This document shows, piece by piece, positions 1-43,582 of a DNA stretch of 43,582 nucleotides (positions within the stretch are counted from its first letter, which is position 1; each line of letters starts with the position of its first letter). Both the position numbers and the translations under genes were made by a program. Location of the stretch: NCBI GenBank assembly GCA_049619235.1, contig JBMZMP010000002.1:1-43582 (forward strand). The letters run 5' to 3'. This DNA comes from Thermoplasmatota archaeon (lineage in GTDB: Archaea > Thermoplasmatota > E2 > JACPAO01 > JAHFTW01). The notes beneath the pieces are model-generated. The model was not told where the DNA came from. It did not search any database and saw nothing but the letters and a program-made list of their open reading frames with translations.

Positions 1-836
1 ATTTGTGTCGCATTTGGCACCGGGCCGTCGTATGCGTGTCGAGCGAGGTTCCATTGAAGGCCCACCAGCTGAAAGTCGGCCATGGCACTCAGACCGAGTT
101 CCTGTGCAAAGTCATACAAGAAAACATCGCGGGTCCATGAATCTGGGCTCCGACCTTTCGCAGCCCCCAATGCAACGGCGGCGGCAACCACGTCTTCCCT
201 CCCGTGCACCGGAACCCCGATGCAGCCACTGCCCCAAGGGTATGTGTTTAGCGTCAGCCAAATTTCTTGATTCACATCTTCGTTCCAGTTGATGGCATTC
301 TGGAAGCTTCGATGCAAGTTCCAACCCAAGGATTCGGGGGGCAGCGAAATTTGCGCGCTCCACGATAGGCTCGCCAGACGGATTGCGAGGCCGAGCGCAA
401 ACTCCATTTCCTGTGCGCTACCAAAACTGGTAGGGAATGCGGCGGATGCGCCGGCAATCGATTCGTTCAGTGTGCGCCAATGGGCGCGGAAGTCGCTCAT
501 GACGGTGCCACGCTCTTTTGCCCCTTCCATCATTGCGTCCGTGTCCGTGCGCCCCTGGCATCCATCTCGGGCAAACGACAAGGCGGCCAGATATGGCAGG
601 TTTGCATCTAGGAGTTGCAAGTGGTCTTGCTGCAATTTCCAGCAACCGACTTCATCCGCCTCAATGCGGCTTTGCATCCAATCCACAAGTGGTTGGGCAC
701 TCATGTTGGTGGGCTCCGCCATCATTTGTTGGTGCAAACTTGCTTGCGCAGATTCCAAGTCAAATGGCACAACGGGCTCTTCGGCAACACATCCCGCGAT
801 CCCGGTGAACAACAATGCAACGAGAACGGCCCGCAT
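1..836 (-). CDS. Lipoprotein of unknown function, partial (runs off the window start). It is absent from the supplied ORF track because no stop codon is reached.
   Basis: Manual reverse-complement translation from ATG (836..834) stays open for 278 codons to the window edge. The N-terminus MRAVLVALLFTGIAGC is a signal peptide ending in a lipobox Cys. The competing + strand ORF 289..873 has no recognisable features. Confidence 0.55.
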   Translation of the reverse strand, partial: MRAVLVALLFTGIAGCVAEEPVVPFDLESAQASLHQQMMAEPTNMSAQPLVDWMQSRIEADEVGCWKLQQDHLQLLDANLPYLAALSFARDGCQGRTDTDAMMEGAKERGTVMSDFRAHWRTLNESIAGASAAFPTSFGSAQEMEFALGLAIRLASLSWSAQISLPPESLGWNLHRSFQNAINWNEDVNQEIWLTLNTYPWGSGCIGVPVHGREDVVAAAVALGAAKGRSPDSWTRDVFLYDFAQELGLSAMADFQLVGLQWNLARHAYDGPVPNATQ

Positions 837-869
837 TGGGAATCCAGTTGTCAATGTGCTTGTAAGCGT

Positions 870-1877
870 TTAGATGTCGCTTGGGTCGTTCGTTTCCACG
901 ACGGTGACGCCGCTGCTGGCTGCGAGTTGCCGGACGCGGTGCATGGCGGGGGTTCCGGGTGCGACCACGAGGAGGCGCGCGGAGCGTACGTTGTCGTCCG
1001 TGGCGTCCACGCCGCCGAATGGGGCGGGGTCTTGCCCGTGTACGGCGATGGGGCCGGTTCGCTTGATGGTGCCGAATTGGCCGCTTTGGTAGTCCCGGAC
1101 CGCTTGTACGATTTCCTCGTGGGTGTTCATGACAAAGGGGCCGTACCGGGCGATGGGTTCGCGGATGGGTTTGCCGCTAAGAACGAGCGCATCCAGGTTG
1201 CCGGAGATGGCGATGGTGCCGGCGGGGAGCAGGATGATTTGTCCCGCTTTGATGGATTCACCGTCGATGGTTCCGTTGCCGCTGAGCACGTAGGCGAACC
1301 GGGTGCCCACGTCGGGGATGTCCACGGTGGCTTTGCCGTCTTGGAGGTGTACGTGCAGGTATTGGATGGGGATCTCGGTTTTGGTGTGCGCGGCAACGTC
1401 GCCTTGGGAGCCGCTGATGATTTTGATCCAGCCGCCGGGGACGTCGATGCGGGGCAGTTCTTCTTTGAGGTCTTGGTAGCGCGGCGCCATCATTTTCTTC
1501 TCGGCTGGGAGGTTGATCCAGAGTTGCACGCCGTGCACGGTTCCACCTGTTTCTTGGAACCGGGGCGTTGGCATTTCGCTGTGAATGACGCCGCTGCCTG
1601 CGGTCATCCATTGCAGGTGGCCTGGGCCGAGGACGGAGGCGTTGCCTTGGCTGTCTTCGTGCACCATTTCCCCTTCGAGGACGTATGTGACGGTTTCGAA
1701 GCCTCGGTGTGGGTGGTCTGGCGCTCCGACGGCTTCCCCTGGGGCGTACTGGATGGGGCCCATTTGGTCGAAGAGGAGGAACGGGTCCATGTCGGGGAGC
1801 GCCGCGCTTGGGAAGGGTCGGGTGACTTGGAAGCCGCCACCTTCCAGTTGTGAGTGGGCGGTGAAGATTCGTTGCAT
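870..1877 (-). CDS. Pirin family protein (bicupin)
   Basis: HPHRGFETVTYVLEGEMVHEDS cupin metal motif and overall pirin-like sequence. Start placed at the internal ATG (MQRIFTAHS), not at the upstream 1976 start of the longest ORF. Confidence 0.9.
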   Translation of the reverse strand: MQRIFTAHSQLEGGGFQVTRPFPSAALPDMDPFLLFDQMGPIQYAPGEAVGAPDHPHRGFETVTYVLEGEMVHEDSQGNASVLGPGHLQWMTAGSGVIHSEMPTPRFQETGGTVHGVQLWINLPAEKKMMAPRYQDLKEELPRIDVPGGWIKIISGSQGDVAAHTKTEIPIQYLHVHLQDGKATVDIPDVGTRFAYVLSGNGTIDGESIKAGQIILLPAGTIAISGNLDALVLSGKPIREPIARYGPFVMNTHEEIVQAVRDYQSGQFGTIKRTGPIAVHGQDPAPFGGVDATDDNVRSARLLVVAPGTPAMHRVRQLAASSGVTVVETNDPSDI

Positions 1878-1920
1878 ACCTAATGATACAGTTTCTTGAC
1901 TCTTAAGGGGGAGGTAAGAA

Positions 1921-1948
1921 TTGGTAAAGTTAGTTAAGTTGGTTAAAG
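1921..1948. repeat. Three tandem 9-10 bp units, TTGGTAAAG / TTAGTTAAG / TTGGTTAAAG, in the divergent pirin/VOC intergenic region
   Basis: Read directly from the sequence. A/T-rich island in a GC-rich context. A TTTCTTAT box at 1954..1961 lies about 27 nt upstream of ATG 1985. Confidence 0.5.
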
Positions 1949-1984
1949 CGAGCTTTCTTATGCCGCCGCGAAGCAATCAGAACC

Positions 1985-2422
1985 ATGGAAATCAAAGAAC
2001 TTGGACACGCCGTGCTGTACGTGCGCGACCTCGAACGAAGCCGGAAATTTTACGGCGAACTGCTTGGCTGGCGAGCACTTGGGCATGGCCCAGGCTACGC
2101 CGCCTTTGGAACGCCGCGCACCCACCACGAACTGCTTCTCCTGGAGCAGCCCAAAGCCACACCCCTCCCGCCGCGACCCCGCATCGGCTTGTACCACCTC
2201 GGGCTGAAAGTTGGCGACTCCGACGACGATCTCCGAGCCGCAAAAGCCGAGCTGGAGGCAGCAGACGTGCACATCATTGGCATGAGCGACCACGGCGTGA
2301 CCCACAGCTTGTACCTGGCCGACCCAGACGGCAATGAGTTGGAGTTGTACGTGGACGTGGATGATTCTTGGAAAACCGACCCGTCTGCGGTGCTTGGCGA
2401 AATCAAGCCACTTCGGTTGTGA
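1985..2422 (+). CDS. VOC family protein (glyoxalase / bleomycin resistance / extradiol dioxygenase fold)
   Basis: N-terminus ELGHAVLYVRDLERSRKFYGELLGW is typical of VOC domains. 145 aa. Confidence 0.85.
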   Translation: MEIKELGHAVLYVRDLERSRKFYGELLGWRALGHGPGYAAFGTPRTHHELLLLEQPKATPLPPRPRIGLYHLGLKVGDSDDDLRAAKAELEAADVHIIGMSDHGVTHSLYLADPDGNELELYVDVDDSWKTDPSAVLGEIKPLRL

Positions 2423-2476
2423 ATCCAACCCCACAATAATTCATAACATTGCAAGCAAGTTTATGAATGGGTTTTC

Positions 2477-3283
2477 GTGGAGCCAACCGTGAGCCCCACC
2501 ACTTGGACACTCGCCTCCGTCCTTGCCATCAGCGCCATCAGCCTCGTCGGCCTGCTCGGTGTTGCGCGAGCCAACCACAAAATCATGATGGGGCTCGTGG
2601 CCCTCGCAGCAGGAACCCTCCTAGGCGACAGTTTCCTGCACATCCTCCCCGAAGCCACAGCAGATGGGTTCACCACGCGCATCGGACTGCTCGTTCTCGG
2701 CGGGTTCCTCTTGTTTTTCATCCTTGAATCCGTACTCCGGCACAAACACAGCCATGTGGAAGCCGTGGACCAAGAACACTGCCATGACCACCAACCCACA
2801 GCCCCCTTTGGCATCCTCAACCTCGCAGGCGACGCACTCCACAACCTCCTCGACGGCGCCATCATCGCAGCCGCATTCCTCGTGGACACAAGCGCAGGCA
2901 TTGCAACCGCCATCGCTGTGGCAGCCCACGAAATTCCGCAAGAACTGGGCGACTTCGCCGTCCTCGTCCGCAGCGGTATGAGCAAGAAACGCGCAGCCCT
3001 CCTGAATCTCGGAACCGCTCTTTTTGCCCTCGTTGGCGCCCTCGCCATCCTGTGGCTCCCCATCGATGCCCACACCATCGAATCCACGGTGCTGCCACTC
3101 GTCGCAGGCGCGTTCATCTACATCGCAGCCGCCGACCTCGTGCCCGAGCTCCACCACCACGGCAAGGGCCGCGACGCAGCATTCCTCTTTGTCATGGTCG
3201 CAATCGGCATCGGGCTCATGGCGCTGCTCCTCGGACTCGAAAACGTGCTCCCCGGCCTCGAAGAGCACGGACACGAACACTAA
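2477..3283 (+). CDS. ZIP family divalent metal transporter
   Basis: HEIPQELGDFAVL signature, a His-rich loop (HKHSHVEAVDQEHCHDH) and multiple TM segments. GTG start. Confidence 0.9.
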   Translation: MEPTVSPTTWTLASVLAISAISLVGLLGVARANHKIMMGLVALAAGTLLGDSFLHILPEATADGFTTRIGLLVLGGFLLFFILESVLRHKHSHVEAVDQEHCHDHQPTAPFGILNLAGDALHNLLDGAIIAAAFLVDTSAGIATAIAVAAHEIPQELGDFAVLVRSGMSKKRAALLNLGTALFALVGALAILWLPIDAHTIESTVLPLVAGAFIYIAAADLVPELHHHGKGRDAAFLFVMVAIGIGLMALLLGLENVLPGLEEHGHEH

Positions 3284-3307
3284 AGCCCGCCTCGGAGATG
3301 ACGCTGC

Positions 3308-3955
3308 ATGCACCTTGTCTCCTTCAAGACCTGCCCCTACGTCCAGCGCAGCGTCATCACCCTAAAGCGCAAAAACGCCCCCTACACGATTGACTACATC
3401 GACCTCGGAAACCCGCCGGCTTGGTTCCAGGAAAAGTCCCCCCTCGGCAAAGTGCCCATCGTGGAACTGGAAGACGGAACCGTCCTCTTCGAGTCCGCCG
3501 TCATCAATGAGTACGTGGACGAAGTCACCGAAGGCCAACTCATGCCCGAGGACCCAGTACAACGTGCCCATACCCGGGCATGGATTCAATTCGGTTCCGA
3601 GTGCCTGATGGACTACTTCCACAGCGCAACCGCCCCCGACAAGGAAGGCCACGAAAGCCACATGGCCGCGCTCACCGACAAACTCGCCCGGCTCGAAGCC
3701 CAAACCGTTGGACCGTTCTTCCTCGGCAAGGAATTCAGCCTCGCCGACGCCGCCATCGCACCCCTATTGATGCGCCTCGAACAATGGGATGAAAAAACCA
3801 GCTTTGACTTCGCCGCGTTCCCCAAACTGCAAGCTTGGCACGACGCCCTCGTGGTGCTCCCCGAAGTCAGCGAAAGCATGGTGCCCGAATGGCGGCAATT
3901 GAACTGGGACTACATTGAGGGGACGAAGAGCTACGCCGCTACCGCGTCAGCTTGA
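3308..3955 (+). CDS. Glutathione S-transferase family protein
   Basis: Thioredoxin-like N-domain (CPYVQR ... GKVPIVE ... ESAVINEYVDE) followed by a helical C-domain. Confidence 0.8.
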   Translation: MHLVSFKTCPYVQRSVITLKRKNAPYTIDYIDLGNPPAWFQEKSPLGKVPIVELEDGTVLFESAVINEYVDEVTEGQLMPEDPVQRAHTRAWIQFGSECLMDYFHSATAPDKEGHESHMAALTDKLARLEAQTVGPFFLGKEFSLADAAIAPLLMRLEQWDEKTSFDFAAFPKLQAWHDALVVLPEVSESMVPEWRQLNWDYIEGTKSYAATASA

Positions 3956-4685
3956 AGACCCGCACATTCCCGTCCGCCGCCGCATTGGCAAGCAACCCGC
4001 CGGCGATGCAGCAACCATAGACGCCTTTCAATCCCACGTCAAACGAGTCGGCGCCGTAGTGGATGGAGCCATCGGAAACAAAGCATGGCGTGCCGTTGTG
4101 GTATTGCAAGAAGGCGCCCGGCGCAGGCTCTTCCCGTAGCAAGTTCCAAGCCGAGTCATAGACCCGCATGGACCCTTCGTGTTGCGCGGCGAACCACCCC
4201 TCCGGGTGCTGGCCCAGTTGCGTGACCCATTCCGCATCCCAGAGCAATGCGCCGTCCCGCCACAGACCAGACTTGGTTGCCAGCACGGGGCCATCGTCCC
4301 AGAGGAGGTCGCAAATTTTGTCCGTCTTTGGGTACGCTTCCAATTCTTGGCCTTCAAGATCCGTTCGGATGAGGCGGCCGTTTGGCTTCACAACCAACAA
4401 ACCCCCCTGAACGACGCGAACGTTGTCCCCTGCAATTTGCCACAACTCCTCGCCAGCCCAGGTCCAGCGGCGAACCGTGTGGTCGCTGCTGCACGTGACA
4501 AAGCCGCCCTCGACGGGTTCGATGCGGTTGACGCTCGCACCATGTTCTGCGAACCGCCTTGATTCCTGCAAATCCACCCATTCCACCACTTGCTTGCCCT
4601 GGCCACCAGTGTAGAGCTTGCCGTTGTGCCAGCAAAGCGCCGCCGTGTGTCGAGGGTCCGCATCAAGGGTCGCGACGAGTTCCAT
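3939..4685 (-). CDS. WD40-like beta-propeller repeat protein
   Basis: Repeats such as SSDHTVRRWTW and AADGNVRVFKL. The start ATG overlaps the upstream stop as TGATG (4683..4687), implying translational coupling with the FMN reductase gene. Confidence 0.6.
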   Translation of the reverse strand: MELVATLDADPRHTAALCWHNGKLYTGGQGKQVVEWVDLQESRRFAEHGASVNRIEPVEGGFVTCSSDHTVRRWTWAGEELWQIAGDNVRVVQGGLLVVKPNGRLIRTDLEGQELEAYPKTDKICDLLWDDGPVLATKSGLWRDGALLWDAEWVTQLGQHPEGWFAAQHEGSMRVYDSAWNLLREEPAPGAFLQYHNGTPCFVSDGSIHYGADSFDVGLKGVYGCCIAGGLLANAAADGNVRVFKLTR

Positions 4686-5248
4686 CAGTATGGATTCCCG
4701 TCCTTTTCGCGCTTGGCTTTGAGCGCGTCCGTGTACCATTCCAGTTCTGTCAAGAACCGTTCACTGCGGCGCACCCAATCGTCCCCGATGTCCTCGGATT
4801 CGAACTTGTACACGCCGCTGACGGCGAACATGATGCTTGGTGTCACCATGCCGAGTTCCCCGAGAATCACGCGGTAGTGGGGCGCGGCGCGCACGCCACC
4901 GAAGGGACCGGCACTGTATGTGACAATCCCAGCCGGTTTGCCAGCGTATTCTGATTGGAAATGATCGAGGAGGTTCTTCAGCGCTGCTGGGATGCTGTGG
5001 TTCCATTCGCCGCCGACAACGACCAATCCGTCGGCTGCATCGAGGACGTCGTGGGCGCGCTGCATGCCCGCCGGTGCGTCGCCATCGTATTCCTTGTACA
5101 TTTTGTCAAGAAACGGCAACGCCAACTCCTTCGCGTCCAACAAGGTCACGTCGTGGCCGCGGGCTTCCAGTTGATTCACCATGAATTGGGCCACGTGGAT
5201 GCCTTTTCGAGCCGAGCGGGTGCTTCCGTACAGTACGGCGTAGTTCAT
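4685..5248 (-). CDS. NADPH-dependent FMN reductase family oxidoreductase
   Basis: Flavodoxin-like N-terminus MNYAVLYGSTRSARKG and a family-typical core (VVVGGEWNHSIPAALKN). Confidence 0.85.
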   Translation of the reverse strand: MNYAVLYGSTRSARKGIHVAQFMVNQLEARGHDVTLLDAKELALPFLDKMYKEYDGDAPAGMQRAHDVLDAADGLVVVGGEWNHSIPAALKNLLDHFQSEYAGKPAGIVTYSAGPFGGVRAAPHYRVILGELGMVTPSIMFAVSGVYKFESEDIGDDWVRRSERFLTELEWYTDALKAKREKDGNPY

Positions 5249-5299
5249 ACGAAAAAAATGGGGCAGTGGGGGAAAGAGGTTGGGGCTCGTGCCGGAGCC

Positions 5300-5752
5300 C
5301 TATGTGACGACAAGCATGCCTTCCATTCCGTCGCCCCTGTGGTTGCCCACGGTGCAGTAGAACACGTACTCGCCCGGTTCCAGGTCCACGGTGAACGTGA
5401 TGGTGTCCGTTTCGCCGGAGCCGATCACGGCCGTTCCCACATCCAGCACTTCGAGGTACCAGTCATGGTTCACAATGGGCAACACGTCGTCGTTGGAGAA
5501 CGTGAGCGTCACCACATCCCCTTGATTCACGGCAAGCGTCGCCTTGTCGAAAGCGTGGGTGTCCGTTGGAAGCGCCCGGACCGCCGCGATGGACAGCGCA
5601 ACCTCCGCCCCGCCAGTGTCCGGTTCCATCGTGTCGTTGCCCACGGGGTCCGTGGAATCCGTGGAACTCGAAGAACTGCTGCCAGAGCCATCCGGGTCGT
5701 CCGTGCAGCCAGCCAACAACGCAGTCACCAAAAGGATCCAGAACCATTTCAT
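5300..5752 (-). CDS. Cupredoxin (halocyanin/plastocyanin-like blue copper) lipoprotein
   Basis: Start at MKWFWILLVTALLAGC (lipobox), a Ser/Asp-rich linker, and type-1 Cu ligand pattern NHDW ... YCTVGNHRGDGM. Confidence 0.8.
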   Translation of the reverse strand: MKWFWILLVTALLAGCTDDPDGSGSSSSSSTDSTDPVGNDTMEPDTGGAEVALSIAAVRALPTDTHAFDKATLAVNQGDVVTLTFSNDDVLPIVNHDWYLEVLDVGTAVIGSGETDTITFTVDLEPGEYVFYCTVGNHRGDGMEGMLVVT

Positions 5753-5847
5753 GCCCATGCAGAACCGTGGTGCATGAAAGCTGTTCTCGAACCGGCACAA
5801 ACCCAACCGCGCGTTGCGAGCCTTGCACCTGCAAGGGACAACTTTGC

Positions 5848-5856
5848 TTTTTATAT
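5848..5856 (+). promoter_or_regulatory. TATA-box-like element (TTTTTATAT) for the sdh operon
   Basis: Lies about 44 nt upstream of the sdhC GTG (5896). GGAGGG at 5885..5890 is a Shine-Dalgarno-like site 5 nt before the GTG. Confidence 0.45.
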
Positions 5857-5895
5857 GCAGGCTTAGTGCGAGAATCAGCTCCCCGGAGGGTTCCT

Positions 5896-6273
5896 GTGTA
5901 CCAACTAAAGGAAGGACAACTCGCATACATTTTCCACCGCGTCTCTGGCGTCGCCATCGTGGTGTTCTTGTTCACGCACATCGTAGAGAATTTCTTCTTA
6001 CTGATGGGCGCCGAAGCATACAACGAAGCCATCAGCATCTACAACACCTGGTACTTCCGAATCGGCGAATTCGGCCTCATCGCCGCCGTCGTCTACCACG
6101 CCCTCAACGGCACCCGCATCGTCATCATTGACTTCTGGCAACAATCCACCAAGTACCAGAAACAAATGTGGTACGTCGTCATGGCCCTCACCATCCTGGC
6201 CCTCGTTTGGGTCGCCAAGCCCCTCCTCATTGACTACCAAGGCTGGCCCTGGCTCGACGGAGGTCACGAATGA
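5896..6273 (+). CDS. sdhC: Succinate dehydrogenase cytochrome b / membrane anchor subunit C
   Basis: Three TM segments with conserved His (HRVSG, YHALNG). Position upstream of sdhDAB. GTG start chosen after the SD-like GGAGGG. The longer ORF from 5566 overlaps the cupredoxin gene. Confidence 0.8.
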   Translation: MYQLKEGQLAYIFHRVSGVAIVVFLFTHIVENFFLLMGAEAYNEAISIYNTWYFRIGEFGLIAAVVYHALNGTRIVIIDFWQQSTKYQKQMWYVVMALTILALVWVAKPLLIDYQGWPWLDGGHE

Positions 6274-6656
6274 GCAAGAGCTACATCAACAGCAGCGCCA
6301 AACCCGTTGGCAGCCGCAGTGAAGTGTTCAGCTGGTACTACATGCGCATCAGCGGCCTGCTGCTCGTCAGCCTCGCCCTGTTCCACTTGTGGCTCAACCA
6401 CATCAAGCACGACGTGCACGACCTCAACTACGACCTCGTCATCACCCGCTTCGAAGCCTGGCCCATCCTCGTGGTGGCCGACTTCTTCCTGCTCACGCTC
6501 GGCCTGAGCCACGGTGTCAACGGCATCAAAGGCATCATCGATGACCACGTACACGACCGCAACAAGCGCCTCGCATACATCACGGCCCTCTGGACCGTGT
6601 TTGCCATCTTCTGGGTGGCTGGAACCGCCGTCCTCTTCACGATTCAGGTGAACTAA
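6270..6656 (+). CDS. sdhD: Succinate dehydrogenase membrane anchor subunit D
   Basis: Small hydrophobic protein. ATGA overlap with sdhC. Operon position. Confidence 0.8.
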
Positions 6657-6657
6657 C

Positions 6658-8424
6658 ATGGAATACCACAAGTTCGACGCAGTGATCGTTGGTTCCGGAG
6701 GCGCAGGCCTCATGGCAGCCCTCGAACTCGCCAAAGAAAAGAGCCTCAACGTAGCAGTTCTCAGCAAACTCTACCCCGTCCGCAGCCACACCGGCGCCGC
6801 CCAAGGAGGCATCAGTGCATCCCTTGGCAACGTCAACGCGGACGACTGGGAAAACCACACCTTCGACACCGTCAAGGGCAGTGACTACCTCGGCGACCAA
6901 GACGCCATCGAAGTGATGTGCCGGGACGCCCCAGAGGCCATCATCAACCTCGAACACTTGGGCCTGCCCTTCGACCGCTTGCCAAACGGCAAAATCAGCC
7001 AACGCAAGTTCGGCGGACACACCGCCCGCGGTCCCAACGACCCCTACAAAGAACGCCCATCCGTGGAACGCGCCTGCCATGCAGCAGACCGCACCGGCCA
7101 CGCCATCCTGCACACGCTGTACCAGCAATGCATCAAGGAAGGCGTCCAATTCTTCAACGAATACCAAGTGATGGACCTCATCGACGCCGAAGGCGACGCC
7201 CCCGGCATTGCAGGCTGCGTTGCCTACAAGATTGAAGACGGCTCCATGCACGTCTTCCACGCCAAGGCCGTCATGTTCGCCACCGGCGGATACGGCCGCG
7301 CCTGGAAAGTCACCAGCAACGCCCACGCCCTCACCGGCGACGGCGTCGGCATCGCCATGCGCCACGGCGTCCCCATTGAAGACCCCGAATTCCTGCAATT
7401 CCACCCCACCGGCCTCTGGCGCATCGGCGTCCTGGTCAGTGAAGCGGTTCGCGGCGAAGGCGGCATCCTCCGCAACAAGGACGGCGAAGCCTTCATGGAA
7501 CGCTACGCCCCCACGGTGAAGGACCTGGCTTCCCGCGACGTGGTCAGCCGCGCCATCTACACGGAAATCCGTGAAGGCAAAGGCATCGGCCCCGCCGGCG
7601 ACCAATACGTCCACTTGGACATCACCCACTTGGACCCTGACATGATCGACGCCAAGCTGCCCGAAGTGACCGGCTTCGCCCGCACCTACCTCGGCGTGGA
7701 ACCCAAAACCGAACCCATTCCTGTCGCCCCAACGGCCCACTACGCCATGGGTGGCATCCCAACTGACGTGGACGGCCAAGTGGTCTTCGACGCCAACAAC
7801 ACGCCAATGACTGGTTTCTTCGCCGCAGGCGAATGTGCCTGTGTCAGCGTCCACGGCGCCAACCGCCTCGGCACCAACAGCCTGCTCGACTTGGTTGTGT
7901 TTGGCCGCCGCGGCGGCAAGAAGATGGCACAATTCTGCAAGGAAGCCGACTTCCTGCCCATGAAGGACGCCCCCGCTGCAAACGTGGAAGCCACGTTGCA
8001 AGCGCTCCTCAACGGTAGCGGCAAAGAATCCGTCAGCAAGCTCCGTGCAGAAATGCAGGAGAAAATGATGGACTTGTGCGGCGTGTACCGTACCTTCGAA
8101 TCCTTGACGGAGTGCAAAGCGGCCATTGCAGACCTGCGCAAGCGCTATGCTGACGTCAAAGTCACCGACCAAGGCAAATTGTTCAACACGGAACTCCTCG
8201 AAGCACTCGAACTCGGCTACTTGCTTGACATCAGCGCCGCCTGCGTCGATGCAGCACTGGCCCGTGAAGAGAGCCGTGGCGGCCACGCCCGCGACGACTT
8301 CCCTGCTCGCGACGACGAAAAGTTCCTGCAACACACCCTTGCAAGCCTCGACGGCGACGGCATCAAACTGGACTACAAGCCAGTGGTCATTACGCGATAC
8401 CAACCCATGGAGCGTGTCTACTGA
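6658..8424 (+). CDS. sdhA: Succinate dehydrogenase flavoprotein subunit
   Basis: FAD fold [15 protein letters not shown], covalent-FAD His motif [10 protein letters not shown], and full-length similarity to SdhA/FrdA. Confidence 0.97.
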
Positions 8425-9152
8425 TGGAAACAAAGACGGTCACTCTGAACATCGAACGCTACAATCCAGAAGCGGGCGATGAGAAGCCCCACAAGGAATC
8501 GTACACCCTCGACGGCGTCCTACCAACGGACCGCGTGCTGGATTTGCTCCTGCGCACCAAGTGGGAACAAGACGGTACCCTCAGTTTCCGCCGCAGCTGT
8601 GCCCACGGCATTTGCGGCAGCGACGCCATGATCATCAACGGCAAGAACCGCTTGGCTTGCAAAATCCTCGCCAAGGACCTGCCAGACGTCATCAACGTGG
8701 CCCCACTCAAGGGATTGCCCCGCAAGAAGGACTTGATCGTGGACATGGAGCCGTTCTTTGACTCCTACAAGTCCGTGATGCCGTACCAAATCCTGGAGCA
8801 CGAGCCGCACGGCAAGGAACGTCACCAAACCATTGAGGCGCAAGCACTCATCGACGACCAAGCCAAGTGCATCATGTGCGCCGCCTGCACCACGAGCTGC
8901 CCCAGCTTCTGGTACAACGACCAATTCGTTGGCCCCGCGGCCATCGTGCAAGCCAGCCGGTTCATCTTTGACGACCGCGACGAAGGCAACGAACAACGCC
9001 TGCGCCGCCTCAACGAGTACACTGGCGTGTGGCGCTGCCGCACCGTCTTCAACTGCGTGGAAGCGTGCCCACAAGGCATCGACATCACCAAGCACATTGG
9101 AAACGTGAAGAAGGCGCTCCTGCACGGCAGCACGGACTTTCTGAAGGCCTAA
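8424..9152 (+). CDS. sdhB: Succinate dehydrogenase iron-sulfur subunit
   Basis: Three Cys clusters (CAHGICGSD, CIMCAACTTSCP, CRTVFNCVEACP). Its ATG overlaps the sdhA TGA by 1 nt. Confidence 0.95.
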   Translation: METKTVTLNIERYNPEAGDEKPHKESYTLDGVLPTDRVLDLLLRTKWEQDGTLSFRRSCAHGICGSDAMIINGKNRLACKILAKDLPDVINVAPLKGLPRKKDLIVDMEPFFDSYKSVMPYQILEHEPHGKERHQTIEAQALIDDQAKCIMCAACTTSCPSFWYNDQFVGPAAIVQASRFIFDDRDEGNEQRLRRLNEYTGVWRCRTVFNCVEACPQGIDITKHIGNVKKALLHGSTDFLKA

Positions 9153-9195
9153 GCCCTGCGCGAAGCGCGTGGTGTGCTCCCCGAGCGCGGTCGAC

Positions 9196-9250
9196 GGCCT
9201 TCCTGAAGGCCTAGGCTTCCTTTTCCTTTCTTTTCCCCACCTTATTTTTT
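9196..9250 (+). terminator. Putative sdh operon terminator: hairpin followed by a pyrimidine/T-rich tract
   Basis: GGCCTT-CCTG-AAGGCC hairpin (9196..9211) followed by cttccttttcctttcttttccccaccttatttttt. Confidence 0.4.
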
Positions 9251-9323
9251 GATTCTCTCCTGTTGGCCCCCTGGTTGGCCGGCAACCAAGCCATTATAGC
9301 ACTTGAGAGACGACATTCCTGTT

Positions 9324-9773
9324 ATGCCTCTGACGAAACAGAAGAAGCAAGCATTTGCTGCGGGCGCTGGATTCGCAATTGTGGTGATGTTTGCAGGCGT
9401 TGCCATTTGGCTGATGCTCGATGTGGACCAAGACGGTCGCTCCGGCTACCAAGAAATGGGAGACGGAACCAACCCCATCAACGGCGACTCCGATGGCGAC
9501 GGCGCATCAGACGGTTGGGAAATCGAAAAAGGCGGCGACCCGACGCAGGCCTCCCCCAAGGACGAGGTGAAACGAGAAGGGTGCGATTTGGGCATTTTGA
9601 ACTGCCAACAAACCGCGCCACAGGCGTCCGGCGGGCAATCTGCTGCGCCGGCTGGCAGCGCCCCTCCCAGTGGAGGCGACGGCACCACGGCCACCTTCAT
9701 CGCCGGCGGCGCGCTGAGTTTGGTGGCGGGCGTTGGAGCCCGCATCACCAGCAGCATGATCTTGAAGAAATGA
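9324..9773 (+). CDS. Small membrane protein with thrombospondin type-3-like Ca-binding repeats
   Basis: N-terminal TM (FAAGAGFAIVVMFAGVAIWLML), DVDQDG...NGDSDGDGASDGWE repeats, and a C-terminal hydrophobic segment plus KK. ATG at 9324 preferred over TTG at 9303. ATTATA box at 9293..9298. Confidence 0.6.
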   Translation: MPLTKQKKQAFAAGAGFAIVVMFAGVAIWLMLDVDQDGRSGYQEMGDGTNPINGDSDGDGASDGWEIEKGGDPTQASPKDEVKREGCDLGILNCQQTAPQASGGQSAAPAGSAPPSGGDGTTATFIAGGALSLVAGVGARITSSMILKK

Positions 9774-9813
9774 AGGACGCAAGCCGTAAACATGGCGACG
9801 TAGGTAGGCCAGC

Positions 9814-11604
9814 ATGAAATGGCTCCCCTACGCCGTTGCGGCACTCTTTTTGGGTCTCGCTTTGGCCATTGATTTCGATGGCGACGGGTGGACCACGTAC
9901 GAGGAATTCGCAGCAGGAGGCCCGTTCCTGGATGGAGACGCGGACGACGATGGCCTCAGCGACGGCTGGGAAGACAAGCGAGGCATGAATCCGTTTCACC
10001 GGGATTCGGACCGGGACGGCCTCAGTGACGGGGCCGAAGTGGGCCTCGGGGCCAACCCCACCCGGGGCGACACGGACGGGGACGGGTTGCCGGACGGGCA
10101 AGAATCCTTGTCGGATTGCGACGATGACGGAGCCATTGGAATCCTTGATTCCGACAACGACGCGGACCAGTGGCTTGGGGGCGCAGACAGCAACGACTGC
10201 AACGGGGACCAAGACGGCGACGGCGTCTTGGATGGCCTAGAGCGAAACAGCGCCTGCCCTTTGATTGCGGACTGCGATTTTGACGGCCTCTTGGACGGCG
10301 ATGAAACAGGCGACTACAGCCCACTTCGTGCAGACAGTTTTGGCGTGGGCATCCCTGACGGCGTCGTGTTTGCGTTTGAGCAAGCCGGGCAAAGCCCCAG
10401 TGGCGACGACGACCGGGATGCCATTCCCGATGCGTGGGAAACCGGCGGCGGATTGCTGGACTGGGGGCCCTTTTCGCCCACGCCCGGAACCCGTGACTTG
10501 CTGGTGGAATACGTGTACGTTCGCGGACCCGATTCGGGCCAGTTTAACCTCGATTTCTCCCCTGCGTACCGGGCCGTTGCGGACATGTTTGAGGCCGAAG
10601 GCATCGATTTGCAATGGGTGGAAACCACGATTCAATTGCCAAACGAACCGTACCTCGGGTTCCTGGAAGCGGCGGACCAAGCGGCGTTCTTGTCGATCCT
10701 TGAGGACGGCCTGATGAGCGACAATCCCTACGTGACCTCCGTCATCATGGCCCCACAACAGGAACAAGCGGAGCTTGGGCGCATCCTTGGCGCGGCGCAG
10801 CTTCGTTCCATGATTGCCGTCATCGACTACGGAAGCCACACCACGGTGCAGCTCAGCGGCGGCGCGGAAGGCTCCTTTTCCCCCGTCTTGGAAAGTTACA
10901 TTCGAGAAGGCAACCAGATTGGAATGCAGTCCCTCGGCTACAGCAATTCCGGCATCAGCGGCGGCAAGTATTGGTTGTCCGTTTCTGGCGCAAGTGGCTA
11001 CCGCATGGAATGGGCCCCGTTCTGGTTCTCCAACGGTGCGTTCGTGGAGTTCAACACGGGCGGCAACGCCACCCTGTCCGCAAGTGGTGCCACTGTGAAC
11101 CAACCCAATCTTGCAAGCACCATCGCGCACGAACTCGGCCACACGCTTGGGTTGTGTCACGCCCACGAACCGGAGTGCTACCAAGAGTTTTCACCGTTTG
11201 ACCGAAACCGCCGCGATTTGAGCACCATGAGTTACCAATCCGCCTCGGACCAATTGCAATTCCTCCGCTCCGAATGGAACCAAGTGGACGTGTTCTTGGC
11301 CTGTGCCCCGGAAACGCCACTCACCTTGCTCGCGGAAGGCGCCGACGCCTCCGAAGTGATTGAAGACAAGTACCGCTTCGAAGGTGAAGTGCTTCGCCTC
11401 TGCGGAGAATTCACGGAGCGCGACGAGAACCTTGCGCCACAAGCGGGCACGGTCACGGAGCCCTTCGGTGCCCCAGGCAAAGCCCCCCGCGGAGGCGCAA
11501 TCTGGTTTGTCCTCTACCTCGTTGCAGGCGCGGTCGCGATCACTGCGACTGCTTTCGTTGCCCGGGGTAGGTCCACTTCAGATTCAGAAGATAGTTCACC
11601 ATGA
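9814..11604 (+). CDS. Secreted, C-terminally anchored zinc metalloprotease (metzincin-type HExxHxxGxxH motif) with about 8 N-terminal thrombospondin type-3-like repeats
   Basis: Signal peptide MKWLPYAVAALFLGLALA. Repeats of the DxDxDGxxDxxE type through about nt 10450. HELGHTLGLCH at nt 11128..11160. C-terminal TM IWFVLYLVAGAVAITATAFVA followed by RGR. Confidence 0.8.
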   Translation: MKWLPYAVAALFLGLALAIDFDGDGWTTYEEFAAGGPFLDGDADDDGLSDGWEDKRGMNPFHRDSDRDGLSDGAEVGLGANPTRGDTDGDGLPDGQESLSDCDDDGAIGILDSDNDADQWLGGADSNDCNGDQDGDGVLDGLERNSACPLIADCDFDGLLDGDETGDYSPLRADSFGVGIPDGVVFAFEQAGQSPSGDDDRDAIPDAWETGGGLLDWGPFSPTPGTRDLLVEYVYVRGPDSGQFNLDFSPAYRAVADMFEAEGIDLQWVETTIQLPNEPYLGFLEAADQAAFLSILEDGLMSDNPYVTSVIMAPQQEQAELGRILGAAQLRSMIAVIDYGSHTTVQLSGGAEGSFSPVLESYIREGNQIGMQSLGYSNSGISGGKYWLSVSGASGYRMEWAPFWFSNGAFVEFNTGGNATLSASGATVNQPNLASTIAHELGHTLGLCHAHEPECYQEFSPFDRNRRDLSTMSYQSASDQLQFLRSEWNQVDVFLACAPETPLTLLAEGADASEVIEDKYRFEGEVLRLCGEFTERDENLAPQAGTVTEPFGAPGKAPRGGAIWFVLYLVAGAVAITATAFVARGRSTSDSEDSSP

Positions 11605-12637
11605 ACGCGGCGCCGATTCCAATCGCTTGCGCGACGAGGTAGTGGATGCCGATGCCTTCGCGGCCGATGAAGGCGATGCCGAATTGCACGCCCATGCCGA
11701 CCAATGCGACCACGTTGAACTTGGCCATGCGGCTTAGGAAATGGTCATGGCGACGGTCCTTGAACGTGATGAAATCGTTGAGGACGAAGTTGCTGATGAT
11801 GCTCAACTCAATGGCAATGAGGCTTGCAATGTCATCAGCGTACATGCCGGCGCCTAGGACGCCGGTCTCCACGAGGGCCCAAAGGGCTGCGAGGTTGACA
11901 AAGATTCCACTGATGCCCACCAAGGCAAACTTGCCCACGCGCCGGTTCTCTGGGTGTGCGGCGCTGAGTCGCGCCAAGTGCAACAAGTAATCGCCCATCA
12001 CGCGGGCGCCCAGCTTGGATTCCCCGGCGTCCCGGATGCCGAATTCATAGCCCACTTCCACGATTTTGTCCACGGGGCAGCGGCCAATGATTTCGAGGAG
12101 AATCTTGTAGCCCTTCGGTTCAAGCGCGTCAAGGTCCACGGCGGAAGCACGGATCAAGAACAGGCCACTCATGGGGTCAGTGACGCGGTGGCGGCGCAGG
12201 TCGGGGATGCCAATGTTGGCAAGCATGCGGGCGCCGCGGCTCATCACTTTGCGAACAAAGGTGAAGCTGCCGTCGTTGCCACCGTCCACGTATCGACTCC
12301 CAACGACCACGTCGGCGTCCTCGGCGATGGCCTTGTCCACCATTTTCCCCACCATGTTTGGCGGGTGTTGGAAGTCGGCGTCCATGACCATGACGTAGCC
12401 GCTTTGGGTTTCACGCAAGCCACGAATGACGGCGGTTGCCAATCCCTTTTCGTTCTTGCGAACAATGACACGAGCCCCTGCTTCTTCGGCGATGCGGCCG
12501 GTGCCGTCCTTGGAATCATCGTCCACGACGAGGATGTCCACGTTGTGGTCCGGGTTGGCCTCCAAAATCGCGGGCACGATGCGACCAATGTTTCCCGCTT
12601 CGTTGTATGTGGGAATGACCACGGTGACGTCAGGCAC
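11540..12637 (-). CDS. Family 2 glycosyltransferase (dolichyl/polyprenyl-phosphate sugar synthase-like) fused to a GtrA-like membrane domain
   Basis: VVIPTYNE, DDDSKDGT and DADFQHPP motifs. C-terminal four-TM GtrA-like region. GTG start. Confidence 0.9.
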   Translation of the reverse strand: MPDVTVVIPTYNEAGNIGRIVPAILEANPDHNVDILVVDDDSKDGTGRIAEEAGARVIVRKNEKGLATAVIRGLRETQSGYVMVMDADFQHPPNMVGKMVDKAIAEDADVVVGSRYVDGGNDGSFTFVRKVMSRGARMLANIGIPDLRRHRVTDPMSGLFLIRASAVDLDALEPKGYKILLEIIGRCPVDKIVEVGYEFGIRDAGESKLGARVMGDYLLHLARLSAAHPENRRVGKFALVGISGIFVNLAALWALVETGVLGAGMYADDIASLIAIELSIISNFVLNDFITFKDRRHDHFLSRMAKFNVVALVGMGVQFGIAFIGREGIGIHYLVAQAIGIGAAFMVNYLLNLKWTYPGQRKQSQ

Positions 12638-12687
12638 GATTGCCCATTTGCGGGGGTTGATTAAGTGTTGGCAACCAAATTTTGGAC

Positions 12688-14484
12688 CTAAATGGAAGTC
12701 ACTTCGATGTCCAAACCAGCCTTCTTTGCCGCTTGCAGCGCTTTGCCTTCTGGGCTTGTGAGTTTGAATCGAAGTTTGCCGTCTTTGCTGACCTTGCCGG
12801 TGCCAATGATGGCGCCCTCGGCACTGATCTCCACGGTGTCTTGGGCGTAGCGAGCGTCGAGCATGACAAACATGTTGGCCCCCGTTTTCTTCACGGTGAC
12901 GCCTTCGGTTCGCAGCGGCGCGCCACGGCCTCGTTTGTCAACGAAACTTTTGACGTCGATGTGGGTGTTGAGTCGTTTTTCGAGGAGTTGCACGGTTTTT
13001 CCGCCGCGGCCAATGATGCTTGGGATGTCCCATTCTTCGGCCCACACCACGGTTTTTCGTCCCTTGACTTCCACTTCGATGTCGCCTTGGGCGAACCTGC
13101 GGACCGCTTTTTCCACTTCGTTGGGGTCGGTGCGCGGGGCCTGTTTGACGCCTTCGAGTGGCATGACGACCACTTGCTCGCCGAACGTGTAGAGTTCGAA
13201 GAGGGGTTGGCCTTCCAGGAAGTCCTTCACGAGGACCACTGGGCGGGCAAGGTCTTCTTCCATGCCCTCCGGGGCCTTGACCGTGAATTCGAGATCGAGG
13301 ACCGCGGCGACGCGGCCGTCGTCAATGAACAACACCGTGTCCACCACTTGGGGAATCATGCCAAGTTCCACGCGGCCAATGAGCCGTTGGATGGCGTCGA
13401 TGGGGCGGCTGCCGTGGGTGACGCCGAACAGCCCAATTCCCGCAAGGCGCATGTCCGCGAAGGTGGTGAAGTCGTTGGTGGTGCGCACTTCGTCGTAGGC
13501 GACGTGGTCGGGGCGAACCAGAAGCATCACTTCCCCGGTCCATTTCATGTCCCGGTCGAGCGCGCCGTACTGCGTGACTTCCTTGGGGACCACCAAGTCA
13601 CGGGGTTGCTCCATGGTTTTGACGACCCGGTTCAGGCCGTGCAAATGCTGCACGACGGCGGCGACGAAGGTGGACTTGCCGCTGCCCGGCGGCCCCGCAA
13701 CGAAGACCCCGCGCCCGTTGTCCTCGATGCGTTCCATGATTTCATCCGGCAAGTCGTAGTCGTCAATGGTGGTCTTTGCAACGGGGCGAACGGCGGTCAC
13801 TTCGAGGCCGTCGCTGAACGGAGGCTGGGCAATGGTGACCCGCATGGGCCCCACTTGGAGGACGGTGCAACCGTTGCGTTCCAATTCGATGAAGGATTCG
13901 TAGTCGCGGTGGGCAAACTCGATGCACTCCTTGATGAGCGCACGAATTTCCGCATGCGGCGTTGCTTTCCCGATGGCGGCGTATTCGATGTCCCCGGGGC
14001 GGCCCTTTTTGCCCATGGGCGCGCAGTCCGCTTTCAAGTGGACGCTCATGGTGTCTTCGTCGAAGAATTTCCAGAGGGAAAGCGCCTCGATTTGCGTGGT
14101 TTCCTCCACGAGGGGGCGCAGGTACACGTGGTCGATGCCTTGCGCGTGGGCGGCGTGTGCTTGCACGCGGTCGCTGGTGACGAACCGGGCGCCGTGCTCA
14201 ACGGCCATGTCGCGAATCATGGCATCGATGGCACCATCCGCGGCGGCTTGGATTTCTGCGACGCTGGGCCGGGGGCCGACGAACTCAATGGTGCATTTGC
14301 CCTCACTGGCCATTTGCTGCAGCTTGGAGAGCTCGTCGAGGCCGGCAAAGCCCTTCTCCTGACCTTTGTTGGCTTGTGCTTCCAACTCGGCGAGGGCGGC
14401 TCGCGGGACGAGCACTTTGCCCCCGTCCAGCAGTTCGTGTATGCGGCCATCCACCAGCACGGAGGTATCGGGAACGAGGTCCAC
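12688..14484 (-). CDS. PIN domain / PilT-like ATPase / KH domain protein (archaeal COG1855 type)
   Basis: PIN N-domain (LVPDTSVLVDGRI), Walker A GPPGSGKST, and C-terminal KH IIGRGGKTV. The longest ORF starts with TTG at 14547. I prefer GTG at 14484 (MDLVPDTS) because a TATA-like CTTATCAA lies about 25 nt upstream of it. Confidence 0.85.
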   Translation of the reverse strand: MDLVPDTSVLVDGRIHELLDGGKVLVPRAALAELEAQANKGQEKGFAGLDELSKLQQMASEGKCTIEFVGPRPSVAEIQAAADGAIDAMIRDMAVEHGARFVTSDRVQAHAAHAQGIDHVYLRPLVEETTQIEALSLWKFFDEDTMSVHLKADCAPMGKKGRPGDIEYAAIGKATPHAEIRALIKECIEFAHRDYESFIELERNGCTVLQVGPMRVTIAQPPFSDGLEVTAVRPVAKTTIDDYDLPDEIMERIEDNGRGVFVAGPPGSGKSTFVAAVVQHLHGLNRVVKTMEQPRDLVVPKEVTQYGALDRDMKWTGEVMLLVRPDHVAYDEVRTTNDFTTFADMRLAGIGLFGVTHGSRPIDAIQRLIGRVELGMIPQVVDTVLFIDDGRVAAVLDLEFTVKAPEGMEEDLARPVVLVKDFLEGQPLFELYTFGEQVVVMPLEGVKQAPRTDPNEVEKAVRRFAQGDIEVEVKGRKTVVWAEEWDIPSIIGRGGKTVQLLEKRLNTHIDVKSFVDKRGRGAPLRTEGVTVKKTGANMFVMLDARYAQDTVEISAEGAIIGTGKVSKDGKLRFKLTSPEGKALQAAKKAGLDIEVTSI

Positions 14485-14573
14485 GGTTTGATGAACAACT
14501 GCCCATTGATAAGAGGAGAGTTTCGAGGTTCGCACGCATCGATTCAAATAGGAACCAAAACCGGTTGGTACCC

Positions 14574-16259
14574 ATGATTCGCTTTGTGCCCATTCTGCTC
14601 TGCTTGTTTTTGATTACCCCTGCCATGGCTTGGCCCATGACCGACCCCGCCGGCGACACCATGTCTCCTGCGGGCGCCGTGCCAGCCAATGGATCTGGTT
14701 CGGACTTGTTGGGGATGCGCATTGAGGAAACGGAGGATTCCTTGACCTTCTTCGTTGAAACGGAGGCGTGGCGAATGGCGGCCGTGGCTCTCGTGGATGG
14801 CGTGGAAATCACGATTCCGTTCCAATTCGGAGAAAGCAGCTACGCCATTGAATTCTTGATTTACAGCAGCCTCGACTCCCCCTTGGACCGTGGCTACCGG
14901 GCCCGGTTGCTTGCGGATTTTGACGAAGGGTTCGGAAGGCACTTCCAATCGTTGCCGTCGGATTGGGATGGCAAGGAATTGTCCACCACCATCGAGAAAC
15001 GAGCGATTCGAGATCACAATGGCGCGCCTCTCACGGCGGGCCGCAGCCTCACAGGCATCTATGCGTACTCCATGCAGGGGCACATCGGCACCATCATGGA
15101 TTCCCAGTACTACGGAACCGGCGACCGCATGCCCGACATGGACGGACTCGACTTTCCCTTGACCGTTGGGGCGGTGCAATCGGATGCCCTGCAACTGGTT
15201 TCGTTCCAACCGCTTCGGTGGAGCAACGGAGGCGCCACCGCGTTTGCCTACGATGTCCGCGTGATTTCCCTTGAGAACCAAACCATCTCCTTCGAAGCCC
15301 AACAAGTGCCCCCTGGATGGACCGTGCACGTGCCCCGCCCCGTCGCCACCGTGGACGACACCGTGACCGTCTTCGTGGAAGTGCCCGACCGCCACTTGCA
15401 CGACGGTGAAGAACTGTTCAACCTCGTCGCAACCGCCGGGGACCTCACGGCCACGCTCCCGCTTGGCGTCTACTACCCGGCCATCCCAATGCCTGCCGGC
15501 CACCACGCCACCCTGTACTTGCATGGCCGCCCCTACGTTCCGGATGATGCGGTGCAGACCTTGTTTGCCACTTCGTTCGGGCTCACGGGCCAAGACTTTG
15601 GAACCACGTACATGAACACAGATGCAAGCTTCGCCGAGGACGGCCCCGTGCCCGCGGATTACCAACTCGGCGGCCCAGACTTTGGACGTTGGGTCTGGCC
15701 GATTCTCCTGGAACCGTTCCTTCGAACGGGACTCAACTTCACCGATGGCGAAGCCCCCGTCACCATCACCACGAGCTCGCCGCAAGTGGCCCAAACGGGC
15801 ATCTTGTCCGGGGAGTTGTTGTTCCTTGCCCCGGAAGAAGGGTACGCAATTTACCAGGACCGCGCCATCGAGGGGCACGTTTTGGCCACGTTCTCAGAAC
15901 CACACTCCCTGGGCGAATCCCTGCAAACGGAGTGGACAAACTGGAACCTCACCGACACCTCGTACCGCCCCGGCGTGCAACTGGCCATGAACCTGTTCTT
16001 CAAACCGGAGCCCCCCGCGGACCAAGACTTCCTCACCACGCCCGTGCAGGGCCCTTGGACGCCCAAGTTGCAAGGCGGCGAATTCACGCTCCCGCTAGGC
16101 GAGTACCACGACGCAGTGACCATTCCCCTCACGGAGGAGCAGGAAGAAGAACTGGCGACGCTTTCCCAACCAGAACCGGAAGTCCAGGAAACCCCGGCAC
16201 TCAGTTTGTTGCTGTGCCTTGCCATCGTCGCATTTGCAGCGAGTTTCCGACGACGCTGA
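14574..16259 (+). CDS. Large secreted surface protein of unknown function with a C-terminal membrane anchor
   Basis: Signal peptide MIRFVPILLCLFLITPAMA. No recognisable catalytic motif. C-terminus LSLLLCLAIVAFAASFRRR. The 66 codons upstream in the track ORF overlap the divergent gene. Confidence 0.7.
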   Translation: MIRFVPILLCLFLITPAMAWPMTDPAGDTMSPAGAVPANGSGSDLLGMRIEETEDSLTFFVETEAWRMAAVALVDGVEITIPFQFGESSYAIEFLIYSSLDSPLDRGYRARLLADFDEGFGRHFQSLPSDWDGKELSTTIEKRAIRDHNGAPLTAGRSLTGIYAYSMQGHIGTIMDSQYYGTGDRMPDMDGLDFPLTVGAVQSDALQLVSFQPLRWSNGGATAFAYDVRVISLENQTISFEAQQVPPGWTVHVPRPVATVDDTVTVFVEVPDRHLHDGEELFNLVATAGDLTATLPLGVYYPAIPMPAGHHATLYLHGRPYVPDDAVQTLFATSFGLTGQDFGTTYMNTDASFAEDGPVPADYQLGGPDFGRWVWPILLEPFLRTGLNFTDGEAPVTITTSSPQVAQTGILSGELLFLAPEEGYAIYQDRAIEGHVLATFSEPHSLGESLQTEWTNWNLTDTSYRPGVQLAMNLFFKPEPPADQDFLTTPVQGPWTPKLQGGEFTLPLGEYHDAVTIPLTEEQEEELATLSQPEPEVQETPALSLLLCLAIVAFAASFRRR

Positions 16260-18267
16260 CACTGCTAAGCGCCATGGCAAGCGCCGCCAACATGGGCGAG
16301 AGCAACCAGCCGGTCCAGGGATAGAACACGCCCATCGCAAGCGGAATCAACGCGGCGTTGTAGCCGAGCGCCCAGAACAGGTTCTGACGGATTTTCCGCA
16401 CGGTGTACGCAGAAAGCTCGAGGGCATCCACTGCTGCAAGGAGGTCGCCTCGGACCAGCACAATGTCACCGGTTTCCTTTGCCACGTCTGTGCCGGTGCC
16501 CATGGCAATCCCTACGTCCGCTTGCGCAAGGGCAGGTGCGTCGTTGATGCCGTCGCCCACCATGGCCACCACGTGGCCCTGGCGTTGCAATGCCTTCACG
16601 TGTGCCGCTTTCTCCTCCGGGCGGACCTCGGCAATCACGGAATCAATGCCCACTTCGGCGGCGACCGCCTGGGCCGTGGCTTCCCGGTCGCCGGTCAGAA
16701 GGACCACGCGTTTGCCCGCCTTGTGCAACGCGGCAACGGCGGATGCGCTCGTGGATTTGATGGCGTCCTCAACGCGAATCCAACCGGTTTGTTCACCGAC
16801 ACTGGCAGCGATTCCGTCCGTGTCCACGCCGAGCCAACTGGCCCGACCCACACGCACCTGTACGCCCCCAACAACGCCTTCCACGCCTAGGCCTGGATGG
16901 GACACGAATGATTCCACTTCGGGCAGGTTGTCGTGTCCCGCGGTCAATGCGTGCGCGATGGGGTGTTCGCTCAAAGCCTCCACAGCGGCAACCATTCGAA
17001 GCGCCTCGGCGTCAAGGTTCGTCTCCACGATACGCGGTTTGCCTTCCGTGATGGTGCCGGTTTTGTCCAACACGAACACGTCCACGTCCCGCGCCCGCTC
17101 CAAACTCTCGCCGCCTTTGATGAGAATGCCTCGCTTGGCTCCGAGCCCCGTCCCCACCATGATGGCGGTGGGCGTGGCCAAGCCCATTGCGCAAGGACAA
17201 GCGATGACCAAGACGCCCACGGTGATGAGGGCGGCTTGCGTGAATGAGAACCCAAGAAGTGCCCAAACCACGCCACTTGCGAGCGCTAGCACCATCACGG
17301 CGGGGACGAAGAACCGGCTCACTTGATCGGCCACTCGTTGCAGCGGTGCCTTGCGGCTGTTGGCTTCCTTGACGAGGCGAATGATGCCCGCAAGAACCGT
17401 ATCGTTGCCGACGCGCGTGGCCTCCATCACGAGACTACCACCTTGCAAAATGGTGGCCCCAATGAGGGCATCGCCGGGCCGCTTACGAACCGCTTCCGGC
17501 TCCCCCGTGACCATGGATTCGTCCGCGTGCGCCTCTCCCGCGACGACGACGCCATCCACGGGCAATTTCTCCCCGGGTTTCACCCGCAACCGCATGCCCG
17601 CGGTCACTTCGGAAATGGCAATTTTGCTGCCATCTTCGAGGGTTGCCTCGGTTGCACCAAGGGCAAGCAAGGCCCGGACGGCGGCGCTGCTGGCATTCTT
17701 GGCGCGAGCTTCGAGGTACTTGCCAAGGGCGATGAGGGTGATGATGACGGCACTGGTTTCGAAGTAGGTGGCGTGCAAGCCATGGCCCGCAAAGAGCGCC
17801 CAGATGCTCAAGCCATACGCGGCGCTGCTGCCAACGGCGATGAGCGTGTCCATGGTGGCGTCCTTGTTGCGGAGCGCCTTCCATGCACCTTGGTAGAACG
17901 GCCAACCGGCGATGAATTGCACCGGGGTCGCCAGCGCAAGCGCAGCCCATGCGTCGCCGGGGAATTGCGGCCCGCCAAGGGGCATCCACGCCATCATGTA
18001 GAGAAACAAGGGGGCGGTGAAGAAGAGCGCGAAGAGGAATTGGTTGCGGCGGAACCGGGCTTCGTCCTCGGTGCCAGTTGCGACCCCGTAGCCCGCCTTT
18101 TGGATGGCTTTGTGGAGCGCCCGCAAGGAAGCGTCGTGGTGCACGGTGGCGGTTTCCGTCGCCAGGTTGACATCCACTGAGCGAACGCCGGGCACGGCTT
18201 CGAGGGCCTTGCGCACGTGTTTGACGCAGTTGCTGCAGGTCATCCCAGTGACTGGAATTTCATCCAT
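16201..18267 (-). CDS. copA: Copper-translocating P1B-type ATPase
   Basis: N-terminal HMA domain GMTCSNC, and CPC, DKTGTIT and GDGINDAP motifs. Confidence 0.95.
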   Translation of the reverse strand: MDEIPVTGMTCSNCVKHVRKALEAVPGVRSVDVNLATETATVHHDASLRALHKAIQKAGYGVATGTEDEARFRRNQFLFALFFTAPLFLYMMAWMPLGGPQFPGDAWAALALATPVQFIAGWPFYQGAWKALRNKDATMDTLIAVGSSAAYGLSIWALFAGHGLHATYFETSAVIITLIALGKYLEARAKNASSAAVRALLALGATEATLEDGSKIAISEVTAGMRLRVKPGEKLPVDGVVVAGEAHADESMVTGEPEAVRKRPGDALIGATILQGGSLVMEATRVGNDTVLAGIIRLVKEANSRKAPLQRVADQVSRFFVPAVMVLALASGVVWALLGFSFTQAALITVGVLVIACPCAMGLATPTAIMVGTGLGAKRGILIKGGESLERARDVDVFVLDKTGTITEGKPRIVETNLDAEALRMVAAVEALSEHPIAHALTAGHDNLPEVESFVSHPGLGVEGVVGGVQVRVGRASWLGVDTDGIAASVGEQTGWIRVEDAIKSTSASAVAALHKAGKRVVLLTGDREATAQAVAAEVGIDSVIAEVRPEEKAAHVKALQRQGHVVAMVGDGINDAPALAQADVGIAMGTGTDVAKETGDIVLVRGDLLAAVDALELSAYTVRKIRQNLFWALGYNAALIPLAMGVFYPWTGWLLSPMLAALAMALSSVSVVGNSLQMRRWQGTATN

Positions 18268-18286
18268 GCATCCGCTATGTTGTGGC

Positions 18287-18296
18287 CCTTATACCC
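18287..18296 (-). promoter_or_regulatory. TATA-like box (GGTATAAGGG on the minus strand) upstream of copA
   Basis: Centred about 24 nt upstream of the copA ATG (18267), inside the 53-nt Rieske-copA spacer. Confidence 0.35.
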
Positions 18297-18320
18297 AAGT
18301 TTGGCTTTGCAAATGGAAAG

Positions 18321-18953
18321 CTACTTTCCGTCCGCGTCGTGGGCGTGGACTTGGTGGATTCGTTGCAAACCCATCAGCACACCATTGTCCCAGGCGATTT
18401 TGATGACGTCCAGTGGCTCCGGAGCAGGGGTTCCAGGGACATGGGTTCCCAAGTCGTAAATGTCGTACTGCGCCTGGTGACAGGGGCACAACACGCGGCC
18501 ATCGTTGACGCCGTCACCGTCGTAATCCGGGACGTCCTTGCTGCCGCCAAGAGCGCCGTCCCAGCCCACCGTGCACCCCAGGTGTTTGCAACTGCCATGG
18601 TACGCCAGCACGAGTCGATCCGTTCCAGGCAATGCCAATGCAAATTGGGCCGTGTCCACGCCACGAAGTTTCGTGGACGCTTCCAAAATGGCACGGTCCA
18701 CGACATACACCACGACCGGGTGCCATCCTTCCGTGCCCCATTGGGCCGTGTACACTCCCGTTGAATCCCCTACAAGGGTGTGCAACGTGGAAGCAGTGAG
18801 CAATTCGACTTCGAAGTTTTCCGTCAATCGCAAAATGGGTTGCGCGATTGGTGGCTTGCTTCGCCCCGCCACATACATTCCAGCCCCCAATGCGCAGGTG
18901 GCACCAAACACGGCCGCACCTTTCAGAAATTCCCGCCGGGGCACATCGGTCAT
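18321..18953 (-). CDS. Rieske [2Fe-2S] protein with a twin-arginine signal
   Basis: MTDVPRREFLKGAAVFG Tat motif. CKHLGC and CPCH cluster-binding boxes. ATG at 18953 preferred over the upstream GTG at 18998. Confidence 0.85.
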   Translation of the reverse strand: MTDVPRREFLKGAAVFGATCALGAGMYVAGRSKPPIAQPILRLTENFEVELLTASTLHTLVGDSTGVYTAQWGTEGWHPVVVYVVDRAILEASTKLRGVDTAQFALALPGTDRLVLAYHGSCKHLGCTVGWDGALGGSKDVPDYDGDGVNDGRVLCPCHQAQYDIYDLGTHVPGTPAPEPLDVIKIAWDNGVLMGLQRIHQVHAHDADGK

Positions 18954-19059
18954 GCCACACACATCTCCCCCAGATTGTTCAAACCTTTCCCCGGCCACCC
19001 CCGGCTCTGTTTCACCGGCCTGCCGTCACGGCTTTCAGGGCACCCCCTCTGGCCCGCCT

Positions 19060-20043
19060 ATGAAGCTCGCAAGCATCCCCACCGATGGCAAATGGCACCG
19101 CGACGGGCGCCTCGTGGTCGTCCACAAGGACCAATTTGCGCCGGTGCCCGAACACATCGCCATCAACATGGCCGAAGCCATGCAAGACTGGGAAGCCACC
19201 GAGCCAAAACTCCGCGCATTCCACGCCCAACTCGCAAATGGCGACATCAAGGGAACGCCCGTGGCGGGCCAACGGTTCCTTTCCCCAATGCCCCGCAGCA
19301 CGTGCTGGATCGACGGCAGCGCCTACATCCAACACATCATCCTGGTCCGCAAGGCCCGCAACGCCGAACCGCCGGAAACCCTCCGCACCGTGCCACTCAT
19401 GTACCAAGGCAGCGCCGAACCCATGCTCGGCCCCACCGACGACATCGTCGTGACCAGTGAAGACTACGGCATCGACTTCGAATCCGAAGTGTACGTCGTC
19501 TTGGACGAAGTCCCCATGGGCACCAAAGCCGAAGACGCAGGACAATACATCAAACTCATTGGCATCCTCAACGATGTCAGCCTCCGCAACCTCATTCCCG
19601 CCGAATTGAAGGCCGGGTTCGGGTTCTTCCATGGCAAACCCAACAGCGCCCACGCGCCCTACCTTTGCACCCCCGACGAATTGGGCGACGCATGGAAGGA
19701 CTGCCGCGTCCACTTGGACCTCATCACCCACCTCAACGGCAAACTGCACGGCAACCCCAACGCCGGCCCCGAAATGCACTTTGGATTCCACGAATTGATT
19801 GCCCACGCAGCCAAAACCCGCCCGCTCCCCGCAGGCACCGTGCTTGGAAGCGGCACCGTGAGCAACGTGGACACCAGCCGAGGCAGCAGCTGCCTGGCCG
19901 AAACCCGCATGCTCGAAATCATCAACGAAGGCGAAGCCAAGACGCCCTTCATGAAGTTCGGCGACACGGTCAAAATCGAAATGTTCGACGCCAACGGGGA
20001 GAACTTGTTCGGCACCATTGAGCAAACGGTTCGCCAAGCATGA
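19060..20043 (+). CDS. Fumarylacetoacetate hydrolase (FAH) family protein
   Basis: The sequence from MKLASIPTDGKWHRDGRLVVV to the end resembles FAH-family hydrolases. The first 174 codons of track ORF 18538.. are antisense to the Rieske gene and were discarded. Confidence 0.88.
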   Translation: MKLASIPTDGKWHRDGRLVVVHKDQFAPVPEHIAINMAEAMQDWEATEPKLRAFHAQLANGDIKGTPVAGQRFLSPMPRSTCWIDGSAYIQHIILVRKARNAEPPETLRTVPLMYQGSAEPMLGPTDDIVVTSEDYGIDFESEVYVVLDEVPMGTKAEDAGQYIKLIGILNDVSLRNLIPAELKAGFGFFHGKPNSAHAPYLCTPDELGDAWKDCRVHLDLITHLNGKLHGNPNAGPEMHFGFHELIAHAAKTRPLPAGTVLGSGTVSNVDTSRGSSCLAETRMLEIINEGEAKTPFMKFGDTVKIEMFDANGENLFGTIEQTVRQA

Positions 20044-20930
20044 TGGACACGCTCCTTCGAGGCATCTTCGACTATGCAGGCATGTTCCCACCTGCCGCGC
20101 TGAGTTTCGAAGAGGCTCTCGAAGAGTCCGCTCGCTTTGGCGGCCTCGACCGGCCGTTCCTTGTGGGCGGCGACATGGTCCTGATGCTCCCGGAGGCCGC
20201 CAAATTGACGCCGGAGGCGTTGAAGGCCGCCCAGTACCCGCGCCATGAGCTGCTTCTCTGCCTTGTGGGCATCCACAAGGGCAACCTCCGGGAGGCCATT
20301 GATTTCGCGAAGGAAGATCACGGCATTGTACGGGTCACCGCGATTGAAGCGGCCACGGATCTCTCAGAGGACTGGGTCTCGGAGCGGGACGAACTTGCAA
20401 GACACGGCATTTCACTCTACGTGGAACCCCGCATTACGGACGCAGATTGGCCTGCGCAGGAAGCCGCGGTTTGGGCTTTCGTGGACCGCTTGAACGAAGG
20501 CGGCCGCGTTGGTCTCAAAGTGCGCGCGGCAGGACCCACTGCCCTCCGTGCGGCAACGTTTGCCCGCATCATTGGCGAAGTGAACGCCCGCGGCATCCCC
20601 TTCAAGGCCACCCAAGGCCTGCACCACCCCATTCCCGAGGAGCGGTACGGCAACGAGTTTGGGTTCCTCGGGTTGGCCATGGCGCTTCGCTTGGATTACG
20701 CGCTTGGCCTCTCCGAAGCGGAGCGGCTTGACATCATGTTGAGCGATGAACCCGCTGATTTCGTGTTGTACGACGGATTCGGATTCAAGGCAAAGCGAGC
20801 CATGGCGCAGCGAGTGACGCAGGCGATGCAAGCGGTGCCGTTCAGCATTGGAAGTTGCTCCCTCTCGGAGCCGGATGGGGACTTGACGCGGCTGTTCGAT
20901 AGCCCCCGGCCTGCGCACCTGCTCGAATAA
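20040..20930 (+). CDS. Hypothetical protein, translationally coupled to the FAH gene
   Basis: ATGA overlap with the upstream stop. 296 aa with protein-like composition. No family recognised by eye (notable segment FKATQGLHHPIPEE). Confidence 0.65.
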   Translation: MMDTLLRGIFDYAGMFPPAALSFEEALEESARFGGLDRPFLVGGDMVLMLPEAAKLTPEALKAAQYPRHELLLCLVGIHKGNLREAIDFAKEDHGIVRVTAIEAATDLSEDWVSERDELARHGISLYVEPRITDADWPAQEAAVWAFVDRLNEGGRVGLKVRAAGPTALRAATFARIIGEVNARGIPFKATQGLHHPIPEERYGNEFGFLGLAMALRLDYALGLSEAERLDIMLSDEPADFVLYDGFGFKAKRAMAQRVTQAMQAVPFSIGSCSLSEPDGDLTRLFDSPRPAHLLE

Positions 20931-20955
20931 TAAGGCCACAAGCGCATCAGGCCGT

Positions 20956-21378
20956 GTGCGAGTGCGGGCAGTGCTGCGAACCCACGCGGACCAGCAAGCG
21001 ATTTGGGATTACGTCTCGGAACCCAACAACGACCCAAAGTGGGTGAACACCACGCCCCTCGTTGACGTGGTCGGCAATGGCCCAGACATGGAGTTCACGT
21101 TTCAACAAGTGTTTGGCAAGAAGGAGTCCTGGGGCACGGCAAAAGTGGTGGAGTGGGACGAACCGCGGCGCTTGGTTTGGCGCGTGGAGGACAGCAGGCG
21201 GGTCACCATGGTGACGTATGAAATAGCGGACGGTTGGTTTCGCCAAACCAACCGAACCAAGTGGAAGCAATGGCGGTTGTTGAGCCCGCTCATGTATCCG
21301 TTCGTGGCCATGCAGATGCACAAGCAGTTGCGCGCTTTGGGTTTGCAATTGCGGGAACACGCGCCACCCCCCGAGTGA
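20956..21378 (+). CDS. SRPBCC (START/Bet v1-like, polyketide cyclase/dehydrase-type) family protein
   Basis: About 140 aa. An N-terminal segment (ADQQAIWDYVSEPNNDPKW) typical of the fold. GTG start. Confidence 0.65.
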   Translation: MRVRAVLRTHADQQAIWDYVSEPNNDPKWVNTTPLVDVVGNGPDMEFTFQQVFGKKESWGTAKVVEWDEPRRLVWRVEDSRRVTMVTYEIADGWFRQTNRTKWKQWRLLSPLMYPFVAMQMHKQLRALGLQLREHAPPPE

Positions 21379-21421
21379 CCAACCCGCCAAACAACCCGTC
21401 ATTTGACGGGGATTTGGTCAT

Positions 21422-22132
21422 ATGGGTCCGCACATATCCGGCAGTATGCTGCAAGTGACCCTCAGTGCCCAACACGGATGCGCCCTTTGCAACGTCACCG
21501 AAAACTGCGACGGCGCCAAGATTGCCTTGTGGTGCAACTACGCCCACGACGCCGTGGAAATCACCATTGAGGAAGGCGGCAGCGCCTGCCTCGACGCCAT
21601 CTGGCAAATCGCACCCGGCGCCAGCATCAAACAAGACCCCGGCGACCCGCGCCGGTACCACGCACTGTTTCCATGCATCCACAGCCGCGCCGACGGTGGC
21701 GTGCAAGCGCTCGCGGAAGAATTCCACTGCATCGCCTTGTCCCCCATCATTTACGAAAAAGGCTGGGAAACCCACCGCGTCGTGGCCTGGGACGACCACG
21801 CATTCAAGGGGCTCTTCGACCAACTCTCCTCTGAATTTCCGGTGAAGATCCGCTCCAAGCGGCACCTCGAAGGAAGCCTGTTTGAACACAGCATGATCTT
21901 GTCCGCGAATGACTTGCTTGGAAACCTCACGGACAAACAACTCACCGCCGTGGAAACCGCAGTCCAAGGCGGCTACTACGAAACACCGCGACGCAGCCGC
22001 GTGCAGGACCTCGCGGACGGCTCCGGCGTGCCACGCACCACGTACCAAGAACACCTGCAAAAAGGAGAAGCCAAGTTGATGCAGGCGGTCGCCCCCATGC
22101 TTGGTTTGCGCGCAGCCGGCAAACGACGGTAA
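21422..22132 (+). CDS. HTH_10 (bacterio-opsin activator-like) transcriptional regulator
   Basis: C-terminal LTDKQLTAVETAVQGGYYETPRRSRVQDLADGSGVPRTTYQEHLQKGEAKL matches the Bat-type HTH. Confidence 0.8.
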   Translation: MGPHISGSMLQVTLSAQHGCALCNVTENCDGAKIALWCNYAHDAVEITIEEGGSACLDAIWQIAPGASIKQDPGDPRRYHALFPCIHSRADGGVQALAEEFHCIALSPIIYEKGWETHRVVAWDDHAFKGLFDQLSSEFPVKIRSKRHLEGSLFEHSMILSANDLLGNLTDKQLTAVETAVQGGYYETPRRSRVQDLADGSGVPRTTYQEHLQKGEAKLMQAVAPMLGLRAAGKRR

Positions 22133-22196
22133 ACCAATCCCGCTCATCGGGAAATGACGGCAGCAACCCCATCCCCTCCAGGACCTTGCTGCATGC

Positions 22197-23105
22197 ATGA
22201 AGCGCGCCGCCTACACCGCCACCTACCTGCTCTGGGGCTCCACGTTCCTCGGCATCGCCATCGCCGTGAAGGAACACGACCCGTTGTTCATCGCGGCGTC
22301 CAGGTTCCTACTCGCCGGGGGCATCATCCTCGTCTTTGCACAACGGGCCCAAAACGACCTGCCCTGGCCACGCGCTTTCGTCACGGGTGGATTCTACTTG
22401 CTTGGCACCCACGGCATCATGAGCAGCCTCGCAACATCGGTCCCAAGTGGATTGCTCGCGGTGGCCATGGCGACGGCCCCCATGTGGATTGCCGTGCTGG
22501 AAGGCAACCGAAAACAAATCCCAACCTTGCTTCTGGGGCTCGCGGGGGTCGCCGTACTGGCGTGGCCCGGTGGCTCCGTTTCGATTGCACAACTTGCGTG
22601 GCTCGTTGGGGCAGCTGTCAGTTGGGCCATCGGAAGTGTCCTGACAAAACGCTGGGGAAGCGGCTTGCCAGCTGCGTCCATGGCGGGGCGACAAATGGTC
22701 GCCGGCGGAGCGCTCTTGCTGGCCGCATCGGGGCTGGCCGGAGAAACTTGGGCGGTTCCAACCGGGACGAGTCTGGCCGCCGTGCTGTACCTTGCCGTGT
22801 TTGGAAGCATCCTCACCTACTTCGCGTACCTCTACCTCATCCGCACCACCACCATGGCCCGCGCCAGCAGCTACACCTTCGTGAACCCCATTGTGGCGGT
22901 GGCCTTGGGTGCCTGGCTTGCCAGTGAGCCGGTCACGTGGCGCCTCTTCGTGGCCCTGCCGCTTGTGCTACTTACGCTTGGTTTGCTGCTGCGACCTGCG
23001 CGAGCAAGTCCCGCAGCGGTTGCTCCGGTGCCGCTTGAAGCTTCACGTGACGTGCATGCTTGCCGGTGCCCTCCACCTTCCATTGGCCCGTCGCGTCCGC
23101 TTTGA
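22197..23105 (+). CDS. EamA/DMT superfamily transporter
   Basis: Ten hydrophobic segments and an N-terminus YLLWGSTFLGIAIAV typical of EamA. The C-terminal tail overlaps the convergent gene by 134 nt. Confidence 0.85.
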   Translation: MKRAAYTATYLLWGSTFLGIAIAVKEHDPLFIAASRFLLAGGIILVFAQRAQNDLPWPRAFVTGGFYLLGTHGIMSSLATSVPSGLLAVAMATAPMWIAVLEGNRKQIPTLLLGLAGVAVLAWPGGSVSIAQLAWLVGAAVSWAIGSVLTKRWGSGLPAASMAGRQMVAGGALLLAASGLAGETWAVPTGTSLAAVLYLAVFGSILTYFAYLYLIRTTTMARASSYTFVNPIVAVALGAWLASEPVTWRLFVALPLVLLTLGLLLRPARASPAAVAPVPLEASRDVHACRCPPPSIGPSRPL

Positions 23106-23343
23106 GGTTGTGGAAGTACAATTTGACGTGCGTGTCCTCGGGGGAAATCATCGCCCAAACGTTGGCATCGTGCTTGTACTGGGCATATCCCATCATCTTG
23201 GCTCCGCCCACGTGCTCCGTCAATTCGGGAAGGCACTCCAGCACAATCTGGCGAATGGCGCGCGTCAATGCGCCGGTCCCCTCGGAGTACCCAGCAAGCA
23301 CTTCGTCCCAGGTGCGCGGCGGTGTTTCGAACCGTGCCTTCAC
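22972..23343 (-). CDS. DUF1801 (YdhG-like) domain protein
   Basis: Size and pattern (IRQIVLECLPELTEHV...KMMGY...HVKLYF) resemble the YdhG-like family. ATGA overlap with the upstream lipoprotein gene. Confidence 0.6.
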   Translation of the reverse strand: MKARFETPPRTWDEVLAGYSEGTGALTRAIRQIVLECLPELTEHVGGAKMMGYAQYKHDANVWAMISPEDTHVKLYFHNLKADATGQWKVEGTGKHARHVKLQAAPEQPLRDLLAQVAAANQA

Positions 23344-24296
23344 GGCAACGCGCCCGTTGTGCCGAGGACCGTGACGTCAAAGGAGTGGTCTTGCGTCATG
23401 CCCCAAACCGTGGTCGTGGCAGACCAGGTCTGTGTCTCCGTGAACAAGGAACCCATCGTGCAGGGCTCTGTGGTTGGTGCGGGGGACGGGGATTCCATGA
23501 GGAGGTCCAGCGTGACGCGGTCCTCCAGCGTGGCACTGGCTTCGTAGGAAACTGTGGTCCCCGAAATGGTTCCTTGTTCGGAGGACAGCGGCGTGTTTGG
23601 GGCAAAGTCGATGGTTGCTTCGCCTCGCAGTTGTGGGAATTCCATGTTCACGAGGGCGATGTCGGACCCGTCTGCACACACCACGTCATCCCGCGTGGAA
23701 ATGGCCACCTTGGGGGGAAAATCATCTGGGTGGAGCCGACCGATTTGGGCATCCAATTCGTCTCCCGGTTGCGAATCCTGGATGACGATGTACATGGAGT
23801 AATCCCCAGATTCATGCCGGAATTCCTGCACCGACTCCATTTCGATGCCCCAGTCCACCAACTCCGCAGGCAAAGCACCTGGGAGCCAGGCGTGACTGAT
23901 GTCATTGAGGGCAAATTCGGATGCATAGTACTGCTTCTCGCCATCCACCATGGCGTACAAGGAGCAGGACATGTGGGTCGCCACCAAGTGGAACCCGTCG
24001 CGAACCAAGTTCCAATGATCATCCTCGTGGACGCTTGCAAAACAGTACACGGTTGGTTCACCCATGTCGTAGTACTGCATGCTGTACGTGACGTTTCCCG
24101 GGGCCGAGCCCAGGGGGACGGTGACGAAGTTTTGCATCTTGCCGACCACGTCAGGAATCATGGTCTCCATGGCGACCAAGGGCTTCTCTTCAATGAACGT
24201 GAGTCCTGGCGCGTCAAATTGGCTTCGCGCGCCCGAATCTTCGGACACACAACCCGCAAGGGACATTGCAATCAGGGCAACCACGAGCAACCGCAT
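23340..24296 (-). CDS. Lipoprotein of unknown function
   Basis: MRLLVVALIAMSLAGC lipobox. 318 aa, acidic, no recognised domain. Confidence 0.7.
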   Translation of the reverse strand: MRLLVVALIAMSLAGCVSEDSGARSQFDAPGLTFIEEKPLVAMETMIPDVVGKMQNFVTVPLGSAPGNVTYSMQYYDMGEPTVYCFASVHEDDHWNLVRDGFHLVATHMSCSLYAMVDGEKQYYASEFALNDISHAWLPGALPAELVDWGIEMESVQEFRHESGDYSMYIVIQDSQPGDELDAQIGRLHPDDFPPKVAISTRDDVVCADGSDIALVNMEFPQLRGEATIDFAPNTPLSSEQGTISGTTVSYEASATLEDRVTLDLLMESPSPAPTTEPCTMGSLFTETQTWSATTTVWGMTQDHSFDVTVLGTTGALP

Positions 24297-24324
24297 GGGA
24301 AGCCATCTGGCGACCCATTCAAAG

Positions 24325-24699
24325 TCATTCCTGCAAGTAGGCCTTCAGTTTCTCCAGACGGTCCCCGTCGGTTTTGAGGAACTTCGCCGCGCCGGGGCCA
24401 GAGACGTTCATCTGGGCATTGCAAGAGCCGCCGCCGCCTTTCTTCGCCGCAAACGTCACGGACACTCCGTCGGATTCCATGGTGAACGTGAGGGCGCGGC
24501 GGTCGTAAGCGGTGACCGTCCATTTGCGGCTCCGGAACCCTTTCTTCTCCGTCCAGGAAAAGCCCTCCCCGAATCCATCCTCGTCAAACTGCACCTTCCG
24601 ACCCAAGTAATCAGGCACGGCGTCAATGGCGCACAAGAACTGAAACACGTTCTTGGGAGGGGCCGGGAAAATGAGGGTGGGCACAACCTGCACTCCCAT
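24325..24699 (-). CDS. Small hypothetical protein, possibly SRPBCC-like
   Basis: ORF with protein-like composition. ATG at 24699 preferred over TTG at 24732. The fold assignment is only a guess from length and pattern. Confidence 0.45.
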   Translation of the reverse strand: MGVQVVPTLIFPAPPKNVFQFLCAIDAVPDYLGRKVQFDEDGFGEGFSWTEKKGFRSRKWTVTAYDRRALTFTMESDGVSVTFAAKKGGGGSCNAQMNVSGPGAAKFLKTDGDRLEKLKAYLQE

Positions 24700-24782
24700 C
24701 CGCAGGGGATAGGGGTTTTCCTCAATAGACAACGGAAACCCCGGGCATCGGCCCTAAGCCTCCAAAATTTTCGGCACCCACA

Positions 24783-25820
24783 ATGCGAATTGCAACTCTA
24801 CTCGTGGTCGCCGCAATCCTTGCGTCCGGCTGCGTATCTGAAGATGAACCTACGTTCGAATGGACGCACGAGCCCCGCCCTGTGGAAGCGGAGCCGGAAA
24901 TGCCCCCGGCCAAAGACCTCCCGCCTCTGCAAGACCCCATCCCAGTTCCTGAGGCGGAACCGCTTCGTTTCCTGGTCATCGGAGACCAAGGTACGGGGGA
25001 TGAAAACCAGTACGCGGTGGCCGAAACCATGGCTGCCGTTTGTGCGGCGCAAGGCTGCGACTTTGTCATCGCAAACGGCGACAATGTGTACGACGTGGGC
25101 GCAATCACGGAGTATGACCCGGCCTTTGATTCCAAGTTCGAAACCCCATACGCACAAGTCAACCTGCCATTCTACTTGACCCTCGGAAACCACGACAACG
25201 GCTTCATCGGCGCGGTGACCGCCCTTGGCGACACCCAAGTGAAGTACACGTACCGGGAGGATCGGCCGAGCCAAATGTGGAACCTGCCGGCCCGGTTTTA
25301 CTCGCAAGCCTTCGGAGACGTGTTGGAAATTTTCAGCCTGGACACGGACACCATCGACAAGGACTACGCCTGGGCCAACACCAGCATCGTTGCCGGGGAG
25401 GTGCAGCAAACGTGGATTCGGGAGCGCATTGAGGCCAGCAACGCCACTTGGAAAATCAGCTTCGGCCACTACAACTACATCAGCAACGGCAACTACGGAG
25501 ACGGCAATCCTTCTTTCAAGACGGCGCTTGAAAACAGCATCTGCGACCGCGTGCAATTCCACTTGCAAGGGCACGATCATGACTTGCAATGGCTGAACCC
25601 TGTGGAGTCCTGTGGCCGGACGGAGTTCATCGTCAGCGGCGCGGCAGGCAAGACCCGCCCGGACAACGACCATGGGTTCGAAGAGAGGTTCAGCACAGGA
25701 GACACCCTTGGATTTGCCTGGGTGGAAATCATTGGGGAATCACTCCGTTTGCAGTTCATCGACGTGGATCAAGAAGTTCTCTTCGAACAAACCGTGACCA
25801 AGTCCGAATTGGGCTGGTGA
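24783..25820 (+). CDS. Calcineurin-like metallophosphoesterase lipoprotein
   Basis: Lipobox AAILASGC. Motifs GDQG, GDNVYD, GNHD and GHDHD in canonical order. Confidence 0.85.
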   Translation: MRIATLLVVAAILASGCVSEDEPTFEWTHEPRPVEAEPEMPPAKDLPPLQDPIPVPEAEPLRFLVIGDQGTGDENQYAVAETMAAVCAAQGCDFVIANGDNVYDVGAITEYDPAFDSKFETPYAQVNLPFYLTLGNHDNGFIGAVTALGDTQVKYTYREDRPSQMWNLPARFYSQAFGDVLEIFSLDTDTIDKDYAWANTSIVAGEVQQTWIRERIEASNATWKISFGHYNYISNGNYGDGNPSFKTALENSICDRVQFHLQGHDHDLQWLNPVESCGRTEFIVSGAAGKTRPDNDHGFEERFSTGDTLGFAWVEIIGESLRLQFIDVDQEVLFEQTVTKSELGW

Positions 25821-25863
25821 CCCCCCTCCGCCCCCCGTTCGATTCTTTTCCCCTTCTTCCACT

Positions 25864-26307
25864 TTAGGGGCTGGCTGCTGCGTCAATGTCTGCCAGCAAA
25901 GCCTTGATGGCTTTGTTGAAGCTGGGTTTCATGAGGAGCGCTTCCAAGACGGGCGCCAGCGGTCCTCCTTTTGCCTTCATGTCGAAGGTCATGGTGATTT
26001 GGCTGCCGCTTCCGGCGGGCTTCACTTGCATGTAGCCTTCTGCGAATTTCAGGGGCGCGTTGGTTTTGGTGATGGCGATGCGCATGGCGGTGTCGGTGCG
26101 TTCGGTGACGCGTTCTTCGACCCATTGTTTGCCCTTGGCGTCAAATTCGCATTTGCGTTCCGCACCCACACCGGATTTGATGTTGTTGAGGGGGACGCTG
26201 GTTGCGACGCCTTTGCTGTACTTGCTGATGTTCGCGAAGTCGTCGAGGATGTTCCAGATGGCTTCGGGGCGGGCGGCAGTGGTTCGGGTTTGCATGACAG
26301 TTGCCAT
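25864..26307 (-). CDS. SRPBCC family protein
   Basis: AARPEAIWNILDDFANISKY and a family-like core. ATG at 26307 preferred over GTG at 26340. Confidence 0.75.
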   Translation of the reverse strand: MATVMQTRTTAARPEAIWNILDDFANISKYSKGVATSVPLNNIKSGVGAERKCEFDAKGKQWVEERVTERTDTAMRIAITKTNAPLKFAEGYMQVKPAGSGSQITMTFDMKAKGGPLAPVLEALLMKPSFNKAIKALLADIDAAASP

Positions 26308-26368
26308 ACGGGAACCATTGGGCGGGGGGTGGTAAGTCACGCGGCCGCCTTGCGACCGATTTTTGGAA

Positions 26369-26377
26369 TTTTAAATA
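26369..26377 (+). promoter_or_regulatory. Near-consensus archaeal TATA box TTTTAAATA
   Basis: Centred 26 nt upstream of ATG 26399, which implies a leaderless transcript. Confidence 0.5.
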
Positions 26378-26398
26378 CGAGCAAGGGGTTTTTCATGC

Positions 26399-27262
26399 AT
26401 GGACCCGGACTTTGCCGTGCTATGCGCCATCCAGCGGGCCCCCCTCGACGGGCCGGCTGCGTGGGCAAGGGCCGCGAAGCAAGACGTCTCCTCGGTGCGC
26501 AGGCGCATCAAGCGTCTCGAAGAAACCGGCGTGCTGCAGGGGTTCAGTGCCATCCCGCCCCCCGCAGTGTTTGGCCGCACGTACGCGCCATACACATTCC
26601 AATCCGACGAGCCCCCAAACCTCGACGCCGTACTCGCGGTTCCAGATGTGGCATGGGCAGTCAGCGTCTTGGACGGGCGGACATTCGTGATTGCCTACGA
26701 AGCAGGAACGCACCGCCAGGACGAACTGGAAACCATCCTCGGGCCTGCAACGGATGCCTTCGAGCACGCGGGCCGGCCACAAGCTGCCACCCTCGGCCGC
26801 ATGGATTTCAAAATCCTACGAGAACTGATCATCGACCCACGCGCCACCGTTTCCAACCTATGCGAACGGACTGGCCTTTCTGCCAAAACCGTTCGCGCCC
26901 ACCGAGCGGCCATGGTCGCGCGCGGTGAAGTCAAAATCGACCCCATCATCAGGCCGCCAAACACGCCAGGCCGGCTCTATTACAACCTCAGCGTCCACGG
27001 CCCCAAGGCCCCGAAGGTGGAATCCCCATTGGCCATCACCCTGGAAACGTTCGAGTCCCCGCCCGCCACGTACCTGCTCGCCACGGCGAAGAATTTGCAG
27101 GAGCAAATGACGTTCCTGCGGGAATTGGAGTTGCGGGAGGACGTGTCGAATGTGAACGTGATGATGACGCACCGGTTCGCGATGGCATCCGCTCGCTTGG
27201 TTGGGTGGTGCAACGAAAAATTGGAGGAATGGGAAAAGGCGCGGATTGGTTCTACTGGGTGA
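26399..27262 (+). CDS. Winged-helix transcriptional regulator with two Lrp/AsnC-type HTH modules
   Basis: Two HTH-like segments (SSVRRRIKRLEETGVLQGF and ILRELIIDPRATVSNLCERTGLSAKTVRAHRAAM). Confidence 0.65.
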   Translation: MDPDFAVLCAIQRAPLDGPAAWARAAKQDVSSVRRRIKRLEETGVLQGFSAIPPPAVFGRTYAPYTFQSDEPPNLDAVLAVPDVAWAVSVLDGRTFVIAYEAGTHRQDELETILGPATDAFEHAGRPQAATLGRMDFKILRELIIDPRATVSNLCERTGLSAKTVRAHRAAMVARGEVKIDPIIRPPNTPGRLYYNLSVHGPKAPKVESPLAITLETFESPPATYLLATAKNLQEQMTFLRELELREDVSNVNVMMTHRFAMASARLVGWCNEKLEEWEKARIGSTG

Positions 27263-27878
27263 TGGCGCGCCAGTACGTGGCAGTCATTTGGCCCACGAGG
27301 ACGATGGCCACGAAGATGCCCACACCGAGTGCGAGGGCACCGAGGATGAACAATCCAATGGTGAGGAAGCCCATGCCGAAGATGGGCCACCAGTGGCCTT
27401 TGGTGTCTTCCCAGCTGGCCTTCATGGCTTCGATGACGCCCATTTCATCTTCCACGAATCGGAAGGACGTTTGGCTCAGTTTCACAGCCAGGTAGATGCC
27501 GGGAATGATCAAGAACACGAAGCCTACCGCGACGATGAGCGCAACCAGCAAGGACACGCCAATGGAGGGGAAGTAGCGGCGGCTGAATGCGTAGCCAAGA
27601 CTGGAGAATTCGGCTTTTTCGCCGCGAGACACGGCAAGGTGCGCGTGGGTTGCGCCCATTTGGAGCGGGATGACCAAGAAAATGGCAAACAACCCGCCGA
27701 CGATGCCGAGAACGGCGGCAGCGGCGCCACCCAAGTATTGCGCCGATTGACCCGGAGCCTCTGCAATCATGAGGATCAAAGTCATTGCCAGCAGAACCCA
27801 GAAGCTGGGCCACATGTTGGTCCATCCCTGTTTCAATGCTGCAAACACGCGTGGTTCGGGAATCTCTCCAGGAGCCAT
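27252..27878 (-). CDS. Integral membrane protein (DUF975-like architecture)
   Basis: Four to five TM segments. The family assignment is from pattern memory only. Confidence 0.65.
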   Translation of the reverse strand: MAPGEIPEPRVFAALKQGWTNMWPSFWVLLAMTLILMIAEAPGQSAQYLGGAAAAVLGIVGGLFAIFLVIPLQMGATHAHLAVSRGEKAEFSSLGYAFSRRYFPSIGVSLLVALIVAVGFVFLIIPGIYLAVKLSQTSFRFVEDEMGVIEAMKASWEDTKGHWWPIFGMGFLTIGLFILGALALGVGIFVAIVLVGQMTATYWRAITQ

Positions 27879-27978
27879 GCGACGGCATTTGGCCGGGGCG
27901 CAATAAAGGCGCGCAGTTGTTCACGCCTGCAGGGGCGGGTTGAAGCAGGTTCATATCCGCCGGGCCGGATGCGAAGCC

Positions 27979-28338
27979 ATGGTTTCCCTATTGACCTGGA
28001 TTTTGTCCGGGGTTCTTGCAGCGGCGTTCTTGATGGCTGGGTCCATGAAGGCGTTCCGCATCGAGAAAATGGCCGAACAAATGGACTGGGTGGACAACTT
28101 TGGACGAGACAAAGCCCGCATGCTCGGCTTCGCAGAAATGCTCGGTGCCCTCGGGCTCATCCTCCCCATCGCGTTGGGCGTCGCACCCATTCTGTCGGGT
28201 GTAGCAGCCGCTTGCTTGATGCTCCTCATGCTCGGCGCCGTCTTGAAGCACTTCCAATGGGATGACAAAAAGAACGCCGTGGCCCCCGCCATCCTCGGCC
28301 TCTTGTCCGGGTTCCTCGCGGCCACCCACTTCGCATGA
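27979..28338 (+). CDS. DoxX family membrane protein
   Basis: Four TM segments and FLMAGSMKAF / MLGFAEMLGALGLILP motifs. ATG at 27979 preferred over TTG at 27940. Confidence 0.75.
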   Translation: MVSLLTWILSGVLAAAFLMAGSMKAFRIEKMAEQMDWVDNFGRDKARMLGFAEMLGALGLILPIALGVAPILSGVAAACLMLLMLGAVLKHFQWDDKKNAVAPAILGLLSGFLAATHFA

Positions 28339-28751
28339 AGTACTGGGAGGCCCTGGCCGCAGGGGACGGAAAGGCAATGGCCGCGTGCTACGCGGAGGAC
28401 GCGGAGTTCCAAGACGAAGTGTTCCACTTGCACGGCGCAGACATTGGAACCATGTGGACCGGCTTGTTTCGCCCAGGCGCGGACGTGAAAGTCCAAACCC
28501 ACCCACTGCGGGAAACTGATGGCGTGATCACAGGAACCTGGGAAGCTTGGTACGCGTTCCAGGGCCGCCCCATTCACAACGTCATTCACTCCACATTCCT
28601 CGTGGAAGACGGCCTCATTGTGTCGCAACGGGACCGGTTCAATTTCTGGAAATGGACCCGCATGGCCCTCGGCTTGAAGGGGACCTTGCTTGGGTGGACG
28701 CCCATGGTTCGAAAAGCGGTGCAAAAACAAGCCATGAAACGCATCCAATGA
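28335..28751 (+). CDS. NTF2-like (SnoaL-type) domain protein
   Basis: N-terminus YWEALAAGDGKAMAACYAEDAEFQD is typical of SnoaL-like proteins. ATGA overlap with doxX. Confidence 0.7.
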   Translation: MKYWEALAAGDGKAMAACYAEDAEFQDEVFHLHGADIGTMWTGLFRPGADVKVQTHPLRETDGVITGTWEAWYAFQGRPIHNVIHSTFLVEDGLIVSQRDRFNFWKWTRMALGLKGTLLGWTPMVRKAVQKQAMKRIQ

Positions 28752-29437
28752 CGGACCGGCTCTGGATCACCGACCCCGCTCGAACCACGTGCCTTGCGGA
28801 AGTGGTGGAGGTGCGTGGCAACGAGTTCCGCGTGGACAAAGCGTTGTTTGCGCCGCGCTCCCGGGCCTGCCGCCACCCACAAAATCACGACAAAGGCACC
28901 GTCTGGATGGATGGGGAAAAGCGCCGGCTGCACTCCGTGCGGGACAACGGCGACGTTTGGTACGGCCTTCGCGGCACAACGCCCAACGTGGGGCAAACCT
29001 TGCAATGCCAACTGGACCAAGACACCCGCCAAGAAGCAAGCCGCGCGCATACCGCCATGCATTTGGTGATGCAACACGTTGACGTTCCCTTGCTTGAGGA
29101 CCCGGAAGTGAAAGGCGGCGGCCATTTCCGACTCACGTACGCATGGCCCGTTGATGTGGAACCAGCAATGCAGCAAGCGGTGCAGCAAGTGCAGGCGGAC
29201 ATGCTGGTGGAACGAACCTACGCCACTCGAGCCGCGGAGAAATACGTGAGCAAGCAACATTTCCAGCCCCCCGACCCAGTGCCCGGCCCGGAATTGCTTC
29301 CCTTGGTGAAAATTGGCGACCACTGCGTGCCATGCGACGGGAGCCACGTGGACCGCACGGGGCGCATCTCTGGCATCCAACTTCGGCACGCAGCCACCGG
29401 GAAATCCGGTTTCGTGGTCAGCTGCCGCGTGACCTAA
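28748..29437 (+). CDS. AlaX-like alanyl-tRNA editing domain protein (tRNA synthetase second additional domain)
   Basis: Zn-binding HTAMHL (HxxxH) and CDGSH (CxxxH) motifs. ATGA overlap with the upstream gene. The upstream 67 codons of the track ORF were discarded. Confidence 0.72.
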   Translation: MTDRLWITDPARTTCLAEVVEVRGNEFRVDKALFAPRSRACRHPQNHDKGTVWMDGEKRRLHSVRDNGDVWYGLRGTTPNVGQTLQCQLDQDTRQEASRAHTAMHLVMQHVDVPLLEDPEVKGGGHFRLTYAWPVDVEPAMQQAVQQVQADMLVERTYATRAAEKYVSKQHFQPPDPVPGPELLPLVKIGDHCVPCDGSHVDRTGRISGIQLRHAATGKSGFVVSCRVT

Positions 29438-29461
29438 AAACTCGAACGCGCACCCGGAACC

Positions 29462-30082
29462 ATGGAGGTGCACCGAGAACCCAACCCTCGCTTTGCGGAA
29501 CACGTTGCGGAAGCCATCCGGGTTCTCCAATTGCCAACGGAGGTGAGCGGATTGCATTACCACCCGTTCGGCGTGTACTCAGTTCCCCTTGCAAAGCGCA
29601 CCGACGAAGAAGGCACATGGAGTCGTCGTTTGCACCTTTGGCACCCGGAGGCAACCCCGGTCGGCGAAGCGTCCCCGTACGGCGTCCACACACATTCGGG
29701 GCCGGCGCGGAGCCACGTTTTGTACGGCTCCTTGTACCACCACTTGTACCAATTCGAAGCGGACGCGGCCGGGGTATGGCAACGGGCGTGCCTTGGGGAA
29801 CCGGAAGGCCGGGCCACGCTCCTTGACCACGTGTTTGCGGAAACGCGAACCGGCCAAACCCACTCCTTTCCAGCCAACCACGCGCATGGCGTGACGAAGC
29901 CTGACGGCTGGAGCATCAGTTTGTTTTCCCAGTTGGATGGACCCACGACGCAGGAATTCACAACGTGGCAGCGAACGGACGTATCCGCGGAACCGTTGCT
30001 TCGAAAGGGCCCCGTTCCGGTCACGGAAGTGGCACGGGATGCGTTGCTGTGCTTGGAAGGCAATGCCCCAAGGCAGCAGTAG
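29462..30082 (+). CDS. Hypothetical His-rich protein, possibly a cysteine-dioxygenase-like cupin
   Basis: VHTHSGPARSHVLYGSLYHHLY resembles the IHDH...VLxGxL cupin motif of the CDO-like family. A later His lies in ANHAHGV. Weak assignment. Confidence 0.5.
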   Translation: MEVHREPNPRFAEHVAEAIRVLQLPTEVSGLHYHPFGVYSVPLAKRTDEEGTWSRRLHLWHPEATPVGEASPYGVHTHSGPARSHVLYGSLYHHLYQFEADAAGVWQRACLGEPEGRATLLDHVFAETRTGQTHSFPANHAHGVTKPDGWSISLFSQLDGPTTQEFTTWQRTDVSAEPLLRKGPVPVTEVARDALLCLEGNAPRQQ

Positions 30083-30273
30083 CGCAAACGCTGCGACGGA
30101 AGTTGCTTGGAGCAACCCTGCGGCTTAGTGTTCCACTGGAGGCAATTCCATTGGTTGTTTTTCTTCCACGCGTGCTGCTTTCATGGCAGCTTCGAGAACC
30201 TCTTCACGCGTAGCTTGACGGCGACCAACCACGCATGGAGATGCATTGCGGGTCACATAAACGCTGTGCCCGG

Positions 30274-30660
30274 CTACAGAAGGCGGTCCAGTTTGTCAAA
30301 GCCGGCGTTCCAAGCAGCCAGCATGTGTTCGTTGCCGGCGGGATCGGTGCCGTACATGCGCAGGGTCATGTGGGTCTGGTCGCCGTCACCGGCAAGCAGC
30401 GTTTCCACAAGGAACGCTTTGTCCTTGGAGCCTTGCACCAAGCGGGCCGGCGCCTCCACTGCGTGGTACATGCCCTCGTCCAAGTGCTCGCCCATGAAAC
30501 GGCGGTACACGCCGCCCTCCTTGACGTCCATGACTTCTACCTTGCATTGTTCAGGGGTTGGCCCGTACCAGTCCCGCACCATGGCCGGGTCGGTCCAAGC
30601 CTGCCAAACCCGTTCCACGGGGGCGTCAAACACGCGGCGTTGCTCATAGGAAGGTTCCAT
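30274..30660 (-). CDS. SRPBCC / AHSA1 (Aha1-like) domain protein
   Basis: RVFDAPVERVWQAWTDPAMVRDWYGP is characteristic. ATG at 30660 preferred over TTG at 30669. Confidence 0.8.
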   Translation of the reverse strand: MEPSYEQRRVFDAPVERVWQAWTDPAMVRDWYGPTPEQCKVEVMDVKEGGVYRRFMGEHLDEGMYHAVEAPARLVQGSKDKAFLVETLLAGDGDQTHMTLRMYGTDPAGNEHMLAAWNAGFDKLDRLL

Positions 30661-30690
30661 GCACAACACCTGGCCGAGGAGGCCTTGAAG

Positions 30691-30915
30691 TTACCCCTTC
30701 ACGATTTTCGCCGCAAAACCCTGCGCTTTGCTCCCCGCCGCGAAATCAAACACGTGCTCCTTGTACAGAATCGTCAACAACGTGCCACGAGCCTCCGCGC
30801 TCAATTGGGAAAACGGCACCTTCGCTTTCACAGCGCCCCGAAAGACCACTTGGTCCGCTTGGATGTCCGCCTTCACCAAGGCCCCGGTGCCACGTTGTTT
30901 GCCAGTGAGTTCCAT
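30691..30915 (-). CDS. Small hypothetical protein (74 aa)
   Basis: Start MELTGKQRG. Its ATG overlaps the stop of the upstream micro-ORF as TGATG (30913..30917). Confidence 0.45.
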   Translation of the reverse strand: MELTGKQRGTGALVKADIQADQVVFRGAVKAKVPFSQLSAEARGTLLTILYKEHVFDFAAGSKAQGFAAKIVKG

Positions 30916-31088
30916 CAGCAACTCGCGCAGCAGTCGCAGTCGCAGTCCTCTTTGTCGAAATGGACCGCCGCCATGAACTCCTGCATTTCTTGATCGCTGA
31001 CCGGCGTGGAGTGCTTCATCTCCCACGCATCAATCAGTTCCTGCAATTCGTCCTCGTGGCAAAAGGCGCGGGGAAATTCGTCTTCCAT
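30915..31088 (-). CDS. Acidic 57-aa micro-protein with a Cys-rich C-terminus (…FDKEDCDCDCCASC)
   Basis: ATG at 31088, 53 nt downstream of the DUF2200 stop. It is part of the composite track ORF 30915..31496. Coupled to the next ORF. Confidence 0.4.
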   Translation of the reverse strand: MEDEFPRAFCHEDELQELIDAWEMKHSTPVSDQEMQEFMAAVHFDKEDCDCDCCASC

Positions 31089-31141
31089 GGCGCGGCGACG
31101 TGAGCGCAAGTTGAAGAGTTTCACGCTCTCCCCAGATTTCC

Positions 31142-31486
31142 CTAGGCTCGCAGCACTTTCTCCAATGCCTTCCCTCGGGCCAATTCGTCCACGAGCTTGT
31201 CCAGGTAGCGAATTTCCCGCATCAACGGGTCCTCCACTTCCTCCACTCGAACGCCGCAAACGACGCCCTTGATCAGTTCCCGGCCAGGGTTGAGTTTGGC
31301 CTCCGCGAAGAACGTGGTGAAGTCCACGTTTTTCTCCACTTGTGCCTCCAACTCGGCTTGGGTGTACCCGGTCAGCCAACGAATCACTTCGTCCACTTCG
31401 TCCTTCGTCCGGCCCTTCTTCTCGGCCTTCTGCACGTACAACGGGTACACTTTCGAGAACGCCATGGTGAAGATGTTGTGGGCCAT
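31142..31486 (-). CDS. DUF2200 family protein
   Basis: [34 protein letters not shown] matches the conserved DUF2200 N-terminus as I remember it. Confidence 0.85.
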
Positions 31487-31511
31487 GCCTCGTCAAAGGC
31501 GGCGCGCCATT

Positions 31512-31907
31512 TCAACGCAGTCGTTCGAGGCGGCCCTTGCGTTTGACGATGTTCTTGTAATCCCATTGTACGTCTCGGGATTCCGCTAGCCACCCCCGAA
31601 GCGCCGACTCGTCAACGTCCTCCAGAGCCACATAACGCAGCTCGCTGGCTTTGAAACTCCCGGTCGCTTGCATGCCCGGCGTCGGGAAGGATTGGCCACT
31701 CCAAAACAAGAGTCGGACACAATCTTTCAGTTTGTCGTAGCCCACAATCGGGTTGCCATCCAGGAACCAAACCGGGTGGCCGTGCCACACCTTGCTCTCC
31801 GCGTTCGGCAATTCAGAACCGATGATGTGCGCCAGTCGTTTGCAAATGGCTGCGTCCGCGGGGGCTTGCCGTTCGTGGTACGCGACAACGGCGGGGTCAA
31901 TATTCAT
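31512..31907 (-). CDS. DUF1801 (YdhG-like) domain protein
   Basis: Family-like pattern (ICKRLAHII...ESKVWHGHPVWFLDGNPIVGY). Confidence 0.78.
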   Translation of the reverse strand: MNIDPAVVAYHERQAPADAAICKRLAHIIGSELPNAESKVWHGHPVWFLDGNPIVGYDKLKDCVRLLFWSGQSFPTPGMQATGSFKASELRYVALEDVDESALRGWLAESRDVQWDYKNIVKRKGRLERLR

Positions 31908-32517
31908 TGGCGCCTTTTCCAGACAAGATCTTGGGCCGCAACTTCTCGATGCGATTCACGCGGGTCTCGGACTTCTTTGCCCCGCCGATGACGATGGCGT
32001 AGCTGCGCTGGCGGCCGGGGGTGAGCGCGTGGAACGCTTCCGCCATTTCCGGGTCCGCGTCCATTGCTTCCACCAATTCCTCCGGGAGCTCCAAGTCCCT
32101 TTCCACCTTCGGAGCCTTGATGCCTGCCTCTGCGTAGCCCATCGCCTCCGCAAGGTACGAGCGAAGGGTGTCCGCCATCTCCTGCACTTGGCCGGGTCGC
32201 GTGAAGCGAATGGAATCTGGATTCTGGGTGTTGGGCCCCTGCCGTTCCATGACCCCCTCGGGGTCCTTCATCAACGCGGCGTTGAAGAAATTCAATCGGA
32301 AATCGCCCTGCAACGCGCCAATCAAGACGATGTTCCGGCCGGCGTGCATGTAGCAAGGATGGCCCCATTTCACGTGCTCAGACATGCCCGCCTGGCGGCA
32401 CAATGCACGCAGAAACACCAGCCCGTCGTTCCAAACCATGGCGGAACACTGCGGCGTGTCAAACCGGTCGCAGCGGCCGCAGCCCCGGGTGAAGAAATCT
32501 TCAATGTCAGTGATCAT
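31897..32517 (-). CDS. YdeI/OmpD-associated family protein (DUF1801-like N-domain plus YdeI C-domain)
   Basis: FFTRGCGRCDRF... N-terminal Cys motif and a C-terminal LTPGRQRSYAIVIGGAKKSETRVNRIEK typical of YdeI. Confidence 0.8.
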   Translation of the reverse strand: MITDIEDFFTRGCGRCDRFDTPQCSAMVWNDGLVFLRALCRQAGMSEHVKWGHPCYMHAGRNIVLIGALQGDFRLNFFNAALMKDPEGVMERQGPNTQNPDSIRFTRPGQVQEMADTLRSYLAEAMGYAEAGIKAPKVERDLELPEELVEAMDADPEMAEAFHALTPGRQRSYAIVIGGAKKSETRVNRIEKLRPKILSGKGANEY

Positions 32518-32954
32518 TCACAGGCTGCCTTGATGTCTTCCAAGTCGTCCATGATGGATTTCATGAGCGGTTTCTTGGCCATCCAGCCAGTGAGCGCCCA
32601 CATGACTTTGGCGCCGAACGTCACGGCTTGGCCGTCGAAGCTCATGGTCAATTTGCTGCCGCTGCCATCCGGCTCCACGGCCATGGTGGACTTGTAAATG
32701 GCACCGTGGCTTTCGGCCCGGGTCTCGTACCATTGCCCCTCCACCGCGTCCGTGATCCACATGGTTTCCGTGGCTTCCTTTCCTGCGAACTTGCGGGTCT
32801 CTTTCCATTTCAAACCCACAAGCGGGGCCCCTTCTTCGAGAACTTCCGCGTGGATGATTCCGGAGATGCGCTCTTCACAACCGTGGATGTCCGTGATGAC
32901 CTCCCAGAGTTTCTTCGTCGGGGCATCGATGTGCAGGGAGCCAGAGACTTGCAT
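32514..32954 (-). CDS. SRPBCC family protein
   Basis: Start MQVSGSLHIDAPTKKLWEVITDIHG. ATGA overlap with the ydeI-like gene. Confidence 0.8.
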   Translation of the reverse strand: MQVSGSLHIDAPTKKLWEVITDIHGCEERISGIIHAEVLEEGAPLVGLKWKETRKFAGKEATETMWITDAVEGQWYETRAESHGAIYKSTMAVEPDGSGSKLTMSFDGQAVTFGAKVMWALTGWMAKKPLMKSIMDDLEDIKAACE

Positions 32955-33004
32955 GCCCTTGGATGGGGCGCGTTGCTGAAAAACCTCGCCGCGAGACCGC
33001 AGGG

Positions 33005-33418
33005 CTACACTTGCTGGCTGGCGGCGCATTGGGCGAAGCTGTCCAGGATGGACTGCCAACCCATGCGTTGCATTTCCGGGTCGTTCTCCGTTTCCGCGTC
33101 GAAGGTTTGCCGGATGTGCGTCCCCTCGGCGCCGGGTTCGAGGAGCAATTCCACCATGCGGTCGTCGTCCAATTTGTACGCCAATCGGCGGGGGGCCTCT
33201 ACGGCCGTGAACGTGGCCGCGAAGTCAAAACCCATGGAGCCATCCTTTGCTTCCATTCGGCTCGACATGCGACCACCAACTTTGAGGTCCACCTCGGCGC
33301 TTGGGCAGTGCCAGTCGGGGCTGGCGGCGTTCCATTGCATGATTGCCGCTGGCGTGGTTGCCGCGGCCCAGCATTGCTCCGGCGTGGCCGCCGTGTCGGC
33401 TTCAATGGTGATTTTCAT
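33005..33418 (-). CDS. SRPBCC / AHSA1 domain protein
   Basis: MKITIEADTAATPEQCWAAATTPAAIMQWN and an AHSA1-like core. Confidence 0.8.
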   Translation of the reverse strand: MKITIEADTAATPEQCWAAATTPAAIMQWNAASPDWHCPSAEVDLKVGGRMSSRMEAKDGSMGFDFAATFTAVEAPRRLAYKLDDDRMVELLLEPGAEGTHIRQTFDAETENDPEMQRMGWQSILDSFAQCAASQQV

Positions 33419-33481
33419 GGCAAGCCATTTGGCCGGGAGTTCAAGAAGTTGACAGTTTGGCGTGCGTTGGAGAGCTGGCCA

Positions 33482-33907
33482 TCAAGGGCGTTCCCAACTT
33501 TCAACGTCACCCGGAACCACCTTGAATAGGGGGTGTGGCAACAATTCTCCAGGGAGTGGCAATCGGGCCAGGCGCGTCGGGTCCCGGACCAACAATTTCC
33601 CTGCCAAATGGTCCCGTTCGAACGCCAATTGTCCGATGGTGACCGGGACGCGGGCGGCCTCGCCCTCGGTGAACTTTGCTGCGTTGAAGTTGTACCCTCT
33701 CCGCACGGATTCCTCGAAAAGGCCAGCCAAGTAGGCGTCAATGGCCGCCACTGGGCCCGGCTGCGCGTTAAATCGTTCCAATTGAGGGTGCTGGGTGTAA
33801 CCGCGGGTTTCACCTCGTAGCACCGCTTTTGCAAGCAACGCTTCACGCCACCCCGCCACCAAACCCTTGCTGTCGAGGTATTTCGGGTGAAGGCTCCACA
33901 AGCGCAT
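33482..33907 (-). CDS. Pyrimidine dimer DNA glycosylase / endonuclease V family protein
   Basis: N-terminus MRLWSLHPKYLDSKGLVAGWREALLAKAVL is the hallmark of this family. Internal ATG start at 33907. Confidence 0.85.
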   Translation of the reverse strand: MRLWSLHPKYLDSKGLVAGWREALLAKAVLRGETRGYTQHPQLERFNAQPGPVAAIDAYLAGLFEESVRRGYNFNAAKFTEGEAARVPVTIGQLAFERDHLAGKLLVRDPTRLARLPLPGELLPHPLFKVVPGDVESWERP

Positions 33908-34030
33908 GGTTAGTTGAGCCGCCCTCCACGCACGAACCCACTTTCTACTTTCACGCACCACAACAGGGCCCTCGCTACAAAACGTTGCGTTCAGGGGTGC
34001 GTTGAAGTCCAGTCAACGACTCCTACGGTT

Positions 34031-34801
34031 GTGCCCAACGAGGACCTCGGCCAGCATTTGCTCACGGACGCCGACGTCATTTCCCGCGTGGTCAATGCTG
34101 CAAAACTCCTGCCCGGCGACACGGTCCTCGACGGGGGCGCTGGGGCGGGTGCCTTGACGCGGCCCATCGCGGCTGCCGTGGCGCCGGGCAAAGTGTACGC
34201 CGTGGACGTGGACCCGCGCATGGTGAAGCGTCTGAACCAGAAACCCATTCGGGGCACGACCGTGGTGGAGGCAGACTTGCTGGAGTGGCCGCTTCCGGAA
34301 CTGGACGCGGTGGTGGCGAACCCGCCGTTCAAGATTGCCGCCCCGTTCATTGAACGCGTGGCCCACGTGCCTCGTGGCGTGTACGTGCTGCCCCGGGAAC
34401 TTGCGGATCGTCTCGCGGCGAAGCCTGGCACGAAGAACTACGGGAAATTGACGATTCGCGTGGCCTTGCAAGCCGACGTGGACGACCTTGGGTACGTGCC
34501 ACGAAAAGCGTTCACGCCGCCACCTGGCGTCACGTGTGGCATCATCCGCTTGCGTGCCAGAGAGCCCATTGCCGCGGATTCGTTGATGCTGGACGCGGTG
34601 TTGGACGCCGCGTGGGCCGCGTGGGAGCGAAAAGCACGGCACGCATTTGCCCCACTCGCACCCTTGTTCCGGGCCGACGGCGCGGCACTCGCCTCATTCC
34701 TGAAAGAACATGGTTGGGCCGAACCGAAGACCCATTCGCTCCCACCGGAAGCCTTTGCCGCGGTGGCGCAGCATTTGTCCGCGGGGCGGAACGACTCGTA
34801 G
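34031..34801 (+). CDS. rsmA: 16S/18S rRNA (adenine-N6,N6)-dimethyltransferase
   Basis: LGQHLL, the SAM motif VLDGGAGAGALT, and VVANPPF. GTG at 34031 preferred. The alternative TTG at 33914 would leave only 6 nt to the divergent gene. Confidence 0.85.
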   Translation: MPNEDLGQHLLTDADVISRVVNAAKLLPGDTVLDGGAGAGALTRPIAAAVAPGKVYAVDVDPRMVKRLNQKPIRGTTVVEADLLEWPLPELDAVVANPPFKIAAPFIERVAHVPRGVYVLPRELADRLAAKPGTKNYGKLTIRVALQADVDDLGYVPRKAFTPPPGVTCGIIRLRAREPIAADSLMLDAVLDAAWAAWERKARHAFAPLAPLFRADGAALASFLKEHGWAEPKTHSLPPEAFAAVAQHLSAGRNDS

Positions 34802-34844
34802 CGCTTGTTGTTCGCGTTGCCAATTCGCCACTTGGTCAGCTTGA

Positions 34845-35234
34845 TCAATGGGGGCCGGGGCCCGATTCGCGCTCCTTCTTGCGGCGAAGTGCCGAGCCGG
34901 CAACATAGCCAAGCAGCCCAAGCAAGCTGCCCAGGGCGGTGCTCACGACCCCGAGCGCGAACCAGCTCCGATCCACACCAGGCAAAAACGCAAGCGCAGC
35001 AACTTGCCCAAGCCAAGCCCCAAGGTACGCATACCGGGCCTGGCCCGGGATGAAGAACCCAAGCACGGCGGCGGGTACCATGAGCCCAAGCACGTACAAC
35101 CAGAAATGTGAGTCCCACGGCTCAGCCGAATTGGAGAACGTCGAGGAGATGGCCCAAACGGCAAAGGCGGATGCGAAACCCGCGCCGGCGCACACACTTG
35201 CCGGTATGCGTCCTTTTGCGGGCCCGAGGTTCAT
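34845..35234 (-). CDS. Small integral membrane protein
   Basis: Four hydrophobic segments. ATGA overlap with the upstream DUF3754-like gene. Confidence 0.6.
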   Translation of the reverse strand: MNLGPAKGRIPASVCAGAGFASAFAVWAISSTFSNSAEPWDSHFWLYVLGLMVPAAVLGFFIPGQARYAYLGAWLGQVAALAFLPGVDRSWFALGVVSTALGSLLGLLGYVAGSALRRKKERESGPGPH

Positions 35235-36406
35235 GGCGAAATTTCTCCAGCCCAAAGCTTCACCAATCGTTTGCCGGCCTTTCGAACCGGCAACGCTTGC
35301 AGCGCGTCGCCTCCCGCCGACACGATGCCCCAACGCGTGAGGTTTTCCACGGCGCCTTTGACGTCAAAGTCCGATTGCCGGCCGCTACCGTTGCGAATCC
35401 ACGCCTCCGCCGCTTTATCCAACGCGGATTTGGGCATGGGGCCTTTTGCTTCGAGGATGTGGTATGCAAGCAGGGCTTCCTTTTCGTCGCTGTCTCGCGC
35501 GAAGGCGAGCAGTTGATGGAGGACGCTGCGGTTGTTTGCAAGGTTGAGGAAATAGAGCCCTTGGCTGAGGGTTTGCATGTACCGAAGGCGCGTGGTTTTC
35601 ACCTTGTTGTGGGTCTTCCATAGGTACCCGCCAAGCACCACCAGCACACCCCCAAGTGCCTTCAGGCGGGGGTCGTCGAGGGAGAGCGCAAACGCGCCGG
35701 ACGCAACGGCCGCGAGGATGCCGATGCTTTGGAAAATGGTCCAACCGATGCCCGCCACCACGGGGCCACCAATCATGGCTCGGTCCAATCCGCGGAGCTT
35801 GAGCTTGGTGTTCGGAAGCACCATTTCCACGTCGTTTTGTGGAATGTTCTTGAACAGCTTCAGGTAAATTTGGCCATGCCGCATGGAGCTCGTGCGGGCC
35901 GTTGCTTCCTCGAGCGCATCTGGTTTCAGGCGCAAAATGATCACGAGTCGCTCCCAGACGTGAATGGTGTTGACTTTCTCCTTCCAAAGCGTTCTCCATC
36001 CCTTCTCCGTTTCCTCCACGTCGCGCTGACCGCGGCGGTACAGCCTCAGAATTTCGTAGCCGGAGGTGTCCACGTGGGGTAGGAGCGGGAACAGGCTGCT
36101 TGCGTTCAGGGCCGCCTCCAATTCGTCGTCCGTGACGCGGCGGAAGTTGGCGGCCGTCAAGACTTCCTCGGCGTGTTCCAGGAACGCTTCCTCGGATGCA
36201 CTTCCATGCACGCCTTCCGCCTCCGGGTCGGGGTCGAACGGGGCGTAGGTTTCACGAAGCACCTCCGCGCGTTCATCCGCTTCGAATCGAATGACGTGGT
36301 GAATGAGGCGCGCCAATTCGTCAAAGTCCTCGCTGCTTCTTTCGCCCTGGATCTTCTGCACCAAGTCCTGCCTGCGAAGGGGAATGAAGTGGCTGCGTTC
36401 GCTCAT
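35231..36406 (-). CDS. DUF3754 (TMEM143-like) domain membrane protein
   Basis: FIPLRRQDL..., YAPFDPDPE and LKLFKNIPQNDVEMVLPNTKLKL followed by two TM segments fit my memory of the DUF3754 pattern. Start at MSERSHF. Confidence 0.7.
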   Translation of the reverse strand: MSERSHFIPLRRQDLVQKIQGERSSEDFDELARLIHHVIRFEADERAEVLRETYAPFDPDPEAEGVHGSASEEAFLEHAEEVLTAANFRRVTDDELEAALNASSLFPLLPHVDTSGYEILRLYRRGQRDVEETEKGWRTLWKEKVNTIHVWERLVIILRLKPDALEEATARTSSMRHGQIYLKLFKNIPQNDVEMVLPNTKLKLRGLDRAMIGGPVVAGIGWTIFQSIGILAAVASGAFALSLDDPRLKALGGVLVVLGGYLWKTHNKVKTTRLRYMQTLSQGLYFLNLANNRSVLHQLLAFARDSDEKEALLAYHILEAKGPMPKSALDKAAEAWIRNGSGRQSDFDVKGAVENLTRWGIVSAGGDALQALPVRKAGKRLVKLWAGEISP

Positions 36407-36479
36407 GGTCTTGGAACCACGGCGGGGTTCAAAGGGTTGGGCGTGCGGATGGCCTACCACGTGAGTGCATCGTCCGCAG

Positions 36480-36488
36480 TTTAGTAAT
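36480..36488 (+). promoter_or_regulatory. TATA-like box TTTAGTAAT
   Basis: Centred 25 nt upstream of ATG 36509. Confidence 0.4.
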
Positions 36489-36508
36489 CCCTGCACGCTA
36501 CGCATGCA

Positions 36509-37399
36509 ATGGCCGAATTGGAAACGTCCGTCGTCACGGATGTGATTCTCCCGATTGCACTCGCGATTTTGATGTTCGGAATGGGGCTTTCAACGCCCCC
36601 GCGGCGCTTCGTGGAGGCGGCACAGAAACCGCAGGGATTGTTGATTGGCCTCGCGGGGCAATTGCTGGCCCTTCCCTTGCTCGCGGTGTTGACGGTGGTG
36701 CTGTTTCACAACCACGTGGACCGAGACATCGCCATCGGCATCCTGCTCCTGGGGGCGCTCCCCGGCGGTAGCACCAGCAACGTCTTGTCCCACATTTGCC
36801 GGGGCGACACGGCACTCAGCATCATCCTCACCACCATCACGAGCGTCCTGGCGCTTCTGACCACGCCGCTCCTGTTGCTTGGCACGACCCGGTTCCTGTA
36901 CGGAGACGGCATCGACGCCTCGCTCCCCTTTGAAGACGTGTTGGGCCTCGTTCTGGTCATCATCACCATCCCGGTCCTGCTGGGCCTGCTCGTTGCGAGG
37001 TGGAAGCCCAAGTTTGCAGCGGCCAGCGACAAGCCGTTTCGCATCGCCGGCATCGTGGTCCTCGCCATCGTGGTTGCAGGCGCCATTTACGGCAACCGAG
37101 AAGGATTCTGGGACAAAGCGTGGCAAAGCGTCCCCGCAGCCCTGGTCTTGAATCTGCTTGCGTTGACCGCCGGGTTCGGCCTCGGGTCCCTCGTGGACTC
37201 CGTGCAACGGCGCAGCATCACCATCGAAGTGGGTTTCCAAAACGGCACCCTCGGCATCTTGATTGCCACCACGCAACTGGATTCCGCATCGGCCGCGCTG
37301 GTGCCCGCGTTCTACTCCCTCGTCATGTTCCTGACCGGTGGCGCGTTGGCAGTTGCGTGGGGCCGCAAGCCCAAGGAAACCGACCCGGCGACCGCGTAG
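36509..37399 (+). CDS. Bile acid:sodium symporter (BASS) family transporter
   Basis: ILMFGMGLS, GALPGGSTSNV and about 9 TM segments. Confidence 0.9.
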   Translation: MAELETSVVTDVILPIALAILMFGMGLSTPPRRFVEAAQKPQGLLIGLAGQLLALPLLAVLTVVLFHNHVDRDIAIGILLLGALPGGSTSNVLSHICRGDTALSIILTTITSVLALLTTPLLLLGTTRFLYGDGIDASLPFEDVLGLVLVIITIPVLLGLLVARWKPKFAAASDKPFRIAGIVVLAIVVAGAIYGNREGFWDKAWQSVPAALVLNLLALTAGFGLGSLVDSVQRRSITIEVGFQNGTLGILIATTQLDSASAALVPAFYSLVMFLTGGALAVAWGRKPKETDPATA

Positions 37400-37442
37400 G
37401 CGCCGGCACACGGTTTATCCATGGACCGTCGGTTGAAAACGC

Positions 37443-38738
37443 ATGGTCAAATTCCTCTTCGTTTCCCTGGACGTCAGCCTCATCGGGGACATCGCTTGGC
37501 GCGTGGCCGAGGAAGGCCACGACGTGCGGTACTTCATCGGCGCCGAAGGGGACAAGGAAATCGCTGATGGGTTCGTCACCAAGACCGACGACTGGAAAGC
37601 AGACACGGACTGGGCGGACGTCATCGTCTTCGACGACATCTGGGTCGGCTCCAAGATCGGTGTCGGGAAAATCGCGAACGAACTCCGCGCCAAGGGCAAA
37701 GCCGTCGTCGCAGGCACCCCGGAAACGGACCTCCTCGAAGACGACCGCGGGTTTGCCATGGAAATCCTCGAAAAACACGGCGTGAAGACCACGCGCCACA
37801 GAGTGTTCACGGACTTCGACGAAGCCATCGCGCAAGTGGAGAAAGACCGCTGCGCCTACGTCATCAAACCACTCGGGGAAGTCCAAAACATCAAGCGACT
37901 GCTCTATGTTGGTCACCGGCCCGACGGCGGCGACGTCATCGAGGTGCTGCAGGCGTACAAGAAAGCCTGGGGCCACCGCATGAAAGGATTCCAACTCCAA
38001 AAGAAACTGCACGGCGTCGAAGTGGCCGTTTGTGGTTTCTTCAACGGCAAGAAATTCATTGAACCCATCAACATCAACTTCGAGCACAAGAAACTCTTCG
38101 ACGGCAACATCGGTCCAAGCACCGGCGAAATGGGCACCAGCATGTTCTGGTCCAAACGCAACAAGTTGTTTGACCAAACCCTTGGAAAACTGGAAGGCTG
38201 GCTCGCCAACACCGGCTACGTCGGCAGCATCGACATCAACTGCATCGTCAACGGCACCGGCATCTACCCACTCGAATTCACGCCCCGCTTCGGCTACCCA
38301 ACCATCATGCTGCAAGCAGCCAGCATGAAAACCCCCATCGGCGACTTCCTCGCGGCCCTCGCCCGCGGCGAAGAGCCCCCCCTGCTCATCAACAAGGGAT
38401 TCCAAGTGGGCGTCCGCATTTGCCTCCCGCCATTCCCGTACAGCGACCCGAAGACCTTCGAAGAAAACAGCCTCAACGCCGCCATCGTGTTCCAAGACGG
38501 CAAAACCGAAGGCGTCCACATCCAGGACGCCAAACGCGTGGACGGCCAATGGCGCGCCCTCGGCGGCGTCGTGCTGTTCGTCACCGGCCAAGGCACCACC
38601 ATGCAAGAAGCCCGCCAACAAGCCTACCGCCGCGTCAAGAACATCATCATCCCCAACATGTACTACCGCACCGACATCGGCCAACGCTGGATTGACGGAG
38701 ATGGAGACCGGTTGCTCAGTTGGGGATACTTGACGTAA
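37443..38738 (+). CDS. PurD-like ATP-grasp enzyme (phosphoribosylamine-glycine ligase family, divergent)
   Basis: ATP-grasp core (YVIKPLGE..., IYPLEFTPRFGYP) and a PurD-like C-domain (GQGTTMQEARQQAYRRVKNIIIPNMYYRTDIG). It lacks the canonical GGREHA N-terminal motif. Confidence 0.72.
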   Translation: MVKFLFVSLDVSLIGDIAWRVAEEGHDVRYFIGAEGDKEIADGFVTKTDDWKADTDWADVIVFDDIWVGSKIGVGKIANELRAKGKAVVAGTPETDLLEDDRGFAMEILEKHGVKTTRHRVFTDFDEAIAQVEKDRCAYVIKPLGEVQNIKRLLYVGHRPDGGDVIEVLQAYKKAWGHRMKGFQLQKKLHGVEVAVCGFFNGKKFIEPININFEHKKLFDGNIGPSTGEMGTSMFWSKRNKLFDQTLGKLEGWLANTGYVGSIDINCIVNGTGIYPLEFTPRFGYPTIMLQAASMKTPIGDFLAALARGEEPPLLINKGFQVGVRICLPPFPYSDPKTFEENSLNAAIVFQDGKTEGVHIQDAKRVDGQWRALGGVVLFVTGQGTTMQEARQQAYRRVKNIIIPNMYYRTDIGQRWIDGDGDRLLSWGYLT

Positions 38739-39020
38739 TCAGTCCAAATCGGCAACCCAGCCGTAGCCATCGCGCCGGTGGAAAACCCGCAACACGACCA
38801 CGTCTGTGTCAATCGTGTAGGCAATCCTCCATGCGCCGACGCGAACCCGATACACCGGTTGCCCAGGCCCCGCTTCCAGTTTCTTGAAGTCTAGTTTCCC
38901 CTCCCGGTTCATCGGGTCCTTTCCGATTTGTTGCAGCGCGCCCCGGAGTTCCTTCTTGGGTTTGGGCGCCATCGAGCGCACGACCGGAGCAGCGTGTTGC
39001 GCATCAAGAAGGACCTTCAC
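38739..39020 (-). CDS. Type II toxin, RelE/ParE family
   Basis: YRVRVGAWRIAYTIDTDVVVLRVFHRRDGY is a classic RelE/ParE core. GTGA overlap with the antitoxin gene. Confidence 0.85.
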   Translation of the reverse strand: MKVLLDAQHAAPVVRSMAPKPKKELRGALQQIGKDPMNREGKLDFKKLEAGPGQPVYRVRVGAWRIAYTIDTDVVVLRVFHRRDGYGWVADLD

Positions 39021-39235
39021 AAGTCTTCGAGTGCCACGTAGGACTCGCGCGGGGTTGTGAGGTACTGCTGACGCAGTTCCTCGACGAATGACTCTCGCTG
39101 CACGCGGTCCATCAATGCAGTCAGGATTTGTTCATGGCTCATCCCGGCGTGGCCGAAGGTTTTGAGCCGGTCGCGAACCGCGGGGTCCACGGAAATCGTT
39201 GACTTCATGCGCAACCATGTGCGTTCATGTGGCAT
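39017..39235 (-). CDS. Putative antitoxin
   Basis: Small ORF immediately upstream of and overlapping the toxin gene. MKSTISVDPAVRDRLKTFG resembles archaeal VapB-like antitoxin N-termini. The true start may be ATG at 39208. Confidence 0.65.
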   Translation of the reverse strand: MPHERTWLRMKSTISVDPAVRDRLKTFGHAGMSHEQILTALMDRVQRESFVEELRQQYLTTPRESYVALEDL

Positions 39236-39330
39236 AATGGTTGTGGCTCCTGGTTCTCACGGGACTTGTAAGGCAGTGAAAGGCCAAGTTGGCTTTGGAG
39301 AGGTGCAAAAAACTACTCGGAACCTGTTCG

Positions 39331-39582
39331 CTAGCCAAGCCTTCGACCCGTTTTCGCTTCATGGCACAGTTTGCATAGCGTCCATAAATTACTCCACGTG
39401 TTTTCCCCTTTTCTTGACAACGGCGCAATGTGGTCAACCTGCAAATGCGTCGTTGATGCGCAAATCACACATTTTTCTCCGTCTCGCTCAATGACGGCCT
39501 CTCGCATCCAGCTCCATTCCCGACTTCTTGGCGAGCCCCCAGGGTACAAACCATCGTGTACCGCCCAATAATCCGCTTGCAA
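39331..39582 (-). CDS. HNH endonuclease (possibly N-terminally truncated or degraded)
   Basis: RDGEKCVIC...LQVDHIAPLSRKG...NLWTLCKLCHEAK. The listed start is TTG. The same frame stays open upstream through 39780 (into the DoxX coding region) with no ATG, GTG or TTG. Confidence 0.65.
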   Translation of the reverse strand: MQADYWAVHDGLYPGGSPRSREWSWMREAVIERDGEKCVICASTTHLQVDHIAPLSRKGENTWSNLWTLCKLCHEAKTGRRLG

Positions 39583-39769
39583 ATCTTTGATGGCACGCCC
39601 TTTGGAGCCTCGAGACCCAAGCTCAATGAGCCGTAGCTCCGACCTGCGAATTTTCCCTGCCTTCGTTTCACTAGACCAACGGTGCGCAGATATTTCGCCA
39701 AGGCCGGCTAGGAAATCTCGTCGTGGGTCTGGTTTGCAATCTGCGCAACGCGTGAAAACTTGGCCATGC

Positions 39770-40168
39770 TCACAGATGGTCGTTCGAACCCCTCCACTCC
39801 TTCCACGCCCCCGTACTCCACAACGCCCACGCCACGAGCACCGGCTGGAAGAACAACCGAATCAACCGCTTGCCGTCCGTGTCCAGTCCGAATGCGTCCA
39901 CGCCGTCAATGTATTGCCACACATTCCCCGGAAAAATGACCACGAAGAACGCCGCCGTGATCCAACCCATTTGCACCTCGTTCCTTGGCAGGAACAGGAG
40001 TGTGCCAAGGAGAAGTTCGACGATGCCAGATAGCACGACGACGAGGTCCGCGTCCAGGGGAGACCAAGAGGGGACTTGGGCTTGGAACTCTGCGCGGGCG
40101 TGGGTCAAGTGGGCCGTACCGGCGTAGAAGAGGAAGGAGGCGAGGAGGAGTTTGGCTGCTGTTTTCAT
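39770..40168 (-). CDS. DoxX family membrane protein
   Basis: MKTAAKLLLASFLFYAGTAHL and four TM segments. The ATG lies 5 nt after the P450 stop. Confidence 0.8.
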   Translation of the reverse strand: MKTAAKLLLASFLFYAGTAHLTHARAEFQAQVPSWSPLDADLVVVLSGIVELLLGTLLFLPRNEVQMGWITAAFFVVIFPGNVWQYIDGVDAFGLDTDGKRLIRLFFQPVLVAWALWSTGAWKEWRGSNDHL

Positions 40169-40173
40169 CGCAG

Positions 40174-41598
40174 TTACCTCCGTTTCACCCAAATCGTGGT
40201 TGCATCCGCTGGCTTTGTCGAGACTCCCGCCACCGCTTCCGCGGGAGGCTTCGTGCTCCAGAATCGAAAGAGCTTCACCATGCCTCCAACGAGGAGTCCC
40301 ACCTCAAGCATGCCGAGGAATTTCCCGGGGCAAACGCGCGCGCCATGGCCAAATCCGAAGTGAAGGGCTTCGTTTGTGAGACCTTCTTCCTTGATGAACT
40401 GCCATCGTGCGGGTTCGAATTCAATGGCCGGATGGCCGGTCTTGTCCACGCCCCAGAACTCTTCGCATCGGTTTGCATGCCACACATCAAGAACAACGTG
40501 CGTCCCCTTTGGAATCTTGAGCGTTCGAGATTCGCCGGCAGTGACCACCGTGTCCGCCGTGGCAAGCCGCGGAAGAAAATACAGGGCCGGTGTGAGCCGC
40601 AACGTTTCCTGAATGGCCGCGTTGAGCATGGGGCATTTTTCCAGATTGTCTGGGTTGTACACATCAAGTTCACTCACTTCATCATGAATGGCTGCTTGTA
40701 GGTCAGGGCGATGGGCGAGGTGTGAGATGGTCCAAGCGGCAAGCGATGTGGTGGCTTCCAGGGCCCCGGCCAAGAAGACGCGGAGGTTGGGTCGAAGGTC
40801 TTCGTCAGGCACATCGACGTTGAACTTCTTCCACGCGCCTTGCCCAGTCTTTCGGCCTTCTAGCGCGTGGTCCACAAGGGCCTCAAAATCCGCCTTCCAG
40901 CGTTTTGTTTCCGAGCCCCCGCGAGAGAGCGGGTTCACGGTTTCGCGAACCATGTTTTTGATGAGCTTTTCCAGCGATGGAACGAAGCGAGTACGGACCT
41001 CCTCGTAACTGACTTGGCCCCCGAAGAAATTGTTCACAAGCATCTCGAGCATCAAGGCGCTGATTTCGGGTTCAAGCGCAATCTCCAACCCATCCGGGTG
41101 CACCGATCTGTGCCGGGCGCCGAATGCATCCAGCCGCTCGCCTACGGTTTTCCGAAATGTTCTTTCGAATTCGCCAAAGATTTCTGGTTGGAACAAAGCC
41201 GACGCTGCAAACGGTCGAGCCGCGAGGCGTTTGTGATTTCGCCATGCAGTCCGGTTGAGGTACAACATGGTCTGCGCCCCCGTGGCTCGAGCAATGCCAC
41301 TGGTTGGCCATGTGTCTCGGTCAAATTGCCCCGGCTTGGCCCCCGAATCAAGAAGGACTGCCTTGATGATGCTAGGGTCGCGAGTGATGAGCGCAAGCCC
41401 CATGGATGGTACCTTTGCGTAGCGGTTGTGCTTTGCATCCGACTCTTCTTTGTCCGCACCCCAGAAGACTGCGTCGAGGATTCTTAGCGGCTTGCGGTAA
41501 TTCCAAAGGTGCGGAAATGGCAAACCATGTGGCGTCCGCCGGAGCAAGCGAAAACGGCTTGTCTGGATGTTCCCTCCGAACGGTGAACGCTTCGGCAT
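40174..41598 (-). CDS. Cytochrome P450
   Basis: Heme-binding loop FGFGHGARVCPG, ExxR (QETLRL), and I-helix AGALEATTS. Confidence 0.93.
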   Translation of the reverse strand: MPKRSPFGGNIQTSRFRLLRRTPHGLPFPHLWNYRKPLRILDAVFWGADKEESDAKHNRYAKVPSMGLALITRDPSIIKAVLLDSGAKPGQFDRDTWPTSGIARATGAQTMLYLNRTAWRNHKRLAARPFAASALFQPEIFGEFERTFRKTVGERLDAFGARHRSVHPDGLEIALEPEISALMLEMLVNNFFGGQVSYEEVRTRFVPSLEKLIKNMVRETVNPLSRGGSETKRWKADFEALVDHALEGRKTGQGAWKKFNVDVPDEDLRPNLRVFLAGALEATTSLAAWTISHLAHRPDLQAAIHDEVSELDVYNPDNLEKCPMLNAAIQETLRLTPALYFLPRLATADTVVTAGESRTLKIPKGTHVVLDVWHANRCEEFWGVDKTGHPAIEFEPARWQFIKEEGLTNEALHFGFGHGARVCPGKFLGMLEVGLLVGGMVKLFRFWSTKPPAEAVAGVSTKPADATTIWVKRR

Positions 41599-41620
41599 TG
41601 GTAATTGACCGAAGACAGCG

Positions 41621-41628
41621 TATTAAAG
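41621..41628 (-). promoter_or_regulatory. TATA-like box (CTTTAATA on the minus strand) upstream of the P450 gene
   Basis: Centred about 26 nt upstream of ATG 41598. Confidence 0.4.
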
Positions 41629-41692
41629 CACGATTTTTCGCCAGGGGCCAGGGAGTGCTGCACGGCCGAACATGAGCAGCCGAAGCCAGATG

Positions 41693-42319
41693 TTAGGCGA
41701 TCGAGCCGGAGGTTGGCGGGCCAATGTTTGACTGATGCAACCAAAATTTGCTGGTGGCGGAATGGACGAGAAAGAAACACCAAACCATCAGAATCGTGAA
41801 GATGAAGTCAACCCATGCTGATTGTGTGAAGAGGCCGAGAAACACCGGAATCACAATTATGGCAGGCAAAAAAATGCGGGGCAGTGGCTGGGCATAGCCT
41901 TGTTCGTCGAGCGGGGACTCAAATTGTCGAAGCTCTAACCAGAGGTACACCGCCCACGCAAGTTGTGCTCCAAGTGCCAAGCCGAAGAGCAAGAGGTCTG
42001 ATCCGAGTTCATCTGCATTCCAATCCGATTGTTTGCCTTTCCAAAGCCCAATCGGCACAGAGGCCAACAAAATCGCCAGCCCTACCAAGTAGATGCCTCC
42101 ATGGTGTTTTTTTCCAGTTTTTTGGTCCATTTCTTGGAAGACGGCCCAGTTGTACCAGAAGAAGTAGATGCCAAGTGTGACAACCCCATAGAAGAACGAC
42201 ATCCCGAAAGACCGCCGTGGCACGAATTTGGCAGTGTCTTCTACGTCGTCACATTCGGGGCACAAGAAACTACCATCGTGCGCCCTCTCCATCATACGTC
42301 CGCAGGTTCGACAATTCAC
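41693..42319 (-). CDS. Membrane protein with an N-terminal zinc ribbon and a DUF4234-like TM region
   Basis: CRTC...CPEC zinc ribbon, then YGVVTLGIYFFWYNW and further TM segments. GTG start. Visibly lower G+C than the upstream genes. Confidence 0.65.
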   Translation of the reverse strand: MNCRTCGRMMERAHDGSFLCPECDDVEDTAKFVPRRSFGMSFFYGVVTLGIYFFWYNWAVFQEMDQKTGKKHHGGIYLVGLAILLASVPIGLWKGKQSDWNADELGSDLLLFGLALGAQLAWAVYLWLELRQFESPLDEQGYAQPLPRIFLPAIIVIPVFLGLFTQSAWVDFIFTILMVWCFFLVHSATSKFWLHQSNIGPPTSGSIA

Positions 42320-42356
42320 GTGCCATGAATTGCATGATCCGATAAAAGGGCGGGGG

Positions 42357-42455
42357 TTACCGTGCAGTTTGCGATTCTTGCCTAGCGTGGGGGAGGTGGG
42401 CTGTGCCGGCGTAGAAGAGGAAAGAGGCGAGGAGGAGGCAGGCCCCCGTTTTCAC
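42357..42455 (-). pseudogene. 5' fragment (32 codons then TAA) of a second DoxX gene copy
   Basis: Translates to VKTGACLLLASFLFYAGTAHLPHARQESQTAR*, compared with MKTAAKLLLASFLFYAGTAHLTHARAEFQ of the intact DoxX. At the nucleotide level 42385..42455 aligns with 40098..40168 and shares a 34-nt core with a single mismatch (CCGGCGTAGAAGAGGAA[G/A]GAGGCGAGGAGGAG). Confidence 0.6.
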
Positions 42456-42490
42456 AAGAATACCATTTTGATTTTCTAGAAACAGTCAAA

Positions 42491-43582
42491 TTGGCGCGGG
42501 CCTTTTTATTTTCCTTGATTCCTACTGAATTATGGGTTGCGGCGGCTTCTATCAGCGCTGGCTATGGCCTGTCTAGCTGGCGCAATAGATCGATTCCAAG
42601 TTTTTCTCCATGGGGCTTCCATTTCCATTGCTTTGAAGATGATGAAGTAAATCTTGATGAATCTACTCAAGGGCAGGTTCGTAGCTTAATTGCGCTCCCG
42701 CCTGCATGCTTAGATTTGGACAATGTTCGGGAGGTTCGATTTGCATACGAACATGTCGAAAGTATTTGCAAACAATACCCTGTTGTGATTTCAAATCTAA
42801 GCCGCACTAGCAACCTAAATGAAAATGCGAATCGAGCGAAACTGATACGTGAAATTCGTAGATTTAGACGCACGCAAACGATGGACGTTTGCTTGTCATT
42901 CATATATAATGGGGCCATCAGCGCGTCCGACTTCTCAAGTACTGAACCAAAATTAGAATTCGTCGAGCATCATTTCGGTGGAGGGTGCTATATGCTTGAT
43001 TGCGAGACGAGCCTAATTTTCATTGGAAACGAATTTTCTGAGAAACCGTTTCGAAGGGATAAGGTGGCTAGTTTTGTCACCTTGCTGGCTGGCTTGAATG
43101 GCTCTGAATTTGCCGCATTTTCGGCCGATTGTCTGAGAATTGCGAAGGAACAGCTAACAATAGCTAAATCCGTTCGAGATGAGTTAGAGCAGATTGTTGA
43201 GGGACATTCGCGCTGGTTTGGGGGCGTTGCAATCACTAACCTAGGTTCGAGCCCACTAGTAGTTGACAGAAGTAAATGTGAATTGCAGATTTTTGACGAG
43301 AGCCTTTCAGAGGTCAGCCTGGATTGCGAAATATATCCCGCAAGAAAAACCCCTGAGCTGAGGGGATTCCCAACGGCGGGTCCACTTATTGTTGGTCCAC
43401 AGTCCACCGAATATTTTCAGCTAAGGACAAGGCAAATTCAGAAAGAAATTCAGCACGGAGCTCATCTGCGTCAAGCCTTCCGTTCGGGGAGTGCGCAAGC
43501 GAAACTCAAAATTTCATATCACGGAAAGAGCGTCCTCCTAACGTGGACAAAAAAGAGCGCAAAATTTCCATTTAGAGCCTAG
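42491..43582 (+). CDS. Orphan hypothetical protein (363 aa) with an N-terminal hydrophobic anchor, in a low-G+C block
   Basis: Long ORF in an A/T-rich region, where random stop codons are frequent, so it is likely coding. TTG start as listed. No motif recognised. The TAG stop is the last triplet of the window. Confidence 0.55.
   Translation: MARAFLFSLIPTELWVAAASISAGYGLSSWRNRSIPSFSPWGFHFHCFEDDEVNLDESTQGQVRSLIALPPACLDLDNVREVRFAYEHVESICKQYPVVISNLSRTSNLNENANRAKLIREIRRFRRTQTMDVCLSFIYNGAISASDFSSTEPKLEFVEHHFGGGCYMLDCETSLIFIGNEFSEKPFRRDKVASFVTLLAGLNGSEFAAFSADCLRIAKEQLTIAKSVRDELEQIVEGHSRWFGGVAITNLGSSPLVVDRSKCELQIFDESLSEVSLDCEIYPARKTPELRGFPTAGPLIVGPQSTEYFQLRTRQIQKEIQHGAHLRQAFRSGSAQAKLKISYHGKSVLLTWTKKSAKFPFRA

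Follow-up and report, generated by a model that had tools for sequence, protein, structure and literature searches.

Superinfection-exclusion and abortive-infection (Abi) systems include membrane-anchored proteins that are encoded by single genes, a known class with which solitary accessory genes can be compared. Defence islands and integration hot spots occupy a fixed slot among conserved core genes, with low-G+C cargo that varies among relatives. HEPN domains of the DUF4145 family are used in defence (PMC3710099, PMC13017515); they are known fused to zinc ribbons and transmembrane segments (PMC3710099), and the defence RNase RAZR combines a zinc finger with DUF4145 (PMC13017515).

We describe here a locus that resembles each of these in part. 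It lies at the end of contig JBMZMP010000002.1 (assembly GCA_049619235.1) from a Thermoplasmatota archaeon; the window, as the term is used below, is the whole stretch of DNA analysed, 43,582 nt. As in defence hot spots, atypical cargo is found in a fixed slot beside a core gene (purP) and varies among relatives; unlike in them, there is no integrase, tRNA target or attachment repeat, and the cargo is apparently a mosaic of single-gene gains. Like the exclusion and Abi proteins, the product of a 363-codon open reading frame (ORF363) is encoded by a solitary gene, has one membrane helix and no enzymatic signature, and belongs to a family that diverges fast, is patchily distributed and has defence genes nearby. 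It differs from them in having no similarity to PADLOC or PHROG models and no homologue in the phage and plasmid collections searched. A 214-aa neighbour resembles DUF4145-type HEPN RNases such as RAZR in a C-terminal match and an Rx4H motif; unlike RAZR, it has no zinc finger and scores below the Pfam gathering thresholds, and its position abutting or overlapping purP is unusual for a defence gene.

Results

A low-G+C block at the contig end

The initial annotation of this DNA, made from the sequence alone, had placed a compositional break near the contig end on the basis of hand counts of three 60-nt lines (22/60, 25/60 and 40/60 G+C), which were exact on recount. The break is real: G+C falls from 0.60 to 0.46 across ORF363, with values of 0.485 for positions 41599-43582 and 0.458 for ORF363 alone vs. 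0.601 for positions 1-41598, and the single best change point lies at about 41721. Windows of equal length (1092 nt) drawn from outside the block average 0.603 (sd 0.018), which puts ORF363 at a G+C z-score of -8.0. Synonymous sites carry the deviation, as GC3 is 0.426 in ORF363 vs. 0.67-0.82 in 11 core genes, and the synonymous-usage score is -0.64 vs. +0.05 to +0.60. Across the genes of the block, GC3 is 0.60 in the Zn-ribbon gene (Zn208), 0.43 in ORF363 and 0.44 in the HEPN gene. The foreign composition that had been proposed is thus upheld by the z-score and the GC3 values, and no gene of the block looks more foreign than ORF363; both composition and codon usage are atypical in the manner of horizontally acquired islands.

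The last base of the NCBI contig is that of the ORF363 stop codon, but the block does not end there. Inspection of the DNA beyond 43582, which the initial annotation had recommended, was carried out on an independent Logan assembly (L001), which covers the whole block and extends into purP-PqqD-OPT. The low-G+C block comprises about 41.7-43.58 kb of the window and about 660 nt past its end, through one further gene (HEPN/DUF4145-like, convergent with ORF363); G+C is back to 0.60 at the housekeeping gene purP. Its gene content is a Zn-ribbon multi-pass membrane protein, ORF363, and a convergent HEPN (DUF4145-like) protein abutting purP. The two assemblies are identical across the block except for one 45-nt indel: at 42453..42454 (no strand assigned) the window is missing 45 nt that are present in the Logan assembly (ATTAATTTTTGAAATCC...). 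This deletion, located upstream of ORF363, takes away the ATG of a DoxX relic (see below) and stems from heterogeneity among strains or from a difference in assembly.

ORF363 and its family

ORF363 occupies 42491..43582 on the plus strand, as originally called, with 363 codons from a TTG start; the NCBI call is a 355-aa version that starts at the TTG of codon 9. The initial judgement that a 1.1-kb frame is unlikely by chance was sound, since no stop-free run in 2000 shuffles of its 1092 nt was longer than 214 codons (mean 93). The gene itself is real. Its supposed orphan status, which a word-indexed homology search returning only the self-match had first suggested, was overturned by an exhaustive HMMER search: 115 homologous cluster representatives were found with phmmer at E<=1e-3, 31 of them at E<=1e-10.

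The homologues are 349-387 aa long and collinear, align over residues ~10-362, and are scattered patchily across bacteria and archaea at just 20-27% identity. This unnamed family of ~360-aa proteins, defined by full-length collinear homology and shared residues in an alignment (A2), is marked by an N-terminal hydrophobic helix followed by G-Y...R-x-R-P and by the near-invariant residues G165, W242, N250, T313, Q317, G323 and C-terminal F361. ORF363 has all of these residues and belongs to the family by that definition. No Pfam-A, NCBIfam, PHROG or PADLOC model matched ORF363 above threshold; among 93 family members no curated model matched consistently and PADLOC matched none (0/93), and no curated model matched the family consensus. 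The family alignment contains no invariant acidic or histidine residues pointing to an enzyme. Phage, plasmid and viral-contig collections yielded no ORF363 homologue, tblastn found no match with three family members as queries for plasmids and one for phages, and a closer family subset (A3) had no relatives on viral contigs.

AlphaFold reached a pLDDT of 32 for ORF363 from its single sequence, and AlphaFold2 supplied with the family alignment reached a pLDDT of 94.4 and a pTM of 0.86. In the latter model an N-terminal membrane helix is followed by a helical domain that includes a small sheet, and an Ig-like beta-sandwich forms the C-terminal part. The membrane anchor noticed at the outset is N-terminal in the family, with a median Kyte-Doolittle value of 1.89 for the hydrophobic segment; ORF363's own helix is marginally hydrophobic (1.49). 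Family net charge is -0.5 before this segment and +2.2 after it, so that by the positive-inside rule the rest of the protein is predicted to be cytoplasmic. Assignment as a type IV pilin was rejected, as the sequence has neither a charged leader nor a G/A cleavage motif and its positive charges lie after, not before, the helix.

A Foldseek search with the model, another of the checks originally proposed, gave matches confined to the C-terminal sandwich. The C-terminal ~125 residues superposed on the Ig-type sandwiches of ApaG/DUF525, the Kir-channel cytoplasmic domain and DUF4352/LEA-2-like proteins, with Foldseek probabilities of up to 1.0 and target-normalised TM-scores of 0.44-0.57 for ApaG entries, at an rmsd of 4-5.5 Å, 8-16% identity and a query-normalised TM-score of ~0.2. 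Kir channels and ORF363 also share the order of a membrane helix followed by a cytoplasmic Ig-like domain, the side of the membrane being predicted for ORF363. The superposition covers only about a third of ORF363, and no Pfam model of the ApaG, Kir, DUF4352 or LEA-2 families matches; in the model, the resemblance to ApaG shows as generic sandwich similarity and not as family membership. The middle helical domain had no structural match in Foldseek, the PDB contained no full-length structural match, and the family profile, searched against PDB sequences, returned noise only. "Full-length" alignments to Kir and to diphtheria toxin had rmsd values of ~19-21 Å and are meaningless as global matches.

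Ten independent genomic contexts of the family, bacterial and archaeal, were retrieved. The gene was solitary in all ten, no neighbour was common to the loci, and gene G+C was below that of the flanks in nine, by up to 29 points (-29 in L080, -14 in this window, -10 in L169). In about half of the contexts the surroundings are plain housekeeping genes; in L169-L172, for example, the gene sits between nfnA-like and nfnB-like genes within a co-directional energy-metabolism string. Defence or mobile genes adjoin the family gene in 4/10 contexts, as a raw count: a MmeI/Type ISP restriction-modification system (L074), an integrase (L077), HEC-06/GmrSD with a PIN-RHH pair (L086), and the HEPN gene in the present genome. 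A HEPN or Zn-ribbon neighbour was seen in none of the nine other loci.

Genes adjoining ORF363

The HEPN/DUF4145-like gene, which encodes 214 aa, lies just past the window end and abuts purP; it converges with ORF363, with 14 nt between the stop codons. A homologue, 47% identical overall, lies beside purP in another genome (L079), with no homologue of ORF363 or Zn208 there; a HEPN-like gene abuts or overlaps purP in two genomes. The gene is low in G+C in L079 too, and part of the block may therefore be old, not recent. Scores for this protein and the L079 homologue were 18.3 and 20.7 bits against DUF4145 (cut-off 23.1) and 14.7 and 20.2 against HepT-like (cut-off 23.5), in each case below the cut-off. 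The C-terminal helical region contains an Rx4-6H motif that is kept between the two homologues as RNSAAH and RNTAAH (Rx4H; R-N-(S/T)-A-A-H). PADLOC gave no match for the HEPN-like protein, and PDB sequence searches with the HEPN pair gave noise.

On the other side of ORF363, Zn208 (41693..42319, minus strand; 208 aa) has an N-terminal CxxC-x13-CxxC and a multi-pass hydrophobic body. Its earlier description as a Zn-ribbon/DUF4234-like protein holds for the open reading frame, the cysteine motif and the hydrophobic segments but not for DUF4234, which scored 14.3 bits against a gathering cut-off of 25.3 (E=0.044); HVO_2753_ZBP was also sub-threshold (E=0.025). The zinc ribbon, seen just as CxxC-x13-CxxC in the sequence, is part of the protein only with a GTG start, and the Logan gene call begins at Met40. 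Composition is intermediate (GC 0.512, GC3 0.598), and searches of the loci and of viral contigs turned up no homologue.

The truncated DoxX relic that had been reported is likewise real. Located at 42369..42455 on the minus strand, it corresponds to the first ~29 codons of a DoxX/MauE-like gene, whose 5′ end it matches over 71 nt at 83% identity (29 aa at 83% identity at the protein level, E=4e-9). It forms a direct repeat of window positions 40098-40168 (L001 7563-7633), 2287 nt apart, within the intact DoxX/MauE-like gene (39770..40168, minus strand; 132 aa from the ATG at 40168) from which the duplicated 5′ fragment derives. Gene and relic fall below Pfam gathering scores (DoxX, 19.4-19.8 vs. 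23.6; MauE, 23 vs. 27); their kinship to each other, judged from sequence identity, is solid. The two DoxX 5′ copies bracket the P450 and Zn-ribbon genes, not ORF363.

The upstream border of the block is a cytochrome P450 gene (40174..41598, minus strand), slightly atypical with a GC3 of 0.634. A metagenome scan with this P450 found homologues at 51-57% identity only, one of which, in a distant genome (L133), is paired with a GARS-like ATP-grasp gene; here a toxin-antitoxin pair, an HNH gene and DoxX genes separate the P450 and GARS-like genes. The accessory trio spans 38739..39582 on the minus strand and consists of a ParE toxin (38739-39020), an RHH-like antitoxin (39017-39235) and a small HNH endonuclease (39331-39582; GC3 0.536), all on that strand. 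All three are small genes of a selfish or accessory kind that share the variable region with the block. With the DoxX scar and the HEPN-like gene just past the window, they bear out the accessory neighbourhood that the initial annotation had described.

The purP slot in relatives

A synteny comparison, also recommended at the outset, was run on 17 close relatives in which OPT-PqqD-purP is conserved (purP 86-95% identical). The block was absent from the purP slot of every one: 0/17 had ORF363, Zn208, P450 or the HEPN gene after purP. These genomes are related no more closely than at genus or family level (OPT 52-61% identical), which leaves the timing of the gain uncertain. Homologues of the window genes at 31-34.8 kb follow purP within 0-4 kb in the relatives, which identifies ~34.9-44.2 kb, in window coordinates, as a variable insert.

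The slot in related Thermoplasmatota is empty or contains other cargo, including defence-type genes: FRG (PDC-S15, 8e-39) and GmrSD_N/NsnA-like (1e-52) genes in L008 (GC 0.55 vs. 0.675), an effector-like metallophosphoesterase gene and DO-GTPase1 (1e-38) in L012, and an effector-like metallophosphoesterase gene in L009. Together with ParE, HNH and the HEPN-like gene in the present genome, this variable cargo fits a defence hot spot, and the defence setting suggested earlier is supported for the slot. Hallmarks of mobility were not found: the block has no integrase or transposase domain, no tRNA or Rfam element, and no terminal or flanking repeats that delimit it, the DoxX 5′ fragment being the only flanking repeat. 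The notion of a mobile cassette is not sustained, as none of these elements delimits a unit.

Discussion

The accessory genes of the block probably arrived independently, in a defence hot spot, and make up a mosaic and not one cassette. We have high confidence in the structural and evolutionary part of this explanation, in which accessory genes would have been gained separately in the variable slot downstream of purP, and the ORF363 family would spread as an islet of one lone gene, in most cases with a G+C below that of the host. For ORF363 itself, a part in defence or exclusion is plausible, though less likely than not. In such a role, ORF363 might act alone as a membrane-tethered sensor or effector against viruses or mobile elements, through exclusion or abortive infection; it could oligomerise through its membrane helix while the cytoplasmic domains recognise a trigger. 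More speculatively still, the family may represent an undescribed single-gene, membrane-anchored exclusion or abortive-infection effector of bacteria and archaea, an islet able to land inside operons, whose cytoplasmic helical and Ig-like module would sense the invader and act by helix oligomerisation.

The suggestion of a recently acquired accessory cassette holds insofar as the block is foreign, absent from relatives and set in an accessory neighbourhood, but not as to a single cassette or module, since the distributions are independent: the L079 HEPN homologue lies by purP without ORF363 or Zn208, and the nine other loci of the ORF363 family have no HEPN or Zn-ribbon neighbour. It is consequently very unlikely, and largely refuted by these distributions, that the three genes form one cassette in which a membrane sensor/effector works with an RNase. 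Their adjacency, their common low G+C and the 14 nt between the convergent stop codons of ORF363 and the HEPN gene would fit such a unit, as would DUF4145-type HEPN domains fused with zinc ribbons and transmembrane segments (PMC3710099) and the zinc finger of RAZR (PMC13017515); however, the alternating strands of the three genes preclude a single operon, GC3 differs among them, and the DoxX relic lies between Zn208 and ORF363. An artefact, whether a chimeric contig end, mis-binned DNA or a spurious frame, is scarcely credible. Misassemblies concentrate at contig ends, this contig stops exactly at the ORF363 stop codon, and an indel separates the two assemblies, yet the Logan assembly crosses the block into purP with otherwise identical sequence and the HEPN-purP junction was found again in L079. 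ORF363 as a spurious frame is already refuted by a frame longer than any in the shuffles, 115 homologues and a pLDDT-94 fold.

Whether a genuine, solitary ORF363 has anything to do with conflict is a separate matter. It is possible, though not probable, that the protein is a mobile accessory membrane protein of another kind, such as an envelope or membrane scaffold, an adaptor, or a stress or niche factor, and that its defence neighbours are coincidental cargo of a recombination-prone slot. The housekeeping contexts that make up about half of those retrieved, the co-directional placement in the energy-metabolism string of L169-L172, the lack of a defence-model match or catalytic signature, and the use of Ig-like and ApaG-like sandwiches as generic interaction modules are all consistent with this. 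On the other hand, a family that is patchy in bacteria and archaea at such low identity, systematically foreign in composition, devoid of a conserved partner gene, and recurrent beside restriction-modification, GmrSD or integrase genes resembles typical conflict genes more closely than physiological ones.

The defence and accessory gene content of archaea, especially of uncultured Thermoplasmatota, is poorly charted, and this locus provides a concrete variable slot by purP that gathers defence-type cargo across a clade, and also a case in which a HEPN-like gene abuts or overlaps one for purine biosynthesis. Should ORF363 prove to have no defence role, the finding would be an ordinary islet gained by horizontal transfer, with a family that is uncharacterised. 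Being confidently folded, unnamed, found in both domains of life, almost always foreign-looking and always alone, the ORF363 family is a tractable candidate for a single-gene conflict system of a new kind.

The low-G+C block ends at purP

The window makes up the whole of a 43,582-nt contig from a metagenome-assembled 'Thermoplasmatota archaeon'. Its average G+C content is ~0.60 and drops over the last ~1.9 kb, with 0.485 in 41599-43582 vs. 0.601 in the remainder and a best single change point at ~41721. The initial annotation had called this end foreign in composition on the basis of hand counts. All three counted 60-nt lines proved exact, and the call was borne out: the 363-aa ORF at 42491..43582 on the + strand (ORF363; ACPHK8_00500 at NCBI) has a G+C content of 0.458 (z = -8.0 relative to every 1092-nt window that lies outside the block, with a mean of 0.603 and an sd of 0.018). 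A GC3 comparison across genes of the locus showed that synonymous sites carry the deficit. GC3 was 0.67-0.82 in 11 core genes vs. 0.426 in ORF363, and values of 0.437, 0.536, 0.598 and 0.634 were obtained for the HEPN-like gene next downstream, the HNH gene, the Zn-ribbon gene (Zn208) and the P450 gene, respectively. The ORF363 frame is too long to have arisen by chance in A/T-rich DNA: it has 363 codons, whereas the longest stop-free run among 2000 shuffled versions of its 1092 nt was 214 codons (mean 93).

An exact-sequence look-up identified an independent Logan assembly, SRR27204719 (L001), that crosses the block and runs 5.4 kb further. Fourteen nt past the ORF363 stop, on the opposite strand, lies a 214-aa ORF (157 aa in the Logan call; L001 11107-11754, window-equivalent 43597-44244) whose start adjoins the stop of purP (Pfam DUF1246/DUF1297), followed by PqqD and an OPT transporter. 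Because G+C stays at 0.47-0.50 across the 214-aa gene and recovers to 0.58-0.62 at purP, the block, earlier followed only to 43582, continues through one more gene and comprises ~2.5 kb with three genes on alternating strands. Window and L001 are identical across the block apart from a 45-nt stretch upstream of ORF363 that is present in L001 only (ATTAATTTTTGAAATCCAAGTCACTTATCAGCATAAGCAGGAAGG; window 42453/42454, L001 9921-9965). The NCBI contig stops exactly at the ORF363 stop codon; together with the 45-nt difference, this hints at strain-level heterogeneity in the block.

The 214-aa gene probably encodes a HEPN protein. It gave sub-threshold matches to DUF4145 (E = 2.4e-3) and HepT-like models, and its sole homologue, P0003 (47-52% identical), scored somewhat better (4.4e-4 and 5e-4). 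Both retain R-N-(S/T)-A-A-H, the HEPN Rx4-6H signature; searches of PADLOC and PDB sequences with the 214-aa protein gave no match. DUF4145 is a HEPN family tied to restriction and abortive-infection systems (PMC3710099) and supplies RAZR, a defence protein, with its RNase domain (PMC13017515). The homologue in L079 (2752-4547) directly follows purP on the same strand with a 4-nt overlap, has a G+C content of 0.543 vs. 0.651, and has no ORF363 or Zn-ribbon homologue nearby. In both genomes the gene is ~10 G+C points below its host. It is odd that a toxin-type RNase-domain gene is seemingly coupled to a purine-biosynthesis gene in two archaeal genomes.

The block occupies a variable slot downstream of purP

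A purP scan with one genome per species yielded 17 close relatives (purP 86-95% identical), all with the OPT-PqqD-purP order. None of the 17 carried the P450, DoxX, Zn-ribbon, ORF363, HEPN or GARS-like gene downstream of purP (≤10 kb, where the contig allows). Instead, purP leads within 0-4 kb to homologues of genes at 31-34.8 kb of the window (Polyketide_cyc2, Pyr_excise and RrnaAD methyltransferase), which makes ~34.9-44.2 kb (DUF3754, SBF, GARS-like, ParE/RHH, HNH, DoxX, P450, Zn208, ORF363 and HEPN) a variable insert relative to these genomes, with the low-G+C block at its purP-proximal end. This agrees with the earlier suggestion that the block was acquired. With OPT 52-61% identical, the relatives are not close enough for the gains of the block genes to be dated. 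No tRNA, integrase or Rfam element marks a mobile unit at the block.

At the same slot L008 (11219-13145) carries an FRG protein (PADLOC PDC-S15, 8e-39) and a GmrSD_N/NsnA-like protein (1e-52), with cargo G+C of 0.55 vs. 0.675. A metallophosphoesterase is found there in L012 (cargo at 1056-4995) and L009 (4248-4734), and L012, the longer contig, adds a 257-aa unknown gene and a DO-GTPase1 protein (1e-38). These observations suggest that the slot is a hot spot for defence-type cargo throughout the clade. The accessory neighbourhood proposed for this locus was likewise upheld, by the ParE/RHH, HNH and HEPN-like genes and a DoxX relic.

That relic, noted in the initial annotation, is real: 71 nt are 83% identical to the first codons of an intact DoxX/MauE-like gene 2287 nt away, and the similarity stops precisely at the start codon. 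Between the two copies lie the P450 and Zn-ribbon genes; ORF363 is outside. In a distant genome (L133, 10001-12732 of a 430-kb contig) the P450 and GARS-like ATP-grasp genes form a convergent adjacent pair, whereas ParE/RHH, HNH and DoxX-like genes separate them here (37443-41598), which suggests that the latter were inserted. The closest P450 homologues in metagenomes are merely 51-57% identical. The 431-aa ATP-grasp protein (37443-38738), a PurD-like paralogue encoded ~5 kb from purP, matches GARS_A and GARS_C and apparently lacks a GARS_N match. Zn208 (41693..42319, - strand) contains CxxC-x13-CxxC followed by hydrophobic segments; the zinc ribbon is present only if a GTG start is used, and HVO_2753_ZBP, DUF4234 and Zn-ribbon models were all sub-threshold in Pfam and NCBIfam.

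ORF363 belongs to a membrane-anchored protein family

ORF363 had been described as an orphan. It matched nothing in Pfam, PADLOC, PHROGs or NCBIfam, and a word-indexed search of 5.8 billion proteins returned only ORF363 itself. An exhaustive HMMER search of 1.84 billion cluster representatives overturned that description, with 115 homologues at E ≤ 1e-3, of which 31 reach E ≤ 1e-10. Identity is 40% for one and 19-34% for the others; they are collinear along the whole protein or the greater part of it, and mostly near full length (93 of 349-387 aa). Members showed no consistent Pfam or PADLOC match, the consensus no Pfam match and the family profile no match in PDB sequences. The family is new and uncharacterised, and none of the Pfam, NCBIfam, PHROGs and PADLOC models matches it.

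Across the 93 sequences of an alignment (A2), G24, P36, G165, W242, N250, T313, Q317, G323 and F361 (third from the C-terminal end) are near-invariant, and R33, G179, P255, C279 and R327 occur often; there is no invariant acidic or histidine residue that would suggest catalysis. The membrane anchor proposed for ORF363 recurs across the family as a hydrophobic N-terminus (19-residue Kyte-Doolittle mean, median 1.89; ORF363, 1.49), with a comparable segment elsewhere in only 4% of members. Net charge is -0.5 ahead of this segment and +2.2 over the following 12 residues, so by the positive-inside rule the protein body should be cytoplasmic.

AlphaFold2 gave a pLDDT of 32 from the single sequence and 94.4 (pTM 0.86) with A2; the good model thus depends on the alignment. 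After helix 2-31 come a long strand and a helical domain that contains a three-stranded sheet (57-238); residues 240-360 form a beta-sandwich into which one helix is inserted. In Foldseek searches of PDB and BFVD the sandwich alone found matches (query-normalised TM ~0.2), resembling ApaG/DUF525, Kir-channel cytoplasmic domains, TMEM106B/LEA-2-like folds and DUF4352 phage proteins in that part only. The frame, homologues and confident fold confirm that ORF363 is a real gene, as the initial annotation had argued. An artefact is excluded for the ORF, since the L001 assembly spans the block, the frame beats shuffles and homologues exist.

Family members are solitary and usually foreign-looking

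Ten independent contexts of family genes were compared (L169-L172 counted as one). The gene was solitary in 10/10, and comparing all neighbours with one another revealed no common partner. It lies 450 nt from an MmeI/Type ISP restriction-modification system in L074, 236 nt from a tyrosine integrase in L077, 1 kb from a HEC-06/GmrSD-type gene plus a PIN-RHH pair in L086, and with the HEPN-like gene beside purP in L001. Neighbours are plain housekeeping genes in L080, L082 and L084; the short L075 contig, with neighbours lacking Pfam matches, is uninformative. In L168, a 5.75-Mb, Bacteroidota-like genome, the gene sits in a string of small hypothetical genes. Seven small same-strand genes follow it (11305-15533), possibly as an accessory or immunity-type array; only one of them has a Pfam match (DUF6398).

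G+C of the family gene was below that of its flanks in 9/10 loci (sign test p ~ 0.02), by 29 points in L080, 14 in L001, 10 in L169 and 3 to 6 in six others; L074 was 4 points higher. Single-gene edges are very abrupt in L080 (7728-9081), where P0006 (0.377 vs. 0.669) lies between PNPOx and SpoU methylase genes. In L169-L172 the member lies on the same strand as its neighbours, DHODB_Fe-S_bind and Fer4_20/Pyr_redox_2 genes, inside a POR-...-nuo string. These flanks are NfnA/SudB-like and NfnB/SudA-like (L169 9075-12662; P0030, 0.477 vs. 0.579), and we take them to be an NfnA/NfnB-type pair that is normally adjacent; P0030 looks like a single-gene insertion that split it. The phage, plasmid and viral-contig collections searched yielded no family member. 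The family is solitary, usually foreign-looking and present in both domains of life. That it travels as a bare, gene-sized low-G+C islet, and does so even within a co-directional, operon-like string, is unusual, although not unprecedented.

Taken together, the block is a real compositional islet in a slot where defence cargo accumulates. The initial annotation had read it as one cassette, an idea largely refuted because Zn208, ORF363 and the HEPN-like gene have independent distributions, the L079 HEPN-like gene occurring without either of the others. ORF363 might be a membrane-tethered sensor or effector that acts alone in conflicts with viruses or mobile elements; we regard this as tentative and give about the same likelihood to a non-conflict role as an accessory membrane protein. 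Acquired islets in defence hot spots are a well-known phenomenon, and the protein family is the uncharacterised part: not yet a discovery, it is a good candidate for experiment.
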